Assembly: GCA_903830945.1 (NCBI GenBank)
Contig: CAIKVT010000025.1
Location: 7,816 to 71,815 of the forward strand
Source: an uncultured Elusimicrobia bacterium
GTDB lineage: Bacteria; Elusimicrobiota; Elusimicrobia; UBA1565; UBA9628
Reading direction: 5' to 3'
Length of the DNA: 64,000 nt
Position numbers and translations under genes: made by a program. How positions within the stretch are numbered: position 1 is the stretch's first letter; every line of letters begins with the position of its first letter. Under the pieces are notes generated by a model. That model made no database searches, had not been told where the DNA came from, and was given only the letters and a program-made list of their open reading frames with translations. Shown in pieces: positions 1 through 64,000 of this stretch.

Positions 1-550
1 GGAGCGCGTAGCAGAAGAGCAGGAACCAGCCCAGGGGAAAGCCGCCGTGCAGGTCCGGCCACAGGGCGAAAAGCGCGAGGATGCCCGCGAGGACCCGGGG
101 CGTCGGCCTGCGCAGCAGGCCGCTTTCCCCGGCGTAGATGATGGCGCCGACGAACAGCAGGGAAAACAGGTCGGGCCGGATGTCCGAGTCGGCCAGCATG
201 CCGGCGGACCACAGCGCCAGCCCCGCCGCCCGCAGCAGCGGGGTGCAGCCGCGCCGGGCCAAAGTGCGCTCGAGCAACGTTCCGGACGCGGCCAGGAGCA
301 GGCCTTTGAGCAGCCAGAGCGCGGTCATGCCCCCGAGAGCGTGCGCGGCCGTGAAGAGCAGCTGGCTGAGCCACTCGAAGTCCACCCAGGGCCTTCCTGC
401 CGCGGTGAAGGAAAGGAAATCCGCCCGCGGCAGGGCGCGGTTCTCCAGCATCCAGCGGCCGGCGCTCAGGTGCCAGAATAGGTCCGGGTTGACGATCGGC
501 AATAGCAGCGGCGCGGCGGCCAGCAGGGCCGCCGCCCAGGGCGCCGCGAT
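1..550 (-). CDS. Polytopic membrane protein; the C-terminus lies outside the window and the start is unresolved. Possibly a GT-C/ArnT-like membrane glycosyltransferase (weak guess).
   Basis: Absent from the ORF track because there is no ATG/GTG/TTG near its N-terminus. The minus-strand frame continuing after the TGA at 573-575 reads ...IAAPWAAALLAAAPLLLPIVNPDLFWHLSAGRWMLENRALPRADFLSFTAAGRPWVDFEWLSQLLFTAAHALGGMTALWLLKGLLLAASG... This gives several hydrophobic helices and stays open to position 1. The first in-frame ATG is at 451. Confidence 0.45.
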   Translation of the reverse strand, partial: MAAPWAAALLAAAPLLLPIVNPDLFWHLSAGRWMLENRALPRADFLSFTAAGRPWVDFEWLSQLLFTAAHALGGMTALWLLKGLLLAASGTLLERTLARRGCTPLLRAAGLALWSAGMLADSDIRPDLFSLLFVGAIIYAGESGLLRRPTPRVLAGILALFALWPDLHGGFPLGWFLLFCYAL

Positions 551-572
551 GCCGTATCGGGGGGGATGCAAG

Positions 573-1802
573 TCAGAAATGGAGGGCCGCGCCTTCCTGG
601 GCGCCGAAGCATTCGAGCCGGTAGCCCCGGCCGTGGATGAGTTCCTGGCAGCTGGCCACGAAACCGTCCATCATTTCGTCGGTGTGTTCCGGGTCGTGGT
701 GGAACAGCGCCAGCTGCTTGACCTCGGCCTTCGCGGCCAGGCCGATAACGTCGGCGAAGGTGGAGTGCCCCCAGCTTCGCTTGGACTTATACTCTTCGTC
801 CGTGTATTGGGCCTCGCAGATGAGTAAGGACGCTCCCCAGACGAAGCGCGCCACCGCGTCGTCTTCCTTGGCGCTGAACTCGCCCCGGTCGTTGAGCCGG
901 CCGTAAGGCTCGTGATCGCTCAAGTAGCAGACCGTGGCGGCCGGCGTCTCGATGCGGAAGCCCACGTTGATTCCTTGGTGGTTGAGGTAGTGGTAGGAGA
1001 CCTTGGTTTGCCCCAGCTGCAGGGGTCCGTCGAGCTCCACGATGGACAGATTGGAGCTCATGGTCTTCATGTCCACGGGGAAATACTGGTGGCTCATCTG
1101 GCCCCGCAGGACGTCCGCGAAGCTCTCCGTGGCTCCGTGTGCTCCGTGGATCGTGAAGCGGTTCTGCGGAAGGTAGAGGGGCGTGAAGAAGGGCAGGCCT
1201 TGGATGTGGTCCCAATGGGTGTGGCCGATGAAGAGGTCGGCTGAGATCGGTCTGGCCTGGAATTCTCTCATGAGGGAGCGGCCCAACTCCCGGATGCCGG
1301 ATCCGGCGTCAATGATGATGAGCTGGTCGCCCACGCGCAGTTCCACGCAAGGGGTGTTGCCTCCGTAGCGCTCGGTGCGCGGGCCCGGGGTGGGAATAGA
1401 GCCGCGCGTGCCCCAGAAGCGCAGGGTGACCGGTGGCTTGGCGCCGCCCACGAGCTCTTGGACTTTTTTAAGCAGAGCCTTGATATCGTAGGGCTTGGTG
1501 ATGAAATCATCGGCGCCGATTTTGCGGGCGGTCTCCTGGTCCGCCGCGTAGGATTTCGAGGAGACGACGAGCACCGGGAGGCCCCTCAGCCCCTCATCCT
1601 GGCGGATGAGCTGGAGGACCTCGTAGCCATGCAGCCGGGGCATGAGCAGGTCCAGGATGACGAGGTCCGGCTTCTCGGCCTTGGCCGCCGTCAGGCCGGC
1701 CACGCCATCCTCGGCCGTGCGCACTTCGAAATGGGGACGCAGGACATCTATCAAGAGATGTCTGATCTCGGGGTCGTCATCGATGACTAGGATCTTCTTC
1801 AT
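573..1802 (-). CDS. Response-regulator receiver domain fused to an MBL-fold metallo-hydrolase domain
   Basis: N-terminus MKKILVIDDDPEIRHLLIDVL...PDLVILDLLMPRLHGYEVL...LPVLVVSSK is a CheY-like receiver. The C-terminal part carries the HxHxDH motif (IGHTHWDHIQG) and a later HHDP. The ATG at 1802 is preferred over the track start at 1838. Confidence 0.8.
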   Translation of the reverse strand: MKKILVIDDDPEIRHLLIDVLRPHFEVRTAEDGVAGLTAAKAEKPDLVILDLLMPRLHGYEVLQLIRQDEGLRGLPVLVVSSKSYAADQETARKIGADDFITKPYDIKALLKKVQELVGGAKPPVTLRFWGTRGSIPTPGPRTERYGGNTPCVELRVGDQLIIIDAGSGIRELGRSLMREFQARPISADLFIGHTHWDHIQGLPFFTPLYLPQNRFTIHGAHGATESFADVLRGQMSHQYFPVDMKTMSSNLSIVELDGPLQLGQTKVSYHYLNHQGINVGFRIETPAATVCYLSDHEPYGRLNDRGEFSAKEDDAVARFVWGASLLICEAQYTDEEYKSKRSWGHSTFADVIGLAAKAEVKQLALFHHDPEHTDEMMDGFVASCQELIHGRGYRLECFGAQEGAALHF

Positions 1803-1956
1803 TAGGTCCGGTGCCGTCCGGGAAGGTAGTTGTACCATGGCTGGCGGGGTTCGTCAATACCCATGGCGCCGCCATGCCGGCCGGGAGAACTTGATATAAT
1901 ACTCGCTCCATGACCACTGCGGACGTGACCGCCCTCACCGGCCTGCAGGGAGGAGC

Positions 1957-3078
1957 ATGACCCGCCGGTTTGTCATTTCGGGGGGTTTTCTGGCCTCTTT
2001 GGGCCTGTTGGCCTATCTTATTGGGGGTCATCTCACGGCCTTGCTGCGTATCGGCACCCAGCTGGAATGGCCGTACGTGGCTGCAGCGGTGCTCTGTGCG
2101 CTGTCCAGCTATTTTATGGTGGGGTTGGCCCTGCGCGAGGTGCTGGTCCTTCTTGGGCACTCACTGCCATTGCCGGTCGTGCTGGGTATCGCGTTGGTAT
2201 CTACCTCGGTCAACTATCTTGTCTCCACCGCAGGGGTCAGCGGCTTCGCGCTCAAGGCGCATCTGCTGCGCAAGAGGCAGGTCCCTTATGCCACGACCGT
2301 GATGGCGGCCGTGGTCAGTTCGGCCATCCTCTATTTCGTTCTGGCCGTGATCTTCGGCCAAGGGCTGATCTATCTTTTCATGCATCTGCAAGGAGCGCGC
2401 ATCGCGCTCATGGAAGGCGTTGTGGGGATGGGCCTCTTGCTGGGGACATCCATCGTCCTCATGGTTTTCGCTTTCAACCACAAGCTGCGCGGCCGCATCA
2501 CCCGGCTGGCCTTCCATCGCTTCAATCGGGTGGTCTTCTCCTTCTCGAAGCGAGAGGTGCCCCGCGAGGAGTTCGAGGAATTCGAGCACCAGCTGGCCGC
2601 GGGCCTGGGCACCATCCATCACCACCGCGGGCGCCTGACCAAGACCATTGCCTTCACCGGGCTCGATTGGGTGATGGCCATGCTCACGCTGCATTTCTGC
2701 TTGCGCGCCGTGGGCATGCCGCACATCCCGGTGGGGCATCTGATCGCCGGCTTCACCGCCGGCCAGGCCACGACGCTCATCCCGTTCCTGCCCGGCGGGT
2801 TGGGCGCCATGGAGGGGTCCATGGCCGCGACCTTCAGCGGCCTCGGACTGGACTGGGACGATGCGCTCATGGCCGTCCTGCTCTATCGCGCCGCGTACTA
2901 TTTCATCCCCGGCATCCTGAGCATCTTCGTGTTGTGGGGCCTGAAGATGTCCGAGCCGGATATCATGGCCCAGACGGCGCTCGAGACCGAGGCTCTGCCG
3001 GATGAGCTTAAGCGCCAGGCGGGCGAGCTCGAGCACAGTCAGCCCTGGCCGCATACGCATCGGCCGGGACGGGATTGA
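1957..3078 (+). CDS. UPF0104 / lysyl-phosphatidylglycerol-synthase-TM-like (flippase-like) integral membrane protein
   Basis: 373 aa with about 8 hydrophobic helices. The pattern GIALVSTSVNYLVSTAGVSGFALKAHLLRKRQVPY and a C-terminal LIPFLPGGLGAMEG are typical of this family, recalled from memory. Confidence 0.55.
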   Translation: MTRRFVISGGFLASLGLLAYLIGGHLTALLRIGTQLEWPYVAAAVLCALSSYFMVGLALREVLVLLGHSLPLPVVLGIALVSTSVNYLVSTAGVSGFALKAHLLRKRQVPYATTVMAAVVSSAILYFVLAVIFGQGLIYLFMHLQGARIALMEGVVGMGLLLGTSIVLMVFAFNHKLRGRITRLAFHRFNRVVFSFSKREVPREEFEEFEHQLAAGLGTIHHHRGRLTKTIAFTGLDWVMAMLTLHFCLRAVGMPHIPVGHLIAGFTAGQATTLIPFLPGGLGAMEGSMAATFSGLGLDWDDALMAVLLYRAAYYFIPGILSIFVLWGLKMSEPDIMAQTALETEALPDELKRQAGELEHSQPWPHTHRPGRD

Positions 3079-3186
3079 ATGCGTTGGCGTCGCCCTTGCG
3101 GGGGAGGGATCGTTTCCGCGTGATTTTTTGACGGGTCCATCCCCGCGTCCTTGACGGTGTAAGACCTCATTGTTATACTGAACCTT

Positions 3187-3645
3187 ATGGAATCGCAGGA
3201 ACCATACCTGGCCGAACCGAAGGATAAGCGCATCCTGATCGTCGATGACGACGAGGACCTCCGCAACCTTCTAGAGCTGGGTGCGCAGCAGGAGGGGTTC
3301 CAGGTGGCCACGGCCGTCGACGGAGCTATGGCGGTCAAGGTGATCGCGGAATTCCATCCGGACCTCATCATCACGGACCTGATGATGCCGGGTCGGGGAG
3401 GCTATGAGCTGATACGCCACCTGCAGGGAACGGAACACGTCGCCGTACCCGTCATCGTGATCACGGCCAGGAAGCTCGATGAGTCGACCAAGGAGATGTT
3501 CTTCCGGGAAGGCAATGTCGTTCAAGTCCTGATCAAGCCCCTTCCCCTTAAAACCTTCACGCTCACCCTGCACCACATCCTGCGCACTAATCCGACCCAG
3601 GTCGAGCGTCCGCGGGGGATTAACGACCGGCCGGATTGTCGCTAG
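3187..3645 (+). CDS. Stand-alone response regulator (CheY-like receiver)
   Basis: KRILIVDDDEDLRNLLE...PDLIITDLMMPGRGGYELIRHLQ...VPVIVITARK...KPL contains the canonical receiver motifs (DD, phospho-acceptor D, T/S, K). Confidence 0.85.
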   Translation: MESQEPYLAEPKDKRILIVDDDEDLRNLLELGAQQEGFQVATAVDGAMAVKVIAEFHPDLIITDLMMPGRGGYELIRHLQGTEHVAVPVIVITARKLDESTKEMFFREGNVVQVLIKPLPLKTFTLTLHHILRTNPTQVERPRGINDRPDCR

Positions 3646-3686
3646 GGATCCGAAGCCGCGGGCCGGTCGGGCTTCCGTTTGATATC

Positions 3687-4448
3687 ATGAGGAGTATGGT
3701 CGCGGGCGTCTGGGCGTGCAGCGGCAGGAAGGCGGCGGCGTTTTTAGGGCTGCTCATGTTTTCCGCTCAGACCCTGGCCGGCGCGGCCGCGCCGCAGGTC
3801 GCGGCCTCCACGAGCACGAGAGCTCTTCGCCAGGATATACCTTTGTCTCTGACCTTTATTCAGAACCGCCGGGACCGGCGTTTGGAGCTTGGCTACAGCC
3901 TCCGCTGGGATTTTGACGACCTTAAGGATGCGGGGCCCGGCGTGCTGCAGGTGCTGAGTGATCCGGCATCAGTCTGGAGGGACCAGTCCTGGGATATCAG
4001 GGACCGCACCCGTTTTGTCTTCTACGGCGTGAGGGTGGATCCTTGGAAGGTCTTCTTCGAGCCGGTCCCGGCGGCCTCGATCTTGACCAGCAGCGCGGTC
4101 CTCTTCGGAACGGCGGGCTCAGCTGCGCGGAGTCGCCGCTTCCGTCCTTCCGTCTGGCCGGCGCTCAAGGACATCAACGACCACATCGAGGACGACATCC
4201 GCGGCGCGGCGTTGCGGGAAACTCTGCACCGGCTGCCGCCCGAGGCGCAGAAGAAGACGGTCGCAGACGAGCAGGATCTTCTGCGCGACCTCATTTTGTG
4301 GCAGCGGGAGCAGAGCATCCCCGGCCTGGCCGAGGCTGCCGACGGGTTGGAATACCTTGCTCCGGAGCGCCGGCGCGGCGGGATGCGGCACGAGGGCATC
4401 CACCAATCCACCGGGAGCGCGCGCTCGCGCACGGCAGGCGATCAGTAG
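3687..4448 (+). CDS. Hypothetical secreted protein
   Basis: N-terminal signal-like segment MRSMVAGVWACSGRKAAAFLGLLMFSAQTLAGAAA. No recognisable domain. The start could be TTG 3636, ATG 3687 or ATG 3696. Confidence 0.4.
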   Translation: MRSMVAGVWACSGRKAAAFLGLLMFSAQTLAGAAAPQVAASTSTRALRQDIPLSLTFIQNRRDRRLELGYSLRWDFDDLKDAGPGVLQVLSDPASVWRDQSWDIRDRTRFVFYGVRVDPWKVFFEPVPAASILTSSAVLFGTAGSAARSRRFRPSVWPALKDINDHIEDDIRGAALRETLHRLPPEAQKKTVADEQDLLRDLILWQREQSIPGLAEAADGLEYLAPERRRGGMRHEGIHQSTGSARSRTAGDQ

Positions 4449-4478
4449 GGCGCTCTGGCGCAATAGAGGGGGGGCGGC

Positions 4479-5180
4479 TCAGCGGGGCGGGCGCGTGGAT
4501 AACTTGAGCTGCTTGACTACTTCCTGCATGAGTGCGGCCGAGGCTTGCTCGGTCGCGGCCGAGGGGCCGACGCCCTCACTGGAGGCCGAGGCGCTCCAGA
4601 GGACTTCTGCGGTCTCTACGTCCACCAGCCGGGCGGACATGCCGACATGAGCGGGGAGGGTCTGGATCTCGGGGACCACTTGGTTCGTTGAGAAATTCTG
4701 GTAGCCGGTCACCACTTGCTGGGAGGTCCTGATAACGGTGCTTCCTGAGCGCTGGGTGGTCTCGACCGTGCCGTAGATGGGCTCGGTGTGCTCCTGGGGT
4801 TCGTCGACCATGACGGTCTGCTCGCGGGCGTTGGTGAAATCGGTGAGGCCGCCTAGGACCAGGGCATCGACGCCCAGGAGCCTGCCGACCTTGCGGATCG
4901 TGGCTGAGTCGACGGCGTCCGAGGACTGGAAGGATTGCTCGTCGAGGACTTGCTGGACCTGGCGGCGTTCGATGAGGCTGTAGTCGGCCCAGAGGAGGTA
5001 CTTTTCAAAGGTCCCGACCGCGAGTTCCCCGGAGCCCGGCACTCCGGGGTAGTCCGTGAAGTTGAGCACGGCTACACGGCGGATGTGCTGAGGGTCGTAG
5101 GAATGGCTTACGACGACGACGGCGGGCGCGGCGCAGGCGTAGAATCCGGCGAGCAGAAAGAGGGGAGCTCTCAGGGTCAT
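4479..5180 (-). CDS. CsgG/LpoB-like periplasmic lipoprotein (COG1462-type)
   Basis: Signal/lipobox-like N-terminus MTLRAPLFLLAGFYACAAP. RRVAVLNFTDYPG...LAVGTFEKYL...SLIERRQVQQVLDEQSFQSSD...IRKVGRLLGVDALVLGGLTDF...GMSARLVDVETAEVLW matches the CsgG-family pattern from memory. An ATGA overlap links it to the upstream Sel1 gene. Confidence 0.6.
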   Translation of the reverse strand: MTLRAPLFLLAGFYACAAPAVVVVSHSYDPQHIRRVAVLNFTDYPGVPGSGELAVGTFEKYLLWADYSLIERRQVQQVLDEQSFQSSDAVDSATIRKVGRLLGVDALVLGGLTDFTNAREQTVMVDEPQEHTEPIYGTVETTQRSGSTVIRTSQQVVTGYQNFSTNQVVPEIQTLPAHVGMSARLVDVETAEVLWSASASSEGVGPSAATEQASAALMQEVVKQLKLSTRPPR

Positions 5181-6112
5181 GGGTCTACCGGAGTGAAAGC
5201 GGCGGCGCGACGTTTGGCCGTATCGACCTGGGCCGGAGTCAGTATGGTCTCTAATCGGCGCAGGCTCTGGCCGGCGGGCTTATCGCCGCGTTGCGACGAG
5301 AGGATATACCATGTGTACGCTTCGGCCAGGTCTTTGGCTGCGCCGAGGCCGCGCTCGTAGAGGCGGCCCAGCTTGTACTGGGCGAAGGAGTTTCCTTGGA
5401 GCGCGGCCTTGCGGTACCAGGCGAAGGCATCATCGGGGCTGCGCATGAGGCCGCGGCCGGTCTCGTACATGACGCCCAGGTTGCGCTCGGCGAAGTGATA
5501 GCCGCGCTCGGCGGCCCTGCGGTACCAGCGCGCGGCGGACGCTTCGTCGCGCGTGACCCCGAGGCCGTGCTCGTAGAGATAGCCGATGTTGTTCTGAGCG
5601 TAGGGGTTGCCGGCTTGCGCGGCCTTGAGGTAGCAGTCGGCGGCTTTCTTGTAATCCTGGGCCGCGCCGCGCCCATGAAAGTACATGTTGCCGAGGTTGG
5701 TCCAGGCCAGTCCCTTGCCCCAGTCGTCTGACGTTTCGTTCCGCGCGGCCTGTTCGTACCAGGCCAGGGCTTGCGCGAAGTCCTGCTTGACGCCCTGGCC
5801 GGTGTAGTAAAGGTAGCCGAGGTTGTTTTGCGCCCGGCCGTCGCCGAGGGCCGCGGCTTTGGCGTACCAGTCGCGGGCTTTGGCCGGGTCCTGGGGGACG
5901 CCGCGGCCGTGCTCGTACATGACGGCGACGGCGTATTGGGCCTTGGGGTCGCCTTGCTCGGCGGCCTGCTGCATGAGCTTGGCGGCCTCCTCGTAGTGTC
6001 CAGATTTATAGGCGGCCTTGGTCTCAGAGAGGAGATCGGCCCGGCAGACGGCGGCGAGCATCAGGGCCGCGAGGGCGAGAGTAAGGGTTTCCGATAAGGG
6101 TCTGTGTTTCAT
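5177..6112 (-). CDS. Sel1-repeat (SLR/TPR-like) protein, secreted
   Basis: Signal peptide followed by about 7 tandem Sel1 repeats, for example AQYAVAVMYEHGRGVPQDPAKARDWYAKAAALGDGRAQNNLGYLYYTGQGVKQDFAQALAWYEQAA. Confidence 0.9.
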   Translation of the reverse strand: MKHRPLSETLTLALAALMLAAVCRADLLSETKAAYKSGHYEEAAKLMQQAAEQGDPKAQYAVAVMYEHGRGVPQDPAKARDWYAKAAALGDGRAQNNLGYLYYTGQGVKQDFAQALAWYEQAARNETSDDWGKGLAWTNLGNMYFHGRGAAQDYKKAADCYLKAAQAGNPYAQNNIGYLYEHGLGVTRDEASAARWYRRAAERGYHFAERNLGVMYETGRGLMRSPDDAFAWYRKAALQGNSFAQYKLGRLYERGLGAAKDLAEAYTWYILSSQRGDKPAGQSLRRLETILTPAQVDTAKRRAAAFTPVDP

Positions 6113-6213
6113 TGTCTCCTAAATTCATTATAGGATATTGTCGTTGCTGACTTTGCTGCGTCATTGCCATGGTGTCCGCAAACGAATAGAATAGGGACCC
6201 TTTTTCATCCACC

Positions 6214-6708
6214 ATGAGTCATTGGCTCGTGCCGTTCGCCGGGGCGGCTGCGATTTTCTTCGCCGCGCTGATGCTGGCGCAGCGTTCTCTCTATTCCGCC
6301 GCTATTTGCTTTTTGGCAGTGGTGCTTCAGGTCTCGGTGCTGCTCTACGCCTCGGGCGCCAGATTGCTGGCCCTGCTCCTGCTGCTCATATACGCCGGAG
6401 CCGTGGCCGTGCTCATCGTGGTCTCGATCCAGGCCAGCGGCGGTGACCAGCGGGAAGATGCGCCTTGCAGCCGATGGAACCGGCCGGGACTGCCCTGGCC
6501 TTTGCTGGCGGCGGGCCTGCTTTTGCCGGTGTTCGACGTCGCTTTGCTCGCCGCCCGGTCCATCGGCGCGTCTCGCTCCGGTACGGCCGGCGACTGGGCG
6601 TTGGGCCAGGCTCTTTTTGGGCCTTATGCCGCGGCTGTCGAGGTAGTGGCGCTCCTGATGCTTTTCGCGGCTCTGGCCGTGATCGGGAGTCCGCAGGAGA
6701 AGAGATGA
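6214..6708 (+). CDS. nuoJ: NADH-quinone oxidoreductase subunit J
   Basis: 164-aa hydrophobic protein with LLLLIYAGAVAVLIVVSI (the NuoJ YAGA-type motif). It sits directly upstream of nuoK with an ATGA overlap. Confidence 0.8.
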   Translation: MSHWLVPFAGAAAIFFAALMLAQRSLYSAAICFLAVVLQVSVLLYASGARLLALLLLLIYAGAVAVLIVVSIQASGGDQREDAPCSRWNRPGLPWPLLAAGLLLPVFDVALLAARSIGASRSGTAGDWALGQALFGPYAAAVEVVALLMLFAALAVIGSPQEKR

Positions 6709-7001
6709 GCGCGGTTGTCTGGGCCGTGAGCGGCATGTTGTTCTTATTGGGCCTGGCCGCGGTGGTGCTGCGTCGGCAACTGCTCGCCATGTTCTTGGGC
6801 CTTGAGCTCATGGTCGTAGCCGCGGCTTTGGCCTTGGGCCACGAGGCGGGGCGCGCCGGGCTTGCCGAAGGGTTGGTGGCGGTGCTGCTGGTCTTGGCCG
6901 TGGCCGCGGCTGAGGCCGTGGTAGGATTGACCTTGGTCCTGCGGGTCCACTGGTCCGGGCGGCCGACCGAGGCTGACGCCCTGCGGGAACTTCGGGGATG
7001 A
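6705..7001 (+). CDS. nuoK: NADH-quinone oxidoreductase subunit K
   Basis: Internal start in track ORF 6465..7001. MSAVVWAVSGMLFLLGLAAVVLRRQLLAMFLGLELMVVAAALAL... is a 98-aa, 3-TM protein with the conserved GLELM motif. It has ATGA overlaps on both sides. Confidence 0.85.
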   Translation: MSAVVWAVSGMLFLLGLAAVVLRRQLLAMFLGLELMVVAAALALGHEAGRAGLAEGLVAVLLVLAVAAAEAVVGLTLVLRVHWSGRPTEADALRELRG

Positions 7002-8860
7002 TCCATATCCCGTCGGCTGTTATCCTGCTCTTCGCGGCTCCCCTGGCCGCTTTGGCTGTGGGTTTTTTCGTGACTCGGCCGTATAAGCCCGAGTGGACGC
7101 ATATCCCGGTTCTCCTTTCCTGCGCTGTGGTCTGCGCTTGTGCCGCTTACCTGGCCGCTTTCGTCTATTCCGGCCGGGGGCTTGACGGGACCTTGTTCCG
7201 GTGGATGGTAGCCGGGGACTGGGACGTGCCCTTCGGCGTGCGCATCGACGGAATCGGCGTCTCGGTGCTGGCCATGGTCTCTTTGGTCGGCGCGCTCATC
7301 CACCTCTATGCCGTGGGCTACATGAAGGGAGATCCCGGTTTCGCGCGATTTTTCCTGCTCTTCCATCTTTTCTATCTGTCTATGATCGGCCTGCTGATCT
7401 CCAATAATTACGTGCAGCTCTACTTGTTCTGGGAGCTGGTGGGCGTATGCTCTTATTTCCTCATCGGATTCTGGATGCATAAGCCGGCCGCTCGTCGTGC
7501 CGCTTTGCAGGCCTTCCTGACTCTGCGCGTGGCCGATCTTGGCCTGATGCTGGCGGTGCTCATTCTGATGGGTCTCTACAGGAACACGCGCTTCGCGGCG
7601 CTCTATGCGGTGGCGGGCGGAATCCCGACCGGCGTCCTGGCTTTACTCGGCGTGCTTTTCGTCTGGGCCGCGGCCGGGAAGTCCGCCTTGTTCCCGCTCT
7701 ATTTCTGGCTGCCCGACGCCATGGAAGGCCCGTCTCCGGTGTCGGCGCTGATGCATGCAGCAACCATGGTGACCGCGGGCATATTCCTCCTGGTGCGTTC
7801 CTGGCCGCTCATCTGCGTGGTGCCGGGCCTGCCCGAGTTCATCGCCGTCGTTGGCGCGGTCACGGCCATCTTGGCGGCCGTTCTTGCCTCCACCCAGACT
7901 GACCTGAAGCGCATTCTGGCGTATTCCACGGTGAGCCACCTGGGCCTGATGGCTTTCGGTCTCGGCCTGGGACAGGTCACGGCCGGGGTCTTCCACCTGG
8001 TGACGCACGGATTTTTCAAGGCTGTGCTCTTCCTCTGCGCGGGAATACTCGCTCATGCCGCGGGCAAGTCCACGGTGTCGGTTTCCGAGGTTGGAGGGCT
8101 GCGCCGTAAGATGCCGCTGACCTTCCTCTGCTTCCTGGTCGCGGCCCTTTCTTTGGGCGGCTTTCCGTTGACCGCCGGGTTCTACAGCAAGGACGCCATA
8201 CTCGATGCGGCCTTCGCCCATGGCGGCTGGGCGGCGGCGGCGGGGTTGGCCATCGCGGCGGGCAGCGCCTTCTATATCTCGCGGATGCTGTTTTTGACCT
8301 TCTTCGGCAGCCGGCCCGAGCAGAAGCCGATCGAGCATCCGCATGAGGCTCCGCCGGTTATGATAGTGCCGGTGTTGTTCCTATCCGCGGGCGCCGTGTC
8401 CGTGGGCTGGCTGGGCCGAGGCCTGGCGCGCATGTTGGGTTCCGGCTGGCCCAAGTCCGTGCCTGCCCCCGCCCTGGAGGGGCCCACGTCCGTGGTATCC
8501 TCGGCGGGACTGGCCGCCGCCGCTCTGGGCGCAGCCGGCGCTTATTGGTTGACCATGCTGCGGCCTTCCTGGGACTGGCAGTGGCGCCGGCGACGGCCCG
8601 GCCTGGAGGCGCTGTTCTTCGACGACCTTGGTTGGCGCCGGGTGCCGGTTGCCTGCGTTACGGCCGCGGTCTGGTTTGCGGACAAGGTCGGCCGGGTCTT
8701 GGACCGGGACTGCTGGGATGCGGCCATCGAGGGCTCTACCGGGGTCTGCCGGCGAGTGTCCGAGGCGGGCAGCCGCCTGGCCACCGGCAGCCTTTCCGAT
8801 TCTTTGTGGTGGGTCATGATCGGGGCCGCGGCGCTCCTGGCCTGGGCGGCTTTGAGATGA
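6998..8860 (+). CDS. nuoL: NADH-quinone oxidoreductase subunit L
   Basis: 620-aa antiporter-like subunit with LFWELVGVCSYFLIGFW, WLPDAMEGPSPVSALMHAATMVTAGIFLL and a long C-terminal extension. Confidence 0.9.
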   Translation: MIHIPSAVILLFAAPLAALAVGFFVTRPYKPEWTHIPVLLSCAVVCACAAYLAAFVYSGRGLDGTLFRWMVAGDWDVPFGVRIDGIGVSVLAMVSLVGALIHLYAVGYMKGDPGFARFFLLFHLFYLSMIGLLISNNYVQLYLFWELVGVCSYFLIGFWMHKPAARRAALQAFLTLRVADLGLMLAVLILMGLYRNTRFAALYAVAGGIPTGVLALLGVLFVWAAAGKSALFPLYFWLPDAMEGPSPVSALMHAATMVTAGIFLLVRSWPLICVVPGLPEFIAVVGAVTAILAAVLASTQTDLKRILAYSTVSHLGLMAFGLGLGQVTAGVFHLVTHGFFKAVLFLCAGILAHAAGKSTVSVSEVGGLRRKMPLTFLCFLVAALSLGGFPLTAGFYSKDAILDAAFAHGGWAAAAGLAIAAGSAFYISRMLFLTFFGSRPEQKPIEHPHEAPPVMIVPVLFLSAGAVSVGWLGRGLARMLGSGWPKSVPAPALEGPTSVVSSAGLAAAALGAAGAYWLTMLRPSWDWQWRRRRPGLEALFFDDLGWRRVPVACVTAAVWFADKVGRVLDRDCWDAAIEGSTGVCRRVSEAGSRLATGSLSDSLWWVMIGAAALLAWAALR

Positions 8861-10296
8861 GCCAGGGCTGGCTGACGCTGTTCTGGGTCCTGCCTGCCGT
8901 CGGGGGCTTGATCGCGCTCATTAACCGCCAAGGCCGGTGGACGTCCTTGGTTTTTTCCCTGGCGACCGCCCTCTACGGGCTGCTCCTTTTGGGACCCGCC
9001 TCCAGTGGGGCCTGGCACGTCCCGGTTTCCTCCTCTTCCTTGGCTTTCGGCATCAGCTATCTCCTGGACTGCGACGGCCTGTCCTTGTCCTTGTGCTGGC
9101 TGACCGCCTTTCTGACCGTGGTCTGCGTCATCGCCTCCTGGAACAAGGATTTCTCCCGCGGTTATTGGGCCGCGTTCCTGTTCTTGGAATCGGCTCTGAT
9201 CGGCGTGTTTCTCGCCCGCGACCTGTTCCTCTTCTTCGTGTTCTGGGAGGCGGTGCTCATCCCCATGTTCTTCATCATCGGACTTTGGGGCATGGAGGGC
9301 CGGCGGCACGCGGCCATGAAGTTCTTCCTATTCACCTTCTTCGGTAGCATCTTCCTGCTTCTGGGCAGCATCGCCTTGGTCACCCGTCACCACGCGGCCA
9401 CCGGTGTCTGGACTTGGGACATGGTCGCGCTCAAGGGGCCGAGCGGGACCGCGGGTATCCTGATCTTCGCGGCCATGGCTTTAGGCTTCGCGGTCAAGAT
9501 CCCCCTGGTGCCCCTGCATACCTGGCTGCCCGACGCGCACACCGAGGCCCCGGCCGCGGGCTCCGTGATGTTGGCCGGGGTCCTGCTCAAGATGGGGGTC
9601 TATGGCTTCCTGCGCGTGCTCTGGCCGGTCTTCCCGCAACTGAGCCTGGAGCTGATGCCCTGGCTCATGCTTCTGGCCGGGGTTAACGTGGTCTACGGCG
9701 CCCTGTGCGCCATGGCCCAGAAGGACCTCAAGCGCCTCATCGCCTATTCCAGCGTGGCGCATCTTGGCTTCTGTCTCTTGGGAGTGGTCTCGCGCACCCC
9801 CGAGGGTCTGCTGGGCGGCAGCCTGCAGTTGCTTAACCACGGCATCACCACCGGCGCGCTCTTCCTGCTCGTGGGCTTCCTTTACGACCGCGGCCATCGC
9901 CGGGGGCTGGGCGATTACGGCGCGCTCTACAAGCGCGCACCCTGGCTGACCTTCTTCTTCGGCTTCGCGACCATGGCTTCGGTGGGCTTGCCGGGCTTGA
10001 ACGGGTTCGTGGGCGAGTTCATGTCCTTGATCGGGGTGGCACGGGTCCTGCCCAGGTTCGTTTTCGTTGGCGTGCTCGGGGTGATGATGTCCGCGGCTTA
10101 CGCTTTGCCAGCGTATCAGTCTGTATTCTGGGACGCGGAAGGCAAGGCTTCGGTGAGCGCCATAGTCACTGACCTGGACCGCCGCGAGGCGGGCCTGCTC
10201 TGGGTGCTCTGCGGCGCGATGCTCGCGATCGGCCTTTATCCGGCCCCTTTGTTGAGGGTCCTGGAACCTTTCCTTCTTGGGCTGGTGTCGCGATGA
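8857..10296 (+). CDS. nuoM: NADH-quinone oxidoreductase subunit M
   Basis: The start MSQGWLTLFWVLP at 8857 forms an ATGA overlap with nuoL. FVFWEAVLIPMFFIIGLWG and HTWLPDAHTEAPAAGSVMLAGVLLKMG are typical of NuoM. The upstream part of the track ORF (8545-8856) lies inside nuoL. Confidence 0.9.
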   Translation: MSQGWLTLFWVLPAVGGLIALINRQGRWTSLVFSLATALYGLLLLGPASSGAWHVPVSSSSLAFGISYLLDCDGLSLSLCWLTAFLTVVCVIASWNKDFSRGYWAAFLFLESALIGVFLARDLFLFFVFWEAVLIPMFFIIGLWGMEGRRHAAMKFFLFTFFGSIFLLLGSIALVTRHHAATGVWTWDMVALKGPSGTAGILIFAAMALGFAVKIPLVPLHTWLPDAHTEAPAAGSVMLAGVLLKMGVYGFLRVLWPVFPQLSLELMPWLMLLAGVNVVYGALCAMAQKDLKRLIAYSSVAHLGFCLLGVVSRTPEGLLGGSLQLLNHGITTGALFLLVGFLYDRGHRRGLGDYGALYKRAPWLTFFFGFATMASVGLPGLNGFVGEFMSLIGVARVLPRFVFVGVLGVMMSAAYALPAYQSVFWDAEGKASVSAIVTDLDRREAGLLWVLCGAMLAIGLYPAPLLRVLEPFLLGLVSR

Positions 10297-11693
10297 CGGC
10301 GATGCTCTGGCTGCCCATAGCCGTGCTCTCGGCCGGAGCCTTGTCCGTGCTGGCGATCGGCATGGGCGCGACACCTGGGCGGCCGATACCATGCGGGCTC
10401 GCCAAGGGCGTGGCGGCCGCTGCCGTGCTGCTGGCCCTGGTCCTTTCGGCCATGACGCCCGAGGCTGTTCGGCCGCCTCTGCTGCGTCTCGACATGCTGG
10501 GCGGGAGCATTCAGCTTGTGTTTTTGGCCGCCGCCATGCCGCTCCTCTTTGTCATGACTCCCGGCGATGAGGTGCCGCCGGCCTTGGTCCTGGGCAGCCT
10601 GATCGGCATGGCCCTGGTCGCGGCCGCCGGCAGCCTGCTGATGCTCTTCATCGGCCTGGAGCTGATGTCCGTGCCCGCGTACCTGTTGGTGGCGCGCTCT
10701 CGCTCGACCCGAGCCATGGAGGCGTCGGTCAAGTATTTCTTTGCCGGGAGCGCGGCCGGCGCGCTTTTTTTGATGGGGATGGCCCTGCATTTCTCCGCGG
10801 CGCACAGCCTGGACCTGGCCTCGGCGCCGGGTCCTCTGGGGGAGGCGGGCCTGGCGCTGATGATAGCCGCGGCCCTCTTCAAGCTGGGCGCGGTGCCCCT
10901 GCATTTTTGGCTGCCGGATGTGTATGAAGCCTCCGACCCGGAGCTGGCTGGATTTTTCTCCACGGGCCTTAAGGCCGCGGCTGCGCTGCTGCTGGCGCGG
11001 CTGGCCGGACTATCCCAGGGCCCTATCCTTTCCATCCTGCCGTGGGCCGCGGCGCTGACCATCCTTTTTGGGGCGGTCGTGGCCTTACGCCAACAGAAAC
11101 TACAGCGCCTCTTGGCTTATTCATCCATCTCGCACGCGGGATTCATGATGCTGGCCGTGGCTGCCTGGGCGCGGCAGGGCCAGGCTTCCTCGGCGGCGGG
11201 TGCGCTTTTCTTTTACCTGGCCGCTTATCTATTCATGAGCGGCGGGGCTTTCCTGTGGCTGAAGGTCTCGGGCTTCTCCAGTCGTGAGCAGCTCAAGGGG
11301 CTCGGGCGCGTGCGTCCGGCCGACGCGGCGGTGTTGAGCGTCTTGCTTCTGGCCTTGGCCGGCATCCCTCCGACCGCCGGGTTCGCGGCCAAGTTCCTGG
11401 TTTTCTGGGAGGCTTTCAAGGCCGGCCTTTATGTGCCACTGGTTTTGGCTGGGCTGGGAGCCTTGTTGTCTTTGGGCTATTATCTGGGCCTGATCCGCGA
11501 CATGTATTTCGACGAGCCAATGACGGCCAAAGTAATTTCCGAGGGTCGTCAGGACCTGGACACTGCCGCGTCCAGCTCAGTCGAAGCGGCGCTCGGACAG
11601 CGCGCGCTGGTGGCCGCTTTCGCCGTGCTCACCGTTCTGTTGGTCGTGATGCCATGGCTGGTGGATGGGCTCTGGGCCGGAGGGGGGCGATGA
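10293..11693 (+). CDS. nuoN: NADH-quinone oxidoreductase subunit N
   Basis: 466-aa antiporter-like subunit with FIGLELMSVPAYLLV, HFWLPDVYEASDPELAGFFSTGLK and AYSSISHAGFMML. Confidence 0.85.
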   Translation: MTAMLWLPIAVLSAGALSVLAIGMGATPGRPIPCGLAKGVAAAAVLLALVLSAMTPEAVRPPLLRLDMLGGSIQLVFLAAAMPLLFVMTPGDEVPPALVLGSLIGMALVAAAGSLLMLFIGLELMSVPAYLLVARSRSTRAMEASVKYFFAGSAAGALFLMGMALHFSAAHSLDLASAPGPLGEAGLALMIAAALFKLGAVPLHFWLPDVYEASDPELAGFFSTGLKAAAALLLARLAGLSQGPILSILPWAAALTILFGAVVALRQQKLQRLLAYSSISHAGFMMLAVAAWARQGQASSAAGALFFYLAAYLFMSGGAFLWLKVSGFSSREQLKGLGRVRPADAAVLSVLLLALAGIPPTAGFAAKFLVFWEAFKAGLYVPLVLAGLGALLSLGYYLGLIRDMYFDEPMTAKVISEGRQDLDTAASSSVEAALGQRALVAAFAVLTVLLVVMPWLVDGLWAGGGR

Positions 11694-12043
11694 TGGCCGT
11701 GGCCTTCGTCTTCAACCTCGTCGCGGTGGCGGCCATCGTGGCGTTTCTGGCGAACGCGGGCAAGCTCTTTGGGCCTGAGGCGAGGCATGAAGGCGACGCT
11801 GATCTTCCCTATGAGACGGGCCTGCCTCCGATGGAGGAGGCGGGCCTGGGGATGAGCGTTTTGTATTGGCGCTTCGCGGTGCTCTTCGTGGTCTTCGACG
11901 TGGACCTGGCCTTCCTGCTGCCCTGGGCGCTCAATCGCAACGCTTTTAACGGCCACGCCGTGGTAGCGGTGACCATATTCGTTGGGCTCTTGGTCTTCAT
12001 GCTGGGTTATTTCTGGCGGAAGGGGTCTCTTTCATGTCGCTGA
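11690..12043 (+). CDS. nuoA: NADH-quinone oxidoreductase subunit A
   Basis: The start MMAVAFVFNL at 11690 overlaps the nuoN stop. PYETGLPP...FAVLFVVFDVDLAFLLPWA is the NuoA signature. Confidence 0.8.
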   Translation: MMAVAFVFNLVAVAAIVAFLANAGKLFGPEARHEGDADLPYETGLPPMEEAGLGMSVLYWRFAVLFVVFDVDLAFLLPWALNRNAFNGHAVVAVTIFVGLLVFMLGYFWRKGSLSCR

Positions 12044-12513
12044 TTCAGCAGCTGCCCGAGGGAAATCTCGTCACCACACAGGTGGACGCGGCGCTGGGCT
12101 GGGCGCGCAAGTATTCCATATTCCAGTATCCGTTCGTGACCGCCTGCTGCGGCATGGAGTACATGTCCGCGGCGGCGTCGCACTACGATATGGACCGTTT
12201 CGGCGCGGGCTTCCCGCGCTTCTCGCCCCGGCAGGCCGATCTTTTGATGGTGGTGGGCACGATCTCGCATAAGATCGCGCCGGTCCTGCGGCGCATCTAC
12301 GACCAGATGGCCTCGCCCAAGTGGGTGATCGCCTTCGGGGTGTGCACCTGCACGGGCGGGTTCTACGACGATTATTCCACGGTGCAGGGCATCGACACCA
12401 TCCTGCCCGTGGACGTTTACATCCCGGGCTGTCCGCCGCGGCCGGAGATGGTCCTTCACGGCCTTACTCTGCTGCAGGAGAAGATCCAGAAACAGGGCAG
12501 GCGCGGCCGATGA
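12034..12513 (+). CDS. nuoB: NADH-quinone oxidoreductase subunit B (N2 4Fe-4S)
   Basis: FVTACCGMEYM...SPRQADLLMVVGTISHKIAPVLRRIYDQMASPKWVIAFGVCTCTGG...YIPGCPPRPE. Confidence 0.95.
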   Translation: MSLIQQLPEGNLVTTQVDAALGWARKYSIFQYPFVTACCGMEYMSAAASHYDMDRFGAGFPRFSPRQADLLMVVGTISHKIAPVLRRIYDQMASPKWVIAFGVCTCTGGFYDDYSTVQGIDTILPVDVYIPGCPPRPEMVLHGLTLLQEKIQKQGRRGR

Positions 12514-13046
12514 AGTTCGAGACCCAAACCGTCGCCTCCGCGCAGGCCTTCGCCGCCTTGCGCCAGCTCAAGGCCGGCGACTACAACGTCCTGATTGACC
12601 TGACTGCCGTGGACTACTCCCTTTACGGCAAGTGTCCGAAGCCCATGGGTTGGGAGCGGAACTTCCCGTCCGGAGGCCCTCAGGAGAGGAAGGAACGCTT
12701 CGAGGTCGTCTATCGTCTGGCCAGCCTGGACCCGGCCACGGGCCTGGAGGGCAGGCCCCGCCTTTCACTCCATGTCCCCTACGACGAGGGATCGGTCCTG
12801 CTCTCGGTCATGTCGCTCTGGCCCAACGCGGATTGGCTCGAGCGCGAGGTCTGGGACATGTTCGGAATCAAGTTCGAGGACCGGCCGGAGATCAAGCGCC
12901 TGCTCCTCTACGAGGAGTTTGTCGGCCATCCTTTGCGCAAGGACTATCCGGTCAAGAAGCGCCAGCCTTTGATCGGGCCCAAGTCTGGCGAGCTTCCCGA
13001 CAGCCCAAGTTTTAACGTCGTGCGTCAGGAGATTCCCTTCGAATGA
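12510..13046 (+). CDS. nuoC: NADH-quinone oxidoreductase subunit C
   Basis: The start MKFETQTV at 12510 forms an ATGA overlap. LTAVDY...FEVVYRLASL...SLWPNADWLEREVWDMFGIKFEDRPEIKRLLLYEEFVGHPLRKDYP. Confidence 0.85.
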   Translation: MKFETQTVASAQAFAALRQLKAGDYNVLIDLTAVDYSLYGKCPKPMGWERNFPSGGPQERKERFEVVYRLASLDPATGLEGRPRLSLHVPYDEGSVLLSVMSLWPNADWLEREVWDMFGIKFEDRPEIKRLLLYEEFVGHPLRKDYPVKKRQPLIGPKSGELPDSPSFNVVRQEIPFE

Positions 13047-14362
13047 CGCAGAAGAAGACCTATTTCCTCAACATGGGCCCGGCCCACCCGACCATGCACG
13101 GCGTCATTCATCTGATCCTGGAACTCGACGGCGAGCGGGTCGTCAACACTGAAGTCGAGATCGGCTATCTGCACAGGGCCTTCGAGAAGCACGCGGAGAC
13201 AGAGACCTGGAACAACGCCATCCCCTACACGGACCGGCTTAACTACGTCTCTCCGCTGATCAATAACACCGGTTTCTGCTGCGCCGTGGAGAAGCTGGCC
13301 GGCGTGACCATCCCGGAGCGCGGCCAGTATCTGCGCGTCATCGCCTCGGAGATATCCCGCGTCGCCGATCACCTGACCTGCATCGGCGCCAATGCTATGG
13401 AGCTCGGCGCCTTCACGGTATTTCTCTACCTGATGGAAGGCCGTGAATACCTCTACCAGCTCATCGACGACCTTTGCGGCGCGCGCGTCACCACGGACTA
13501 CACGCGCATCGGTGGGGTCAAGGCTGACTTACCCGAAGGCTTCATGGACAAGTGCCGTGGGGTGTTCCCCAAGATTCGCAAGCTCGCGGCCGACTCCGAG
13601 GCTTTGCTCACCAAAAACCGCATCTTTCTGGATCGCGTGGAAGGCGTGGGCGTGCTCTCGCAGGCGGATGCTTTGGCCTACGGCATCACCGGCCCTTTCC
13701 TGCGCTCGACCGGCGTGGCCTACGACGTGCGCCGGGCCCATCCCTATCTGGTCTACGACCGTCTCGACTTCGAGGTGCCGGTGGGAAGCAGGGGCGACAA
13801 CCTCGACCGCTATCTGGTGCGCCTGGCCGAGATCGAGCAGAGCCTGCGCATGCTCGAGCAGTGCTTCACCCAACTGCCCGATGGGCCCGTCTCTTCGACC
13901 CCCTGGGAGATGAAGGATGCCTTCCGTTTCGAGGACATGGGCAAGGCAGGCAGCACGGCGTTGCTGCCGCGTTGCTTGGCCAAGACCTGCCGTACGCTCG
14001 AAGGATCGAGCCGGAGCAAGGCTTCGGGGATCATGGTCCAGGACCCCGTATTGGCCATGCCGTCCAAGGAACAGGTCTACGGCAACATCGAAGGCCTCAT
14101 GAACCAGTTCGAGACCGTGATGTGGAGCTGGGGTGTGCGCGTGCCCGCGGGCGAGGCTTACCATGCGGTGGAGGGGGGCAACGGAGAGTTGGGCTTTCAC
14201 ATCGTCTCCGACGGTTCAGACCGCGCCTACCGCGTGCGCTGTCGACCGCCGTGCCTGTTTATCATGGCCGCCTTGCCCAAGCTTTTGAACGGCGGGTATG
14301 TCGCCGACGTGGTGGCCACCTTCGGTTCCGTGAACATGATCGCCGGGGAACTGGATCGATGA
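13043..14362 (+). CDS. nuoD: NADH-quinone oxidoreductase subunit D, with an apparent internal insertion
   Basis: NMGPAHPTMHGVIHLILELDGERV...EIGYLHRAFEKHAE...GELGFHIVSDGSDRAYRVRCRPPCLF...GSVNMIAGELDR. At 439 aa it is longer than the roughly 400-410 aa typical of stand-alone NuoD. Confidence 0.95.
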   Translation: MTQKKTYFLNMGPAHPTMHGVIHLILELDGERVVNTEVEIGYLHRAFEKHAETETWNNAIPYTDRLNYVSPLINNTGFCCAVEKLAGVTIPERGQYLRVIASEISRVADHLTCIGANAMELGAFTVFLYLMEGREYLYQLIDDLCGARVTTDYTRIGGVKADLPEGFMDKCRGVFPKIRKLAADSEALLTKNRIFLDRVEGVGVLSQADALAYGITGPFLRSTGVAYDVRRAHPYLVYDRLDFEVPVGSRGDNLDRYLVRLAEIEQSLRMLEQCFTQLPDGPVSSTPWEMKDAFRFEDMGKAGSTALLPRCLAKTCRTLEGSSRSKASGIMVQDPVLAMPSKEQVYGNIEGLMNQFETVMWSWGVRVPAGEAYHAVEGGNGELGFHIVSDGSDRAYRVRCRPPCLFIMAALPKLLNGGYVADVVATFGSVNMIAGELDR

Positions 14363-14387
14363 GCGCTTTCTTGCCTGAGGATTGAAA

Positions 14388-15554
14388 ATGATGATTTCCT
14401 TGTTGCGTCTTGCCAGGCTGGATAAATTGCTGCCGTTAACCATCTTCTCAATATGGTCGTTGTGCTCTTGTTCATCTGTTGCATACAGGCCGGATCAAAT
14501 CCAGGCCGGTATGCTGGAGGTCACGGGGGGCGGAGCACAGTCTGCGCCGTTCGCGCTTTCATTCGCGGCGCGATTGCTGGATCAGAAAGATGAGCCGATC
14601 GTCGGGCTGTCCTTGAGGATCGGACTCGCGGACCTGGACTCTAAGGAACTCGTGACGGAATGGCATGGCGCCACGGATCAGCATGGCACTACGCGCGTCT
14701 TGATTTTGGATGCTCAAGCGCGTCAGCCTGCAACGTGGATGGATGGCATCACGTTGGAATTCCCAGGCGATTGGCAATCGGACTTGGCAAAGATAGGGGA
14801 GGCCGTGGAGATAAGCCCTGCTCGGATATCAATGTTCTTGAAGTGCAAGAAAGGTTCGTGTCGCGTGGAAGCCGAAGATTATCAGCCCTTGAAAGATTTT
14901 ACGTTTCGGGTGAAACGCATTGAGCACATCGATCAGGCGCAGAAAGCCGCTTATGCAACGCAGCTCAAAGATGAGGAACGCGAAGCACATGCGGCAGCAC
15001 AGCGCCAACTGGAAAAAGACCTGGCGGAAGTCAAGCGCAGGCAAGATGAGGAGGCAAAAGAGGTTAAGCGCAAACAGGAAGAGGGGGCGAAAGAAATTAG
15101 GCGCCTGGAGAAGTTCAGACAGAATAGGGATAAGGCGCATTTTAAATCCTTTGAAGATGCACAAACATTCTTGTCATCGCTCGGAGATGGAGGAGATAAA
15201 GATCCCGAAGAGTATGGATATGCGATTGCGATGGCGCGTGATCCCATGTCTTTGAAGGGACGGGTGATCGTGATGCGAGTGAAAATCGTCCAAACCAACG
15301 GCATCGGCCAATTCTTGATGACAAATTATCCTTCCGTTTACTCCATGTTCCCCGGCAGCGATATGCGCGATGGCCTTTGCATGGGATTCGTGACGCCACA
15401 TTATGAAGGCAGCAAAGAGTTCGTCGACGACCAAATAGTCGATATCGTGGCAGAGGTCACGGGCACCATCCAATATGCGACAGCGATGATGGGTTCGAAA
15501 ACAGTGCCCAAACTCCGGATTTATGGGATTCGGGCCTCAGGGGTTGAGCCTTGA
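14388..15554 (+). CDS. Hypothetical lipoprotein with a central Lys/Glu-rich coiled coil, inserted between nuoD and nuoE
   Basis: ATG at 14388 preceded by GAGGA. The signal plus a possible lipobox reads ...PLTIFSIWSLCSCSS. The central part is QLKDEEREAHAAAQRQLEKDLAEVKRRQDEEAKEVKRKQEEGAKEIRRLEKFRQ. No recognisable domain. GC is visibly lower than in the flanking nuo genes. Confidence 0.5.
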   Translation: MMISLLRLARLDKLLPLTIFSIWSLCSCSSVAYRPDQIQAGMLEVTGGGAQSAPFALSFAARLLDQKDEPIVGLSLRIGLADLDSKELVTEWHGATDQHGTTRVLILDAQARQPATWMDGITLEFPGDWQSDLAKIGEAVEISPARISMFLKCKKGSCRVEAEDYQPLKDFTFRVKRIEHIDQAQKAAYATQLKDEEREAHAAAQRQLEKDLAEVKRRQDEEAKEVKRKQEEGAKEIRRLEKFRQNRDKAHFKSFEDAQTFLSSLGDGGDKDPEEYGYAIAMARDPMSLKGRVIVMRVKIVQTNGIGQFLMTNYPSVYSMFPGSDMRDGLCMGFVTPHYEGSKEFVDDQIVDIVAEVTGTIQYATAMMGSKTVPKLRIYGIRASGVEP

Positions 15555-15601
15555 ATCGTTGCATCCGTCAGTCGGGATCGTCGGGGCAGAGGGCCAGTTA
15601 G

Positions 15602-16072
15602 ATGAGCGCTTTGACCTTGGAGCAGGAGAAGGTCTTGAAAGCTTGGGCCGCGCGCTATCCCGCCCCCATCATGGGTCTCGTCGAGGCCCTGCGCCAGGTC
15701 CAGCGATGGCACCGCTGCGTCACGGACGAGGATGAGGAATATCTCGCCAGGCTCTTCGACGTGCCGCGCGTGCGCATCCATGAGGTCGCCACCTTCTTCC
15801 CCAGCTTCACGCAGAAGCCCACGGGCCGGCATCGCATTGGCATCTGCCGGGGGCTTTCCTGCAGCCTGGCCGGTTCCCAGTCGATGTGCTCCTGTCTGGA
15901 GAAGAAGCTCGGCATCAAGGAAGGTGCGAGCACTCCTGACGGCCGGTTCAGTCTGGAGACCATGGAATGCCTGGGCGCCTGCGAACAGGGGCCGGCTTTG
16001 ATGGTCAACGACGAGCTCAAGGGCGCGGCCACGGAAGAGTCCATTTCCCATTTGCTGGAGGAGCTTGAGTGA
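15602..16072 (+). CDS. nuoE: NADH-quinone oxidoreductase subunit E (2Fe-2S)
   Basis: ICRGLSCSLAGS...LETMECLGACEQGPALMVND is the thioredoxin-like 2Fe-2S cysteine pattern. Confidence 0.9.
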   Translation: MSALTLEQEKVLKAWAARYPAPIMGLVEALRQVQRWHRCVTDEDEEYLARLFDVPRVRIHEVATFFPSFTQKPTGRHRIGICRGLSCSLAGSQSMCSCLEKKLGIKEGASTPDGRFSLETMECLGACEQGPALMVNDELKGAATEESISHLLEELE

Positions 16073-17298
16073 CTAAGCTCCTGACCGCGCATTTCGACGA
16101 GCCCAAGCTCCACGAACTGGAGACCTACCGCCGCCTGGGCGGCTACGAGGGCTTGAAGAAGGCCTTGGCCATGGGCCGTGAAGCGCTCATGGCCGAGATG
16201 GGTAAGTCCAACCTGCGCGGCCTTGGTGGCGCCGGTTTCGGCGCGGCCATGAAATGGAGCACTGTCCCGCCGGAGTCTAAGAATCCCGGCCCTCGCTACG
16301 TGGTGGCCAACTGCGACGAGTCGGAGCCCGGGTGCTTTAAAGACCGAGTCCTCGTCACCCGCAATCCCCATCAACTCATCGAAGGCCTGCTTATCGCTGC
16401 CTTCGCCATCGACGCTTATCGCGCCTTTATCTTCATCCGCGGCGAATACGAGGTCCAGTATAAGATCCTGGAGAAGGCTTTGGACGAAGCCCGCGCCGCC
16501 GGCCTTATTGGCGCATGTTCCATCGACCTCATGCGCGGCGCCGGCGCCTACATCTCCGGCCTCGACACCGCTCTGCTTGAGACCATGGAAGGAAAGAAGG
16601 CCTGGCCTCGCCAGCCGCCGCCGTTCCCTACTGCCGCGGGGCTCATGGGCCGACCCACCGTAGTCAACAATGTGGAGACCCTCTGCATGGCGCCCCATAT
16701 CGTTCTGCACGGCGGGGATTGGTTCGTCAAGCTGGGCACCCCCAAGTCCGGCGGCACGGTCCTTTTCAGCGTTAGCGGACATGTGGCGGATCCCGGCGTC
16801 TATGAGTTCCCCATGGGAACTCCGCTCAAGGATATCCTGACCGCGGCCGGCGGGGTCAGGGGCGGCAAGAAGCTCAAGGCCGTGATACCGGGCGGCGTCT
16901 CCACCCCGGTCATGACCTCGGACGAGCTCGACACCCCTATGGATTTCGAGGGGCCGCGCGCCAAGGGCACCTTTTTGGGCGCGGGCGGCGTCATCGTGCT
17001 CGACGAGACCGTGGACATGGTCATGGTCGCGCACAATATCGAGCGCTTCCTGTCCCATGAGTCCTGCGGCCAATGCACTCCCTGCCGGCAGGGGAGCTTC
17101 TGGCACGAGCGCATCCTGGAGCGGGCCTTGAGCGGCGGCGGCACGGCCGAGGACCTTGTCGCCTTGGAGCGCGCGGGCGAGAACATCACGGGCCAGGTCA
17201 TCTGCGCTTTGGGCGACACCGTGGGCGTGGTCACCCGGGCCCTCATGAAGAAGTTCCCTGAGGATTTTAAATCCAGGTTCCCGGAGCGTCGTGGCTAA
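16069..17298 (+). CDS. nuoF: NADH-quinone oxidoreductase subunit F (FMN/NADH site, 4Fe-4S)
   Basis: GLGGAGFGAAMKW, VVANCDESEPGCFKDR and ESCGQCTPCRQG. The GTG start overlaps the nuoE stop. Confidence 0.95.
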   Translation: MTKLLTAHFDEPKLHELETYRRLGGYEGLKKALAMGREALMAEMGKSNLRGLGGAGFGAAMKWSTVPPESKNPGPRYVVANCDESEPGCFKDRVLVTRNPHQLIEGLLIAAFAIDAYRAFIFIRGEYEVQYKILEKALDEARAAGLIGACSIDLMRGAGAYISGLDTALLETMEGKKAWPRQPPPFPTAAGLMGRPTVVNNVETLCMAPHIVLHGGDWFVKLGTPKSGGTVLFSVSGHVADPGVYEFPMGTPLKDILTAAGGVRGGKKLKAVIPGGVSTPVMTSDELDTPMDFEGPRAKGTFLGAGGVIVLDETVDMVMVAHNIERFLSHESCGQCTPCRQGSFWHERILERALSGGGTAEDLVALERAGENITGQVICALGDTVGVVTRALMKKFPEDFKSRFPERRG

Positions 17299-18778
17299 GA
17301 CCATCAAGTTTTCCTTGGACGGCCGGCACCTCTCGGCTCTGGAAGGGGAGACCGTGCTCGAGGCGGCGGAGCGTTCCGGCGTGCGCATCCCCCATTACTG
17401 CTGGCACAAGGCGTTGGGCAACCCGGGCAATTGCCGCATGTGCGTCGTGGAGGTCGAGGGCACGACCAAACTCCAGGTCTCCTGCCGCTTGCTCGCGCGC
17501 GAAGGCCTCGTGATCCGCTCTGTGACGTCGGCCGCCCGGCGAGCCCAGGCCTCGGCCCTGGAACTGCACTTGTTGGACCATCCTTTGGACTGCCCGGTCT
17601 GCGACCAGTCCGGCGAGTGCGGCCTGCAGGATTACTATATGGACATCGGCCGCTACCCCAGCGCCATGCGCGAGGACAAGGCCCACGCGGGCAAGAGCAT
17701 CCCGCTCGGCCCCCATATCATGCTCGACCAGGAGCGCTGCATCATGTGCACGCGCTGCACGCGCTTTACATCTCAGGTGAGCAAGTCCCATGAGCTGGGC
17801 ATCTTCGGCCGCGGGCACTCGCAGGTCGTAGATGTCGTGCCAGGCCGTACCCTGGACAACCCCTACTCCGGCAACCTCGCGGATGTCTGCCCGGTGGGCG
17901 CGCTCACGGACCGCGACTTCCGCTTCCAGGTCCGGGTCTGGTATCTCGATGAGACGGAGTCGGTCTGTCCCGGCTGCAGCCGCGGTTGTGCCATTTTCGC
18001 GCACACCAGCACCCGACGGCCCTGGCACAACAAGGGCCGCAGGCTGGCGCGTCTCAAGCCCCGCTATGATTCCGACGTCAACGGTCATTGGATGTGCGAT
18101 GCGGGCCGCTACGGCTTCGCTGATTTTGATTCGGACCGGCTGGGCAAGGTCATGAGGCTAAAGCCAGCGGCTGCGGAGCTTTCCTGGGAGGCCGCCCAAA
18201 GAGAGGTCGCGGCCGCTTTGCGCCGCAAGAGCGCGGAAGGCCTGGCTGTAGTGGCTTCGGGCGCTTTATCCAACGAGGATTGGAAGGCTTTCAAGAGCCT
18301 GTTCGTTGATACATTGAAGGCGAGCCGCTTTCTGTTTTCCCCGGAGCCGGACCAGGTCGGCGTTGAAGATGAGCTCTTGCGCCGACGCGAGAAGGTGCCC
18401 AATCTTGAAGGCGGCAAAACCCTTGGGTTCGGGACGCAGATACAGTCCATGAGCTGGGATGGCTTGGCCAAGGACATCGGGGCCGGGAAGGTCTGGGGCC
18501 TCTATGTGGTGGACCGCGACCCGGTCAAGGTCTGGGGGGAAAAGGGGCGCAAGCTTCTGGAGCGTCTGGATTTGCTGGTCTATCAAGGCCCTTGCAAGGG
18601 CCTTTCCGGGGACCTGGCTCACTATCGTCTGCCGGCCGCGGCCTGGCTTGAGGAAGAAGGGCACTTCATCAATTTCCAGGGCCACGTCCAAGGTTATCGC
18701 CAGGCCCTTAAGCCTTTGGGCGCGGCCAAGCCGGACTGGGAGATATTCGCGGGGATGGAGAAGGATGCCCGGGTATGA
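17291..18778 (+). CDS. nuoG: NADH-quinone oxidoreductase subunit G, short form (495 aa)
   Basis: N-terminal 2Fe-2S ferredoxin region (CWHKALGNPGNCRMCVVEVEG), HPLDCPVCDQSGECGLQD and CIMCTRCTRF. The C-terminal molybdopterin-like region is much shorter than in the E. coli or Thermus homologs. Confidence 0.85.
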   Translation: MAKTIKFSLDGRHLSALEGETVLEAAERSGVRIPHYCWHKALGNPGNCRMCVVEVEGTTKLQVSCRLLAREGLVIRSVTSAARRAQASALELHLLDHPLDCPVCDQSGECGLQDYYMDIGRYPSAMREDKAHAGKSIPLGPHIMLDQERCIMCTRCTRFTSQVSKSHELGIFGRGHSQVVDVVPGRTLDNPYSGNLADVCPVGALTDRDFRFQVRVWYLDETESVCPGCSRGCAIFAHTSTRRPWHNKGRRLARLKPRYDSDVNGHWMCDAGRYGFADFDSDRLGKVMRLKPAAAELSWEAAQREVAAALRRKSAEGLAVVASGALSNEDWKAFKSLFVDTLKASRFLFSPEPDQVGVEDELLRRREKVPNLEGGKTLGFGTQIQSMSWDGLAKDIGAGKVWGLYVVDRDPVKVWGEKGRKLLERLDLLVYQGPCKGLSGDLAHYRLPAAAWLEEEGHFINFQGHVQGYRQALKPLGAAKPDWEIFAGMEKDARV

Positions 18779-19815
18779 TCTTGCTGGCTTGGTCCGCGGT
18801 TAAGGTCGCTTACGCTTTGGGCTTCGGCCTCGTCCTGGCTGGATTTCTGGGTTGGGTCGAGCGCAAGCAGAGCGCGGTGCTGCAGGACCGCATCGGCGCC
18901 AACCGGGCCGAGATCTTCGGATTGCGCATCATCGGTCTCTTCCATCCTGTCGCGGACGCCATCAAGCTCATGACTAAGGAGGACTTCGTCCCGCAACGCG
19001 TTCTGCGGCCCTTTCATGCCCTGGCCCCGGCTCTGTCTTTGGGCTGCTGCCTGCTCTGCCTCGCGGCGCTTCCGTTTGGAGGTGAAGTCTCAGTGGCGAG
19101 CCGGACCTGGAACCTGCAGCCTTGGGCGAGCCCCGTCGGGCTGATTTATGTGCTGGCTTTCCTGGGTCTGGGCGTGCACGGGGTAATCATGGCCGGCTAT
19201 GCCTCCAACTCCAATTATGGGCTCTTGGGCGGACTGCGCGGAGCCGCGCAGATGATCGCTTATGAGGTCTGTATGATCGCCATACTCGCCGGGCCCATGT
19301 TCCTTTACGGAACCTTGGACTTGCAGGAGGCGGTACGCTGGCAGGGGCGCTTCCTTGGCGGCGTCCTGCCGGCCTGGGGCGTCTTCACCCAGCCCCTGGC
19401 CTTTCTGCTCTTCCTGGTCGCGGGCACGGCCGCCTCCAAGCGCATCCCTTTTGATCTGCCCGAGGGCGAGTCTGAGATCGTGGGCTACCATGTCGAGTAC
19501 TCGGGCATGAAGTTCGGCATGTTCATGATGTCGGATTTTGTCGAGAATATCGTGATCTGCGGCCTGGGGGCGACCTTGTTTCTGGGCGGCTGGCAGGTTC
19601 CCTTCGTGACTTTGACCGGGTCCGTGGGCGGCGTACTCATGCTGGCCTCGTTCTTCGTTAAGACCTGCGCCCTGCTCTTTTTTCTTATGCAGGTGCGCTG
19701 GACGCTGCCCAGGCTGCGCTTCGACCAGCTCCTCGACCTGGGATGGAAGTCGTTGCTCCCCCTATCTTTGGCCAATTTCCTCATTACGGTGTGGGGGTGT
19801 TACCTATGGCGGTGA
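18775..19815 (+). CDS. nuoH: NADH-quinone oxidoreductase subunit H
   Basis: WVERKQSAVLQDRIGANRA..., PFDLPEGESEIVGYHVEYSGMKFGMFMMSDF. Confidence 0.9.
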   Translation: MILLAWSAVKVAYALGFGLVLAGFLGWVERKQSAVLQDRIGANRAEIFGLRIIGLFHPVADAIKLMTKEDFVPQRVLRPFHALAPALSLGCCLLCLAALPFGGEVSVASRTWNLQPWASPVGLIYVLAFLGLGVHGVIMAGYASNSNYGLLGGLRGAAQMIAYEVCMIAILAGPMFLYGTLDLQEAVRWQGRFLGGVLPAWGVFTQPLAFLLFLVAGTAASKRIPFDLPEGESEIVGYHVEYSGMKFGMFMMSDFVENIVICGLGATLFLGGWQVPFVTLTGSVGGVLMLASFFVKTCALLFFLMQVRWTLPRLRFDQLLDLGWKSLLPLSLANFLITVWGCYLWR

Positions 19816-20324
19816 CAGTTCGCGCTGTGAGCCGCCCTATCCGCGGACTTTGGGAGCAGGTCTATATCCTCGCGGTCCTGCGCGGCCTGGGCGTGACTTT
19901 CAGGCACTTCTTCGTCAATCTCCAGCGTCACGTCTTGAGGCTCTTGGGCCTGCGTGCTGATTCCGGCGCGGTTACCATCCAATATCCGGACGAGCCGGCC
20001 GTGCTGGGCCGGCGCGCCCGCACGCGCCACCGCCTGCTGGCGCGTGCCGACGGCTCTCCGCGCTGTACCGCGTGCCTGCTCTGCGAGACCATCTGCCCCG
20101 CCAAATGCATACACATCATCGCGGAGGACAGCCCGGACGTGGCCGTGGAGAAGCGCGCGCGCAGCTTCGATATCGACCTGGGCATGTGCGTGTTCTGCGG
20201 GCATTGCGTCGAGGCCTGTCCGGTCGACGCCATCCATATGGACAGCGACCGGGTCGAACTGGCATCCTATACAAGGTCCGGCTTGATCTGGAACATGAAA
20301 TCCTTGATGAGAGTGCAGATATAA
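19806..20324 (+). CDS. nuoI: NADH-quinone oxidoreductase subunit I (2x 4Fe-4S ferredoxin)
   Basis: The start MAVTVRAV at 19806 overlaps the nuoH end. CTACLLCETICPAKCI and CVFCGHCVEACPVDAI are present. Confidence 0.9.
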   Translation: MAVTVRAVSRPIRGLWEQVYILAVLRGLGVTFRHFFVNLQRHVLRLLGLRADSGAVTIQYPDEPAVLGRRARTRHRLLARADGSPRCTACLLCETICPAKCIHIIAEDSPDVAVEKRARSFDIDLGMCVFCGHCVEACPVDAIHMDSDRVELASYTRSGLIWNMKSLMRVQI

Positions 20325-20326
20325 GC

Positions 20327-21196
20327 ATGATGAATTTCCACGTGCGGCCCGCGGATATGATGGATATGGGGGTCGTGGCCCTGCTCATTTACGCCCTGCT
20401 GGTATGGTTCAAGAAGACCCGGACCGCCTTCGTGGTGATGGGCCTGCTGGTCCTTATGGGCGTCTATCTCCTGGCGCGCGTGATGGGCATGTACATGACC
20501 ACTTTGATCTTCAAGGGCTTCTTTGCCATATTCATCATCGCGGTGGTCGTCATCTTCCAGGAGGAGCTGCGCTCCATATTCGAGCGTATCGCGGTCTGGA
20601 GCTTCGCCAGGCCGCGTCAGCAGGCCGCGCCCCAGGAGCCCGATATCCTGGCGCGGGCGCTTTCGGACTTGGCCCGGGACAAGGTCGGGGCCCTCATCGT
20701 CATGCGCGGGCGCGACCCCCTGGACCGGCACATAGAAGGCGGCTGGGACCTGCGTGGCGAGCTCTCCGAGGCCTTGATCGAGAGCATATTCGATTCCCAT
20801 TCCTTGGGCCACGACGGGGCCATGGTCATCGAGGGGGGGCGCGTGACGCACTTTGGCGTGCACCTGCCGCTCTCCAAGGACTTCAGCAAGATCACGCACA
20901 TGGGCCTGCGCCACACCGCCGCTTTGGGCCTTTGCGAACGCACCGACGCCTTGTGCCTGGCTGTGAGCCAGGAGCGGGGAGTCATCTCTGTTGGGCGGCG
21001 GGGCAACCTCACGCCCATCGATAACCTCCAGGACCTGCACTGCCTACTCGAGGACTTCCTGCGCGAGATCGCCCCGCGCACGCCGCGGCAGAGCCTCCTC
21101 ACATTCTTGACCCACAACACGCGGGAGAAAGCCTTGGCCGTAGGCATGTCCGTGCTCCTTTGGTGGTTCTTCATCGGCCACCACTTCCTGCCTTGA
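20327..21196 (+). CDS. cdaA: Diadenylate cyclase (CdaA/DacA type, membrane-anchored DAC domain)
   Basis: The start is 3 nt after the nuoI stop. There are three N-terminal TM helices. DAC motifs are present: GALIVMRG, HDGAMVIEGG, GLRHTAALGL and AVSQERGVISV. A C-terminal hydrophobic tail (ALAVGMSVLLWWFFIG) is also present. Confidence 0.8.
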   Translation: MMNFHVRPADMMDMGVVALLIYALLVWFKKTRTAFVVMGLLVLMGVYLLARVMGMYMTTLIFKGFFAIFIIAVVVIFQEELRSIFERIAVWSFARPRQQAAPQEPDILARALSDLARDKVGALIVMRGRDPLDRHIEGGWDLRGELSEALIESIFDSHSLGHDGAMVIEGGRVTHFGVHLPLSKDFSKITHMGLRHTAALGLCERTDALCLAVSQERGVISVGRRGNLTPIDNLQDLHCLLEDFLREIAPRTPRQSLLTFLTHNTREKALAVGMSVLLWWFFIGHHFLP

Positions 21197-21200
21197 TGAT

Positions 21201-22244
21201 ATGAGCAACGGTTTCTACGCCCGAAAGCTCCTGCGCGAGCTGGCCCGGTTGGGCCGGCGGATCAGCCCGCTCTTGATCCTCACTCACGACTACCCGGATC
21301 CGGACTCTCTGGCCAGCGCCTGGGTGCTGGCTTATCTGGCGCATTCCTTGACAAAAGTGCGCTGCCGCATCGCTTACGGAGGCAGCATCGGTCGCCGTGA
21401 GAACCGCGTTATGGCCCATCGGCTCGGCATACCGGCCCGGCCTTTGCGTAAGGGCGAGATCGCGGCGGCCGAGAACGTGGCTTTAGTCGACACTCAGCCG
21501 CCCTTCCGTAATAACCGCTTTCCGCCCCGTCGGCGGCCGCTTCTGATCATCGATCATCACGCTCGTCATCCCGACACCGCGGCCGAACTGATGTTGATCG
21601 ACGAGAACGCGGGGGCGACGACCACGATACTGGCCGAGGCGCTGATTTTGTCGGGTTTGAAGGTCCCGCGGCGTCTGTCTACGGCCATCGTCTATGGTAT
21701 CGGCTCCGAGACGCAGAACCTGGGCCGGGAATCCACCTTGCGGGACCTGACCGTCTATCAGTCCTTCTGGCCCAAGGCCAACGTCAAGACTCTTTGGAGT
21801 ATCTCGTATCCCCGGCGGCCTGCCGGCTATTTCTCGGAGCTGGCGCGCGCCATCCGTGGGGCCTTCGTCTGTCATGGTATCGTGGGCACGCATCTCGGGC
21901 CGCTTGTCGCGCCGGAGCACGTGGCTCAAATCGCGGATTTCCTTATGACTTACGAGCGCGCGCATTGGGCCCTGGTGACGGGCCGCTATCAGGGCCGCCT
22001 GCACATTTCTCTGCGCGCCGACGATCTTGGGGCGGATGCGGGCAAGCTCTTGAAGCGTATCCTTTGGGGCGACAAGCGCGGCGGCGGGCATGCCATGATC
22101 GCGGGCGGCACCGTCGCGGTGGGCGAGGATGAGCCCGAAGTGAAGTGGCGGGAGGCCGAGGACCGGCTGGCTGCCGCCTTCATTGAGAGCCAGGGATTCA
22201 AGGACGCGCCCGTGGCCAAGGCTTTCGGGGAAGAGTCGTTGTAA
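21201..22244 (+). CDS. DHH/DHHA1-family phosphoesterase (NrnA/Pde2-like; candidate c-di-AMP or pApA phosphodiesterase)
   Basis: LILTHDYPDPDSLASAW (motif I/II), LLIIDHHARHP (the DHH motif) and GGGHAMIAGG (the DHHA1 GGGH motif). Confidence 0.8.
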   Translation: MSNGFYARKLLRELARLGRRISPLLILTHDYPDPDSLASAWVLAYLAHSLTKVRCRIAYGGSIGRRENRVMAHRLGIPARPLRKGEIAAAENVALVDTQPPFRNNRFPPRRRPLLIIDHHARHPDTAAELMLIDENAGATTTILAEALILSGLKVPRRLSTAIVYGIGSETQNLGRESTLRDLTVYQSFWPKANVKTLWSISYPRRPAGYFSELARAIRGAFVCHGIVGTHLGPLVAPEHVAQIADFLMTYERAHWALVTGRYQGRLHISLRADDLGADAGKLLKRILWGDKRGGGHAMIAGGTVAVGEDEPEVKWREAEDRLAAAFIESQGFKDAPVAKAFGEESL

Positions 22245-22250
22245 TCCCCT

Positions 22251-22271
22251 TGACAGCGCGAAGCGCTGTCA
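22251..22271 (+). terminator. Perfect 9-bp stem / 3-nt loop hairpin just after the DHH gene stop
   Basis: tgacagcgc-gaa-gcgctgtca. A second GC-only hairpin follows (gcgcgcgca...tgcgcgcgc). There is no clear U-tract, so intrinsic-terminator function is inferred only from position in the convergent gap. Confidence 0.4.
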
Positions 22272-22360
22272 GGCGCGCGCGCACCGTTCCTCTTTGCGCG
22301 CGCAACATTATAAAGGTATTGATGAATTGCGGCGCGAGTGAGGGATAGCGCTCGCGCCGG

Positions 22361-22385
22361 GGTGCCGGCGCAAGGCGCCGGCACC
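22361..22385 (-). terminator. Perfect 11-bp stem / 3-nt loop hairpin downstream of etfA
   Basis: ggtgccggcgc-aag-gcgccggcacc lies 23 nt past the etfA stop on the minus strand. An adjacent 8-bp hairpin ggcgcgag...ctcgcgcc spans 22331-22358. Confidence 0.45.
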
Positions 22386-22407
22386 GTCAGGACGGCATGA
22401 TGCCAGC

Positions 22408-23394
22408 TTAGGCTGCTACTGGTACGCCCTTGCGCTTCTTGATCTCCGAGACGATGAGGGGGATGAGCTCGAACAAGTCCCCGACCACGGAGATGGTCGC
22501 CTGCTGCATCATGGGGCACTCGGGATCCGTATTGATGGCCACGAGGTTGCCCGCGTTGGACATGCCCGCCAGGTGTTGGATCTGGCCCGAGATACCGCAA
22601 GCCACGTAAAGCTTGGGCCGCACGGTGCGGCCCGTGAGCCCCACCTGGTGCCGGTAGGGGATCCATCCCGAGTCCACGGCCGCGCGGCTGGCCGCGACCG
22701 CCGCGCCCATGGTGTGTGCCAGTTCCCGGATGGCTTTGAAGCCTTCCGGGCTGCCCACGCCGCGTCCGCCGGAGACGATGCGCTCTGCGCCGCCCAGGTC
22801 GATCTCGCCGGCTTCCTCAGCCTGGAAAGAGAGGAACTCCATCCCAGCGGCGGCGGGAGTGAAAGGGAACTCTGCGACCTCGCCGGAGCGCCCGGCTTGG
22901 CGCGGCGCCTGCGGAAATACCATGGCCTGCACGGTCACGACGCGGACCTCGGATTTGAATTCCATGGTGGCCTGGAGGTTGCCGCTGTAGTGGCTGCGCT
23001 TGACGCTGCCGGAGGCCGGGTCTATCTCGCTGACGTCGGTGGCCAGGCCCGCGTTCAGCTTGACCGCGACGCGGCAGGCCAGGCAACGACCGGCCACGCT
23101 GGCCGGCAGGAGCATCCAAGAGGGCTTTTCCTGCGCGGCGGCGGCCAGGACGGCCTGGGCGTGTAGTTCGTCGTTGAAATCCTTCAGGGTCGGGTGGCCC
23201 GACCAGAGCACGCGGTCTGCGCCGCGCTCCACCAACTCCTTTGCCGCCTCTGCGCTGCCGCCGGGGATGTACGCCACCAAAGGCTGCTTCAGGGCGTTGG
23301 CCAGAGAGCGGCCGGCGGTGAGCAGCTCCCAGGTGGCTGGGCTGGTCGTGCCCCGTTCCATCAAAGCGACGACGAGGACCTTTTGTTGGCTCAT
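22408..23394 (-). CDS. etfA: Electron transfer flavoprotein, alpha subunit
   Basis: C-terminal FAD-binding region ...PKLYVACGISGQIQHLAGMSNAGNLVAINTDPECPM. It overlaps the etfB stop by 1 nt. Confidence 0.9.
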   Translation of the reverse strand: MSQQKVLVVALMERGTTSPATWELLTAGRSLANALKQPLVAYIPGGSAEAAKELVERGADRVLWSGHPTLKDFNDELHAQAVLAAAAQEKPSWMLLPASVAGRCLACRVAVKLNAGLATDVSEIDPASGSVKRSHYSGNLQATMEFKSEVRVVTVQAMVFPQAPRQAGRSGEVAEFPFTPAAAGMEFLSFQAEEAGEIDLGGAERIVSGGRGVGSPEGFKAIRELAHTMGAAVAASRAAVDSGWIPYRHQVGLTGRTVRPKLYVACGISGQIQHLAGMSNAGNLVAINTDPECPMMQQATISVVGDLFELIPLIVSEIKKRKGVPVAA

Positions 23395-24206
23395 TAGATC
23401 AGTTTCCTCTCCACGAGTGTAGCGACGAGCTTCTCAGCGGTCTGCGCGGCCGTGGCGCCGGCGATGCGCGTGCCGGCCGGACGCGGGGGGGGGGCGGTGG
23501 AGCGCGCGACTTTGACGCGCGCGCCGGCGACCCCGGTCTCTTCAGGTTTGAGCCCTAGGTCAGCCGCCGTCCAGGTGGGGATGGCGGCCTTTTTGGCCGC
23601 CATCTTGCCTCTGAGTGAGGGCACTCGCGGCTCGTTGATCTCCTTGACCGTTCCCACGGCGGCGGGGAGTTTGACCTTGATCTTGTCCACGCCGTCTTCC
23701 ATCATGCGCCAGAGCACGGCCGAGGACCCGTCGATGGACTCGATCTTCTTGACCGAAAGTACGCCGGGCCAGTCCAGCCAGGCCGCGACCTGGCCGCCCA
23801 CGGTGCCGGAGTTGTCGTCGTTTGTGTTCTTGCCGAAGAGGACCAGGTGTACGGGCTTCTGGCCGTTGAGTTTGCGGATGGCGGCGGCCAGGGCGCGGCT
23901 GACGGCGAAGGAGTCGCCGCCCTGCAGCTCCGGGCCGGAGAGCAGAACTCCGGCATCGCAACCCCGGGAGATGGCGTCGCGCAGAACGGCATGATCCGTC
24001 TCCGGCCCGAGGGCCAGCGCGGTCACGGTGGTGCCGGGGTTGTGTTCCTTGATGCGCACGGCCTCCTCGACGGCGAACTCGTCGAAGGGGTTCATGGCGA
24101 AGACTAGGCCGGCGGTCTTGGGCAAGCCCGTAGCCTGATCCACTGGCACGGCCAGCGTGGAGGGCGTATTTTTGACGCAGACGACGATGTTGAGTGCCAT
24201 GCTCAC
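23394..24206 (-). CDS. etfB: Electron transfer flavoprotein, beta subunit
   Basis: MALNIVVCVKNTPS...NPFDEFAVEEAVRIKE...TVTALALGPE...DDNSGTVGGQVAAWLDWP. The start may be the ATG at 24200. Confidence 0.9.
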   Translation of the reverse strand: MSMALNIVVCVKNTPSTLAVPVDQATGLPKTAGLVFAMNPFDEFAVEEAVRIKEHNPGTTVTALALGPETDHAVLRDAISRGCDAGVLLSGPELQGGDSFAVSRALAAAIRKLNGQKPVHLVLFGKNTNDDNSGTVGGQVAAWLDWPGVLSVKKIESIDGSSAVLWRMMEDGVDKIKVKLPAAVGTVKEINEPRVPSLRGKMAAKKAAIPTWTAADLGLKPEETGVAGARVKVARSTAPPPRPAGTRIAGATAAQTAEKLVATLVERKLI

Positions 24207-24220
24207 CTCGTGCGCGAGAG

Positions 24221-24307
24221 TGGTGGTTGGGACAGGATTCGAACCTGTGTAGGGCGTAGCCCGACGGTTTTACAGACCGTTGCTTTTGACCGCTCAGCCA
24301 CCCAACC
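24221..24307 (-). tRNA. tRNA-Tyr (anticodon GTA), type II with a long variable arm and encoded CCA
   Basis: The reverse complement is GGTTGGGTGGCTGAGCGGTCAAAAGCAACGGTCTGTAAAACCGTCGGGCTACGCCCTACACAGGTTCGAATCCTGTCCCAACCACCA. The 7-bp acceptor stem is GGTTGGG/CCCAACC. The anticodon stem is AACGGT/ACCGTC with loop CTGTAAA. The variable stem is GGGC..GCCC. The T-arm is CAGG-TTCGAAT-CCTG. Confidence 0.9.
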
Positions 24308-24529
24308 AATTTGAGAATAATCTATGCGAGAATAGCATAATCTCGCCTTCAGTATAAACGCTTCCGAAACATTACCCTGATTAAAGTGTGCGCTTTTGTG
24401 TGCGGTCAGATTTTTCGGATGGAAATCCCCCGAACCATTCCGACCGCGCTTTTGAGCGCCTCTTCAACCGTTCCGCCGCCCCGAAAAACTACGGCGGCCA
24501 AACCTAACGATGGAGCATTCTAGCAAAAA

Positions 24530-27058
24530 ATGTTTGCCAAACTCATATATGCTTCGGAAGCTCGCCGAGTTCTAGCACTGCGACCCCAGGACATCTCATC
24601 CTTGGTCCAATCGCCAAATCCCGAGAAGAGGGGGGGATTCGCGACCGGACACGGATTGCCCCCGCTTGGCGTGAAAAGCGACAATTACTTGATGGCTTTT
24701 GACCCTGATCCCGACAAGCTCCCTGGTTCCACGCCGTCCGAACTCGACCAAGCCCGTGCGGAGATCGAGCGCCTCCGCCGTGAGAACGAGGAACTCCGGC
24801 AGCGCCTGGCTCCTATAATCGCTGATGCCGCGGACCCCTACCAGCCCCAAGCCGCTGAGCTTCCGCTAGAGATGCACTCCCTGCCGACCGTTGCCAATTC
24901 GTCTCCCGTCCAGGACAAGATCGCCCTATTCCGCTCCCTCTTCCGCGGCCGCGAGGACGTATTCGCTGTCCGGTGGACTAGCGACCGCACTGGCAAAAGC
25001 GGCTACTCCCCGGCCACCGAAGAGCCTCCCTGGAGCCTGCGCAAAGGCCAGCCGCGCAAGTACCTGCCCCTGACCGACCAGGTCATCCATGATCACCTCG
25101 CCGGCAGCAAGACCATTGGCATATTCCCTCTGCTCAAGGACGACTCCTGCTGGTTCTTGGCCTGCGATTTCGACAAGGAGGGCTGGCAACTCGACGCCGT
25201 GGCCTATCTCGAAGTCTGCCGGCGCTTCGGCATCCCCGCCTGCCTGGAGCGTTCCCGCTCCGGCAACGGCGCCCATGCGTGGATATGTTTCTCGGTCCCG
25301 GTGCCAGCGGTCCAGGCCCGCCAACTGGGCATGCGCCTCTTGCGGCAGACCATGGATGCCCGGGGAGACCTGGATCTCGGCAGCTACGACCGCTTCTTTC
25401 CCAACCAGGACTTCGTTCCCAAAGGAGGCTTCGGCAATCTCATCGCCGCGCCGCTCCAGAAGAAATGCCGGGCGCTTGGCAACAGCGAGTTCGTTGACGC
25501 CTCTTCGCAATGCCTCAAGCCCTGGCCGGACCAGTGGGCCTTCTTGAGCAGCGTCCGGCGTCTCAGCCCGGCCCAACTGGAGGCTCTGCTGGAGGCCATC
25601 CCGCCTGTTGCAGTCGGGCCCGGCAAACCCCAGCCGGCCACGCCGGCGCTCAAGGCTCGGCATCCCGCGCCCAAGCAGGTCCGCTGCGAGTTCGGAGCCT
25701 CATTCAGCGTAGAGAAATCCGGCATTCCGCCCTGGTTGCTCTCCCAGATCAAGCACCTAGCCTCTTTGCATAATCCGCAGTTCTACAGGAACGAGAAGAA
25801 CCGCATCTCCAACCACCAGACCCCGCGGTTCATCAAGTGCTATCGCGAGGACTTCAGCCATATCCATCTGCCCCGCGGCACGGCCGAGGAAGTCCAGGCC
25901 ATTCTGCGCGCTGCTGGCAGCGAGCCCGTCTGCACGGACACGCGGCGGCTGCCCGATCCGATCCCTCTGGAATTCCTCGGCACTCTGAGGCCTGAGCAAG
26001 AGCACGCCATGAAGGTCGTGCTGGGCCATGACATGGGCTTTCTTGTCGCGCCACCGGGGGCGGGGAAGACTGTCATGGGCTGTTTCGCTGCGGCCCGACG
26101 CGGACTTCCCACTTTGATATTGGCCGGCAAGAAGCCTCTCTTGGAACAGTGGCGCAAGCAATTGATCGCTCTTTTGGGCCTGACTTCCCGCCAGATCGGA
26201 CAGGTCGGCGGCGGTCGGGACCGCCAAAGTGGCGTGGTGGACTTGGCCATGATGCAGAGCCTGGCGCGCCGCGAAGACCTCGCCGCATTCTTCCGGCCCT
26301 ACGGTTTCATCATCCACGATGAATGCCACCATGTCCCGGCCGCCACGTTCGAGGCCTGCATGCGGGAGTCCTCGGCGCGATACATCCTCGGGCTGACCGC
26401 CACGCCCTACCGCAGGGACGGCCTGGAAGACATCATCACCATGCAATGCGGGCCGATACGGCATCGGATGGGAGACAGCGACAGCGGCCTGCTGCTCAGG
26501 CTCAACATCCGGGAGACGGCGTTCGTCTCGCAGTCGAACGGCGAGACGCTTCTCCCGATCCAGGAAGTATTTCGGAATCTCGTTCTGGATGATGCCCGCA
26601 ACGCGCTGATCGAAGAGGATGTGCTGGCAGCCTTGAGCCGGGGGCGGCGTTGCCTTATCTTGAGCCATCGCAAGCAGCATTGCCAAATCCTGGCCGAACG
26701 GTTGACCCAGAAGGGGAAAGCTCCGTTCGTGCTCAACGGCGGCCAGGGCAAGAAGGAGCGGACCACGATCATCAAGGCCATCCAGGAGACCCCGCAGGAC
26801 CAGGATTTGATTGTCGTAGCGACCGGACAATATCTTGGGGAAGGATTCGACTGTCCGCAACTCAATACCCTCTTCATGGCCTTCCCCATCGCCTTCAAGG
26901 GCAACATGGTTCAGTATGCAGGACGCATCCTGCGGGAATCTCCGGGCAAGACTGACGCGGAAGTCTTTGATTACGTCGATGCCCAGACCCCGGTTCTCAA
27001 GAACATGTATTTCCGTCGTCAGAAGGCGTATAAGGCCCTGGGATTCGTGCCCTGCTGA
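24530..27058 (+). CDS. Archaeo-eukaryotic-primase (PrimPol-like) domain fused to an SF2 DEXH helicase
   Basis: N-terminal coiled coil (ELDQARAEIERLRRENEELRQRL). The AEP-like region reads KIALFRSLFRGREDVFAVRWTS...GKSGYSPA...FLACDFDKEGW...SRSGNGAHAWICF...GGFGNLIAAPLQ. The helicase has Walker A LVAPPGAGKT, motif II IIHDECHH, GLTATPYRRDG and a C-terminal RecA-like lobe. The likely true start is the ATG at 24692 (MAFDPDP...). I recall database names such as TOTE conflict system primase-domain protein for this architecture, but this is unverified. Confidence 0.8.
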   Translation: MFAKLIYASEARRVLALRPQDISSLVQSPNPEKRGGFATGHGLPPLGVKSDNYLMAFDPDPDKLPGSTPSELDQARAEIERLRRENEELRQRLAPIIADAADPYQPQAAELPLEMHSLPTVANSSPVQDKIALFRSLFRGREDVFAVRWTSDRTGKSGYSPATEEPPWSLRKGQPRKYLPLTDQVIHDHLAGSKTIGIFPLLKDDSCWFLACDFDKEGWQLDAVAYLEVCRRFGIPACLERSRSGNGAHAWICFSVPVPAVQARQLGMRLLRQTMDARGDLDLGSYDRFFPNQDFVPKGGFGNLIAAPLQKKCRALGNSEFVDASSQCLKPWPDQWAFLSSVRRLSPAQLEALLEAIPPVAVGPGKPQPATPALKARHPAPKQVRCEFGASFSVEKSGIPPWLLSQIKHLASLHNPQFYRNEKNRISNHQTPRFIKCYREDFSHIHLPRGTAEEVQAILRAAGSEPVCTDTRRLPDPIPLEFLGTLRPEQEHAMKVVLGHDMGFLVAPPGAGKTVMGCFAAARRGLPTLILAGKKPLLEQWRKQLIALLGLTSRQIGQVGGGRDRQSGVVDLAMMQSLARREDLAAFFRPYGFIIHDECHHVPAATFEACMRESSARYILGLTATPYRRDGLEDIITMQCGPIRHRMGDSDSGLLLRLNIRETAFVSQSNGETLLPIQEVFRNLVLDDARNALIEEDVLAALSRGRRCLILSHRKQHCQILAERLTQKGKAPFVLNGGQGKKERTTIIKAIQETPQDQDLIVVATGQYLGEGFDCPQLNTLFMAFPIAFKGNMVQYAGRILRESPGKTDAEVFDYVDAQTPVLKNMYFRRQKAYKALGFVPC

Positions 27059-27197
27059 ACTGCCTGTGGATATGCCGCTCATGGGGACGACGGGGACAAG
27101 CCTTGCTTGACCCCCTCGCCCCCAAGCGCTCGGACCCAGCTTAGCTGGGCCCACATGCCCACAGGCCTGACGATGAACTTTCTGGAGGAGTAGAGCT

Positions 27198-27686
27198 ATG
27201 GCCGGATATCCGATTGCCGCGGAGGCCCTCGACCTGGAAGTCTACCTTCTGGCCTGTACAATCGCCGCCAGCAGGAAGCTGCGCGCCAAAGACCAGCGCC
27301 ACCCGAATCTCCAGAGGCTCGCCAGGACTTTTGAGCTGTCGGAAGTGACCCGGAGGTTGGTTTCCCTTGCGGTTGTTGTCAGGAGCATGGATGAGGGGCG
27401 TCATCGAGCGGACTTCAAGAAGATAATCGTTGGGACTCTGACCCCCGATGAGAATAGGCCGCGCAGATCAGAGCCCTTGAGTCTGCGCGAGGCTTGCAAC
27501 AAGATCATCCATGCTCAGGACTTCAATTCCTATCCTGGCATCAAAGCCGCAGAGCTAAAGGAAGATACCCCGCTTCGGCCCACGGTGGAGCTCTGGGGTA
27601 GCCGGCGGGACAAGGGACAAGAACTCAGGTGGACGGCGAGGATTAAGCTCTGGCCGTTCCTGGATGCGGCTGCCGGCAAGCTTTAG
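27198..27686 (+). CDS. Hypothetical 162-aa protein, likely partner of the AEP-helicase
   Basis: Good SD (GGAGGAG) 7 nt upstream of the ATG. Same strand as the helicase, 139 nt downstream. No recognised domain. It contains LREACNKIIHAQD, which superficially resembles a HEPN RNxxxH motif with Cys in place of Arg. Confidence 0.5.
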   Translation: MAGYPIAAEALDLEVYLLACTIAASRKLRAKDQRHPNLQRLARTFELSEVTRRLVSLAVVVRSMDEGRHRADFKKIIVGTLTPDENRPRRSEPLSLREACNKIIHAQDFNSYPGIKAAELKEDTPLRPTVELWGSRRDKGQELRWTARIKLWPFLDAAAGKL

Positions 27687-27695
27687 CTGGCCTGT

Positions 27696-27731
27696 TTTTG
27701 CCGCAAAAACGTGCCTTGATTTGCGGCAAAA
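27696..27731 (+). terminator. 12-bp stem hairpin between convergent genes
   Basis: ttttgccgcaaa-(12 nt)-tttgcggcaaaa lies 10 nt after the stop at 27686 and is flanked by T/A runs. It could serve either convergent gene. Confidence 0.5.
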
Positions 27732-27836
27732 GCTTATGGGTAAACATGCCTCCTCCGTCGTGACCGGGCCCTTGCGTTCGGTGATTCGCGATGTTCATTG
27801 AAAATGAACAAGCTCGGATGGATCGCGACAAGCGGA

Positions 27837-28271
27837 TCAGCGGCTATCTTCCAGGCAAGCTTCGTTGAGCCGTTCGCCCATACGGTTCTCATGCTTCAGG
27901 AAATCGATAGCAAACCCGTCGATGCGCTTCCAGATATAGGACGAAAACCTGACAGGCTTTCTGTTCCCGCCCCTGTCCCGATAGTTCAGATTGTAGGTGC
28001 CGACCTTCTGATAGAGCACCGGGATGGCCGCTGAGAGCATGTCTTCTCCATGGCGCACCAGGTGCGGGCGGAAGACCCTTTCGCAGAGCCGCCAGATGAC
28101 GAAGCCGACATGCCGCAGGACAAGCTCATCTCTGCTGGCCCGCACTCCTTTTTGAGCCTGCCTGATCAACCACCGTTCTGCAGCCAGAGACAGCCGCGGA
28201 TGCTTCTGGATCACCTCGCGATAGGCTTCCCACATGCGGCATATGATGGCGAATGCGGACGCAGCCTTCAA
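27837..28271 (-). CDS. Sigma-70 region-2-like protein lacking region 4 (truncated or orphan sigma-like domain)
   Basis: LSLAAERWLIRQAQKGVRASRDELVLRHVGFVIWRLCERV...GEDMLSAAIPVLYQKVGTYNLNY...VRFSSYIWKRIDGFAIDFLK follows the region 1.2/2.1-2.4 pattern of sigma-70 and ECF factors. Only 144 aa with no C-terminal HTH. The start is ambiguous (TTG 28271 or ATG 28235). Confidence 0.5.
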   Translation of the reverse strand: MKAASAFAIICRMWEAYREVIQKHPRLSLAAERWLIRQAQKGVRASRDELVLRHVGFVIWRLCERVFRPHLVRHGEDMLSAAIPVLYQKVGTYNLNYRDRGGNRKPVRFSSYIWKRIDGFAIDFLKHENRMGERLNEACLEDSR

Positions 28272-28329
28272 ACTTGCCGATGCCCAGCGTTGCTTGCAGT
28301 GGGAGTAACCGCAGCCGCCGATGAAGTCT

Positions 28330-29499
28330 TTAAACCAAGGCCGGCAGAAGTTTGTCCGCGGAGATGATACGCACTCCGTCCGCGATCCGATCCACTCCAG
28401 GCTTCTTGAGCACCTGGTAGGCGAACGGGATATTCAGCTTTTCGCGGAAGTATCTCAGGTTGGGCGCGAGACTGTCATCGTTTAGCTTGACCTCCACCGC
28501 GAACCAAGGCTTTTCGTCCACCGTCACCAGAAAATCCACTTCCCGTTTAGACGTGTCGCGCAAGAAGTAGAGTCCCGTTTTAAAGCCTTCGTGGTCGTGT
28601 AGCCAATGGACGAGCTTCAAGAGGTGGGAACCGACCAGGTTCTCGAATCGGGCGGCTTCATCCGTCACCTCCGACCAATCCCAGAGATAAAGCTTCGGCT
28701 CCTTCTTCAGCGCCCGGAACGATGTCCTGGAGAAAGGATAAACGCGGAAGTGGTAGTAGAAGGATTCGAGGATATTCAGCCAATGAGACACGGCACGGTG
28801 GCTGACTTCGAGGTCTTCACGCATGTTGTTGATGGAGAGCAGCGCCCCGACCTTGGAGGGCAGCATGTCGCTTAAGACCTGCATTTTGCCCAGTTCCCGG
28901 ATCATCTCGGTATCGCGGATGTCCTCGCGGAAAAGCCGCTCGTTGCGCTCGCTGTGCCAGCGCCTGAGAGTGCGGTCGTTCTGGGAGAACAGCGGCTCTG
29001 GGAATCCGCCGAACCGCTCCAGGGTCGCGAACTCCTGATGATGCACGGTGTCGATGGGCAGCTCTTTGAAGGGCTCGATGGGGCTCTTCTCCTTGGCCAA
29101 TTCGGCCAGGGTGAAGGGGTGCATGCGGTAGTAGTGATAGCGGCCTTGCAGGGAGTCGCCGCCTTTGCGGTAGATGTCCAGCCGTGCGCTCCCGGTGACC
29201 AAGAAGCGATATTTGTCCTTGTGGACGTCGTATTCGCCCTTGATGAACCGCTTCCACCCCGAAAACTTGTGGATCTCGTCGAGAATGATGAGCTCGGCGG
29301 CGCCCGGCCATTGCGCGGCCATGATCTGCCTGCGCTCAGCCTTGTTGTCCCAGTTGAAATAGGCCGTTTCCTCGAATTGGGCACCGACCAATATCCTGGC
29401 CAGCGTGGTCTTGCCGACCTGTCTGGGGCCGCCGACGAAGACCATCTTGTTCTTCAGATCTTCGACGATCGGAGAGGATAGGTAGCGTTTCTTGGGCAT
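28330..29499 (-). CDS. AAA+ ATPase of the COG1373 type (AAA_14 + DUF4143)
   Basis: MPKKRYLSSPIVEDLKNKMVFVGGPRQVGKTTLA (Walker A), ELIILDEIHK (Walker B) and a C-terminal restriction-endonuclease-like fold segment EVDFLVT...PWFAVEVK. The ATG at 29499 is preferred over the TTG at 29529. Confidence 0.85.
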   Translation of the reverse strand: MPKKRYLSSPIVEDLKNKMVFVGGPRQVGKTTLARILVGAQFEETAYFNWDNKAERRQIMAAQWPGAAELIILDEIHKFSGWKRFIKGEYDVHKDKYRFLVTGSARLDIYRKGGDSLQGRYHYYRMHPFTLAELAKEKSPIEPFKELPIDTVHHQEFATLERFGGFPEPLFSQNDRTLRRWHSERNERLFREDIRDTEMIRELGKMQVLSDMLPSKVGALLSINNMREDLEVSHRAVSHWLNILESFYYHFRVYPFSRTSFRALKKEPKLYLWDWSEVTDEAARFENLVGSHLLKLVHWLHDHEGFKTGLYFLRDTSKREVDFLVTVDEKPWFAVEVKLNDDSLAPNLRYFREKLNIPFAYQVLKKPGVDRIADGVRIISADKLLPALV

Positions 29500-29589
29500 G
29501 GCTAGAGTGTATGTAAATATTTGCGCCAAGGCAAATAATTACATGATATATTTTGCCTTCGGGCTAATCTTTAACCTCTCTTCGATGGC

Positions 29590-30570
29590 CATGGATCGCC
29601 CAATCAGCCTATGCAGCGGCTGATGTTGGCGCCGGTCTGACAGGCGAATTATTATGGAGCTCAAGTGCAATATGGCCTTCCGCGGGTTCGTGGGTCTCGA
29701 CATCGATTCAAGGGTGTGGGACGATACGACATTTTCCAAGAACCGCGAGCACCGCTTCGACGACGCGAATATCTTCGAGACACTTTTTGATGACACGGTG
29801 AAGCGGGCCGTGGCGAATGGCTGGGTCAGTGATCACTGGTCGATAGATGGCACGCTGGTGCGAGCCAACGCGAGCCATAAGAGTTTTGTGCCCATCGAAC
29901 TCCACCAAAGTCCTGAGCAATTCCGCGAGACGATCTCGGGCAAGAAAAGGCCGAGCGGCAGCGCGGCAATGACGACGACAAAGGCAATCCAACGGTGGAT
30001 TGGCGCGGCCAGAAGCGCGCAAACAAGACGCACCGATCGACGACCGACCCGGATGCCCGTATCGCCAAGAAGAATGATAAGGAAACCTCGGCGCCCGGCT
30101 ATACGGTCAATGGGATTATGGAGAATCGCAATCGGATTCTGATGGGCATCGGGGTCGAAGTGTTTCAGGGCCCGACCTCGGAGCGCGAAGGCGGCTTGAG
30201 CTTGATGGAACGAGCGAAGAGACGTTTGAAGCTCCGTCCCAAGACGGTGGGCGCAGACAAGGGCTACTTCGAGAAGAAATTCATCAAGGGGTTGTTCCGA
30301 AGGCGCACCGAACCGCATGTAGCAACTGAGGATCGGGGGAGCACCTGGGCACATATGCGGGTGAGGATGCGGCAGAGAGGGTTTGGCTACGGCCTGAGTC
30401 AGAGGGCTCGCAAAAAGATCGAGGAGCTATGGGGTGAGGGTAAGGATTGGCATGGGCTCAGACGATTTGCCAGACGATTCCTGGAAAATGTTCGGCAAGA
30501 AGCTTGGCTGATTGGTTGGCTGCTCAATTTGAAACGATTGGCGGCGATACAAGCGCGAGCGACGGCATGA
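29590..30570 (+). pseudogene. Decayed IS5/IS1182-family DDE transposase (N-terminally deleted, at least one frameshift)
   Basis: Fragments lie in different frames. DRPISL is followed by an in-frame TGA, then SDRRIIMELKCNMAFRGFVGLDIDSRVWDDTTFSKNRE...IDGTLVRANAS in frame 29654. The frame shifts near 29995-30142 into ...DPDARIAKKNDKETSAPGYTVNGIMENRNRILMGI...VGADKGYFEKKF...LRRFARRFLENVRQEAWLIGWLLNLKRL. No inverted terminal repeats were identified. Confidence 0.7.
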
Positions 30571-31025
30571 ATGCACACAATTCACAGCCCCAGAGCGGGG
30601 CTGCGACGAGTTATGCATGGACTTTGTGCCGGTCATGGGCATGGATTGATGTCCATTCCAAAAAAATCAGACCTTTTTCAGCAGCCTGCTCACCAATGAA
30701 GCGGTCCGCTTGGCCCTGGACCAGCTCATAGGGCGAGGCATTGCGCGCAACCGTGGCCGATTCGGCCGCGAACTGGTCTTCGCCGCGGAAGAGATCATTG
30801 CCCTGCTCTCGCGTCCCTTCGGATCCGACGTGGCGCAAGCCCTCAAGGAAGGGCAGCGGGCGCTGGGGGAAAACGCCAAGTCCAGATAATTTGTGCAATG
30901 CCATCGAGCGCTTATGTAATAAAACGATTGGAATTAAATATCTTTTTATAATGCATGAAATTTAATAAAATATACTTGCAATAAAGTCTATTCCGATGTG
31001 CACTTAATTGAGCTTGGGGATAGGC

Positions 31026-31646
31026 ATGAAGAGCGCTGAGAAACTAAGGGACCGAATGGAACCTGGCCGTGTCTATCGGCGGCAGGATTTAGCAGGGTTC
31101 TCGACTGCCGTTGATCGCGACCTGAAAGCACTCGTCACGGCCGGCGAGGTCCGCAAGCTTTCCGGAGGACTGTATTGCCGGCCCAAGCCGAGCCAATGGG
31201 GCGTCTTGCCTCCGGACGACCGGGAGCTCGTTCGTGCCTTTCTCAAAACCGATGATTTCCGACTAACATCCTATAATGACTTCAATTCTCTCGGGCTTGG
31301 TCTGACTCAGGTCTACACCGTCTATGTCGTCTACAACCACAAACGCACGGGAACCTTTACACTCGGTGGGAAAGAGTTTCAGTTCCGCTTTGTCCCGGCG
31401 TACCCCACTGGCGAGGTCGTCGAGCCGGAGTACCTGCTCGTGGATATGCTCAACAATCTCCGAAGGCTGCCTGACAATGTTGAACTCGTCCTTCGAAATC
31501 TGAAGAGCGGGGTTAAACACTTCGACCGGACCAAGGTCTTCGACTGTCTGGAGCGTTACGGCAACCCTGCCGCAAAACGGCTGCTTCGAGAGGCCTATGC
31601 CTATTCCCCGCTTGCTTCTTGTCAGAGAAAACTACATATTGTGTGA
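31026..31646 (+). CDS. AbiEi-like (type IV TA antitoxin / DUF6088-like) wHTH protein, orphan
   Basis: GRVYRRQDLAGFSTAVDRDLKALVTAGEVRKLSGGLYCRPKPSQWGVLPPDD...LTSYNDFNSLGLGLTQVYT follows the AbiEi/DUF6088 pattern from memory. No AbiEii nucleotidyltransferase gene is adjacent. Confidence 0.45.
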   Translation: MKSAEKLRDRMEPGRVYRRQDLAGFSTAVDRDLKALVTAGEVRKLSGGLYCRPKPSQWGVLPPDDRELVRAFLKTDDFRLTSYNDFNSLGLGLTQVYTVYVVYNHKRTGTFTLGGKEFQFRFVPAYPTGEVVEPEYLLVDMLNNLRRLPDNVELVLRNLKSGVKHFDRTKVFDCLERYGNPAAKRLLREAYAYSPLASCQRKLHIV

Positions 31647-32037
31647 CATCATGAGAAGCCTAAGAACGCCAAAAAGTATAGAACTCAAAATCGTCGCGAG
31701 GTACGCTCACAGCGGCCGAGGTCCGAGTCCTTGTCACAATTTCCACTAGAAATGGATGTGCGGAAAAGTGTGCGGTTTGGTCGATTTTGGCAGCGGGTAG
31801 TAACACCTGTCAACTGGCCCGCATCAGCCCAAAACGCAATGTTTGTCGTCGAGGAATTGAACTGCCGGGGGGGACCAGGACCATAGAAGAAGAGGCCCGT
31901 ACTAAGTCCAACGGTTTATTGAACCGTCGGAATCAGGTGCTTACCCATCATGCCATAGGATGAGATAGCGCCGTGCTCGCCGTTTCTTTTTGCCCCGAAG
32001 TTGCGATCACCGAGGTCTTTTTAAATTTGCAGGCGGG

Positions 32038-32076
32038 TTTACAGACCGTTGCTTTTGACCGCTCAGCCACCCAACC
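32038..32076 (-). repeat. Remnant copy of the 5' half of tRNA-Tyr (acceptor 5' strand through anticodon loop); putative att site
   Basis: Exact 39/39 match to 24269-24307. The sequence diverges completely on both sides, apart from a GG(T)TT stretch with a 1-nt indel. Confidence 0.85.
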
Positions 32077-32782
32077 GGTGTTAACTTCTGATTCTATTCG
32101 TAGAACAATTCGACAACGACGACTTTTCCTAAAAAGCCCGTTTTTGGCCGAGTGTCCAAAAAGTGTCCATCTCTAGACGTTTAGGCCGCCCAATCACGGC
32201 GGGCTTAAGGTGGATATGATACACAGAATCGGACCGCTGCCGCAAATCCTCGACGAGAGGCTCAGGCAGTTCGCTCTCCCTTGCGGATCTGTGGAACCTT
32301 CAGGTGTATATCTGGCGGCCGCAAAGACCGTGGCTTCTTGTCTGGCTTCACGAGACTGTGCTTTTGAGTCTTCAGAGCATTATGCCGTGCCAATGCGGTC
32401 GGGGCAGGATTTTTGACACTTGATAATATTCATCATTCGAAATACACTACGTGGGATATTTTCCAATGTAGCCGGGGGGCTCTTCGGGTTAACGCGTTTT
32501 TGGTCACAAATAGGTCCTATAATTCGTAGCGAAAGGTCATGTATCAAGCGCATGCGGACGGCGCTGGCTGCAGTGAGCCTCATAGCGCCTGATTTCGAGA
32601 CGGACACTTTTTTGGACGGTGTTCCGTCGGTCACAAGAATATGCGCTTGTACTCGCTACTATCCAGAAAACTATCCAGGGGATTATCGCTAGTGTGGAGA
32701 ATGGTCAATCAATCTCCGCATTAAATGCGATAAATAGAGGCATTGATAATGCTGAGAATAGATTGTATAATATCCGCATGAG

Positions 32783-33898
32783 GTGCGGATAATAGAAAAA
32801 TATATACACCAATTTCCTGATTGGCTACAATTTCACTGGAATCAGGAGAATCTCGCCGTCCCTCTCGCCGCGGTGCGCCACAGACAGGGGCACCTACTTG
32901 GCCGTATGGAAGCTCTCGGATTCCCTCAACAGAACGAGGCGATGCTGAAGACGCTTACGCTCGATGTCCTTAAGTCAAGCGAGATTGAAGGCAAAATCCT
33001 TGATCCCGAACAAGTGCGGTCTTCCATTGCGCGTCGGCTGGGCATGGACATAGCCGGCTTGGTCCCCGTAGATCGCCGCGTCGAGGGCGTAGTGAAGATG
33101 GTGTTTGAAGCCACGCAAAACCACGCCAAGCCGCTGACAAAGGAGCGCTTGTTCAACTGGCATGCCTCGCTGTTTTCCGAGGGCACGACTGGGATCAAGG
33201 TCGGCGTCTGGCGGGACGATTCCAGGGGACCGATGCAAGTCATCTCTGGCGCGATGGGTCGGGAGAACGTGCATTATGAAGCCCCACCCAGTGAACGCTT
33301 GGACGCTGAGATGGAAGTCTTTCTTGAGTGGGCGAATCGGACCGGCGACATCGATCCCGTGCTTCGCGCCGCCAAGGCCCACCTGTGGTTCGTGACCATC
33401 CACCCCTTCGACGACGGCAACGGCCGCATAGCGCGTGCAATCGTCGATTGGGCGCTGGCACGGTCCGAGAACAGCGCGCAACGCTTCTACAGCATGTCGG
33501 CGCAGATCCGCCGGGAGCGCAAAGAGTATTACGACATCCTGGAAAAGACGCAGAAGGGAACCCTCGATGTCACCGACTGGATGGCATGGTTCCTCGGCTG
33601 CCTTGATCGCGCCATCGTCGGCACAGAGACAGCGCTGGCCACCGTTTTCCGACGGGATCAGTTCTGGAAGACCTACTCCAACGTTTCGTTCAACGACCGG
33701 CAGCGCTTGATCCTGAACAAACTTCTTGATGGCGACTTCGAAGGGAAGCTGACCTCGTCCAAGTGGGCGAAGCTGGCTAAATGCTCCCAGGACACAGCGC
33801 ACCGGGACATCCTCGAACTCGTAGAGCACGGTGTCCTGCTAAAGGACAGCGCGGGCGGCCGAAGCACGAGCTATTCCCTGCAAGAGCCTCAGCTCTGA
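32783..33898 (+). CDS. fic: Fic/DOC-family protein (AMPylase type) with DUF4172-like N-terminus and C-terminal wHTH
   Basis: The Fic motif HPFDDGNGRIARA is present. The N-terminus reads YIHQFPDWLQFHWNQENL. GTG start. Confidence 0.9.
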   Translation: MRIIEKYIHQFPDWLQFHWNQENLAVPLAAVRHRQGHLLGRMEALGFPQQNEAMLKTLTLDVLKSSEIEGKILDPEQVRSSIARRLGMDIAGLVPVDRRVEGVVKMVFEATQNHAKPLTKERLFNWHASLFSEGTTGIKVGVWRDDSRGPMQVISGAMGRENVHYEAPPSERLDAEMEVFLEWANRTGDIDPVLRAAKAHLWFVTIHPFDDGNGRIARAIVDWALARSENSAQRFYSMSAQIRRERKEYYDILEKTQKGTLDVTDWMAWFLGCLDRAIVGTETALATVFRRDQFWKTYSNVSFNDRQRLILNKLLDGDFEGKLTSSKWAKLAKCSQDTAHRDILELVEHGVLLKDSAGGRSTSYSLQEPQL

Positions 33899-33996
33899 TT
33901 TTGATGGTTTCTCGTTGGATGGCGGCGCCTATTGGCGATGGCTATAGATTGCGTGACAAGATGAAGCCGCTGGCATAGGCGGCGAGGAGTCGAGAA

Positions 33997-34584
33997 ATGG
34001 CAAAGGTATTCTTCACCAGCGACACCCACTTCAATCACACCAATATCATCAAGTACTGCGGCCGGCCCTTCGCCTCAGTAGAGGAAATGGACCGGGAGAT
34101 GATTTCCCGCTGGAACGCCGCGGTTAGCCCAGAGGACACGGTCTATCACCTCGGCGATTTTGCCATGGGAAGGCCCTCAGACTGGTCGGCAATCGTCGGG
34201 CGACTCAACGGCGCCAAGAAGATCCTCGTAATCGGCAGTCATGACCGCAGTCCTCAGCGCATGCTTGAAGCGGGCTTCGATGAGGTCCACGAGCAACTCG
34301 AATGGAACGGCTGGCTGCTCCAGCACAAGCCGATGCAGACTGAGAGAAATCTCCTCTGCGGGCATGTCCACGGGAAGTGGCTGCGGCTGGGCAGCATCAT
34401 CAATGTCGGGGTGGACGTGTGGGACTTCACGCCGCGGACCATCGAGGAACTCGTGACCGCGGAGCAATCCGCGCCGGAATACGAATGTGTCCATTGCGGC
34501 ATGAAGCTCCAGCGGCTAAAAGACAATGCCGAGCATCACGATGGGGCGTGCTTGACGGGAACAGATACTGTGAAGAGGCCATGA
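33997..34584 (+). CDS. Metallophosphoesterase (calcineurin-like) family protein
   Basis: FFTSDTHFNHTNII (the DxH motif), YHLGDFAMG (GD) and LCGHVHG (GH.H). Confidence 0.8.
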   Translation: MAKVFFTSDTHFNHTNIIKYCGRPFASVEEMDREMISRWNAAVSPEDTVYHLGDFAMGRPSDWSAIVGRLNGAKKILVIGSHDRSPQRMLEAGFDEVHEQLEWNGWLLQHKPMQTERNLLCGHVHGKWLRLGSIINVGVDVWDFTPRTIEELVTAEQSAPEYECVHCGMKLQRLKDNAEHHDGACLTGTDTVKRP

Positions 34585-36446
34585 CTCCGCAAGAAGAGCT
34601 GCGCCATCGCTGGGGATACGACTCATTCAAGCCCCTACAGCGGGAAGCTATTGAGGTAGCACTTGCCGGGCGCGACTGTCTGGTTGTGTTGCCGACCGGA
34701 GGAGGAAAGAGCATTTGCTACCAGCTTCCCGCCGCGTTGGGCCGCGGGCTCGTCCTGGTCGTCTCCCCTCTTATCGCCCTCATGGACGACCAGGTCGCAG
34801 CGGCGCGAGAGGCGGGCTTGGCCGCCGACGCCCTTCACTCGAACCTGGAGGCCGGCCACCGCAGCGAGGCCTACAGGCGGCTGGCCGCAGGCAAGACGGA
34901 CCTCCTCTACGTAAGTCCCGAGCGCCTCCTCGTAGGAGACCTGCTTGAGGACGTCGCCGGGCGGCTGATCCTGATAGCGGTGGACGAGGCGCACTGCGTT
35001 TCGCATTGGGGCCATGAATTCCGGCCTGAGTACCGCCGCCTAGCTGAAGTCCTGGAGCGTTTTCCGAAGGCGGCGCGCATGGCCCTGACCGCGACGGCGA
35101 CGCCCGCGGTCCAGGAGGATGTCTGCGCCCAACTTGCGCTGCGGGCGCCTTCGCGCTTCATCGGCCATCCCGACCGCCCGAATCTGGTCTATCGCGCCTT
35201 CCCTCGCCGCGACCAGTCGGCGCAGGTGCTGGAGGTCGTGCGCCGTCATCCCGGCGAGGCAGGCATCGTCTACGCCCAGACGCGCAAGGATGTGGAGCGA
35301 TTGGCGGCGAAGCTTGAGGGGGAGGGGATTTCCTGCGCGGCTTACCACGCGGGCCTGCCCGCGGAGCGCAGACGGCGCGCCCAAGACGACTTCGTCAACG
35401 AGCGGCTGGATGTGGTCGTCGCCACTATAGCCTTTGGCATGGGCATCGACCTCTACAACGTCCGCTACGTCATCCACGCCAACACGCCGCGCTCGGTCGA
35501 GCATTATCAGCAGGAGTCGGGGCGTGCGGGCCGCGACGGGGGGCCTGCCGATTGCGTCCTGCTCTTCGCGGCCTCGGATCTCGCCTTGCATCGGGCTTTG
35601 GCGCTTAAAGACGGGGCTCTGGCTCCCGAACGCCAGTGCGTGCTCGAACGCCAGTTGCGCGAGATCGGCCGCTATGCCGTAGCACCCGTGTGTCGGCATC
35701 GCCTTTTGACCGAGCATTTCGGCGCGCCGTATCCACCCGAGGGGGCGAGCCGCAGCGGCGAAGGCTGCGCCGTCGGCTGTGCGGCCTGCGATGTTTGCCT
35801 TGGCGAAACAAAGAGACTTTCTGACGAGGATGCCCTGCTCATGGCCAGGAAAGTCTTGAGCGGGGCCTGGCGCGCGGGGGGGCGCTTCGGGACCGGTTAC
35901 GTCGTCAATATGCTTCTGGGACGCGGTGATGAGCGCATGACGCGCAACGGCCACGACTCGCTGCAGGTCTTCGGCCTGCTCGAGGAGTCCGGAGAGGCGG
36001 CCGTGCGTTCGTGGATAGACCAGCTCATCGTGCAGGATTTCCTGGAAGTCGTCGAGGAACGGGAGTATCCTCTCTTGCGCATCACGGAGGCGGGGAAGGC
36101 CTTGTGCCGCGACGCGGGGACGGTGCGCTTGGGCGTGCCGGTTCCTCCAGCGGCGCGCGGCAGGAAGAAATCAAAAGCTTTGAGAAAGAGCCCTGTTTCT
36201 GATCTATCGCCTGATGAGGAACTCTTCGAGCGCCTGCGCCGGCTTCGGCGCCTGATCTCGGGAAAGCTGGGCGTGCCGCCTTACGTTGTCTTCCACGACA
36301 GCGCCCTTGTGGAGATGGCCGCGCTAAAGCCGAGGACTCTGGACGCTTTCGGGGGCGTCAAAGGCGTCGGCGAGCGCAAGCTGGAGCGATATGGGGCCGC
36401 TTTCCTCAAGGTGATTGCCGGCGAGAGCCCGGACGCCGTCTGGTAG
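34581..36446 (+). CDS. recQ: ATP-dependent DNA helicase RecQ (helicase + RQC + HRDC)
   Basis: The start MTPQEELRHRWGYDSFKPLQREAI at 34581 forms an ATGA overlap. LVVLPTGGGKSICYQLPA, AVDEAHCVSHWGHEFRPEY and the Zn-finger cysteines CRHRLL...C..C..C are present. The C-terminal HRDC reads PYVVFHDSALVEMAALKP. Confidence 0.95.
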   Translation: MTPQEELRHRWGYDSFKPLQREAIEVALAGRDCLVVLPTGGGKSICYQLPAALGRGLVLVVSPLIALMDDQVAAAREAGLAADALHSNLEAGHRSEAYRRLAAGKTDLLYVSPERLLVGDLLEDVAGRLILIAVDEAHCVSHWGHEFRPEYRRLAEVLERFPKAARMALTATATPAVQEDVCAQLALRAPSRFIGHPDRPNLVYRAFPRRDQSAQVLEVVRRHPGEAGIVYAQTRKDVERLAAKLEGEGISCAAYHAGLPAERRRRAQDDFVNERLDVVVATIAFGMGIDLYNVRYVIHANTPRSVEHYQQESGRAGRDGGPADCVLLFAASDLALHRALALKDGALAPERQCVLERQLREIGRYAVAPVCRHRLLTEHFGAPYPPEGASRSGEGCAVGCAACDVCLGETKRLSDEDALLMARKVLSGAWRAGGRFGTGYVVNMLLGRGDERMTRNGHDSLQVFGLLEESGEAAVRSWIDQLIVQDFLEVVEEREYPLLRITEAGKALCRDAGTVRLGVPVPPAARGRKKSKALRKSPVSDLSPDEELFERLRRLRRLISGKLGVPPYVVFHDSALVEMAALKPRTLDAFGGVKGVGERKLERYGAAFLKVIAGESPDAVW

Positions 36447-36516
36447 CAATCATCCCTGACGGCGACGGCCGGATGATGCCGTCTATGGCCGGCTATTTTT
36501 AGAGCAGTTGGAATAG

Positions 36517-36572
36517 CCTTTAAGGGTTAGGCCGGAAAAATAACCCTTAAAGGTTATTTTTCATTCCGGCCC
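36517..36572 (+). promoter_or_regulatory. Two overlapping, mutually exclusive inverted repeats between recQ and gvpA (terminator/anti-terminator-like element or operator palindrome)
   Basis: Hairpin A is cctttaagggtta (36517-36529) / taacccttaaagg (36541-36553), a perfect 13 bp followed by ttattttt. Hairpin B is ggccggaaaaataacc (36530-36545) / ggttattttt-cat-tccggcc (36552-36572). The two share nucleotides 36530-36553. Confidence 0.4.
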
Positions 36573-36651
36573 AACATGGTACTTTAGCTTCAGCAACATG
36601 CGCCTTGGGCGCAGGGTGCGATGTGAAATCCGGAACAAGAGGTACAAAAAC

Positions 36652-36858
36652 ATGGCAGTAGAGAAAGCGATCGGTTCGTCCAGCTTGGTCGAAGTCATCG
36701 ACCGGATCCTTGACAAGGGCGTCGTGGTGGACGCGTGGGTCAGAGTATCGCTGGTAGGCATCGAGATTCTCGCGATCGAAGCCCGCGTGGTCGTGGCGTC
36801 CGTTGAGACGTACCTGAAGTACGCCGAAGCCATCGGCTTGACCGCAACAGCCGCCTAA
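36652..36858 (+). CDS. gvpA: Gas vesicle major structural protein GvpA
   Basis: [63 protein letters not shown] is the near-canonical GvpA sequence. The ATG at 36652 is an internal start within the track ORF. Confidence 0.97.
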
Positions 36859-37000
36859 GTCGCGGAAAGAAAGGGAATGCTTGCCGAGCCATCCTCAATC
36901 CGCCGAGTACGGGAAGAAAGCATGGTCCGCCAAGATTTCCTTTATTGCAGCGAACATCATTCAAGCACGGTTTCCTTAATATAGCGGGAGGATACGACCC

Positions 37001-37690
37001 ATGCCCGAGATCCTTGATGTGGAAAACGCCGTAGTAGACATCATCACCTCTCACGAGGCCCGCATTGATAATATCGGCTCACTCTTCGAGAACACCTACT
37101 TGGTTTTTAAGGATTTCCATGAGTCCCTGCAGGACACGAAGCGTGAAAGAGAAGAGATGCGCACGCAATTGCAGGACATCCTCACCCAAAACGAGCATCT
37201 GCGCAGGAAAGATTTCGACCGGATGATGCAGGCCATCCTGTCGGTCCAGGAAGGAAGAGAAAAGGAAGTGAAGAATCTGCTGAACGCTTACTTCAACGAG
37301 CAAAAAGAGATGTCCAAGACGATGCGGATAAACCTGGACGGCGTCAGGGAGTCCCTGGCTAAGGGCGAAGTCCAACGGATCAGGGCATTTCAAGAGCTGC
37401 TCAAGGACATCCTCGCCCGACAGGATGAAAGGAAAGCCGGGGTGACCGCCCAGCTTAAAGAATTCCAGGAAGAACAGAAAGCGGTGGCGTCCCGGCTCAA
37501 GGCTCTTTTATGCAAAGGGCGGGAGCTGCGCATAAAAGATCTTAAAGCAATGCTCAGCGAATTTAAAAGAAAAAGACTGCAAACGGCTGAATCCTGGAAT
37601 TGGCGCACCAGGCTGGGCCACTGCTCCGACGGAAGCCTCATCTCGTATCGAAATAATGATGCTCATGCCGCAAATGACGCGCTCAACTAA
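37001..37690 (+). CDS. Coiled-coil protein in the GvpC position (candidate outer-surface or scaffold gas-vesicle protein)
   Basis: Strong SD GGGAGGA. 229 aa, charged and helical. It carries recurring F-x3-8-[RK]-x-M-like segments (DFHESLQDTKREREEM, YFNEQKEM, EFQEEQKAV). No sequence match to cyanobacterial GvpC 33-aa repeats was recognised. Confidence 0.45.
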   Translation: MPEILDVENAVVDIITSHEARIDNIGSLFENTYLVFKDFHESLQDTKREREEMRTQLQDILTQNEHLRRKDFDRMMQAILSVQEGREKEVKNLLNAYFNEQKEMSKTMRINLDGVRESLAKGEVQRIRAFQELLKDILARQDERKAGVTAQLKEFQEEQKAVASRLKALLCKGRELRIKDLKAMLSEFKRKRLQTAESWNWRTRLGHCSDGSLISYRNNDAHAANDALN

Positions 37691-37717
37691 AATAAGTCAA
37701 CAACCGGGAGGAAGAAA

Positions 37718-38464
37718 ATGGGACTAGCCGATGACATGAAAAACATCACCGAGGGGATCACGGACTCTTATGCTTCACGCATAAGGGCGACGCGCGACCG
37801 TATAAAGGAAGTCGGGGAGTTGGCGGGCAACACCCAGAAAACAGTGCGCGACTTCGCATCCGAGCGCAAGCACATGGGGGCGGGCCAGGCCAAAGCCTTG
37901 GGGGAATTCGTGGGAACCCTGCGGGGCAACGTGGAGGATCTGAGAAAAGCCGCGGGCAGCATGATCCATGGCTTCCAAAAAGACCACAAAGCCATGGCCG
38001 CCGAGCTGAAGGAAAAGGCCGAAGCCCTCAGGGGATCCTTGGCCCAAGGCGAGGCCGACCGTATGAAAGACTACAAGGAGCTCCAGGCCGGCATCCAGGA
38101 AGTCCTTGGACAAGTGAGGAAGAGCGTCAAGGACATCAAGTCCCATGTCGCCGACAAGCTCGAGGAATTCTCCGGCAATCGCGCCATCATGAGCCAGGAA
38201 CTCAAGAAGGACCTGGTCAAGCATGTGGCTGACATCGCCAGGGAGACCAAGGCCGTGTTGGGCGAAGCCAGGACTCTGGTGGATGGGTTTTCGAGCGAAA
38301 GAAAAATGATGTCCGCCAACTGGCAGGGCATGGCCGCCTCCATGGCCAAGAAAAGAGGCGTCCAGCCGGCGGTTCAAACCGCGCCGGTTGCCGCGGAAAT
38401 CGTGAGACCAGAAGAGGCCAGGTCAAAGAAAAGGAAAGCGCATAAAAAGAGAGCGAAGAAGTAG
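37718..38464 (+). CDS. Coiled-coil repeat protein (second GvpC-position protein) with a basic C-terminal tail
   Basis: SD GGGAGGA. There are four copies of an xF-x3-[RHK]K/A-x-M motif: DFASERKHM, GFQKDHKAM, EFSGNRAIM and GFSSERKMM. The C-terminus is SKKRKAHKKRAKK. Confidence 0.45.
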   Translation: MGLADDMKNITEGITDSYASRIRATRDRIKEVGELAGNTQKTVRDFASERKHMGAGQAKALGEFVGTLRGNVEDLRKAAGSMIHGFQKDHKAMAAELKEKAEALRGSLAQGEADRMKDYKELQAGIQEVLGQVRKSVKDIKSHVADKLEEFSGNRAIMSQELKKDLVKHVADIARETKAVLGEARTLVDGFSSERKMMSANWQGMAASMAKKRGVQPAVQTAPVAAEIVRPEEARSKKRKAHKKRAKK

Positions 38465-38593
38465 GCTTTGACCGCGGCGAAGTCCCATCCTGCCCCCCGG
38501 GCCTAAGCCCGGGGGGCAGGGGAGACTTGAAATCGCGACCATACGCGAAATGTTCCGCGGCAAAGGCGGCATCACGAAAAGAGGTGTAAGAAA

Positions 38594-39508
38594 ATGATCG
38601 ATGAAATGACTACGGTGCTGGAGCCAACCCCCTTGCCGGATTTCGTGGAGACGAAACAAGTTAAGGACATCTCGCAGAGAGCGCTTTGCTATATCAAGGC
38701 CGGTTTCCCGGTCCATTTCCGGGGGATCTCAGGCAGCGGCAAGACCACTTTGGCCATGCACATCGCCGGCAAGCTGCTCAGGCCGGTGGTCATGATCCAT
38801 GGCGACGAGGAGTTCACCACTTCCGACCTGGTCGGCGGCGAATACGGCTACAAGATCAGGAAGGTCGTGGACCGCTTCATCTCCCGGGTCTTGAAGACCG
38901 AGGAGGACATGGTCAAGCGCTGGGTGGACAACCGCCTTACCGTTGCCTGCAAATACGGATTCACTCTCATCTATGACGAATTTACGCGCTCCCGGCCGGA
39001 GGCCAACAACATCCTGCTCTCCATCCTGCAGGAGAAGATGATGGATCTACCCGTGGGCCGGGGCGGAGAAGAACCATATTTGAAGGTCGATCCTGACTTC
39101 ACGGCCATATTCACGTCCAACCCGGAGGAGTATGCCGGGGTTCATCGCAGCCAGGACGCGCTGCGCGACCGGATGATAACCATGGACCTGGATTATTTCG
39201 ACTATGAAACGGAGGTCGCCATAACCCAGGCTAAATCCAAGCTTTCTAAGAAAAATTCAGAAACCATCGTCAATATCGTGCGGGGCTTGAGGGAATCCGG
39301 AAAGTGCGAGTTCGCACCCACGGTCCGCGGCTGCATCATGATCGCCAAGACGCTCAAAGTACAGGGCTTGACCCCGGCCCGGGCCAACGGCTCTTTTTCC
39401 CAGATGTGCCAGGATATCCTGGCCTCCGAGACCAGCCGGGTGGGCTCCAAGACGAATCAGGAGCGGGTCAAAGACATCGTCAAGGAACTCGTCACGAAAC
39501 ACAGCTAG
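38594..39508 (+). CDS. gvpN: Gas vesicle AAA+ ATPase GvpN (CbbQ/NirQ/NorQ/GvpN family)
   Basis: VHFRGISGSGKTTLAMHIA (Walker A), TLIYDEFTRS (Walker B) and ALRDRMITMDLDY. Its size and position after gvpA and the gvpC-like genes fit GvpN. Confidence 0.9.
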   Translation: MIDEMTTVLEPTPLPDFVETKQVKDISQRALCYIKAGFPVHFRGISGSGKTTLAMHIAGKLLRPVVMIHGDEEFTTSDLVGGEYGYKIRKVVDRFISRVLKTEEDMVKRWVDNRLTVACKYGFTLIYDEFTRSRPEANNILLSILQEKMMDLPVGRGGEEPYLKVDPDFTAIFTSNPEEYAGVHRSQDALRDRMITMDLDYFDYETEVAITQAKSKLSKKNSETIVNIVRGLRESGKCEFAPTVRGCIMIAKTLKVQGLTPARANGSFSQMCQDILASETSRVGSKTNQERVKDIVKELVTKHS

Positions 39509-39522
39509 CGGGAGACAAGGGC

Positions 39523-39702
39523 ATGGCACTGTTGCGCGTGTATTCCAGGATGGACGCTAAAAGTAAAATTACGCTGCCCCCGGGCATTCGCAAGGAGCTC
39601 GATGTCCGGCCGGGAGAAAAGTTGGAATTGAAGGTCGTGGGAATAAACAAAGCGAGGAAGCTTCTTATTTGTAAGACAAAAAGCGGGAGGCGCCTGCCAT
39701 GA
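39523..39702 (+). CDS. AbrB/MazE/SpoVT-type swapped-hairpin DNA-binding protein (59 aa)
   Basis: MALLRVYSRMDAKSKITLPPGIRKELDVRPGEKLELKVVG has the typical SpoVT-AbrB pattern (ItiPkeiReel.l..Gd.lel). SD GGAGA. An ATGA overlap links it to the next ORF. Confidence 0.6.
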   Translation: MALLRVYSRMDAKSKITLPPGIRKELDVRPGEKLELKVVGINKARKLLICKTKSGRRLP

Positions 39703-40001
39703 AAACAAGACGGTTGCCCAGTCTGCGCGAGATGAAGAGCATACGTTCCGTGGGCATACGCTCCATTCCCAAGGTACAAAGGTCAGGCTATCTGGACATG
39801 TACACGCTGGGCAGGGAGAAAGACCGGTTGGAAAACGAGATTTTCTCTTTGGACAAAAGGAGAAGCGCCGCCGCCAAACAATTAGACGGCGTCTTAAAGC
39901 GCCTCATCCAGCTCCAAAAGGAGACGCGCGAAGGTGAACCGGTCAGAACTCATAAAAGCATGCCCGCTAAACCCTTAAAGACCATGTCCATGAAATATTG
40001 A
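39699..40001 (+). CDS. Small basic coiled-coil protein (100 aa), unknown; possibly GvpV/GvpR-like
   Basis: YLDMYTLGREKDRLENEIFSLDKRRSAAAKQLDGVLKRLIQLQKE. Translationally coupled to the AbrB-like ORF. The family assignment is not verifiable from memory. Confidence 0.4.
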   Translation: MKTRRLPSLREMKSIRSVGIRSIPKVQRSGYLDMYTLGREKDRLENEIFSLDKRRSAAAKQLDGVLKRLIQLQKETREGEPVRTHKSMPAKPLKTMSMKY

Positions 40002-40059
40002 TCCGGTGTCAGGCCGGCAAGGGGAAAGGGCGTCGTCGCATAAAAAAAGGAGGCCTATC

Positions 40060-40599
40060 ATGGCAAAGAAAATAGAACCAAAGAAAGATGAAAACGTGGA
40101 CATTGATTTTGGGATGGGGAAATTGAGCCTGGGCGGTATCTTCGAGGGCGTCGGGAAATTGGTCGAGTTGGCCGCGAAGCTGCAGGAAGCGGGCGGCGAA
40201 ATCAAAAAGGAAGGCGAGATCGATTTGAGCCATCTCAAAAAAGGGATGAAGGGAGTTTTTGGGTTTTCCGTCAAGAGCCTGGCCGGGGGCAAGCAGGTCG
40301 TGGAACCTTTCGGCAACATCAAAAAAACAGCCGCCGGACCCAAGATCGATGACGAGCGCGAGCCCATCGTCGATATCTTCGACGAGAAAGAGGAGGTCCG
40401 GGTCTACGCCGAAATGCCCGGTGTCAACGAAGCGGATATTAAGTTGGATCTTAAGGGCGACATTTTAGACATCCGCGCCGGGACCGGCGACAGAAAATAT
40501 CATAAAGAAGTCCTGCTGCCGGCGAAAGTGTCGGCCGAGGCTCCTGTTCCGTCCTATAAAAACGGAGTCCTCGAAGTGAAACTCAAGAAATGCCCCTGA
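40060..40599 (+). CDS. Hsp20/alpha-crystallin-domain protein (GvpH-like small heat-shock protein)
   Basis: SD AAAGGAGG. The ACD reads PIVDIFDEKEEVRVYAEMPGVNEADIKLDLKGDILDIRAG...KYHKEVLLPAKV...SYKNGVLEVKLKK. Confidence 0.8.
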   Translation: MAKKIEPKKDENVDIDFGMGKLSLGGIFEGVGKLVELAAKLQEAGGEIKKEGEIDLSHLKKGMKGVFGFSVKSLAGGKQVVEPFGNIKKTAAGPKIDDEREPIVDIFDEKEEVRVYAEMPGVNEADIKLDLKGDILDIRAGTGDRKYHKEVLLPAKVSAEAPVPSYKNGVLEVKLKKCP

Positions 40600-41552
40600 T
40601 CGGACTTAAGGAAAGCGCGTTAAAGCTTATCCTGTTCGGCGGCAAGGGCGGCGTGGGGAAAACAACCTGCGCCGCCAGCGCCGGCCTTTTCTTAGCCGGG
40701 AATTTTAAGACCCTGCTGCTGTCCACGGACCCGGCGCATTCCATATCAGACAGCTTGGGGCAACATATCGGTGACGCCATAACGGAGGTCAAGGACGTAC
40801 GGAATCTGAGCGCTCTTGAAATCAACGCGGAAAAAGCCCTTTCTGAATTCAAAATAGAATACGAAGAAGAGATCAAGAAAATACTGGACACCTCGACTAA
40901 TTTGGACAACGAAGACATCGAGTCTGTTTTTTCCTTGTCCATCCCCGGTCTGGATGAAGTCATGGGCTTTAAAACCATAATGGACCTCATGGACGAAGGG
41001 AAATTCGGGAAATACATAGTCGATACCGCGCCGACCGGCCATGCCCTGCGGCTTCTGACCATGCCCCAGCTCCTGGATGATTGGGTCAAGATGCTGGCCA
41101 AGCTCAGATGGAAGTATCGATACATGATCAAGACTTTCAGCGGGAAATACGCTCCCGACGAAGCCGACGATTTCCTTTTGAACATGAAAAAAACGGTGAA
41201 AAAGATCGAAAGCCTGCTCAAGGATCAGAGCCGCTGCGAGTTCATCGCCGTCACCATCCCCGAAGATATGGCCATCCAGGAAACCACGCGTTTGATCCAC
41301 AGTTTGAGCGAGTATGGCGTGAAAGTCAAGCAATTGGTCATCAACAATGTCATAGAGCCTCGAGATTGCGCTTTTTGTCAAGAGCGCCGGAAAGAGCAGG
41401 AGAAGTACATAAGTCAGATCAGGAAAAAATTCAGCAGTCTCAATACGACCTTGTCTTTTTTGCGTCCCCGAGAAGTCAAAGGCGTAAATGCCTTGAGCGC
41501 TTTCGCCGGGCAGTTGGCGCAGGGCGACCCCGTAAACCGGATGGTGGCTTAA
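40590..41552 (+). CDS. Get3/TRC40/ArsA-family P-loop ATPase (single-domain, with CxxC motif)
   Basis: LILFGGKGGVGKTTCAAS (deviant Walker A), LLLSTDPAHSISDSLG and VDTAPTGHALRLL. CAFCQERRKEQEKYISQI resembles the Get3 zinc/dimerisation CxxC segment. It overlaps the hsp20 end by 10 nt. Confidence 0.85.
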   Translation: MPLIGLKESALKLILFGGKGGVGKTTCAASAGLFLAGNFKTLLLSTDPAHSISDSLGQHIGDAITEVKDVRNLSALEINAEKALSEFKIEYEEEIKKILDTSTNLDNEDIESVFSLSIPGLDEVMGFKTIMDLMDEGKFGKYIVDTAPTGHALRLLTMPQLLDDWVKMLAKLRWKYRYMIKTFSGKYAPDEADDFLLNMKKTVKKIESLLKDQSRCEFIAVTIPEDMAIQETTRLIHSLSEYGVKVKQLVINNVIEPRDCAFCQERRKEQEKYISQIRKKFSSLNTTLSFLRPREVKGVNALSAFAGQLAQGDPVNRMVA

Positions 41553-41555
41553 CCC

Positions 41556-43724
41556 ATGAATAAGGATATGACCTTGAAAGTCAAAGAAGCCCAGGCCAAG
41601 GACGTGGGCCGGGCCATCGTGCGGATCGACCCCGAGGATATGAAGACTCTGGGCGCCGAAGTCGGCGATGTCCTGGAGATCGAAGGCAAGCGAAAGACGC
41701 CGGCCAAGGTCATGCCCTGCTACGCCGAGGAGCGAGGCAAGGGCATCATCCAGATGGACGGCATAGGCCGCGAAAACGCGCAGATCGGGTTGGGTGAAAA
41801 GGTGAAGATCCGAAAGATCGTTCCCAAGCCCGCCGGAAGGATCACGCTGCTTCCTTTATCTCTTTCCAGCCTGCCGCAAAGCCAGGACACCAAATACCTC
41901 GGTTCTCTCATCGCCGGGCTTCCTGTTTCGAGCGGCGACCGGGTCAGGGCCACGCTCTTCGGCTCACGGTCCTGTGATTTCAAGGTGTCGGAGACCGTTC
42001 CCGACGGCGCGGTCCTGATCAATCCGGAGACCATAATAAGAATGACGGAGACTAAAAAAATAGAGAAGGAAGGGCCGGCCAAGGGGGGGGCGACCAAGAT
42101 ATCCTACGAGGACATCGGCGGACTCGGCTCGCAGATCCGCAGGATCCGTGAGATGATCGAGTTGCCCTTGCGCTATCCCCAGATATTCGAAAGATTGGGC
42201 ATAGACGCGCCCAAGGGCGTCTTGCTTTACGGCCCGCCCGGAACCGGGAAAACCCTGATCGCCCGGGCCGTGGCCAATGAAACCGATGCTTATTTCAACC
42301 ATATCTCCGGTCCTGAGATCATGGGCAAGTTCTACGGCGAGAGCGAGGGCCGCTTGCGCGGCGTGTTCGAAGAGGCGCAGGCCCATGCCCCGGCCATCAT
42401 CTTCATAGACGAGATAGACGCCATCGCTCCCAAACGCGAGGACATGGGCGGCGAAAAGCAGGTGGAGCGGCGCGTGGTGGCGCAGCTCTTGGCGCTTCTG
42501 GACGGCCTGGAGTCCCGCGGCCAGGTCATCGTGATAGGCGCGACCAACATCCCCAACACTCTCGACCCCGCGCTGCGCCGGCCGGGGCGCTTCGACCGGG
42601 AGATCTCCGTCCCCATCCCGGACAAGAACGGGAGGCTGCAGATCCTGCAGATCCACACCCGGGGCATGCCCTTGGCCAAGGATGTGAGCCTGGAGAAACT
42701 GGCTGAGATCACGCACGGATTCGTGGGCGCCGATCTCGAGGCCCTGGCCAGGGAAGCGGCCATGTCGGCTTTAAGGCGGATCCTGCCGGACCTCGACCTT
42801 GCGATGGCGGATATCCCCTACGAGACCTTGCTCAAGCTCGAAGTCACCATGGACAATTTCGGCGACGCCATGAAGGAGGTGGAGCCCTCGGCCATTAGGG
42901 AATTCTTCGTGGAAGTTCCCGATGTGAAATGGGAAGAAGTCGGCGGGCTGGAGAACATCAAGGAAGAGCTTAAGGAAGCGGTCGAGTGGCCGCTCAAGTA
43001 CGCGGATATCTTCAAAAAGGCCGGCGCGCAGCCGCCCAAGGGCATACTCCTTTACGGCCCCCCGGGCACGGGTAAGACCTTGCTGGCCAAGGCCGTGGCC
43101 AGCCAGACGGGCGTTAATTTCATCTCGGTCAAGGGGCCCAGCCTCATCTCGAAATTCGTCGGAGAAAGCGAGAAGTCCCTGCGCGAGGTGTTCAAGACCG
43201 CCAAGCAGGCCTCGCCCACCATCCTGTTCTTCGACGAGATCGACGCCCTGGTCCCCAGAAGAGGCTCGGCCAGCACGGACGCGCATGTGACCGAGCGCGT
43301 GATCAGCCAGTTCCTGGCCGAAATGGACGGCATCGAGGAGCTCAAGGGCGTGGTGGTCTTGGCCGCCACCAACAGGCTCGACTTGATCGAGCCGGCGATC
43401 CTGCGCAGCGGCCGGTTCGACCTGCTCATGGAGCTTCCCAAGCCGGATCTTAAAACCCGTGAGGAAATATTCAAGATACACGTCAGGGGCAAGCCGCTCG
43501 CCAAAGACGTCGATCTTAAGGAATTGGCGAAAGCGACCGATGGCAAGGCCGGCTCCGACATCGAGCTGATCTGTCGCAAGGCCGTCATGCTGGCGCTCAG
43601 GGAATATATAAACAGTGATGCCGACGTCAAAACGCTCGAAACGAAATTCGACCTCAGGATCCTGAAAAGGCATTTCGAAGAGGCGAATAAAGTGGATCGA
43701 GCCCGGCAGCAACTGGAAAAATAG
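41556..43724 (+). CDS. Cdc48/p97/VAT-type AAA+ ATPase (N domain + D1 + D2)
   Basis: The N domain reads [37 protein letters not shown]. There are two Walker A sites ([20 protein letters not shown] and [20 protein letters not shown]). Walker B sites are IIFIDEIDA and [12 protein letters not shown] regions are present ([26 protein letters not shown]). Confidence 0.9.
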
Positions 43725-43735
43725 AGGATCAAAAC

Positions 43736-44785
43736 ATGGCCAAGACAGGGAAATATCTTTATGGGATCATCGCCTCTTCCGCGCCGGAATTCTCAAGGCC
43801 CGGGGCAATCGTGGACTTCGCGGACATCTACGTCGTCCCCTGTCAGGACCTGGCGGCAGTGGTCGGCGACTCTGAAATAGTCGATTACCAGCACATGCGC
43901 AAGGACGCCCTGGCCATGCTCCTGGTCCGGCATCAGAAAGTCATCGAAAAGATCATGGAGCTGGGGCACGCCGTCATCCCCATAAGGCTGGGGACATTCG
44001 CCGCGGATGACGCCGCGGTCCGGGACATCCTGAGCAAGGGCCACCGCCTGATCCATGAAATCCTTCCGAAAATCAATGATAAGATAGAAATCGACGTCGC
44101 CGCCGTCTGGAAGGATTTCGGCCCCGCGATCAAGGAGATCGGCCAGCATCCGGAGATAATGGAGCTGAAAAAAACCCTGCTCGGCAACCCTCAGGGTGTG
44201 ACCATGGACGACCAGATGAAGGTCGGCCTCGCGGTCAAGAAACTATTGGACGCCAAAAGAGAACATGTCGCGAACTTGATACAAGCCGCTTTAAAGGATT
44301 TGAGCCATGACTGCCGGGCTCATGAGCTCATGGACGATCAAATGGTCGTGAACTGCGCCTTTCTTATTAGCCGGGCCGAACAAGAGGGATTTTACGCCCG
44401 GGTGGAAGGCCTGGACGCGGAATTGGCCGGGAAGCTGAATTTCAGATGCATCGGCCCGCTGCCGCCGTACAGTTTTTACACCCTGGAGATAAAGAAGATG
44501 GATTTCCAGGAGCTGGAGTGGGCCCGCAACAAACTCGGGCTCTTGAGCCCGGTCGCGACTAAAAACGAGATCAAGAAAGCCTATCACCGCGCCGCCATCT
44601 CCTTCCACCCCGACAAGAATCCTGACACGCCGGGCATGGATAAAGAATTCGGCATCGTCAAAAGAGCGCATAAAATACTGGCGGACTATTGCCTGGCCAG
44701 CGAGCAAACTCGGCCTGGAGAAGACATCCCCTTTGGCGAAGAGCGATTCCAGGAGCGTTCGATTTTGGTGAAGGTGGGGGAATAG
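43736..44785 (+). CDS. GvpF/GvpL-family protein fused to a C-terminal J domain (DnaJ-like, HPD motif)
   Basis: N-terminus KYLYGIIASS...YVVPCQDLAAVVGDSE...HQKVIEKIMELGHAVIPIRLGT and ...FRCIGPLPPYSF form the GvpL/F fold pattern. The C-terminus WARNKLGLLSPVATKNEIKKAYHRAAISFHPDKNPDTPGMDKEFGIVKRAHKILAD is a J domain. Confidence 0.8.
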   Translation: MAKTGKYLYGIIASSAPEFSRPGAIVDFADIYVVPCQDLAAVVGDSEIVDYQHMRKDALAMLLVRHQKVIEKIMELGHAVIPIRLGTFAADDAAVRDILSKGHRLIHEILPKINDKIEIDVAAVWKDFGPAIKEIGQHPEIMELKKTLLGNPQGVTMDDQMKVGLAVKKLLDAKREHVANLIQAALKDLSHDCRAHELMDDQMVVNCAFLISRAEQEGFYARVEGLDAELAGKLNFRCIGPLPPYSFYTLEIKKMDFQELEWARNKLGLLSPVATKNEIKKAYHRAAISFHPDKNPDTPGMDKEFGIVKRAHKILADYCLASEQTRPGEDIPFGEERFQERSILVKVGE

Positions 44786-45556
44786 ATGACGCTGAGCAAG
44801 GACGGAAGATACATCTATTGCATCATCGGCACGAAACAGGAAAGGAACTTCGGCCCTATCGGCTTGAATGGCCGCGAGGTTTTGACCATAGGTTATGAGG
44901 ACCTTGCCATGGTGGTCAGCAACCATCCCTTGGCCAAGCTCGTGGTCAACCAGGACAACATGGTGGCCCATGAAAAGGTCATCGAGGAGGTCATGAAGGA
45001 GTTCGACGGCGTGCTCCCGGTGAGATACGGAACCGTTGCCGCGGATGCCGATGAAATAAGGAACCTTCTGGACCGCAGGCGTCGGGAATTCAAGATCGCC
45101 TTGCGTGATCTCGACCACAAGGTGGAATTGGGCGTCAAAGGGATATGGCCGGACATGGATGCCATCTTCAAGGAAGTCGTGAAAGACAACAAGGCCATCA
45201 AGAAACTCAAGGAGAAGATCCAAAACGACGGGGGCACCAAGAACATCCCGGCGAAAATGGAAGCGGGCAGAATGGTCGAAGCGGCGCTGCAGAAAAAGAA
45301 AGCGGACGAGGCCGAGGATATCGTGGAAGCCCTCAGAAAGGCCTCCGTCAACTTCAAGCTCAACAAGACCACGGGCGACAATATGTTCATGAACGCCGCT
45401 TTCCTGGTGGATAAGGGGCGGGAGAAAGAATTCGACAACATCATGGATGATTTGGGCGAAAAGCACAAAAAGCGGATAAAGTTCCTCTATGCCGGTCCCT
45501 TGCCTACTTTCAACTTCGTCAATATCGCCATTTATCCAGAGGCCTGGGAGAAATAG
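44786..45556 (+). CDS. GvpF/GvpL-family gas vesicle protein (paralog 2)
   Basis: GRYIYCIIGTKQERNFGPIGLNGREVLTIGYEDLAMVVSNHP...HEKVIEEVMKEFDGVLPVRYGT...LYAGPLPTFNF. Confidence 0.85.
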   Translation: MTLSKDGRYIYCIIGTKQERNFGPIGLNGREVLTIGYEDLAMVVSNHPLAKLVVNQDNMVAHEKVIEEVMKEFDGVLPVRYGTVAADADEIRNLLDRRRREFKIALRDLDHKVELGVKGIWPDMDAIFKEVVKDNKAIKKLKEKIQNDGGTKNIPAKMEAGRMVEAALQKKKADEAEDIVEALRKASVNFKLNKTTGDNMFMNAAFLVDKGREKEFDNIMDDLGEKHKKRIKFLYAGPLPTFNFVNIAIYPEAWEK

Positions 45557-46342
45557 ATGGAAGCGGAATTCAAAGAAGGCAGATACATCTACTGCATCAT
45601 AGCGTCGAAGCAGCCGCAATCCTTCGGGCCTTTGGGGATCGGCGGGAGAAGCGACGATCTTTACACGATCTCCTTCAAGGATGTCGCCGCGGTGGTGAGC
45701 AATTCTCCCATCAAAAGCTATTCGCTCTCCCACGAAAATCTGATCGCCCATGAGAAGGCCATCGAAGAGGTCATGAAGGGGCACACCGTTTTGCCGGTCC
45801 GGTTCTGCACCATCGCCGCCGATGACGCGAAAATCAAGGAGATACTGGAAAAGGCGCACGACAAGATCCGCGGCTTATTGAAGGCCATGTCGGGCAAGAA
45901 AGAGCTGGGTTTGAAAGCTGTTTTTAAAGACGTCATTTACCAGGACATCGTGGCGGAGCACGGCGACATCCGGACCTTGAAGGAAAAGATAGCCGTCCTG
46001 CCGCCCGCCCAGACGCTGACCGCCCGCAGGCAGATAGGCCAGATGGTCGAAGTCGCCCTGAATCAAGCCCGGGAGCATTATAAAGGCATCATCATGGATG
46101 GCCTGTCGCCCCTGGCGACGGAAGTCAAAATCAACCGCAACTACGGCGAGATGATGGTTGTCAGCGCCGCCTTTTTGGTAGACGAAAAAAAGGAGACGAG
46201 CTTCGATCAGCGGGTGGACCAGCTGGGCGCGAAATACGTCGACAAGATCAAGTTCAAGTATGTGGGGACATTGCCGCCGTTTAATTTCGTCAACCTGGTC
46301 ATTAATACGCAGACGGCGGATCTCACCGGCACCGCATCTTAA
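45557..46342 (+). CDS. GvpF/GvpL-family gas vesicle protein (paralog 3)
   Basis: GRYIYCIIASKQPQSFGPLGIGGRSDDLYTISFKDVAAVVSNSP...HEKAIEEVMKGHTVLPVRFCT...KYVGTLPPFNF. Confidence 0.85.
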   Translation: MEAEFKEGRYIYCIIASKQPQSFGPLGIGGRSDDLYTISFKDVAAVVSNSPIKSYSLSHENLIAHEKAIEEVMKGHTVLPVRFCTIAADDAKIKEILEKAHDKIRGLLKAMSGKKELGLKAVFKDVIYQDIVAEHGDIRTLKEKIAVLPPAQTLTARRQIGQMVEVALNQAREHYKGIIMDGLSPLATEVKINRNYGEMMVVSAAFLVDEKKETSFDQRVDQLGAKYVDKIKFKYVGTLPPFNFVNLVINTQTADLTGTAS

Positions 46343-46346
46343 GCCC

Positions 46347-46586
46347 ATGTTCCTGATCGACGATGTCGTGCTCTCGCCGCTGAAAGGCCTCCTTTGGCTG
46401 GGCGAGAAGATCGGAGATCTGTGCGATAAGGAGATATCCGACGATGGCCGCGTGATGGAAAGACTCATGGCCCTCCAGCTCAAGTTTGAATTGGATGAGA
46501 TAAGCGAGGAAGAATACTCCAAGCAGGAAAAAGAGATCTTGGCGCAATTGGAAGCCATCAGAAAAATGAAGGAAGCGGGGGGATGA
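46347..46586 (+). CDS. gvpG: Gas vesicle protein GvpG
   Basis: MFLIDDVVLSPLKGLLWLGEKIGDLCDKEISDD...LMALQLKFELDEISEEEYSKQEKEILAQLEAIR is the canonical GvpG pattern. Internal start within the track ORF. Confidence 0.85.
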   Translation: MFLIDDVVLSPLKGLLWLGEKIGDLCDKEISDDGRVMERLMALQLKFELDEISEEEYSKQEKEILAQLEAIRKMKEAGG

Positions 46587-46587
46587 G

Positions 46588-46851
46588 ATGCCCGACATCG
46601 AGGACGCCGGTAAAGCGGCCGTCGAGTTCTTAAAAAAGAACCTCAAGATCAAAGAGGCGAAGGTCGTCAAGGCGACGAAGGCCGGCCTGGGCTGGGAAAT
46701 CGAGGCGGAAGTTTATGAGGAGAGCTCTTTCATGAAATCCCTCGGGCTGGCCACGAAAGTCCAGGACCGGAACCTCTACGTCGTCAAGCTCGACGACGGC
46801 CTTGAGGTCGTATCCTACGGGCGCAAGGGGCTCATGCCCGCGAGCGAGTAA
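46588..46851 (+). CDS. gvpO: Gas vesicle protein GvpO-like
   Basis: AGKAAVEFLKKNL...KATKAGLGWEIEAEVYEES...RNLYVVKLDDGLEVVSYGRK fits the GvpO core pattern (gW.v.vEvvE...YevelD..Gel..y.R) recalled from memory. Confidence 0.6.
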   Translation: MPDIEDAGKAAVEFLKKNLKIKEAKVVKATKAGLGWEIEAEVYEESSFMKSLGLATKVQDRNLYVVKLDDGLEVVSYGRKGLMPASE

Positions 46852-46866
46852 GCCGGCGGGGTCGAA

Positions 46867-47670
46867 ATGGAATCGGAAAAGGAACTGCTATATTTATATT
46901 GCGTCGTCGATCAGGCGCCTGATCTTAAAGAAGGCCGGGATTGGTTCGACAAGCCTTTTTTCGTCCAACACCAAGGCCTTTATGCCGTGGTCAGCCGGGT
47001 CTCGGGCTCCACATTCGACGAAGAGAATCTGAAGAAGAATCTCGGCGACCTGGAATGGGTGAAGATTCACGTCATCACGCATGAACAGGTCATAGAGGAC
47101 GTCATGGAGCGCGCCTGCGTGGTCCCTTTCAAGTTCGCCACGCTGTTTAAAAGCGAGGACAGCTTGAAGTCCATGCTCGCCGAGCGCGCCGGCATGCTTA
47201 AAGAAACCCTGCGCAGACTGCAAGGTCACGAGGAATGGGGAGTGAAGATCTATTGCGATATGAGCAGGCTGCGGGCTTGGCTTGCCCAAAACGCGGAGAT
47301 TTTAAAAATCGACAGCGAGATCGGATCGGCCGCGCCGGGCAGGTCGTTCATTTTGCGGAAGAAAAAAGAGGCGCGGCTTGACACCTTTACGACCGCGAAG
47401 CTCAATGAATGCGGCCAGGCGAGTTTCGACAGGCTCAAAACACTCAGCGCCCGCACCCGCATCAATAAATTGCTGCCGGAGGAAGTGACGGAGAGAAAAG
47501 AGGACATGATCTTAAACGCCGCGTTCTTGATCGATAAAAACAAAGTCAAGACCTTTATCGAGACGGTCGGCCAACTCAAGGCGCAACAGGAAAGCAACGG
47601 GCTTTCCTTTGACTGCACGGGCCCTTGGCCGCCCTTTAACTTCTGCGATTTCTCCGAAGGGACCAACTAG
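46867..47670 (+). CDS. GvpF/GvpL-family gas vesicle protein (paralog 4)
   Basis: LLYLYCVVDQAPD...QHQGLYAVVSRVS...HEQVIEDVMERACVVPFKFATLF...DCTGPWPPFNF. Confidence 0.8.
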   Translation: MESEKELLYLYCVVDQAPDLKEGRDWFDKPFFVQHQGLYAVVSRVSGSTFDEENLKKNLGDLEWVKIHVITHEQVIEDVMERACVVPFKFATLFKSEDSLKSMLAERAGMLKETLRRLQGHEEWGVKIYCDMSRLRAWLAQNAEILKIDSEIGSAAPGRSFILRKKKEARLDTFTTAKLNECGQASFDRLKTLSARTRINKLLPEEVTERKEDMILNAAFLIDKNKVKTFIETVGQLKAQQESNGLSFDCTGPWPPFNFCDFSEGTN

Positions 47671-47671
47671 C

Positions 47672-47893
47672 ATGAGCAGCCGCGACGTCGTCTTCGAATC
47701 CAAAGAGGTGACCCTTCTGGAGATCCTGGACCGGGTGCTGGATAAAGGCGTGGTCATCTCCGGTGATCTGGTCATTTCCGTGGCGGAAGTCGACCTGGTC
47801 TATATAGGCTTAAAAGCGCTGATCAGCTCCGTGGAAACCATGGAACGCTTGCGAGGCGCCCCGTTTTATGGGCCCATGCAGGAGCCGAATTGA
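47672..47893 (+). CDS. GvpA-fold minor structural protein (GvpJ/GvpM/GvpS-like, 73 aa)
   Basis: KEVTLLEILDRVLDKGVVISGDLVISVAEVDLVYIGLKALISSVETMERL. Confidence 0.85.
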   Translation: MSSRDVVFESKEVTLLEILDRVLDKGVVISGDLVISVAEVDLVYIGLKALISSVETMERLRGAPFYGPMQEPN

Positions 47894-48609
47894 TGGCCGC
47901 ATATATCTACGGCGTCATAGATTCCAACGACCGGCTCGATGCTGCCATGACCGGGCTAAAAGGAACTTTGCTCCGCAATCTCCCCTATCGCGACATGGGT
48001 GTAATCCTCAGCGATTTCGACAAGAGAATCGCGCCTATAACCAAAGATCACGCATTCGAGCATGAGAAGGTCGTGGAAAGGCTCATGGAGCATTTCACCG
48101 TTCTGCCGTTCCGGTTCCCCACTGTTTTCGATAATGAAGAAGGCGTTCTTTCCATGATGAGCGCCCGTTATGACAATTTCACGGACAATCTCAGAAGGCT
48201 CCGCGGCAAGATGGAATTCGGCATAAAAGTCATCTGGCCAGGAGACAAGATGAGAATGCGCCTCACCCCGGATCAAAACAGTTCCCCTCTGCTCGCGTCG
48301 GATACGCCCGTAAAAAACTTCCTCAAGAAAAAGTTTCAAGAATACCAAAAAGAGAAAAAAATAGAGAATGAGGCTGAGGCTCGCATCGCTTTGGTGGATG
48401 GATTTTTCGATGGATTGGCCGCGGAGAAGAAACTGGAGAAGCTGAAGACCGAGAATCTGCTCTTATGCGCCTTTTATCTGGTCGAAAAGGGAAAGCAGGA
48501 AGACTTCAGGCAAGCCTTCGAGCGATTGAGGTCTTCTTCGGGCGAATTCAAATATCTGTTCAGCGGCCCCTGGCCGCCCTATAATTTCATTAAAACGGCC
48601 AATTCATGA
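47893..48609 (+). CDS. GvpF/GvpL-family gas vesicle protein (paralog 5)
   Basis: AAYIYGVIDSND...LPYRDMGVILSDFD...HEKVVERLMEHFTVLPFRFPTVF...FSGPWPPYNF. The ATG at 47893 immediately follows the upstream TGA. Confidence 0.8.
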   Translation: MAAYIYGVIDSNDRLDAAMTGLKGTLLRNLPYRDMGVILSDFDKRIAPITKDHAFEHEKVVERLMEHFTVLPFRFPTVFDNEEGVLSMMSARYDNFTDNLRRLRGKMEFGIKVIWPGDKMRMRLTPDQNSSPLLASDTPVKNFLKKKFQEYQKEKKIENEAEARIALVDGFFDGLAAEKKLEKLKTENLLLCAFYLVEKGKQEDFRQAFERLRSSSGEFKYLFSGPWPPYNFIKTANS

Positions 48610-48941
48610 GCCAAGAGGTCAAGACGGATTCCCCCGGAGATTTCCTCGAGGAGCTGGAAAAAACGCGGGATAGTCTTCCGAAAAGGATCGCGGCTAACCC
48701 CCAAAACGTGGAAAAGGGCCTGGCCAAGCTGGTCCTGACGCTCATCGAACTCATCCGTAAGCTAATGGAAAAACAGGCCATGCGCCGGATCGAGAACGGA
48801 TCTTTGAGCGAAGCCGAGGTCGAGCGGGTCGGCGAGACTCTGATGAAGCTGGAAAACAAGATGGTGGAGCTCAAGCAGATATTCGGGCTTGAAGATGAAG
48901 ACCTTAATTTAAATCTTGGCCCATTGGGAAAGCTGCTTTAG
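48606..48941 (+). CDS. gvpK: Gas vesicle protein GvpK
   Basis: NPQNVEKGLAKLVLTLIELIRKLMEKQAMRRIENGSLSEAEVERVGETLMKLENKMVELKQIFGLEDEDLNLNLGPLGKLL is the canonical GvpK sequence. Confidence 0.9.
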   Translation: MSQEVKTDSPGDFLEELEKTRDSLPKRIAANPQNVEKGLAKLVLTLIELIRKLMEKQAMRRIENGSLSEAEVERVGETLMKLENKMVELKQIFGLEDEDLNLNLGPLGKLL

Positions 48942-48950
48942 CAAACAGCC

Positions 48951-49214
48951 ATGAGTCCCGCGGAAGAGCCCATGACGGCCTGCCCGAAATTCCAGAAACA
49001 AGCGGCCCTGCTCAAGGACATACGAGACAAAATCTACAAAGCTGAAGAAGCGCTGAAGCTGGGGCTGGCAGGGCAACTGCAGGAAGAAATCAAAGAGCTG
49101 TTTTCCTGTTTGGATTACAAGAAGGCCAGCGCGGATTGCAAGAAGTGCCGCTGTGTCGCCGAGCTGCGCAATAAAATGGCGAACCGCGTCATCAATAGAG
49201 AAAAGGCATTGTAA
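48951..49214 (+). CDS. Small Cys-containing hypothetical protein (87 aa) within the gvp cluster
   Basis: Helical and charged, with cysteines at ACPKF, FSCLD and DCKKCRCV. No recognised family. It fits the operon spacing. Confidence 0.4.
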   Translation: MSPAEEPMTACPKFQKQAALLKDIRDKIYKAEEALKLGLAGQLQEEIKELFSCLDYKKASADCKKCRCVAELRNKMANRVINREKAL

Positions 49215-49231
49215 TAAGAGAGGATCACTCC

Positions 49232-49531
49232 ATGCATCAAGAACAGATCATGCACAATTCGCAATCTACCAACCTGGCCGACATCCTGGAACGGGTGCTG
49301 GACAAGGGCATCGTCATCGCCGGGGACATAAAGATCCAGATCGCCGACATAGACCTGCTTAACATCAAGATACGCCTGGTGGTCGCCTCGGTGGACAAGG
49401 CCATGCAGATGGGGATCAATTGGTGGCAGCAGGATGCCTATTTGTCGACCAAGGCGAGAGACTCAGCCATGGCCAAGGAAAACGCGGGGCTGCAAAAAAG
49501 ACTAGAAAGATTGGAAAAAAAGCTAAAGTAA
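49232..49531 (+). CDS. gvpJ: Gas vesicle protein GvpJ
   Basis: NLADILERVLDKGIVIAGDIKIQIADIDLLNIKIRLVVASVDKAMQMGINWW plus a C-terminal coiled-coil tail. Confidence 0.9.
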   Translation: MHQEQIMHNSQSTNLADILERVLDKGIVIAGDIKIQIADIDLLNIKIRLVVASVDKAMQMGINWWQQDAYLSTKARDSAMAKENAGLQKRLERLEKKLK

Positions 49532-49554
49532 TCCAGCCGTAACGGGAGGCGCCT

Positions 49555-50241
49555 ATGCGCACGCTGATCTATGTGCCGGTCATCCATTCCAGCGCCGACC
49601 TGGGCTCCCTGGCCAAAGAGGTGACGCGGCGGGGCGTGGCGGATTTCGGCCCTGAATTCTGGGCGGAGCACGAAAAGACCATCCTTGGCTTCTGGGACGC
49701 GGTCATCAGATATTTTGACTCAGCCGAGGTGCCCGGCTTCAAGCTCTATCAGGATGGAATGATCACGGACGGCGAGGTCGCGCTGAAAATAGTCGAGGAA
49801 GGGGTGAAATCCGGAAGTAAGAATTACGAGCTCGTCTCGGCGCTTCTTAAAAAGGGCGCCGTGTTGGTCAAAACAGAGGATTTCAGCCTTGTCAAGGAAG
49901 AGCGGGACCGGATGCTCACGATAACCCGGGCCAAGTCAATTTTTACTAAAGTACTCGCTTTTCTCTGGTATAAACTGAACAAAAACAAGCTCTTGAACAA
50001 GCGCGATGCGTTTATCACGAACAGGATAAGTGAAACCTTAAACGACGGTGAAACGGGGATCATTTTCGTCGGCGCCTACCATAACATCAAGCAGCGGCTT
50101 CCCAAGGATATCAGCATCGTCGAAATAAAGGACGCGGATAAGGTCAGGGAATATCAGGCTTTATTGCCATTTTATCATAAGAAAAAGGAACGGTTTTCCC
50201 AGCTCGCGGGCTACCTGGTTGAGGAAATAAAGCATACTTAG
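49555..50241 (+). CDS. Uncharacterised conserved protein, paralog of 61990..62568; possibly distantly TraB/GumN-like
   Basis: Shares these blocks with the 61990 protein: LIYVPVIHS/LVYVPILHA, KLYQDGM..DGEV/RIYQDGLPVCGEEL, SGSKNYELVSALLKKGAVLVKTED/SGSRNHQLILKLVAQGAQLEGTES and KRDAFITNRI...IIFVGAYHNI/MRDGFIFHRI...PLVFMGVMHRV. Confidence 0.55.
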   Translation: MRTLIYVPVIHSSADLGSLAKEVTRRGVADFGPEFWAEHEKTILGFWDAVIRYFDSAEVPGFKLYQDGMITDGEVALKIVEEGVKSGSKNYELVSALLKKGAVLVKTEDFSLVKEERDRMLTITRAKSIFTKVLAFLWYKLNKNKLLNKRDAFITNRISETLNDGETGIIFVGAYHNIKQRLPKDISIVEIKDADKVREYQALLPFYHKKKERFSQLAGYLVEEIKHT

Positions 50242-50271
50242 CATTTAATCCGATAATTTGTATAGTATGGT

Positions 50272-51405
50272 ATGATAGAAAGAAATTTCTGGGAACGTCG
50301 CATTGAAGCCGCCTGGGGCCAGGCACCCATCGTGTGGCTTTCCGGCGTCAGGCGGAGCGGCAAGACAATCCTGGCAAAAGCCCTGGGAGAAAAAGCGCTC
50401 TACCTCAACTGCGACTTGCCGGCTGTTGGGGACATGACGCACGACCCTGAACTGTTTTATCGCAATTGCAGCAGGCCGATCGTGGTTTTTGATGAGATAC
50501 ATCAGCTTGAGGACCCAAGCCGGCTCCTGAAGATAGGGGCGGACATGTTCCCCAAGCTGAAGATACTCGCCACCGGCTCATCGACACTGGCCGCCACTAA
50601 AAAATTCAAGGACACGTTGGCCGGCAGGAAACGGCAAATACATCTTCTGCCCGTCTTGTGGGACGAATTCCCCGGGTTCAACAACGCCACCCTGCAAAAA
50701 CGTCTTTTTCACGGAGGCCTCCCGCCCGCCCTGCTCATGGAGAAAAAAGACGCGTCTTTCTACCGCGAATGGATGGATTCGTTTTTTTCCCGGGATGTGC
50801 AAAAACTTTTCTCTTTCCGTGACGTGGATAAGTTCAACGTTCTTTTTGAATACCTGATGAAGCGGAGTGGCGGGCTTTTTGAAGCGGCAAAAACGGCCTC
50901 GAATTTAGGGATAAGCCGGCCGACCATAGAAAGCCATCTGCGCGCGCTTGAGATCACGCAGGCTGTCACCATCGTCCGCCCTTTTCACGGTGGCGGCCTG
51001 AAAGAACTGATTAAAACCCCCAAGTGCTATTGTTTTGATACCGGCTTTGTCAGTTTTTTTCGGGGATGGGACCCTTTGCGCGCGCAGGATTACGGATCCC
51101 TGTGGGAGCATCTGGCCCTGGAATGGCTTATGGCGCGCTTCCCTGATGATAAGATACGGTACTGGCGGGACACATCTGGGGCGGAATTGGATTTTGTGAT
51201 CCAGCGCAAGAACGGCCGGGTCGATGTCTTCGAATGCAAATGGTCCTCGTCGGAATTCGAGCCCCGGGCGCTGAAGACTTTCCGTTCCTGGTACCCTGAG
51301 GGGAAAAACTATCTCGTCTGTCCGTCTGGCGCGCCGGCCTACGTCAAGGCGTTTAAAGGCGTTGGGGTCACCGTGTGCGACCCGGCATCCCTGGGAGATA
51401 AATGA
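50272..51405 (+). CDS. AAA+ ATPase of the COG1373 type (AAA_14 + DUF4143), second copy of the family in the window
   Basis: PIVWLSGVRRSGKTILAKAL (Walker A), IVVFDEIHQL (Walker B) and a C-terminal ELDFVIQRKNGRVDVFECKW nuclease-like fold. Confidence 0.85.
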   Translation: MIERNFWERRIEAAWGQAPIVWLSGVRRSGKTILAKALGEKALYLNCDLPAVGDMTHDPELFYRNCSRPIVVFDEIHQLEDPSRLLKIGADMFPKLKILATGSSTLAATKKFKDTLAGRKRQIHLLPVLWDEFPGFNNATLQKRLFHGGLPPALLMEKKDASFYREWMDSFFSRDVQKLFSFRDVDKFNVLFEYLMKRSGGLFEAAKTASNLGISRPTIESHLRALEITQAVTIVRPFHGGGLKELIKTPKCYCFDTGFVSFFRGWDPLRAQDYGSLWEHLALEWLMARFPDDKIRYWRDTSGAELDFVIQRKNGRVDVFECKWSSSEFEPRALKTFRSWYPEGKNYLVCPSGAPAYVKAFKGVGVTVCDPASLGDK

Positions 51406-51489
51406 TGACCAAGACCGCTCCACACCAGGGCGCGGAACGCTTCCGGGCTTTGGCGGAACTCGCCTGGGAAGGGCTATAATAGCCCTACC

Positions 51490-54441
51490 ATGCTATCCAT
51501 GAACACGAGAAAGAAGCGCCGTCCCCGGGCCGCCGCGGCGCCCCGGGCGGTTGAAGGACCCGGCGCAGGCTTTCCCGTGGTGGGCATCGGCGCCTCGGCC
51601 GGAGGGCTGGCGGCCTTTGAAGCCTTCCTCTCCTCCATGCCCTCCGACGCCGACAGCAACATGGCCTTCGTCCTCATCCAGCACCTGGCCCCCACGCACA
51701 AGAGCATCCTCACCGACCTGATCAGGCGCTACACCAAGATGCAGGTCTTCGAGGTCAAGGACGGGATGGCGGTCAGACCCAACTGCGCCTACATCATCCC
51801 GCCCAACTGCGACATGGCCTTCTTGAACGGCGCGCTGCATCTGCTGGAGCCGGCCGCGCCGCACGGCCAGCGCCTGCCCATCGACTTCTTCTTCCGCTCC
51901 TTGGCCCAGGATCAGCATGAGCGCGCCATCGGCATCGTGCTCTCCGGCACCGGCAGCGACGGCACTCTGGGGGTGCGGGCGATCAAGGGCGAGGGCGGCA
52001 TGGTCATGGCGCAGAAGCCCGAATCCACCGAATACGACGGGATGCCGAACAGCGCCATCGCCACCAGCCTGGTGGACTTTGTTCTGACGCCCGCTGAGAT
52101 GCCGGCAAAGCTCATCGCTTACGCCGCGCACGCGCTCGGCAAGGCGCACATCGCCGCCGCGGCTCCCCCAAAAGAAGACGCGATGACAAAGGTCTTCATC
52201 CTGCTGCGCGCCCAGACCGGGCACGACTTCTCCCACTACAAGCGCAACACCATCGTCCGTCGCGTCGAGCGGCGCATGGCCATCCACCAGATCAATGAGC
52301 TGGGCGGATACGTGCGCTTCCTGCAGAAGACTCCGGACGAGGTGGAGGCGCTCTTCCGCGACCTGCTCATTGGCGTCACCAGCTTCTTCCGCGACCCGGG
52401 ATGCTTCAAGGCGCTCCAGGAACAGGTCATCGCGCGCCTATTCGCGGGCAAGTCCCCCGCGGCCTCAATCCGGGTCTGGGTGCCCGGCTGTTCCACCGGC
52501 GAAGAGGCCTATTCCATCGCCATCCTGCTCCAGGAGCGCCTGGGGGAGCTCAAGCAGGGCTTAAAGGTTCAGGTGTTCGCCACGGACATCGACAGCCGCG
52601 CCATCGCGCAGGCCCGCGTCGGCGCCTACCCCGCCAACATCGTCGCCGACGTCTCGCCGCATCGGCTGGCGCGCTTCTTCGTCAAGGAGCCCGGCGGCGG
52701 CTACCGCGTCCATAAAGGCATCCGCGACATGGTCGTCTTCTCCGAGCAGGACGTGCTCAAGGACCCGCCGTTCTCCAAGCTCGACCTGCTCAGTTGCCGC
52801 AACCTGCTGATCTACATGGACGGGGTGCTGCAGAAGAAGCTTATCCCCTTGTTCCATTACGCCCTGAACCCGGACGGCAGCCTCTTTCTGGGCTCCGCCG
52901 AGACCGTGGGTGAATTCGACGACCTTTTCGCGGCGCAGGACCGCAAGGCGAAGCTGTACCGACGCAAGCCGTCTGGCCGCCCGGCCCTGGGGCTGCCCCT
53001 CGTTGCCCCGCAGGAAATCGGGGGGGGGCGCGCGCCGCGCCGTCTTGCGAAGGCTCCCGGCGCGGAGAATGGCCCGCTGCGTGAGCTGACCGAGCGCGCC
53101 CTCCTGCAGCAGCACGCCTCGGTCGCGGTCCTGGTCGACGAGCACGGCGATATCCTCTATATCCACGGCCGCAGCGGCCGGTACCTGGAACCGGCTCCGG
53201 GCGAGGCCGGAACGAACATCCTGAAGATGTCCCGCGAAGGCCTGCGGGGGGAGCTGGCCGCGGCCTTGCGCAAAGCCGCGGCTCAAACAGAGCCGGTATG
53301 CCGCGCGGGCCTGCGGGTAAAGACCAACGGCGATTTCTCAGCCACGGATATGACGGTGCGGCGGGTGGCGGATGCTACCGCCGGCCCGGCCATGTTCCTG
53401 GTCATCCTGGAGGAAGCGCCCCCGCCCGAGCGGAAAGCGGTCGGGGGCTCGGGCAAGGCCGCCCCTGAGAGCGCGCGCATCAAGGCCCTGAAAGCCGAGC
53501 TACGTGACAAGGAGGAATACCTCCAGAGCGCAGCCGAGGAGCTGGCGAGCGGCAACGAGGAGCTCCAATCATCCAACGAGGAGATGCAGTCCGTCAACGA
53601 GGAGCTGCAATCCACCAACGAGGAGCTGGAGACTGCCAAGGAGGAGCTGCAGTCGGTTAACGAGGAGCTCTCCACGGTGAACTCCGAGCTGCAGACCAAG
53701 GTGGCGGACCTGACGCAGGCCAATAACGACCTGAACAACCTGATGGCCGGCACCGGCGTCGGGACCATCTTCGTGGACAGCCAGCTGCGCATCCTGCGCT
53801 TTACGCCCGCGGCCACCAAGGTCGTCAACCTGATCCCGACCGACGTGGGGCGGCCGGTGGGCCACATCGTCTCCAACTTGGCGGGCTATGACCGCTTGGT
53901 GGAGGACGCGCAGGTGGTGCTGGACACCCTGGCCCCCAAAGACGTCGAGGTGCGCAGCAAGGAGGGCGTGTGGTTCCAGCTGCGCATCCGGCCGTACCGG
54001 ACCCTGGAGAACGTGATCGAGGGAGCGGTGATCACTTTCGTGGAGATCACGGAGATCAAGTGCGCGCAGGATGCGATGCGCCGCCTGGCCGTGGTAGTGC
54101 AAGACGCCACCGACGCCATCCTCGTGCGGGATATGGCGGGCTTGATCCTGGCTTGGAATCCGGCGGCGGAGAGGCTCTACGGCTGGACCGAGGCCGAGGC
54201 GCTGGCGATGAGCATCCACGACATGACCCCCGAGGGCTTGCGCGAGGAAGCGCTGGCCCGAGAGCTGCAGCTCGGCCGCGACAAGGTCCTCAAGCCTTAT
54301 CGGACGCAGCGGCTGAGCAAGGGCGGCCGGACCGTGGAGGTGTGGTTGACCGCTACCGCTTTGAAGGATGAGGCCGGGAAGATCTATGCCATCGCCACCA
54401 CGGAACGGGCGCCGGAGGCGGCCCCAAAAATCCGTGGGTGA
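51490..54441 (+). CDS. CheB-methylesterase / CheR-methyltransferase fusion protein with PAS domains and a heptad-repeat linker
   Basis: The CheB-like part reads FPVVGIGASAGGLAAFEAFL...FVLIQHLAPTHKS...GIVLSGTGSDGTLG. The CheR-like part reads TSFFRDPGCFKAL...IRVWVPGCSTGEEAYSIAILL...FATDID...FSCRNLLIYM. The NEELQS heptad coil and PAS domains follow. Confidence 0.9.
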   Translation: MLSMNTRKKRRPRAAAAPRAVEGPGAGFPVVGIGASAGGLAAFEAFLSSMPSDADSNMAFVLIQHLAPTHKSILTDLIRRYTKMQVFEVKDGMAVRPNCAYIIPPNCDMAFLNGALHLLEPAAPHGQRLPIDFFFRSLAQDQHERAIGIVLSGTGSDGTLGVRAIKGEGGMVMAQKPESTEYDGMPNSAIATSLVDFVLTPAEMPAKLIAYAAHALGKAHIAAAAPPKEDAMTKVFILLRAQTGHDFSHYKRNTIVRRVERRMAIHQINELGGYVRFLQKTPDEVEALFRDLLIGVTSFFRDPGCFKALQEQVIARLFAGKSPAASIRVWVPGCSTGEEAYSIAILLQERLGELKQGLKVQVFATDIDSRAIAQARVGAYPANIVADVSPHRLARFFVKEPGGGYRVHKGIRDMVVFSEQDVLKDPPFSKLDLLSCRNLLIYMDGVLQKKLIPLFHYALNPDGSLFLGSAETVGEFDDLFAAQDRKAKLYRRKPSGRPALGLPLVAPQEIGGGRAPRRLAKAPGAENGPLRELTERALLQQHASVAVLVDEHGDILYIHGRSGRYLEPAPGEAGTNILKMSREGLRGELAAALRKAAAQTEPVCRAGLRVKTNGDFSATDMTVRRVADATAGPAMFLVILEEAPPPERKAVGGSGKAAPESARIKALKAELRDKEEYLQSAAEELASGNEELQSSNEEMQSVNEELQSTNEELETAKEELQSVNEELSTVNSELQTKVADLTQANNDLNNLMAGTGVGTIFVDSQLRILRFTPAATKVVNLIPTDVGRPVGHIVSNLAGYDRLVEDAQVVLDTLAPKDVEVRSKEGVWFQLRIRPYRTLENVIEGAVITFVEITEIKCAQDAMRRLAVVVQDATDAILVRDMAGLILAWNPAAERLYGWTEAEALAMSIHDMTPEGLREEALARELQLGRDKVLKPYRTQRLSKGGRTVEVWLTATALKDEAGKIYAIATTERAPEAAPKIRG
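53554..53700 (+). repeat. Seven imperfect tandem 21-nt units encoding the heptad repeat (N/K)EEL(Q/E)xx
   Basis: The units are aacgaggagctccaatcatcc, aacgaggagatgcagtccgtc, aacgaggagctgcaatccacc, aacgaggagctggagactgcc, aaggaggagctgcagtcggtt, aacgaggagctctccacggtg and aactccgagctgcagaccaag. Confidence 0.8.
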
Positions 54442-56368
54442 AAAAATCGCCGGGCAGGCCCTGCGCCGGCGGGCGGAGAAGAAGGCCCGGCAGGCCGCCG
54501 GGCAGACGCCGAAATCAGTCGCGTTGCTGGTCCATGAACTGCGGACGCATCAGATCGAGCTGGAGATGCAGAACGAGGAGCTGCGCCGGGCGCAGTCGGA
54601 ACTCGAAGACTCGCGGGCGCGCTATTTCGACCTTTATGACCTGGCGCCGGTGGGCTATTGCACCCTCAGCGAAAAGGGGCTGATCCTGGAGGCCAATCTC
54701 ACCGCCGCCAAGCTGTTCGGCGCGGACCGCGGCCGGCTGATCAAGCAGCCCTTGACCCGCTTCATCCTGCCCGAAGACCAGGACGCCTACTACCGGCACC
54801 GCAAAGGGCTCTTCGAAACCGGCGCGCCCCAGGCGTGCGAGATGCGGATGCTGCGCGCGCAGGCGACTCCCTTCTGGGCCCACCTGGAGTTGAGCGCCGC
54901 GCGGGCCGGCGACGGCTCGCCCCTGTGCCGCGTGGCGATCATTGACATCACCGAGCGCCGGAGGCTGCAGGAATCCCTGCGGGAGCGGGTCAAGGAGCTG
55001 GACTGCCTCTATGCCCTGTCCCAGCTCATCGAGCATTCCGGCAAGATGGCCGAGGTGTGCCGGGGCGTGGTCACGTTCATCTGCCGAGGCTACAGCTATC
55101 CAGACATCGCCTGTGCGCGGATCGTCTACCAGGGCCAAGAGTTCAAGACCGATAATTTCAGACAAACCGCCTGGCGCCAGGCAGCCGCCCTGCGCGTCTG
55201 CGGAAAAACCCTGGGCCGGGTGGAGGTGTGCTATCTTGAAAAGGGAGCGTTCCTGAAGGAAGAGCGCGCCCTGCTGGACGAGGCCGCCAAGCGCCTGGGC
55301 AGGGTCGCGGAGCGCTTGGCGGCCCTCGATGAGCTGGCCGAGAAAAGGGAAGGGCTGGCCGTCACCTTGCAGAGCATCGGCGACGGCGTCATCGCCACGG
55401 ACGCCGGCGGCCATGTCGTCCTGATCAACGGCGCGGCGAAAAAGATGACCGGCTGGACTCAGGCGCAGGCGCAGGGAAAACTCTTGCATAAGGCATTCAA
55501 GATCATCAACGAAAAGACCGGAAAGGTTTGCGAAGATCTCGTGGAGAAGGTGCTTGAAAAGGGCGCGACCGTCGGGCTGGCCAACAACACCGCGATCATC
55601 GCCAAGAACGGCAAGCGACGGAGCATTTCCAGCAGCGCGGCGCCCATCCGGAACAGCGGCGGAAAGATCACCGGCGTGGTCCTGGTGTTCCGGGACGTCA
55701 CCGCACGCAGGCAGACTGAGGCGGCACTGCGGGAAAACGAGGCGAAACACAAGATGCTGTTCGAAGGCGCCGTGGACGGGATCGCGCTGGCCGACATCGA
55801 AACCGGCATTATTACTGATTGCAACCCCGCGCTCTGCCGCATGGTAGATCGAGAGAAGGCGGAACTTGTCGGACAGAAGCAGACCATCCTCCATCCGCCG
55901 CAGGACGCCGTCAATGGAATGTCTCCGACCTTCCGGATACACAAAACCGAAGATCCGGGACAGACCGTCGAAGATCTTTTCCTGACGAAAGGCGGGAAGC
56001 TGCTCCCGGTGGAGATCAAGGCCGCACGCGTCCGGATCGGTGATCGCGAGTGTCTTATTGGGATCTTCCGGAACATCACCGATCGCAAACGACACGAGGA
56101 GGAGAAACGCCGCTTGGAAGAGCGTTCCCGCAAAGTGGTGGAAGATGTTTTCCGGTTCATCCCGGAAGGCGTGCTGGTTTTGTCCCAGAAGATGGACATC
56201 CTTCGCCAGAACCAAGCGTTCCGGGAGCTGGTGAGCGGCCATGCCAAGCGTTTAGGTTTTACTGAAGATGAATTGGGAAACCTTATTATGGACAAAATCA
56301 AGGCCGGCCTGCGGGACAATAATTTAAAAGAGATACGCATCCCAAGGAAGCGTGAAATCGGAAAATAA
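54434..56368 (+). CDS. Multi-PAS sensor protein without a transmitter domain (ends inside a PAS-like segment)
   Basis: HELRTHQIELEMQNEELRRAQSELE...YFDLYDLAPVGYCTLSEKGLILEANL (PAS). A GAF-like module follows (KELDCLYALSQLIE...IVYQGQEFKTDNF). Two more PAS domains follow (LQSIGDGVIATDAGGHVVLIN...; MLFEGAVDGIALADIETGIITDCN...). The start is either GTG 54434 (8-nt overlap with the upstream gene) or ATG 54368 (74-nt overlap). Confidence 0.8.
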   Translation: MGEKIAGQALRRRAEKKARQAAGQTPKSVALLVHELRTHQIELEMQNEELRRAQSELEDSRARYFDLYDLAPVGYCTLSEKGLILEANLTAAKLFGADRGRLIKQPLTRFILPEDQDAYYRHRKGLFETGAPQACEMRMLRAQATPFWAHLELSAARAGDGSPLCRVAIIDITERRRLQESLRERVKELDCLYALSQLIEHSGKMAEVCRGVVTFICRGYSYPDIACARIVYQGQEFKTDNFRQTAWRQAAALRVCGKTLGRVEVCYLEKGAFLKEERALLDEAAKRLGRVAERLAALDELAEKREGLAVTLQSIGDGVIATDAGGHVVLINGAAKKMTGWTQAQAQGKLLHKAFKIINEKTGKVCEDLVEKVLEKGATVGLANNTAIIAKNGKRRSISSSAAPIRNSGGKITGVVLVFRDVTARRQTEAALRENEAKHKMLFEGAVDGIALADIETGIITDCNPALCRMVDREKAELVGQKQTILHPPQDAVNGMSPTFRIHKTEDPGQTVEDLFLTKGGKLLPVEIKAARVRIGDRECLIGIFRNITDRKRHEEEKRRLEERSRKVVEDVFRFIPEGVLVLSQKMDILRQNQAFRELVSGHAKRLGFTEDELGNLIMDKIKAGLRDNNLKEIRIPRKREIGK

Positions 56369-57365
56369 AGCCGAAGAAAAAATCGGCAGGATAATATTTT
56401 CCAAAGTGCTGTCTATGCCGATGGCAAAATACCGGGAATACATCGCCTCCGCGCGTGGCATTGCGGCCGCTCAAGCCGGGGAGATGGTTTACGCTAGTGT
56501 CAAAATTTCCGGTCGCAACCCGACAATCGAAATTGCCGATCCTTGCTTCGCGGGCAACTATCCGGTTCCGGCCGGCGCCGGCCTGCGGACGACATGTTCC
56601 CTTCGCTGGATAAATACCCGCAACCGCTTCTCGCGGCATGTTCTGCGGAGATTATTGCGGCACCAAAAACAATATTGGCTGACCGAACAGGAGGCGGATT
56701 TAAGGCCGCTGAGCTTGAGCCGGTTTTTGGCAAAGAACCCCTCGCGGCATCTCGATGTTTCGCGGCTGTCTAGACTGCTTTCTGCCATCCGAGTGAAGAC
56801 GCCAAAAGGCCGCAACATGGCTTTACGCAGTCTGTTCGTTTCCAAACGGCGGTTTTGTTCGTTTGTTATCAGAGAAATGGTAAATCAGTCCAAAAAGTCC
56901 CTGAACGATCGCGAACTGCGTGAGCGCTTATCGAGAAAGGGGATCTCCGTTAGCATCAGAACGGCATGTTATGCCCGCGGCCTGCTGCATATTCCCAACC
57001 ATGCCGAGCGAAACGGAAGCGGATATGAAGGCAAGGCTCGATTTAGCGGTTATTTCCCATTAAACAAAGCGAATATCCCCCGGATCCCCGAGATTCCCGG
57101 CGTCTATGAGATAAGCGTCCGGGGAATGACAGCCTATCTAGGGACGACCAAATGCTTGCGCAAGCGTCTGATGCATTACACAAGCGGACAGATCAAAAAC
57201 ACCGCGTTGCGTCCGATCATTGGCGAATCCGGCGTCAATGTCAGATATTTCCCGACGGAGAATTACCGGGATTGCGAAAAACGGCTATTGTTGAACTTTA
57301 AAGCTTGTTTTGGAGTGTTGCCGATGGCGAACGTGCTGGGAGGCGGAACCAATGGAAACCACTGA
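56352..57365 (+). CDS. Sigma-54 (RpoN) DNA-binding-domain-like module fused to a C-terminal GIY-YIG nuclease domain
   Basis: RNRFSRHVLRRLLRHQKQYWLTEQEADLRPLSLSRFLAKNPSRHLDVSRLSRLLSAIRVKTPKGRNMALRSLF resembles the sigma54_DBD HTH region. LNDRELRERLSRKGISVSIRTACYARGLLHIPNHAER resembles a degenerate RpoN box (ARRTVAKYRE.LgIPss.R). IPGVYEISVRGMTAYLGTTKCLRKRLMHY...DCEKRLLLNF...PMAN carries the GIY, YIG, R, E and N motifs. There is no Gln-rich region I and no core-binding domain. Alternative ATG starts are at 56415 and 56421. Confidence 0.6.
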   Translation: MKSENKAEEKIGRIIFSKVLSMPMAKYREYIASARGIAAAQAGEMVYASVKISGRNPTIEIADPCFAGNYPVPAGAGLRTTCSLRWINTRNRFSRHVLRRLLRHQKQYWLTEQEADLRPLSLSRFLAKNPSRHLDVSRLSRLLSAIRVKTPKGRNMALRSLFVSKRRFCSFVIREMVNQSKKSLNDRELRERLSRKGISVSIRTACYARGLLHIPNHAERNGSGYEGKARFSGYFPLNKANIPRIPEIPGVYEISVRGMTAYLGTTKCLRKRLMHYTSGQIKNTALRPIIGESGVNVRYFPTENYRDCEKRLLLNFKACFGVLPMANVLGGGTNGNH

Positions 57366-60084
57366 GGAGCTCGAGGAATTGGTTCTTGAATTGGACACGG
57401 CAAGAATCCTTTTTGCAGAAGAAGAAGAAGAAGAAGAAGAAGCCCGAATCGTCATCTCCATAAAAGACATCACCACGCGCAAACAAGCGGAAGAAGTGTT
57501 GCGCTTATTCAAGGATTCGGTGGAACATTCCTCCGACGCCGTCGGCATGTCAACGCCCGAAGGGAAGCATTATTATCAAAATGAAGCTTTCGAACGCTTG
57601 TTCGGCGATATTGGAGATTGTCCACCCGCGGCCATATATGTTGACCAAACGACCGGAAAACGAGTCTTCGACACGATCATGGCCGGAGAAAAGTGGCAGG
57701 GCGAAGTGCAAATGTTCAAGAAAGACAGGACGATCCTGGATATCCTCCTGAGAGCCTACCCCATCCAGGGCAAGGACGGCCGCATCATCGGACTCGTCGG
57801 CCTGCATACCGACATCACCGCGCGCAAACGAACGGAGGACGCCCTGCGGGAGAGCGAGGAAAAGCACCGCCTCCTGATCGAAAACAGCCACGACATCATC
57901 TATATGCTCACCGTGGATGGGGCGTTCACTTTCGTCTCCCCTGCCTGGACCGCGCTTCTGGGGCACCCGACAACCGAGGTTGTCGGACAGTCCTTCCAGA
58001 AATTCGTCCATCCGGATGATATCCCGGCTTGTCTGGTATGGCTGCAAAAAGTGGTCAAGACGGGAGAGCGGCAAGAGGGCGTCGAGTACCGCGTGCGGCA
58101 CATCGATGGGAAGTGGCGCTGGCACACATCAAGCGCTGTTCCACTTAGGGATGAAGCCGGCACGGTGGTTGGTTTCGAGGGCACGGCCAGAGACATCACC
58201 AAACGCAAGTTGGCGGAGTATGCGTTACAGGAGAGCGAGGGGCGCTTGCGCGAAGTGCTGGAAAATTCCCTGGACGCATCTTACAAACGCAATTTACGAA
58301 CCAATGAGTATGATTATTTCAGCCCCGTTTTTGCCCTGCTTTCCGGCTATACCCCGGATGAGATGAAAACCTTGCCCACGGAAACCATTTTAAATTTCAT
58401 GCATCCCGAAGACCGGGCTGAAGTTGAACGCGTGATTGCCGCGTCTATGTCCGACTCTGCCGCCACGGCATATACCGTGGAATATCGTTTCAAGCATAAA
58501 GATGGCTATTATCGTTGGTTTCGGGATCGGTTCTCCGTCATGCGAGATGCGGCCGGAAATCTCCTGTCGCGCATCGGGAGCGTGAGCGACATCACCGAGA
58601 GCCATCAGACGGAGAGGATGCTGAAGGACATCATCGAAAAAAATCCAATGTCGATTCAAATCGTAGATGAGGAAGGTTTCACGCTTAAAACAAATCCCGC
58701 GCACACCTTGCTTTTCGGCGCCGTTCCCCCCGCGGACTTTTCGATTTTCGCAGATCTTTCGCATAGAAGCCAAGAATTAGAGAAATTGATCCTGCTTCTT
58801 AAAAAAGGCGAGGTTGTGAGCTTCCCCGATTCGCCTTACAATATACATGATGTTTTTCCTGAGTTCCCGGACAATCCTATCTGGGTGCATGTGATTGGTT
58901 TTCCCTTGAAAGGCGAAGGCAGCAGCCGCGGAAGATTCGTTTTTGTACATGAAAATATCACCGAACGCAAGCAGGTGGAGGCTGAAGTCTCATTTAAGAG
59001 TATGCTCCTGCAAGCCCAGTCGGAAACATCCATTGACGGCATATTGGCCGTGGACAACGAAGGTCATTCCCTTCTTTTCAATACACATTTTGGTGAAATG
59101 TGGAAGATCCCTCGTCAGGTCCTGGACGAGAAAGATGATAAAAGGATGTTGGAATGCGTTTCAAAACAGTTAAAGAATCCGGAGGAGTTCGGCCGCAAAG
59201 TCGCGTATCTTTATGAGCACAAAGATGAAAAAAGCCGGGACGAAATAGAATTCATAGATGGAAGATGCTTCGATAGATACTCCGCGCCTTTACTAGGCGT
59301 CGACGGAAAATTTAACGGCAGAATCTGGTATTTCCGCGACATCACCGAGCGCAAGGCGAGCGAGCAGCAATTGCGCGAGCGCACCGACGAGCTGACCCGC
59401 TTCACCTATGCCGTCTCGCACGACCTCAAAAGCCCGCTGGTGACCGTCAAGACATTCCTGGGCTATCTTGAGCAGGATATGAAATCGCAGAACGCCGACG
59501 GCGTGGCCAAGGACCTGGGATACATCCACGGGGCGACGGACAAAATGAGCCGCTTGCTCGATGAGCTGCTCAACCTCGCCCGCGTCGGCCGCATGATGAA
59601 TGCGCCGGTGCGGGTCTTGCTTCAGGATGTCGCGCAGGAGGCCCTGCGCCTGGCGGCGGGCCGCATCTCGGAGCGGGGCGTGGAGGTCGTGCTCGCCCAG
59701 GAGCCGGTCACCCTTTTCGGCGACCGAACGCGCCTGGTGGAAGTCTTTTTGAACCTGGTGGACAACGCGGTCAAGTTCATGGGCGAGCAGCCCCACCCGC
59801 GCGTGGAGATCGGCTTTAAGACGCAGGGCGAGGAGACGGTGTTTTTCGTGTGCGACAACGGCATCGGCATAGACCCGCGCCATGCGGACAAGCTCTTCGG
59901 CCTTTTCGAGAAACTCGATGCGAGCGCGGAGGGCACGGGTCTGGGCCTGGCCCTGGTGCGCCGGATCGTGGAAGCGCACGGCGGCAGGATCTGGATGGAA
60001 TCGGCCGGCCCAGGCAAGGGCGCGACTTTCCTCTTCACCCTGACAGGCGCCAAACCACCAGCAACCGAGGCGAATGCGTCATGA
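57352..60084 (+). CDS. Multi-PAS sensor histidine kinase (HisKA + HATPase_c)
   Basis: At least 5 PAS/PAC units are present (the linker DITxRK recurs: DITTRKQAEE, DITARKRTED, DITKRKLAEY, NITERKQVEA, DITERKASEQ). The H-box is FTYAVSHDLKSPL. The N, G1 and G2 boxes are NLVDNAVKF, DNGIGI and GTGLGLALVRRIVEAHGGRIWMES. Confidence 0.9.
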   Translation: METTEELEELVLELDTARILFAEEEEEEEEARIVISIKDITTRKQAEEVLRLFKDSVEHSSDAVGMSTPEGKHYYQNEAFERLFGDIGDCPPAAIYVDQTTGKRVFDTIMAGEKWQGEVQMFKKDRTILDILLRAYPIQGKDGRIIGLVGLHTDITARKRTEDALRESEEKHRLLIENSHDIIYMLTVDGAFTFVSPAWTALLGHPTTEVVGQSFQKFVHPDDIPACLVWLQKVVKTGERQEGVEYRVRHIDGKWRWHTSSAVPLRDEAGTVVGFEGTARDITKRKLAEYALQESEGRLREVLENSLDASYKRNLRTNEYDYFSPVFALLSGYTPDEMKTLPTETILNFMHPEDRAEVERVIAASMSDSAATAYTVEYRFKHKDGYYRWFRDRFSVMRDAAGNLLSRIGSVSDITESHQTERMLKDIIEKNPMSIQIVDEEGFTLKTNPAHTLLFGAVPPADFSIFADLSHRSQELEKLILLLKKGEVVSFPDSPYNIHDVFPEFPDNPIWVHVIGFPLKGEGSSRGRFVFVHENITERKQVEAEVSFKSMLLQAQSETSIDGILAVDNEGHSLLFNTHFGEMWKIPRQVLDEKDDKRMLECVSKQLKNPEEFGRKVAYLYEHKDEKSRDEIEFIDGRCFDRYSAPLLGVDGKFNGRIWYFRDITERKASEQQLRERTDELTRFTYAVSHDLKSPLVTVKTFLGYLEQDMKSQNADGVAKDLGYIHGATDKMSRLLDELLNLARVGRMMNAPVRVLLQDVAQEALRLAAGRISERGVEVVLAQEPVTLFGDRTRLVEVFLNLVDNAVKFMGEQPHPRVEIGFKTQGEETVFFVCDNGIGIDPRHADKLFGLFEKLDASAEGTGLGLALVRRIVEAHGGRIWMESAGPGKGATFLFTLTGAKPPATEANAS
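57418..57441 (+). repeat. (GAA)8 trinucleotide microsatellite encoding Glu8 near the N-terminus of the kinase
   Basis: Eight perfect consecutive GAA units are read directly from the sequence. Confidence 0.95.
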
Positions 60085-61601
60085 CCCAAGGTGGACATAT
60101 CAGCGTTCTGATCGCGGATGACGAGCCCGCGCATATCGAGGCCATCCGGCGCGTTTTTGAGGCAGCCGGTTCCCAGTTCGCGGTCAAGTCGGCCGCCACG
60201 CTGGGCGAATATCGGCAGCTCTCGGCTGCCGAGCCGCCTGACATCGCCCTTCTGGACTTGAATTTTTCTGACGGCTCTGCCGTGGAAGTGCTAAAAGCGC
60301 CTTTGGGCGCCAATTTATTTCCCATCCTGATCATGACCAGTCATGGCGACGAGAGCAAAGCCGTGCAAGCCATCAAGTTGGGAGCTCTCGATTATATCGT
60401 CAAGTCCCCCGAGACTTTTGCCGGCATGCCCCGCGCGGTCGAGCGTGCCCTACGCGAGTGGAGGCTTATTTTAGAGCGCGGCGCGGCGGAACGATCCTTG
60501 CGGGAGAGCGAGGAGCGGTACCGCGGTCTCTTCGACAAATCTCATGACGCCTTGATGACTTTGGAGCCTCCCTCCTGGAAATTCACATCGGGGAACCCAG
60601 CGGCGGTGGCTATGTTCGGGGCGAAAACCATCAGGGAATTTATTTCCTTCCAGCCCGGAGAACTCTCACCCGAACGCCAGCCTGACGGCCGCGCTTCATC
60701 CGAGAAGGCCCGTGAGATGATTGAAACGGCCATGCGTGAAGGATCCAGTTTTTTTGAGTGGATGCACAAGCGGATCAGCGGGGAAGATTTCCCCGCTACC
60801 GTGCTTCTGACCCGCACGGACGCTGCCGGCAAGCGCTTCCTCCAGGCGACGGTCAGGGATATCACTGAGCGCGACCAACTGCAGAAAAAACTGATGACCT
60901 CTGAGAAACTGGCGGTGATGGGCCGGCTCACAGCGGACGTGGCCCACGAGCTCAACAATCCCCTCGCCGTAGTCATTGGCGGCGCCCAGTTGCTGCTGGA
61001 CCGGTTCGACGCGCAAACGCCGGCGGCCGCTAAAAGCCAGGTCGAGACGGTGCTGCGGCATGCCAAGCGATGTAAGATGATTTTGGGCAGCCTTCTGGGA
61101 TACGGCCGGACCATCGGGGAAAAAGAGGAGATCATCAGCCTGTCCGATTTGATCCGGGAAGTCATTAAGGCCGTGGATTATCAGTATGACATGAGCGGCA
61201 TCGACATCGTGATGAGCCATGATCAGAAGGCTGATATGGAAATCGCCGGCAACAAGACCGCCCTGCTCTCCGTGTTCATTAATGTCATCCGCAACGCACG
61301 TCAAGCCATGGGTAAAAAGGGCCGCCTGGCGATCAGTATCGAAAAGGAAGACGAGCTCCAGCTGCGCGTCAAGATCAGCGACAGCGGCATCGGCATGAGC
61401 CACGAGCAGTTGTCGAAATTATTCCAGCCGTTCGCCTCCGGCTGGAAGGATGAGGCAGGCAGCGGAATTGGACTGGCCACCAGCCGCGGTCTTGTGGAAA
61501 CGCATGGCGGGAGCATGTTGGCGCAGAGCGATGGTCCGGGACAAGGAACTACTTTCACTATTTTCTTGCCGCACGCATTAAACAGGAGAACCTTGAAATG
61601 A
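60081..61601 (+). CDS. Hybrid receiver-PAS-histidine kinase
   Basis: The start at 60081 forms an ATGA overlap. The receiver reads ISVLIADDEPAHIEAI...PDIALLDLNFSDGSAVEVL...PILIMTSHGDE...DYIVKSP. A PAS domain follows. The H-box is VAHELNNPL. The kinase core has NVIRNARQA, DSGIGM and GSGIGLATSRGLVETHGGSM. Confidence 0.9.
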   Translation: MTQGGHISVLIADDEPAHIEAIRRVFEAAGSQFAVKSAATLGEYRQLSAAEPPDIALLDLNFSDGSAVEVLKAPLGANLFPILIMTSHGDESKAVQAIKLGALDYIVKSPETFAGMPRAVERALREWRLILERGAAERSLRESEERYRGLFDKSHDALMTLEPPSWKFTSGNPAAVAMFGAKTIREFISFQPGELSPERQPDGRASSEKAREMIETAMREGSSFFEWMHKRISGEDFPATVLLTRTDAAGKRFLQATVRDITERDQLQKKLMTSEKLAVMGRLTADVAHELNNPLAVVIGGAQLLLDRFDAQTPAAAKSQVETVLRHAKRCKMILGSLLGYGRTIGEKEEIISLSDLIREVIKAVDYQYDMSGIDIVMSHDQKADMEIAGNKTALLSVFINVIRNARQAMGKKGRLAISIEKEDELQLRVKISDSGIGMSHEQLSKLFQPFASGWKDEAGSGIGLATSRGLVETHGGSMLAQSDGPGQGTTFTIFLPHALNRRTLK

Positions 61602-61996
61602 ACGACCAACCTCTGCTTCGAAAAATCCTGGCCATTGACGATGAGCCTGGCATACTCGAGTTGATGAAGAATCTGCTCGGTCCGGAGAGCTATACAGTGC
61701 TCTGTGCGACCGGCGGTGCGGAAGGCGTACGCCTTAACACGCTTGAGAATCCCGATCTGATCATCCTAGACCTGCGCATGCCGGTGATGGGAGGCATTGA
61801 GACTCTGCGCCGGATCCGTAAAACCGACCGCGACGTCCGGGTCGTCATTCTCACCGGTTACGGCGATTCAGATTCGATCCGAGACGCGGCCGATCTCAAC
61901 GTCAGCGAGTATCTCAGCAAGCCTTTTGAAAACAGCCAATTGATCCACGTCATCAGCAACGTGTTCGAAAATCCGATCGGCGAGATAAAATGCTAG
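61598..61996 (+). CDS. Stand-alone response regulator (CheY-like receiver)
   Basis: KILAIDDEPGILELM...PDLIILDLRMPVMGGIETLRRIR...RVVILTGYGD...EYLSKPF. Confidence 0.9.
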   Translation: MNDQPLLRKILAIDDEPGILELMKNLLGPESYTVLCATGGAEGVRLNTLENPDLIILDLRMPVMGGIETLRRIRKTDRDVRVVILTGYGDSDSIRDAADLNVSEYLSKPFENSQLIHVISNVFENPIGEIKC

Positions 61997-62568
61997 AACT
62001 CAAAAAGCTTGTTTATGTCCCTATTCTGCACGCGCGAGAGGGGGCTGCCCCCAAAAAGGAGCCATCAGCTATTGATGAGATGTGGGACGGGATCGCCGCT
62101 AAAATCATGGGGCTGGCTCTGCCTTGGGATAAAACGCGCATCTATCAGGACGGGCTGCCTGTCTGCGGCGAGGAATTGAAAGTCGCCGAGCGGCTGGCCG
62201 AGAGCGGCAGCCGCAATCACCAGCTCATTTTAAAGCTCGTGGCTCAGGGGGCGCAACTGGAGGGGACGGAGAGCATGGAGCTGCTCCTGCGGGAACATGA
62301 TCTGCTCAATGTCCTTTTGATGAAACACTCAGGCGCGGAGCGGGCCGCGGCCATGGCGCAATATCAGGCGAAGAGCCGGGATCTTCTTAAAATGAGGGAT
62401 GGATTCATCTTCCACCGCATCAAAAGCGCGATTCTTCAGCAAGACCTGGTCCCCCTCGTCTTTATGGGAGTCATGCATCGCGTGGATAAGCTGCTCGAAA
62501 AAGACTTTCTGATTTCACATGTCATCTATCGTCTGCCGTTCAGCAGCGTGGAGGCGATCTACAACTAA
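61990..62568 (+). CDS. Uncharacterised conserved protein, paralog of 49555..50241
   Basis: See the shared sequence blocks listed for 49555..50241. It overlaps the upstream receiver gene by 7 nt. Confidence 0.55.
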   Translation: MLELKKLVYVPILHAREGAAPKKEPSAIDEMWDGIAAKIMGLALPWDKTRIYQDGLPVCGEELKVAERLAESGSRNHQLILKLVAQGAQLEGTESMELLLREHDLLNVLLMKHSGAERAAAMAQYQAKSRDLLKMRDGFIFHRIKSAILQQDLVPLVFMGVMHRVDKLLEKDFLISHVIYRLPFSSVEAIYN

Positions 62569-62569
62569 A

Positions 62570-63352
62570 ATGGAACGCCCGCGTCAAAAGCCTTCCCTGC
62601 TGCGCGCCAACCCCGTCCTGTTCTCGCCGATCTATCTTAACGTCGAAGGCGATTCCACGGAGAAGCTCCTCGCCCTTTACCGCTTCGCCCATCTTTTCTT
62701 CCCGCAGCTGGGCCCCGGCATCGTGCAGACGCTGCTGGATATGGAGCGGCACGGCGAGCGGCTTTCAGCGGGCCTTTCTGCGGAAGAGCGGCTCAAGCTG
62801 ATCGGCGAAATGAAGGGACTGAGCATGGATATCCAATACGCGCTCAAGGACGAAGGGAAAAAGATGCTTGAGCTTTCGGTGCACATCGTTCCCGGAGAAG
62901 TGCTGGAGCGGGCGCAGCAGGGAGCGGCCGACCTGAGCCAATACACGCAGCTGCGCGATGATATCGATAAGGTGATCGCCAAACTCATCGAGAAAGAAAT
63001 CCGCAAGCGCTTCACCGACAAGGTGGAAGGCTTCCTGCAGAAATTCATTAACAAGCCGGATGTCCCCTCATTCGTAAGCCAGCTGCTCAACATGGGTTGG
63101 ATCGATCATAAGGGGCGGCTGACGAAAGGGGCCACGATCGACGACCTGGTTTCGGGGAAATATCGCGCCAAGTTCGAAGAGCTGGCGCCGGAAGAATTGC
63201 TGCAGGAGAGCCTGCAGATCCGCGACACGATCAAGACCTGCTTTTCGGTTGGCGTTGATGATGCCGACTGCCTGCTTCAGGATGCCAAAAGGCGCCATGC
63301 CCTGCTTGAGATTACGATTAAAAGCGTTGAAAAAAAGGAGGACGCGTCATGA
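62570..63352 (+). CDS. Hypothetical helical protein (260 aa)
   Basis: The ATG at 62570 lies 1 nt after the upstream stop, and an ATGA overlap links it to the downstream receiver. No recognised domain. Confidence 0.5.
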   Translation: MERPRQKPSLLRANPVLFSPIYLNVEGDSTEKLLALYRFAHLFFPQLGPGIVQTLLDMERHGERLSAGLSAEERLKLIGEMKGLSMDIQYALKDEGKKMLELSVHIVPGEVLERAQQGAADLSQYTQLRDDIDKVIAKLIEKEIRKRFTDKVEGFLQKFINKPDVPSFVSQLLNMGWIDHKGRLTKGATIDDLVSGKYRAKFEELAPEELLQESLQIRDTIKTCFSVGVDDADCLLQDAKRRHALLEITIKSVEKKEDAS

Positions 63353-63810
63353 TTCAAGGCGAACCTATCACCATCCTGCACGTGGAAGACGACCCGGCGC
63401 ACGCGGAGATCGTGCGGCGCCACCTCAAGGACTTCTGCGTGGTCAACCGCATCATCCATGTCGGCGACGGCCAGGCGGCCTTGGACTATCTTTTCCGCCA
63501 GGGTGCCTACGCCGACTCCGCGGCCGTACCCCGGCCGCACCTCTTGCTCCTGGACCTGCGTCTGCCCAAGGTGGACGGCTTGGAAGTGCTGCGCCGTATC
63601 AAAGGGGATGCGGAGCTCAAAAAGATGCCGGTGGTCGTGCTCACGACTTCCGCCGTCGAGTCGGACGTGGTCAACGCCTATACCCGCGGCGCCGGGAGCT
63701 TCCTGGTCAAACCCGTCGATTTCGATAAATTCCAAGGCTTGATGAAAGCCTTCGGCTCCTATTGGCTGGCGTCGAACAGGTTCCCGGATAGAGGAGATTG
63801 CACCACATGA
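63349..63810 (+). CDS. Stand-alone response regulator (receiver only)
   Basis: ITILHVEDDPAHAEIVRRHL...PHLLLLDLRLPKVDGLEVLRRIK...PVVVLTTS...FLVKPVDF. Confidence 0.9.
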   Translation: MIQGEPITILHVEDDPAHAEIVRRHLKDFCVVNRIIHVGDGQAALDYLFRQGAYADSAAVPRPHLLLLDLRLPKVDGLEVLRRIKGDAELKKMPVVVLTTSAVESDVVNAYTRGAGSFLVKPVDFDKFQGLMKAFGSYWLASNRFPDRGDCTT

Positions 63811-64000
63811 AACGATCACCGGCACAACGGATGCGGGCCGCAATCCTGACCATTGGATTCTTGGCGTTTGCCTCAGCCGTTCATGCGGCCGAGCCTATCA
63901 CGGTCACGGTCAGCAAGATCAAGGGCCTCAACTTGCGCATCTACGGATTCGTGGCGACCGACTTCATCACGGACACGACCCAGGGTTTTACCGAGGAGCC
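63807..64000 (+). CDS. Secreted (probably outer-membrane/porin-like) protein; N-terminal fragment, continues beyond the window
   Basis: Signal peptide MKRSPAQRMRAAILTIGFLAFASAVHA-AEP, then beta-strand-like alternation LNLRIYGFVATDFITDT. An ATGA overlap links it to the upstream receiver. Confidence 0.5.
   Translation, partial: MKRSPAQRMRAAILTIGFLAFASAVHAAEPITVTVSKIKGLNLRIYGFVATDFITDTTQGFTEE

Follow-up and report, generated by a model that had tools for sequence, protein, structure and literature searches.

Putative proteostasis genes, including a Cdc48/VAT-type ATPase gene, as a conserved part of a widespread bacterial gas-vesicle gene cluster

The window, which is the entire 64,000-nucleotide stretch of DNA analyzed here, contains a gas-vesicle (gvp) gene cluster in which several genes for proteostasis proteins are embedded, all of them on the plus strand. 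An earlier, sequence-only reading had described four tightly coupled genes, and their assignments, domains, and spacing were confirmed, with profile matches above curated cut-offs for each of them. The first gene, at positions 40060 to 40599, encodes a GvpH-like small heat shock protein (sHsp) of 179 residues in which a conserved N-terminal region is followed by an α-crystallin domain. Its ribosome-binding site, AGGAGG, is located 7 nucleotides 5' of the ATG. The second (40590 to 41552) encodes a single-domain, archaeal-type ATPase of the Get3/TRC40/ArsA fold with 320 residues, and its ATG overlaps the sHsp stop by 10 nucleotides. A gap of 3 nucleotides separates it from the gene for a 722-residue Cdc48/VAT-type AAA+ protein with an N-D1-D2 architecture (41556 to 43724), which is followed after 11 nucleotides by the gene for a GvpF/L-family protein fused to a C-terminal J domain, hereafter GvpF::J (43736 to 44785).

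The flanking genes are gvpA, gvpN, four further gvpF/L paralogues, gvpG, gvpJ, and gvpK, along with a weak gvpO and a second gvpA/J-like gene. The product of gvpN (38594 to 39508; TIGR02640, 337.8 bits) is the canonical gas-vesicle AAA+ protein, and it provides the context of the module rather than belonging to it. Among the cluster proteins, the most hydrophobic 19-residue windows occur in GvpA (1.91) and GvpJ (1.88). No Hsp70 gene is present in the window's gvp cluster, and no protease gene adjoins that of the Cdc48 unfoldase. The gene order between gvpN and the gvpF/L block is as previously described, except that a conserved open reading frame at positions 39699 to 40001 had been overlooked between gvpN and the sHsp gene. 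It encodes a coiled-coil protein of ∼100 residues that matches no family among the Pfam and NCBIfam profiles. Matches by tblastn occur at the same position in many loci, and 28 complete orthologues share the motif RSIPK..RS.YLDLY..EK.RLEKE and a C-terminal KTM.L.Y. Whether this protein is a member of the module is uncertain. The last gene of the cluster, positioned at 49555 to 50241, encodes a conserved 228-residue protein of an unnamed family, referred to here as u228.

The α-crystallin domain of the sHsp is recognized by the Pfam HSP20 profile at 27 bits (cut-off 20.8), with the match extending over residues 123 to 195 as numbered on the open reading frame starting at 40006. The Pfam ArsA_HSP20 model gives 23.6 bits (cut-off 22.5), and the NCBIfam model for archaeal Hsp20 gives 137.8 bits versus a cut-off of 140. 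The sHsp is 32% identical over 161 residues (E = 7e-22) to the protein annotated by PGAP as GvpH that precedes Cdc48 on the Methylosinus plasmid pMSC49b. That protein matches Pfam GvpH (PF05455) with a value of 1.4e-6; for the window sHsp, no match to PF05455 was found at E < 0.01.

The Get3-like ATPase scores 270.6 bits with ArsA_ATPase and 273.5 bits with TIGR00345 (GET3_arsA_TRC40; cut-off 135), and its length of 320 residues compares with a median of 313 over 63 orthologues. The motifs quoted for it previously are indeed present, namely GKGGVGKT at residue 18 and DTAPTGH at residue 145, together with CAFC at residue 260. Neither the P-loop nor DTAPTGH varies among 64 sequences. Residues 260 to 263 align to the CEFC of archaeal Get3 (3zq6), with Cys 260 retained in 57 and Cys 263 in all of the 64 sequences, and the CxxC is predicted to be the zinc-dependent dimerization pair of the Get3 branch. 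The best single-domain matches in the PDB are the archaeal Get3 structures 3zq6 (E = 7e-56) and 3ug6. An assignment as ArsA proper was rejected: TIGR04291 gives 124.9 bits versus a cut-off of 650, the protein is single-domain rather than A1-A2, and E. coli ArsA aligns only to residues 14 to 162. There are no ars genes in the neighborhood.

The Cdc48-like protein contains CDC48_N (99.3 bits), CDC48_2 (44.5 bits), and two AAA domains, and scores 943.8 bits with TIGR01243 (CDC48; cut-off 802.65). Its best match in the PDB, over the full length, is VAT from T. acidophilum (5g4f, E = 3e-223). The sequences GPPGTGKT (residues 226 and 501), DEID (283 and 558), and GRFD (344 and 619) each occur twice, and the Walker A, Walker B, and arginine-finger motifs are invariant in both rings of 76 orthologues. 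The D1 pore loop reads K-F-Y-G, with the phenylalanine kept in 74 and the tyrosine in all 76, and that of D2 consists of a tyrosine or phenylalanine (76/76) followed by Ile, Val, or Leu and a glycine. Judging from the intact Walker motifs, the aromatic pore loops, and the conserved Get3 motifs, the Cdc48-like and Get3-like enzymes both look active. None of the 76 orthologues ends in the HbYX motif for 20S proteasome docking, which is a feature of the archaeal Cdc48-20S machine and not of the whole CDC48 family. The C-termini are variable, the commonest three-residue endings are rich in lysine or arginine, and a penultimate tyrosine occurs in none of the endings listed. Among the large proteins of the cluster, the Cdc48-like one is conserved best (mean identity 75%, minimum 67%). 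It carries a clade-specific two-residue insertion, and its identity to generic Cdc48 of archaea and Alphaproteobacteria is only 45-53%.

GvpF::J matches Pfam GvpL_GvpF (PF06386) with 187.6 bits over profile positions 1 to 244 of 245, and DnaJ (PF00226) with 46.9 bits (cut-off 27.8). The HPD motif, at residue 291, is kept in all 62 complete orthologues, in each of which the J domain is physically fused to the GvpF protein. The hydrophobic C-terminal tail is likewise conserved.

Conservation of the locus was assessed in 80 species-level genomes having a Cdc48-like orthologue of 67-89% identity; the denominators below 80 refer to the loci informative for each gene. All 80 loci are gvp clusters. 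The sHsp gene lies no more than two genes upstream of that for Cdc48 in 65/65 loci, and the Get3 gene directly upstream in 61/68. GvpF::J is encoded directly downstream in 61/61, always with the HPD motif. Upstream, gvpN was found in 55 of 55 loci, and gvpG is present in 50 of 50. The arrangement recurs in 61-65 of the 61-68 informative loci, under about a dozen phylum-level labels. The synteny with gvp genes is thus strict across many phyla, which refutes a chance insertion, and the module is a fixed part of a gvp cluster common to many bacterial phyla. Its genes also co-evolve with gvpN: the pairwise-identity matrices of Cdc48, gvpN, Get3, sHsp, and GvpF::J correlate with r = 0.88-0.94, and those of gvpN and Cdc48 with r = 0.92.

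The four-gene module of the sequence-only reading stands, but a conserved fifth partner, u228, had been missed. The u228 family comprises 1228 proteins, every one annotated as hypothetical, and the window protein has no Pfam or NCBIfam match above cut-off. An AF2 model with a pLDDT of 89 gave no fold match in the PDB (best E = 0.18, TM ∼0.2). The TraB/PrgY/GumN (TIKI-like) hydrolase family (PF01963) was considered but found no support, either in the profile score of 13.7 bits (cut-off 26.8) or in the fold search; 14 of 29 orthologues have sub-threshold matches to it, the best with E = 6.4e-4. On the gvp plasmids of two cultured methanotrophs, Methylocella tundrae T4 and Methylosinus sp. C49, which end in GvpH - u228 homologue - CDC48, the homologues are 31-34% identical to u228 (E = 1e-28 and 8e-24) and are encoded directly between the other two. 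In a survey anchored on u228, Cdc48 and sHsp were found nearby in 13 of the 13 loci whose flanks extend to 5 kb or more on either side, and in metagenomic loci the three genes remain together across at least five gene orders. No such neighbors accompany the stand-alone Cdc48 genes of Alphaproteobacteria (Methylobacterium, Rhizobium). Accordingly, u228 is probably a fifth member of the module. Because it stays with sHsp and Cdc48 across cluster types, these three form the core, to which Get3 and the J domain are frequent additions. Neither addition is universal: Get3 is missing from 7/68 loci of the window's own cluster type, both are missing from the other Cdc48-containing gvp cluster types, and a J-domain match was observed in only 5/79 u228-anchored loci.

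The domain assignments, the synteny with gvp genes, the co-evolution with gvpN, and the fusion of the J domain to a GvpF protein make a gas-vesicle-dedicated proteostasis system, co-inherited with one widespread and horizontally spread type of gvp cluster, the best reading of the module, and we hold it to be somewhat more probable than an even chance. From gene context and the biochemistry of the protein families we infer what the substrates are, whether the module acts in assembly or in removal, and which proteins interact physically: most likely, the module holds, unfolds, or extracts GvpA-family shell proteins. The GvpH-like sHsp and an archaeal-type Get3 dimer could function as holdases, shielding the hydrophobic segments of GvpA, GvpJ, and GvpM-like proteins before these enter the vesicle wall. 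GvpF::J would use its GvpF domain to bind GvpA or the nascent vesicle, and its J domain to recruit the host Hsp70 (DnaK) to that site. The VAT-like Cdc48 hexamer may thread polypeptides through its aromatic pore loops, and in so doing unfold or extract shell protein that is mis-assembled, aggregated, or collapsed, for re-use or clearance, with u228 as a putative conserved partner of sHsp and Cdc48. To our knowledge, no Cdc48, Get3, or J domain is encoded in the gvp clusters of Anabaena, Bacillus megaterium, Serratia, and Halobacterium, all of which make gas vesicles; assembly in general therefore does not require the module. The conservation of the cluster suggests a dedicated machine for very sticky shell proteins. 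Gas vesicles dissolve only in 80% formic acid (PMC6107691), surplus shell protein is proteotoxic in E. coli (PMC12848028), and the solubilization of GvpA and the degradation of gas vesicles are named open questions (PMC10903477). The cultured hosts, methanotrophs with gvp plasmids, make the module testable.

A more specific role, regulated disassembly and recycling, is conceivable though rather unlikely. Cdc48 would pull GvpA from intact or collapsed vesicles, the extracted hydrophobic subunits being received by sHsp, Get3, and J-recruited Hsp70, so that non-phototrophic cells, which are unable to collapse their vesicles by turgor, could lose buoyancy on demand and re-use the protein. Members of the Cdc48/VAT family are extractors and unfoldases, the D1 pore loop here is aromatic as in the strong unfoldase VAT, and the assembly AAA+ protein GvpN always accompanies the Cdc48-like one, which would thus supply a further function and not take the place of the growth motor. 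By their record titles, the hosts are mostly metagenome-assembled genomes from lakes, groundwater, and a fen, and vesicle degradation is acknowledged in a review as an unknown (PMC10903477). In one locus, L149, the genes for u228, a sigma-54 response regulator, sHsp, and Cdc48 overlap or are closely spaced, which is compatible with signal-controlled expression. In that same architecture, however, the chaperone genes precede gvpA, as would fit chaperones made before the shell protein. Moreover, the holdase-rich make-up of the module suits assembly-side chaperoning equally well, and a protease is not encoded alongside.

It is improbable that Cdc48 functions as a regulator, setting vesicle number by unfolding or inactivating a transcription factor or a limiting assembly factor. 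The functional analogy is to the haloarchaeal regulatory pair GvpD and GvpE (PMC6107691), of which the NTPase GvpD lowers the level of the activator GvpE. The position of the sigma-54-dependent response regulator between u228 and the sHsp gene in the L149 architecture, and of a sigma-54 activator upstream of the Methylosinus gvp cluster, would agree with such a role. Cdc48 is not homologous to GvpD, however, no regulator gene is among those identified in the window's cluster or in orthologous clusters of that type, and the constant companions of Cdc48 are chaperones rather than DNA-binding proteins.

Very doubtful is a reading in which the Get3-like protein is a targeting or positioning factor, bringing a Gvp protein to the cytoplasmic membrane or spacing vesicles in the manner of ParA or MinD, with the rest of the module being unrelated chaperones. 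The protein is a bona fide member of the Get3/TRC40/ArsA family by its TIGR00345 score, and its nearest solved relatives are archaeal Get3 homologues. Members of this family, like ParA and MinD, have the SIMIBI fold and a deviant Walker A motif. The TIGR00345 score and the CxxC specific to Get3 favor the Get3 type over the ParA type, though, and the gene is translationally coupled to that of the sHsp, dispensable in the 7 loci noted above, and absent from the other cluster types. Delivery in the style of tail-anchored proteins, as once proposed for this locus, has no obvious client: no cluster protein bears a C-terminal hydrophobic or transmembrane segment of that type, a statement confined to the cluster and not excluding clients encoded elsewhere in the genome. 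Finally, a general stress cassette hitch-hiking in a mobile gvp island with no gas-vesicle-specific role is extremely unlikely. In its favor, the window cluster has a G+C content below that of its flanks, as expected of a transferred island, and an overlapping Hsp20-Cdc48 gene pair occurs without gvp genes on a Natrinema plasmid, so that such pairing also exists outside gvp clusters. The Natrinema sHsp, however, shares nothing beyond the crystallin fold with that of the window, whose resemblance to GvpH extends over the full length. In addition, it is a Gvp protein to which the J domain is fused, and the association with gvp genes holds in 80/80 orthologous loci and survives repeated shuffling of gene order.

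The preferred reading, gas-vesicle-dedicated proteostasis, can be compared with several known systems. ArsA homologues and hsp20 inside gvp clusters were described by Castillo and Saier in 2010 (PMC2963123), and a co-evolving ArsA-Gvp gene cluster in cyanobacteria was reported in 2017 (PMC5464585). As here, an ATPase of the ArsA/Get3 fold and hsp20 lie among gvpN, gvpF/L, gvpG, gvpJ, and gvpK. Those clusters belong to Bacteroidetes/Chlorobi, a deltaproteobacterium, cyanobacteria, and Acidobacteria, and the ArsA was proposed to "energize" a step of biogenesis (PMC2963123; PMC5464585). The earlier proteins are described as two-domain and ∼600 residues in length, whereas the window's is single-domain, with 320 residues, and closest to archaeal Get3. 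That work makes no mention of a Cdc48-type ATPase, a J-domain GvpF, or the 228-residue protein, our literature search found no report of any of these linked to gvp genes, and a 2024 review names only GvpN as an AAA+ protein (PMC10903477). The suggestion of an undescribed system therefore needs to be narrowed: the Get3/ArsA and Hsp20 part is known, and the Cdc48-like ATPase and the J-domain fusion appear to be unreported so far in gvp clusters.

In haloarchaea, GvpH is sHsp-like and keeps the hydrophobic GvpM from aggregating, and vesicles made without it are fragile (PMC6107691); GvpF and GvpL bind GvpA (PMC6107691; PMC10903477). The window sHsp is homologous to an annotated GvpH, and GvpF::J carries the full GvpL_GvpF domain. 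Here, in contrast, Get3 and Cdc48 provide two ATPases coupled to the sHsp, and the GvpF protein has a J domain; such energy-dependent partners are not described for the haloarchaeal cluster. Bacteria and plastids have Get3d, a known fusion of Get3 with an α-crystallin domain, in which a Get3-fold ATPase functions as a single unit with a domain of the sHsp type (PMC10248533). The ArsA_HSP20 model matched by the window sHsp was built on the crystallin domain of Get3d. The Get3 and sHsp of the window differ in being separate, translationally coupled genes. The window ATPase also matches archaeal Get3 (E = 7e-56) much better than it does 6bs3 (E = 3e-11), a 394-residue chain deposited as "Anion transporter" that is probably the Nostoc Get3d-type protein.

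With archaeal VAT/Cdc48 (5g4f), the window protein shares the N-D1-D2 architecture and two aromatic residues in the D1 loop (Phe-Tyr here, Tyr-Tyr in VAT). It differs from the VAT-20S proteasome pair in lacking HbYX and in its hosts, which are bacteria and mostly without a 20S proteasome. In the sHsp - Hsp70/J-protein - ClpB (Hsp104) network, the sHsp holds aggregation-prone protein, the J domain brings Hsp70, and ClpB, an AAA+ hexamer with two rings, extracts the polypeptide from the assembly by threading. The module may follow the same logic, by functional analogy. It adds a putative Get3-type holdase and the 228-residue protein, and its cluster encodes no Hsp70. Its AAA+ protein has an N domain and is of the Cdc48/VAT type, whereas ClpB has an M domain, and a client-specific GvpF domain serves as the anchor of its J domain.

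The single gas-vesicle (gvp) cluster of the window is encoded on the forward strand and extends from ~36.6 to 50.2 kb. It opens with gvpA, followed by two open reading frames for coiled-coil proteins (37001-37690, 229 aa, and 37718-38464, 248 aa), gvpN (38594-39508), and an open reading frame of ~100 aa (39699-40001), all on the + strand. Directly thereafter, on the same strand, lie the genes for a GvpH-like small heat-shock protein (sHsp, 40060-40599), which has an AGGAGG ribosome-binding site at its start, a Get3/ArsA-like ATPase (40590-41552), a Cdc48-like ATPase (41556-43724), and GvpF::J (43736-44785), a GvpF/L-family protein with a fused C-terminal J domain. The + strand then continues with two GvpF genes and with the genes for GvpG, a weakly matching GvpO, GvpL/F, GvpJ, a further GvpL/F, and GvpK, followed by an 87-aa Cys-rich open reading frame (48951-49214), a second GvpA/J-like gene, and, as the last gene of the cluster, that for u228 (49555-50241), a 228-aa protein of an unnamed family.

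The sequence-only reading had proposed that the sHsp, Get3-like, Cdc48-like, and GvpF::J genes constitute a proteostasis module embedded in the gas-vesicle operon. Its spacing of these genes, namely a 10-nt overlap followed by gaps of 3 and 11 nt, proved to be exact, and all four family assignments lie above curated thresholds. The sHsp exceeds the cut-offs for both the HSP20 and ArsA_HSP20 profiles. The Get3-like protein scores 273.5 bits with TIGR00345 against a cut-off of 135 and is likewise above the cut-off for ArsA_ATPase. For the Cdc48-like protein, TIGR01243 gives 943.8 bits against a cut-off of 802.65, and CDC48_N, CDC48_2, and two AAA domains also pass. GvpF::J matches GvpL_GvpF above its cut-off and DnaJ with 46.9 bits versus a cut-off of 27.8.

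Among solved structures, the Cdc48-like protein matches the archaeal unfoldase VAT best over its full length (5g4f, E 3e-223), with p97 ranking behind. Among 76 orthologues, the Walker A, Walker B, and arginine-finger regions are invariant in both rings. The D1 pore loop reads K-F-Y-G, with the aromatic pair as in VAT, and that of D2 reads Y/F-I/V-G. None of the C-terminal endings listed for the orthologues contains an HbYX motif, and thus, to judge from the sequences, docking on the 20S proteasome is not expected. The Get3-like protein is composed of a single domain and is closest to archaeal Get3 (3zq6, E 7e-56; 3ug6), with which its conserved CxxC motif aligns. Its alignment with Escherichia coli ArsA covers no more than the N-terminal half, and its score with the ArsA-proper equivalog is 124.9 bits, below the cut-off of 650. 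A tail-anchored client within the cluster was rejected, as none of the cluster proteins has a hydrophobic segment of the tail-anchor type; among them, GvpA and GvpJ contain the most hydrophobic stretches. The sHsp matches the Pfam model of the fused crystallin domain of Get3d-type proteins, Get3d being a documented fusion of Get3 with an α-crystallin domain (PMC10248533).

In all 62 complete orthologues of GvpF::J, the HPD motif of the J domain is retained. The protein terminates in a conserved hydrophobic tail (…ILVKV/LILVKIK…), whose resemblance to an Hsp70-binding peptide is speculation. It is the first of five GvpF/L paralogues in this one cluster (43736-48609, +), and model gvp clusters usually contain about two.

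Several other features of the cluster deserve comment. The two coiled-coil open reading frames between gvpA and gvpN keep their position across 80 loci with identities of only 24-79%, and the second displays a sub-threshold Apolipoprotein match; their products may be functionally analogous to GvpC, the outer scaffold protein. The ~100-aa open reading frame after gvpN also encodes a coiled-coil protein. It has no family match, yet many related loci give a tblastn match at the corresponding place, and the motifs RSIPK..RS.YLDLY..EK.RLEKE and, at the C-terminus, KTM.L.Y are common to 28 complete orthologues. Homology to the methanotroph open reading frame at the same position was rejected, given that BLASTP provided no alignment; the likeness of the Methylosinus open reading frame after gvpN is one of pattern and position only. 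A sigma-54 promoter before gvpA was likewise rejected, in that the sole match in the window, at 10037, is below chance expectation and none lies near the cluster. The flanks encode a probable Fic-domain protein (32783-33898, +), recognized by eye from its HPFxxGNGR motif, an AAA_14/DUF4143 ATPase (50272-51405, +), and a CheB/CheR-PAS fusion (51490-54441, +). The downstream neighbors recur on further metagenome contigs of this organism, and the window sequence itself recurs in several metagenomes.

When the Cdc48-like protein was used to query one genome per GTDB species, 294 confirmed relatives were obtained. The best 80 of these were inspected, their best aligned segments being 68-89% identical to the window protein, and the window cluster proteins were mapped onto them. 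Host labels, which are those of the record titles or of the MAG submitters, include Elusimicrobiota (the closest), Omnitrophota, Ignavibacteriales, Planctomycetota, Bacteroidota, Lentisphaerota, Verrucomicrobiota, Kiritimatiellota, Cloacimonadota, Saganbacteria, Nitrospinota, Spirochaetales, and delta/Syntrophorhabdales MAGs. With informative loci as the denominators, Get3 lies directly upstream of Cdc48 in 61/68, and in the remaining seven the sHsp gene abuts Cdc48. The sHsp gene is found no more than two genes upstream (65/65), and a GvpF::J orthologue directly downstream (61/61). The chaperone genes are indeed syntenic with gvp genes, with gvpN (55/55) and gvpA (50/55) upstream of Cdc48, and gvpG (50/50) and gvpK (44 of 50) downstream. 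Given that the surveys were anchored on Cdc48 and u228 rather than on gvpA or gvpN, these counts do not represent a fraction of all gvp clusters.

The pairwise-identity matrices for Cdc48, GvpN, Get3, sHsp, and GvpF::J over 45 loci correlate with r = 0.88-0.94, and hence these five proteins have traveled together. Of the five, Cdc48 shows the highest conservation, with a mean identity of 75% and a minimum of 67%. The G+C content of the gvp cluster (36000-50500) is 0.51-0.60, whereas that of the flanks is 0.64-0.66 (34-36 kb and 52-54 kb bins). This lower G+C content, together with the spread across phyla, suggests that the cluster was transferred horizontally as a whole. The nearest relatives among the best 80 loci, with Cdc48 identities of 86-89%, are Elusimicrobiota MAGs, which, in combination with the G+C content, likewise suggests horizontal acquisition.

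Some variations on this arrangement were observed. Comparison locus L081, with a 93%-identical Cdc48, has before gvpN an extra 114-aa gene (L081:4359-4703) that is absent from the window and weakly matches a DnaJ-type zinc finger (CXXCXGXG). Apparent ArsA-Cdc48 and sHsp-ArsA fusions of 1039 and 502 aa were dismissed as artefacts of open reading frame extension since they contain stop codons. Comparison protein P0005 (1007 aa, on an ENA contig of 3697 bp), which is related to the Cdc48-like protein, is not a Get3 fusion; its N domain is followed by three AAA modules, the third in addition to D1 and D2, and it represents either a genuine triple-ring variant or an artefact of assembly.

A search of the PLSDB plasmids revealed no close orthologue of the window cluster type (none above 60% identity). 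It did reveal methanotroph gvp clusters, on plasmids p1 of the cultured Methylocella tundrae T4 and pMSC49b of the cultured Methylosinus sp. C49, that end in GvpH, a hypothetical protein, and a 'CDC48 family AAA ATPase'. These Cdc48 proteins are 50-53% identical to that of the window and form their own clade; in Methylobacterium and Rhizobium, where Cdc48 genes stand alone, neither sHsp nor gvp genes adjoin them. Full-length homology links the window sHsp to the methanotroph GvpH (32% identity, E 7e-22), and the intervening hypothetical proteins (L084:8396-8977 and L082:6376-6933) are homologues of u228 (31-34% identity, E 1e-28 and 8e-24).

In a metagenome survey anchored on u228, 79 of at least 477 relatives were inspected. 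Where at least 5 kb was available on each side (13 loci), Cdc48 (13/13), sHsp (13/13), and gvp genes (12/13) were present; for the 27 loci with at least 5 kb downstream, the respective values are 23, 25, and 23. Gene order differs from one group to another: GvpJ/M-like - sHsp - u228 - Cdc48; u228 - sigma-54 response regulator - sHsp - Cdc48 - GvpF/L - GvpF/L - GvpA - GvpN; sHsp - Cdc48 - u228; sHsp - Get3 - Cdc48 - u228; and GvpF::J - u228 - sHsp. Since co-occurrence survives this shuffling, there is strong evidence that sHsp, Cdc48, and u228 are functionally linked. These three form the conserved core. Get3 is an add-on, missing in 7/68 of the window-type loci and in the methanotroph clusters, as is the J domain, matched in only 5/79 of the u228-anchored loci.

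The u228 family comprises ~1200 proteins, all labeled 'hypothetical', with invariant residues H11, D15, D67, E108, E116, R150-D151, and H176. The AF2 model of u228 has a pLDDT of 89 and no fold match in the PDB. A role as a TraB/TIKI-type metalloprotease partner of the unfoldase was set aside, given only sub-threshold Pfam matches and a confident model without a PDB counterpart.

Sigma-54-dependent activators accompany Cdc48-containing gvp clusters (L149:8603-10009; L084:1-97), and at the former an NtrC-type response-regulator gene overlaps the u228 and sHsp genes. On the Natrinema thermotolerans plasmid CP031304, an overlapping Hsp20-Cdc48 pair (L083:4756-7265) is found without gvp genes, its sHsp not being GvpH-like; archaea may more generally carry sHsp-Cdc48 as a two-gene cassette. 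At L138:109-4900 (-), a second compact gvp cluster (gvpA, gvpN, gvpF/L, gvpG), back to back with a Cdc48-containing one, ends in two adjacent ArsA-like matches and may encode the two-domain form of ArsA reported in 2010.

Proteins of the GvpA family are very hydrophobic. Gas vesicles dissolve only in 80% formic acid (PMC6107691). Haloarchaeal GvpH keeps GvpM soluble, and vesicles formed without it are fragile (PMC6107691). GvpF and GvpL are binding partners and possible chaperones of GvpA (PMC10903477). In E. coli, excess shell protein is proteotoxic, and relief is obtained when the assembly factors are made first (PMC12848028). A dedicated proteostasis module for gas vesicles is the most likely reading of the cluster, and we favor it with moderate confidence. 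Domain identity, motif integrity, and gene linkage are established, and the substrates and interactions that we infer are as follows. The sHsp and Get3 would serve as holdases for GvpA-family subunits, GvpF::J would bring the host Hsp70 to the client, and the Cdc48 hexamer would unfold or extract mis-assembled, aggregated, or collapsed shell protein.

The main rival, which we consider rather improbable, employs the same parts for regulated vesicle disassembly and recycling. It differs from the proteostasis reading only in direction, and the sequence data are compatible with either. Similarly unlikely is the proposal that many bacteria harbor an unrecognized ATP-driven machine for dismantling gas vesicles. 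In such a machine, a VAT-like Cdc48 hexamer, targeted by the GvpF::J adaptor and/or u228, would extract GvpA by threading it from a vesicle wall that is otherwise almost indestructible, and pass it to the sHsp, Get3, and Hsp70 holdases for re-use. If so, cells would possess active, reversible buoyancy control, bacterial Cdc48 would have its first defined substrate, and Get3 a non-membrane client. That the genes instead serve regulation or targeting and positioning, or simply hitch-hike, is less likely.

The sequence-only reading regarded this as the best candidate for an undescribed system, a view that stands for part of the set. The occurrence of ArsA homologues (two-domain, ~600 aa) and hsp20 in gvp clusters was reported in 2010 (PMC2963123), and a co-evolving ArsA-Gvp gene cluster in cyanobacteria was noted in 2017 (PMC5464585), such that the set is partly anticipated as regards the Get3 and sHsp genes. 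With respect to Cdc48, the GvpF::J fusion, and the u228 family, a gvp cluster that incorporates its own ATP-driven chaperones and unfoldase appears to be new. Searches of the openly accessible literature provided no report in which Cdc48/VAT/p97, Get3 by name, or the J domain is connected with bacterial gvp clusters, and databases annotate the Cdc48 and u228 genes only as 'CDC48 family AAA ATPase' or 'hypothetical protein'.

Acoustic reporter genes are one use of gas-vesicle clusters. In E. coli, most gvp clusters either do not work or prove toxic owing to shell protein aggregation (PMC10344784; PMC12848028), for which a set of holdases and an unfoldase encoded in the cluster itself could serve as a portable remedy. 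A 2024 structural review, in which GvpN is the AAA+ protein of gvp clusters, lists GvpA solubilization and vesicle degradation as open problems (PMC10903477); the module supplies named candidate proteins for GvpA solubility and its delivery to the growing wall, and for degradation. It is present in hundreds of species, including cultured methanotrophs amenable to knock-out. For AAA+ biology it would provide a physiological substrate for a bacterial Cdc48, and for Get3 biology a non-tail-anchor client. The proposed gvp module follows the same logic as the sHsp - Hsp70/J - ClpB network, but its motor is of the Cdc48 type.

Follow-up and report, generated by a model that had tools for sequence, protein, structure and literature searches.

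A gas-vesicle protein of the GvpF family fused to a J domain in a chaperone-bearing operon of an uncultured Elusimicrobia bacterium

The main open question of gas-vesicle biology is how GvpA, a very hydrophobic protein, stays soluble and finds its way into a growing, gas-filled shell, and arguments over what the GvpF/L paralogues do still draw on interaction screens. The J domain, a module that switches on Hsp70/DnaK and carries the Hsp70-activating tripeptide HPD, occurs in specialised proteins such as HscB/Jac1, which hands the single client IscU to the Hsp70 HscA/Ssq1, and auxilin/GAK, whose C-terminal J domain brings Hsc70 to the clathrin lattices that are to be uncoated. GvpF proteins of solved structure are ~250 aa long and have no J domain. 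GvpF has been proposed as a transient chaperone or binder of the hydrophobic part of GvpA2 (PMC11445434), and proteotoxic stress from the shell protein has been reported when gas vesicles are expressed in a heterologous host (PMC12848028). Clusters combining several GvpL/F paralogues with an Hsp20 and an ArsA homologue are on record for Polaribacter irgensii, Pelodictyon luteolum and Geobacter uraniireducens (Castillo & Saier 2010, PMC2963123), in an account where the J domain and Cdc48 both go unmentioned.

The window analysed here, a 64,000-nucleotide stretch of DNA from an uncultured Elusimicrobia bacterium, holds a gas-vesicle operon of this same cluster type, differing in its ArsA, which is a single domain of 320 aa where the gvp-linked ArsA proteins of that account (PMC2963123) have two domains and ~600 aa. 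One of the five GvpF/GvpL-type proteins of the operon ends in a J domain, and we refer to this protein and its relatives as GvpF-J. No mention of a J domain on a Gvp protein turned up in the open literature that we searched, which included Hurt 2023, Huber 2023, Iburg 2024 and the genome paper on Octadecabacter. The suspicion of the earlier note on this DNA that the architecture was undescribed therefore stands for that literature, within which the fusion appears to be undescribed and to connect, for the first time at the genomic level, the building of gas vesicles with the Hsp70 chaperone system. It does not extend to sequence databases, where the architecture is common under automatic names ('J domain-containing protein', 'DnaJ-domain-containing protein 1', 'Chaperone protein DnaJ'). 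The fusion of Octadecabacter arcticus was overlooked in the Octadecabacter genome paper.

A GvpF domain joined to a J domain

The GvpF-J gene occupies positions 43736..44785 of the forward strand, as do all features given below, and runs from an ATG start to a TAG stop (44783-44785), encoding a GvpF-type paralogue of 349 aa with the J domain at its C-terminus. The motif GAGGA, read from the sequence at 43724..43728, lies 7 nt 5' of the ATG, shares the final base of the Cdc48 stop codon and is a putative ribosome-binding site. The GvpL_GvpF domain (aa 5-248, 43748..44479; PF06386, E 5.1e-55, 187.6 bits against a cutoff of 23.6, profile positions 1-244 of 245) is presumed to be the client binder. 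The family profile recovers solved GvpF structures (6l5d, 3e-21; 4qsg, 1e-20), and the AF2 model (mean pLDDT 91.0, pTM 0.83) has the two-lobed alpha+beta GvpF fold when compared with the same crystal structures by Foldseek (6l5d, TM 0.82; 4qsg, TM 0.81; for chain 6l5d_B, E 8.5e-15 with TM 0.82 on the target). With the GvpF proteins of Microcystis aeruginosa (4QSG), Anabaena (6L5D), Bacillus/Priestia megaterium and Halobacterium it shares this N-terminal 250-aa fold, the Pfam family and the gvp-operon setting; it differs in its ~100 extra C-terminal residues (J domain and tail) and its separate paralogue clade, and is ~20% identical to the crystallised GvpFs. NCBIfam equivalog models place it closer to cyanobacterial GvpF (79 bits, cutoff 350) than to GvpL (54.8 bits, cutoff 200) and below both cutoffs, and by these sequence scores it is a PF06386 member that is neither GvpF nor GvpL in the strict equivalog sense.

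The J domain spans aa 257-325 (44504..44710), with helix I at 257-266, helix II at 276-290 and helix III at 301-325 by DSSP on the AF2 model, in which helix I is followed by an antiparallel helix II/III hairpin. Pfam places DnaJ (PF00226) at aa 271-317 (E 2.9e-12, 46.9 bits, gathering cutoff 27.8, profile positions 9-55 of 63); the family profile matches dozens of solved J domains (best E 7e-12), E. coli DnaJ (1bq0, 1xbl, 5nro_B) among them; and Foldseek superposes the domain on 2dn9 at 1.3 Å rmsd and on 5nro_B, DnaK-bound E. coli DnaJ, at 1.4 Å over 55 columns with 36% identity. The HPD motif (H291 P292 D293; codons cac ccc gac, 44606..44614) sits in the loop between predicted helices II and III. 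ORF, Pfam domains and fold all agree with the earlier note, which had read a GvpF/L-family protein fused to a J domain with an intact HPD, and the peptides it quoted are all present in the translation. Its description of the last ~85 aa as a textbook J domain, in which it proposed to confirm helices I-IV, holds for helices I-III and the HPD (by Pfam, AF2 and superposition on DnaJ) but probably not for the last ~25 aa, where the Pfam match has already stopped at profile position 55 of 63 and where, in the model, a long helix III gives way to a separate tail in place of a canonical helix IV. This tail (aa 326-349, 44711..44782) is conserved (consensus F.EEEFKKNA.LVKV), is predicted to form a strand-helix-strand (DSSP strands 330-332 and 343-347) and, to judge from the pTM of 0.83, may dock the J domain onto the GvpF body.

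Set against canonical DnaJ, a class A Hsp40, the J domain aligns gap-free to DnaJ ~11-62 and has the HPD and the helix II/III core in common with it, whereas the G/F-rich region, zinc finger and C-terminal client-binding domains of DnaJ are absent; PF06386 and PF00226 are the only domains found. NCBIfam DnaJ models reach 22-37 bits against cutoffs of 338-619, the match to TIGR02349 (36.7 vs 377.2 bits) being confined to the J domain. By domain content GvpF-J is a class C (type III) J-domain protein and not a canonical class A DnaJ, and for this family the database name 'Chaperone protein DnaJ' is a misannotation.

The HPD is invariant in all 120 close relatives and kept in 134 of 138 full-length representatives (98%; 30-50% identical). 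Core residues (A263, L267, A282, Y283, F305, A311, Y312 and L315) are 76-95% conserved across representatives at 50% identity, and the helix II site matching DnaJ R22 is K in 67% of them. Among the 138 representatives the residues that flank the HPD in its loop are variable while the helix II/III core is retained, and retention of the motif in such surroundings argues for selection on it as the catalytic motif; the conservation pattern, as read from these alignments, is that of working J domains. The reverse case is seen in the four representatives that have lost the motif and in some members of the alphaproteobacterial branch, where the HPD has decayed and the protein been kept (QQD in Octadecabacter antarcticus 307, HQD in P0277), and this indicates that the GvpF moiety has a function independent of the J domain.

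The fusion is shared by hundreds of relatives. By precomputed Pfam annotation, both domains lie in one protein in 120/120 of the best relatives, down to 51% identity, and the full-length two-domain architecture is found in 138/150 of the best representatives clustered at 50% identity; the finished plasmid pOA238_160 of Octadecabacter arcticus 238, a cultured gas-vacuolate bacterium, encodes the same GvpF and J architecture (WP_015497776.1). Fifteen independent contigs of ENA and JGI assemblies carry an identical 349-aa protein, and the junction is spanned without indels by contigs from two different studies (X4, 43247-44753; X1, 44205-44593), while Logan contigs of some runs end near 44500-44600 through low-depth fragmentation and offer no alternative join. 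An assembly, frameshift or gene-calling artefact uniting a GvpF gene with a separate small J-protein gene, for which the earlier note had named 44450-44520 as the place to look, is accordingly rejected as wholly improbable, given the independent contigs, the identical protein on 15 of them and the conserved architecture.

In a neighbour-joining tree of GvpF domains all J-bearing proteins form one clade, outside which fall the paralogues of GvpF and GvpL type that these operons encode without a J domain, and this monophyly indicates a single old paralogue that has retained its fusion. The family is present in metagenome-assembled genomes (MAGs) of at least 12 phyla. In a plasmid collection, nine of the ten plasmid-borne GvpF/L matches end at residue 247 without a J domain, the tenth being Octadecabacter.

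The operon and its chaperone neighbours

The operon opens with GvpA (ORF 36598-36858; Pfam Gas_vesicle), whose likely true start is the Met of MAVEKA at 36652, and its head continues, by synteny, with a conserved protein (37001-37690) and an apolipoprotein-like helical protein (37718-38464), followed by GvpN (38594-39508; TIGR02640, 337.8 bits). Directly before GvpF-J come an Hsp20 (alpha-crystallin) small heat-shock protein (40006..40599; Pfam HSP20, and 137.4 bits on the NCBIfam archaeal Hsp20 model, slightly under its 140-bit cutoff), the Get3/TRC40/ArsA-family ATPase (40590..41552; TIGR00345, 273.5 bits) and a Cdc48-family double-ring AAA+ ATPase (41556..43724; TIGR01243, 943.8 bits vs 802.65; Pfam CDC48_N, CDC48_2 and two AAA), the last separated from GvpF-J by 11 nt. 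Two GvpF-type paralogues without a J domain follow, the first (44786-45556; Pfam E 1e-63) beginning on the base after the GvpF-J stop and the second at 45557-46342 (E 4e-63); both are GvpF-like by NCBIfam and form their own clade in the tree. The operon tail (46260..50241) starts with GvpG and a GvpO-like gene (weak match) and goes on through a GvpL-type paralogue (46867-47670), a GvpM/J-like gene absent from the ORF list (47672-47893), a second GvpL-type paralogue (47890-48609), GvpK (48606-48941), a protein of no assigned family (48951-49214), a GvpJ/A-like protein (49232-49531) and a further protein of no assigned family (49555-50241). A scan for promoter and terminator consensus sequences over 36000-51600 gave fewer sites than shuffled controls.

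In its main clade GvpF-J sits in a syntenic gvp operon of ~19 genes, and the gene order of the window (gvpA, gvpN, gvpG, gvpK and gvpJ with GvpF-J) recurs in about 45 loci. In a scan of a genome collection covering the best 80 of 167 loci, Cdc48 is the nearest gene upstream of GvpF-J in 53/55 related loci, and among the 42 with sufficient upstream DNA an Hsp20 is found in 41 and a Get3/ArsA in 35. Octadecabacter arcticus has the fusion and the Hsp20 and lacks Cdc48 and ArsA. The adjacency of Cdc48 inside a chaperone block is the strongest clue offered by the context, and was missed by the earlier reading. A six-frame motif search of the window, and of ±10 kb around the 80 related loci, found no signature of Hsp70, GrpE or ClpB, a search that a very divergent Hsp70 could escape; any Hsp70 partner would therefore be the housekeeping DnaK. 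Both pore loops of Cdc48 are aromatic (KFYGESE and KFVGESE) and a C-terminal HbYX-type motif is absent, and we take the protein, by its likeness to archaeal VAT/Cdc48, to be a stand-alone unfoldase.

Candidate functions of the fusion

The most plausible function of GvpF-J, we infer, is recruitment of DnaK to GvpA-type clients, and we put at about 0.6 the probability that the protein is a gas-vesicle-dedicated class C J co-chaperone whose GvpF fold holds the client while its J domain recruits housekeeping DnaK. In the manner proposed for ordinary GvpF, the GvpF fold would bind the hydrophobic, aggregation-prone face of GvpA, GvpJ and GvpM, the conserved tail would fix the position of the J domain, and the HPD loop would dock ATP-bound housekeeping DnaK and bring about ATP hydrolysis, upon which DnaK would clamp onto the GvpF-bound client or strip it off; binding to GvpA, the partnership with DnaK and the direction in which the client passes are all putative. 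With the Hsp20, the Get3/ArsA-like ATPase and the Cdc48-like unfoldase that precede it in that order, GvpF-J would complete a proteostasis block that might keep the shell protein soluble, supply the nucleation and growth machinery, or pull shell protein from misassembled material.

That its neighbours (Hsp20, Get3/ArsA, Cdc48) are chaperones speaks for this co-chaperone role. Counted against it are the inaccessibility of the interior of a finished vesicle to DnaK, the missing canonical helix IV of the model, the loss of the HPD in some members and the J-less model systems; since classical systems form gas vesicles without it, a J domain is not generally required. Its closest counterpart in design may be HscB/Jac1, which likewise joins a J domain to a dedicated client domain, has neither G/F region nor zinc finger, serves one biogenesis pathway and is encoded in the operon of that pathway. 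The two differ in domain order, the J domain being C-terminal in GvpF-J, and in their unrelated client domains, and HscB has a dedicated Hsp70 encoded nearby whereas the gvp clusters yielded none in the motif search.

A more tentative reading, compatible with a role in assembly, is that the protein serves recycling: the GvpF domain would recognise the normally gas-facing hydrophobic surface of GvpA where collapsed or misassembled shells expose it, the J domain would bring DnaK, and together with Cdc48 and Hsp20 the shell would be returned to reusable monomers. The near-constant place of Cdc48 directly upstream (53/55 loci, 11 nt away in the window), its two aromatic pore loops and lack of an HbYX-type motif, and the Hsp20 of 41/42 loci all favour recycling, and auxilin/GAK, where a C-terminal J domain is joined to a recognition module for a self-assembling protein shell, is its natural analogy, although auxilin is eukaryotic, is unrelated in sequence beyond the J domain and has a demonstrated part in disassembly that for GvpF-J is hypothesised. 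The fusion of O. arcticus, accompanied by Hsp20 and by neither Cdc48 nor ArsA, indicates instead that the J domain is independent of Cdc48; we know of no cooperation between Cdc48 and Hsp70 in bacteria; and the position of GvpF-J among nucleation-type genes (GvpF, GvpG, GvpL, GvpK and GvpJ) suggests a role in biogenesis.

Equally speculative is the wider proposal that the operon supplies a complete machine of its own for the proteins of one organelle, in which Hsp20 and the Get3-like ATPase would hold the shell protein, GvpF-J would mark the client or shell and recruit DnaK, and Cdc48 would stand in for ClpB, threading GvpA from collapsed or misassembled shells. The player types are those of IbpA/B-DnaK/DnaJ-ClpB disaggregation, namely a small Hsp, a J-protein and a double-ring AAA+ ATPase with aromatic pore loops; they differ in that the J-protein is client-specific, that the genes lie with the organelle and outside the heat-shock regulon, and that the AAA+ ATPase is of the Cdc48/VAT family and not an Hsp100, and so has no M-domain for DnaK docking. 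If real, such a machine would do in bacteria what auxilin/Hsc70 does in uncoating and Hsp70-Hsp104 in disaggregation, and would for the first time pair Cdc48 with Hsp70 in a bacterium.

It is improbable that the J domain works apart from Hsp70, as a structural or docking module for Cdc48, for another Gvp protein or for self-association, with the HPD kept for some other reason. Such a role would fit the clusters in which the motif search found no Hsp70 gene, the strict adjacency of Cdc48 (53/55), the family-specific tail that the model puts where helix IV would be, and the pTM of 0.83 and extra tail strands, which point to rigid packing of the J domain against the GvpF body and not to a flexible tether. 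J-like domains no longer engaged in the Hsp70 cycle, however, typically lose the HPD, which here is 98% conserved with K at the DnaJ R22 equivalent in 67%; the Octadecabacter fusion occurs without Cdc48, and we know of no J domain that acts on an AAA+ ATPase. A bolder form of the machine proposal, with Cdc48 as the direct target of the J domain, is less probable still.

Relevance and distribution

A GvpF paralogue tied to the Hsp70 cycle and selected in at least 12 phyla would lend independent support to the view of the GvpF fold as a chaperone module that binds clients, and an HPD point mutant offers a sharp experimental handle on it. Most gas-vesicle clusters do not assemble in the E. coli or mammalian hosts of acoustic reporter genes; those of the GvpF-J type may require a compatible DnaK, and the chaperone block (Hsp20, Get3-like, Cdc48-like and GvpF-J) could serve as a helper module in heterologous expression. 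The locus also gives a bacterial Cdc48-family ATPase a defined and tractable cellular context.

Among the best 80 of 167 loci, those closest to the cluster belong to Elusimicrobiota MAGs (63-66% identity). The gvp operon is lower in GC than its flanks, which together with its spread over phyla indicates that it is probably mobile, and sequence of the window is found in lake and freshwater metagenomes.

A GvpF protein with a C-terminal J domain

The ATG-started ORF at 43736..44785 (+ strand), whose translation contains every peptide quoted in the earlier note, encodes a 349-aa protein, here GvpF-J, in which Pfam places GvpL_GvpF at aa 5-248 (E 5.1e-55) and a DnaJ J domain at aa 271-317 (46.9 bits against a gathering cutoff of 27.8). 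A family profile built from 120 relatives matches the solved GvpF structures 6l5d (3e-21) and 4qsg (1e-20) and, through its C-terminal part, dozens of solved J domains, including that of E. coli DnaJ, to which it aligns gap-free from DnaJ residue ~11 to 62. The AlphaFold2 model computed from the family alignment (mean pLDDT 91.0, pTM 0.83) predicts helix I at 257-266, helix II at 276-290 and a long helix III at 301-325, with the HPD loop (291-293) between helices II and III and a strand-helix-strand tail C-terminal to helix III. When this model was searched with Foldseek, GvpF crystals matched the N-terminal body at TM 0.81-0.82, and the DnaK-bound J domain of DnaJ (5nro_B) matched the C-terminal part at an rmsd of 1.4 Å over 55 columns, with 36% identity. 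Profile, model and structural comparison thus join Pfam in confirming what had been proposed from sequence, that a GvpF/L-family protein is fused to a J domain; the reading of the C-terminus as a J domain holds for helices I-III and the HPD motif, but the last ~25 residues form a family-specific tail in the model rather than a canonical helix IV. GvpF-J can be classed as a variant both of the GvpF accessory proteins and of the class C J-proteins, the class in which a J domain lacking G/F or zinc-finger regions is joined to a dedicated binding domain.

That the fusion is an artefact, a concern of the earlier note, can be set aside with near certainty: contigs of different studies cross the domain junction without an indel (X4 spanning 43247-44753, X1 spanning 44205-44593), the sequence occurs in at least eight lake/freshwater metagenome runs from four studies, and 15 contigs, from ENA and JGI assemblies independent of one another, encode the identical 349-aa product with constant flanking genes. 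The gene is tightly packed within its operon, with GAGGA 7 nt 5' of its ATG, overlapping the preceding gene's stop codon, and its TAG directly abutted by the next ATG.

Distribution, constraint and origin

A search of 5.8 billion clustered proteins yielded 957 relatives at E<1e-5, and the 120 best matches (51-88% identity) all carry PF06386 and PF00226 on one chain, with H291, P292 and D293 invariant. When 1.84 billion representatives at 50% identity were scanned exhaustively with HMMER, 279 matches reached E<=1e-30; of the best 150, which extend down to ~30% identity, 138 are full length (310-415 aa) and aligned through the J region. HPD is kept in 134 of these 138, with a natural QPD among the four exceptions. 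Conservation over the 138 is 98% in the three HPD columns and 76-95% in the J-domain core (A263, L267, A282, Y283, F305, A311, Y312, L315), while adjoining loop positions vary, a pattern which, judged from sequence, marks a working J domain.

Scanning one genome for each GTDB species gave 167 loci that encode relatives, of which the best 80 all come from MAGs or single-cell genomes and cover at least 12 phyla; the closest of them are Elusimicrobiota (63-66% identity), and the others include Omnitrophota, Desantisbacteria, Nitrospirota, Nitrospinota, many Planctomycetota, Ignavibacteriales, Atribacterota, Latescibacter, Sumerlaeota, Kiritimatiellaeota, Cloacimonadota, Aminicenantales and Actinomycetota. 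The architecture is also found (tblastn, plasmids) in the cultured, gas-vacuolate sea-ice bacterium Octadecabacter arcticus 238, where WP_015497776.1 (plasmid pOA238_160, 11791-12873; 360 aa, 31% identity to GvpF-J) has GvpL_GvpF at 19-261 and DnaJ at 278-330 (28.0 bits against a cutoff of 27.8), with HPD kept. Its gvp cluster, which is surrounded by IS elements, has Hsp20 and lacks Cdc48 and ArsA; the genome paper lists the gvp genes and leaves the J domain unmentioned (PMC3646047). Elsewhere in this alphaproteobacterial branch the motif is kept in Paracoccaceae Fryx2 and reads QQD in O. antarcticus 307 and HQD in the related locus P0277; since it has decayed in some members, the GvpF moiety has a role outlasting the loss of J function. 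Arctic O. arcticus with HPD and its Antarctic sister species with QQD form a natural pair bearing on whether the J domain matters.

By their NCBIfam scores, GvpF-J and the next two paralogues resemble GvpF and the last two resemble GvpL, none reaching the equivalog cutoffs. A neighbour-joining tree (no bootstrap) of GvpF domains with the J domain cut off places all J-bearing proteins (the window protein, 14 diverse loci, 15 distant representatives and the Octadecabacter protein) in a single clade, outside which lie the J-less paralogues of these operons, both GvpF-type and GvpL-type, so the J fusion seems to have arisen once and to mark a distinct subfamily.

The gas-vesicle operon and its flanks

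GvpF-J is the ninth of ~19 co-directional genes between 36.6 and 50.3 kb, all coordinates here being on the + strand unless marked. Upstream lie, in order, GvpA, a conserved protein of no named family (37001-37690), an apolipoprotein-like helical protein (37718-38464; sub-threshold in Pfam, 32.1 bits against 90), GvpN, another family-less protein (39699-40001), an archaeal-type Hsp20 (137.4 bits against a cutoff of 140) back to back with a single-domain Get3/TRC40/ArsA ATPase of 320 aa (both within 40006-41552), and a Cdc48/VAT-family double-ring AAA+ ATPase (41556-43724; TIGR01243, 943.8 bits). Downstream follow two GvpF-type paralogues, GvpG, a weakly matched GvpO, a GvpL-type paralogue, a small GvpM/GvpJ-like gene (47672-47893; 73 aa, MSSRDVVFESKEVTLLEILDRVLDKGVVISGD...), a second GvpL-type paralogue, GvpK, a family-less protein (48951-49214), a GvpJ-like protein and a last family-less protein (49555-50241). 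The small gene between the GvpL-type paralogues is absent as such from the ORF list, which gives just a longer TTG-start ORF, and most related loci have a GvpJ-like match at its position. The four proteins without a family in Pfam or NCBIfam keep syntenic positions in more than 40 gvp clusters of many phyla and are probably accessory gas-vesicle proteins, and the helical-repeat protein at 37718-38464, two genes 3' of gvpA and with a lysine-rich tail, may be a functional counterpart of GvpC, which strengthens vesicles from the outside. Gene order is near-identical in ~45 long loci; across many phyla, 53 of the 55 loci with enough upstream DNA have Cdc48 as the first gene upstream of GvpF-J, and Hsp20 and Get3/ArsA are present in 41 and 35 of 42, respectively. 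A consensus scan of 36000-51600 gave no informative promoter or terminator signal.

The operon (36000-50500) has a GC of 0.51-0.60 against 0.62-0.67 in most flanks, which fits lateral spread; together with the AAA_14/DUF4143 ATPase genes bracketing the wider region (28330-29529, -; 50272-51405, +) and the occurrence in many phyla, this points to an island acquired by lateral transfer. Further out, 24530-27058 (+) encodes an 842-aa protein in which a TOTE conflict-system archaeo-eukaryotic primase domain (281 bits) is fused to a ResIII/DEAD helicase, a candidate defence gene. A Fic/DOC protein with DUF4172 (32783-33898, +) upstream of the operon, and a 983-aa CheB-CheR-PAS fusion, PAS-rich proteins, a fragment-like sigma-54 DNA-binding domain protein and hybrid histidine kinases downstream (51490-61601, +), could provide sensory control of buoyancy.

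A proposed path from shell protein to DnaK

The one known action of J domains is to dock ATP-bound Hsp70 and trigger hydrolysis via HPD, and class C J-proteins usually bring Hsp70 to a single client or site, examples being HscB with IscU and auxilin with clathrin. From interaction mapping in P. megaterium it was proposed that the hydrophobic part of GvpA2 has GvpF as its primary partner, bound transiently and in a chaperone-like way (PMC11445434), and shell-protein overload in E. coli is reported to be proteotoxic (PMC12848028). On these grounds we favour, with a probability of about 0.6, a reading in which the GvpF fold of GvpF-J would bind a GvpA-family shell protein and hand it to housekeeping DnaK, or DnaK would release it, within an operon-encoded holding and unfolding block of Hsp20, Get3-like and Cdc48-like proteins; client, partner and direction are what we infer, beside the observed domains, folds, selection and synteny.

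The main rival, which we consider possible at perhaps one chance in four, is that the same parts serve the recycling of collapsed or misassembled shells, and it draws on the strict adjacency of Cdc48 and on the aromatic pore loops of that protein (KFYGESE and KFVGESE) together with its lack of an HbYX-like C-terminus, features presumably to be interpreted as in VAT. A J-domain role without Hsp70 seems quite improbable. Signature motifs of Hsp70, GrpE and ClpB were found neither in the window nor in the best 80 of the 167 loci, and the DnaK of the favoured reading would be the housekeeping one.

Databases contain the architecture in abundance, with names assigned automatically ('GvpL/GvpF family gas vesicle protein', 'J domain-containing protein', 'DnaJ-domain-containing protein 1' and 'Chaperone protein DnaJ', the last of which is wrong), and as sequence it is therefore not new. 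Full-text searches of the open literature brought up no mention of a J domain on any Gvp protein, so that the claim of an undescribed architecture stands for the papers covered but not for database annotation. Nor did these searches bring up a paper dealing with Cdc48 in gvp clusters. ArsA and Hsp20 were seen in gvp clusters with several GvpL/F paralogues by Castillo & Saier (2010), who mention neither a J domain nor Cdc48 and describe two-domain ArsA homologues of ~600 aa (PMC2963123), whereas that of the window has a single domain and 320 aa. The gvp cluster of Psychromonas ingrahamii is numbered 1248-1262 in its genome paper, which gives numbers shortly below these to two 'DnaK-like' genes (1232, 1233) and a heat-shock gene (1246) (PMC2405808), and these DnaK-like genes could be another Hsp70/gas-vesicle link, of a second physical kind.
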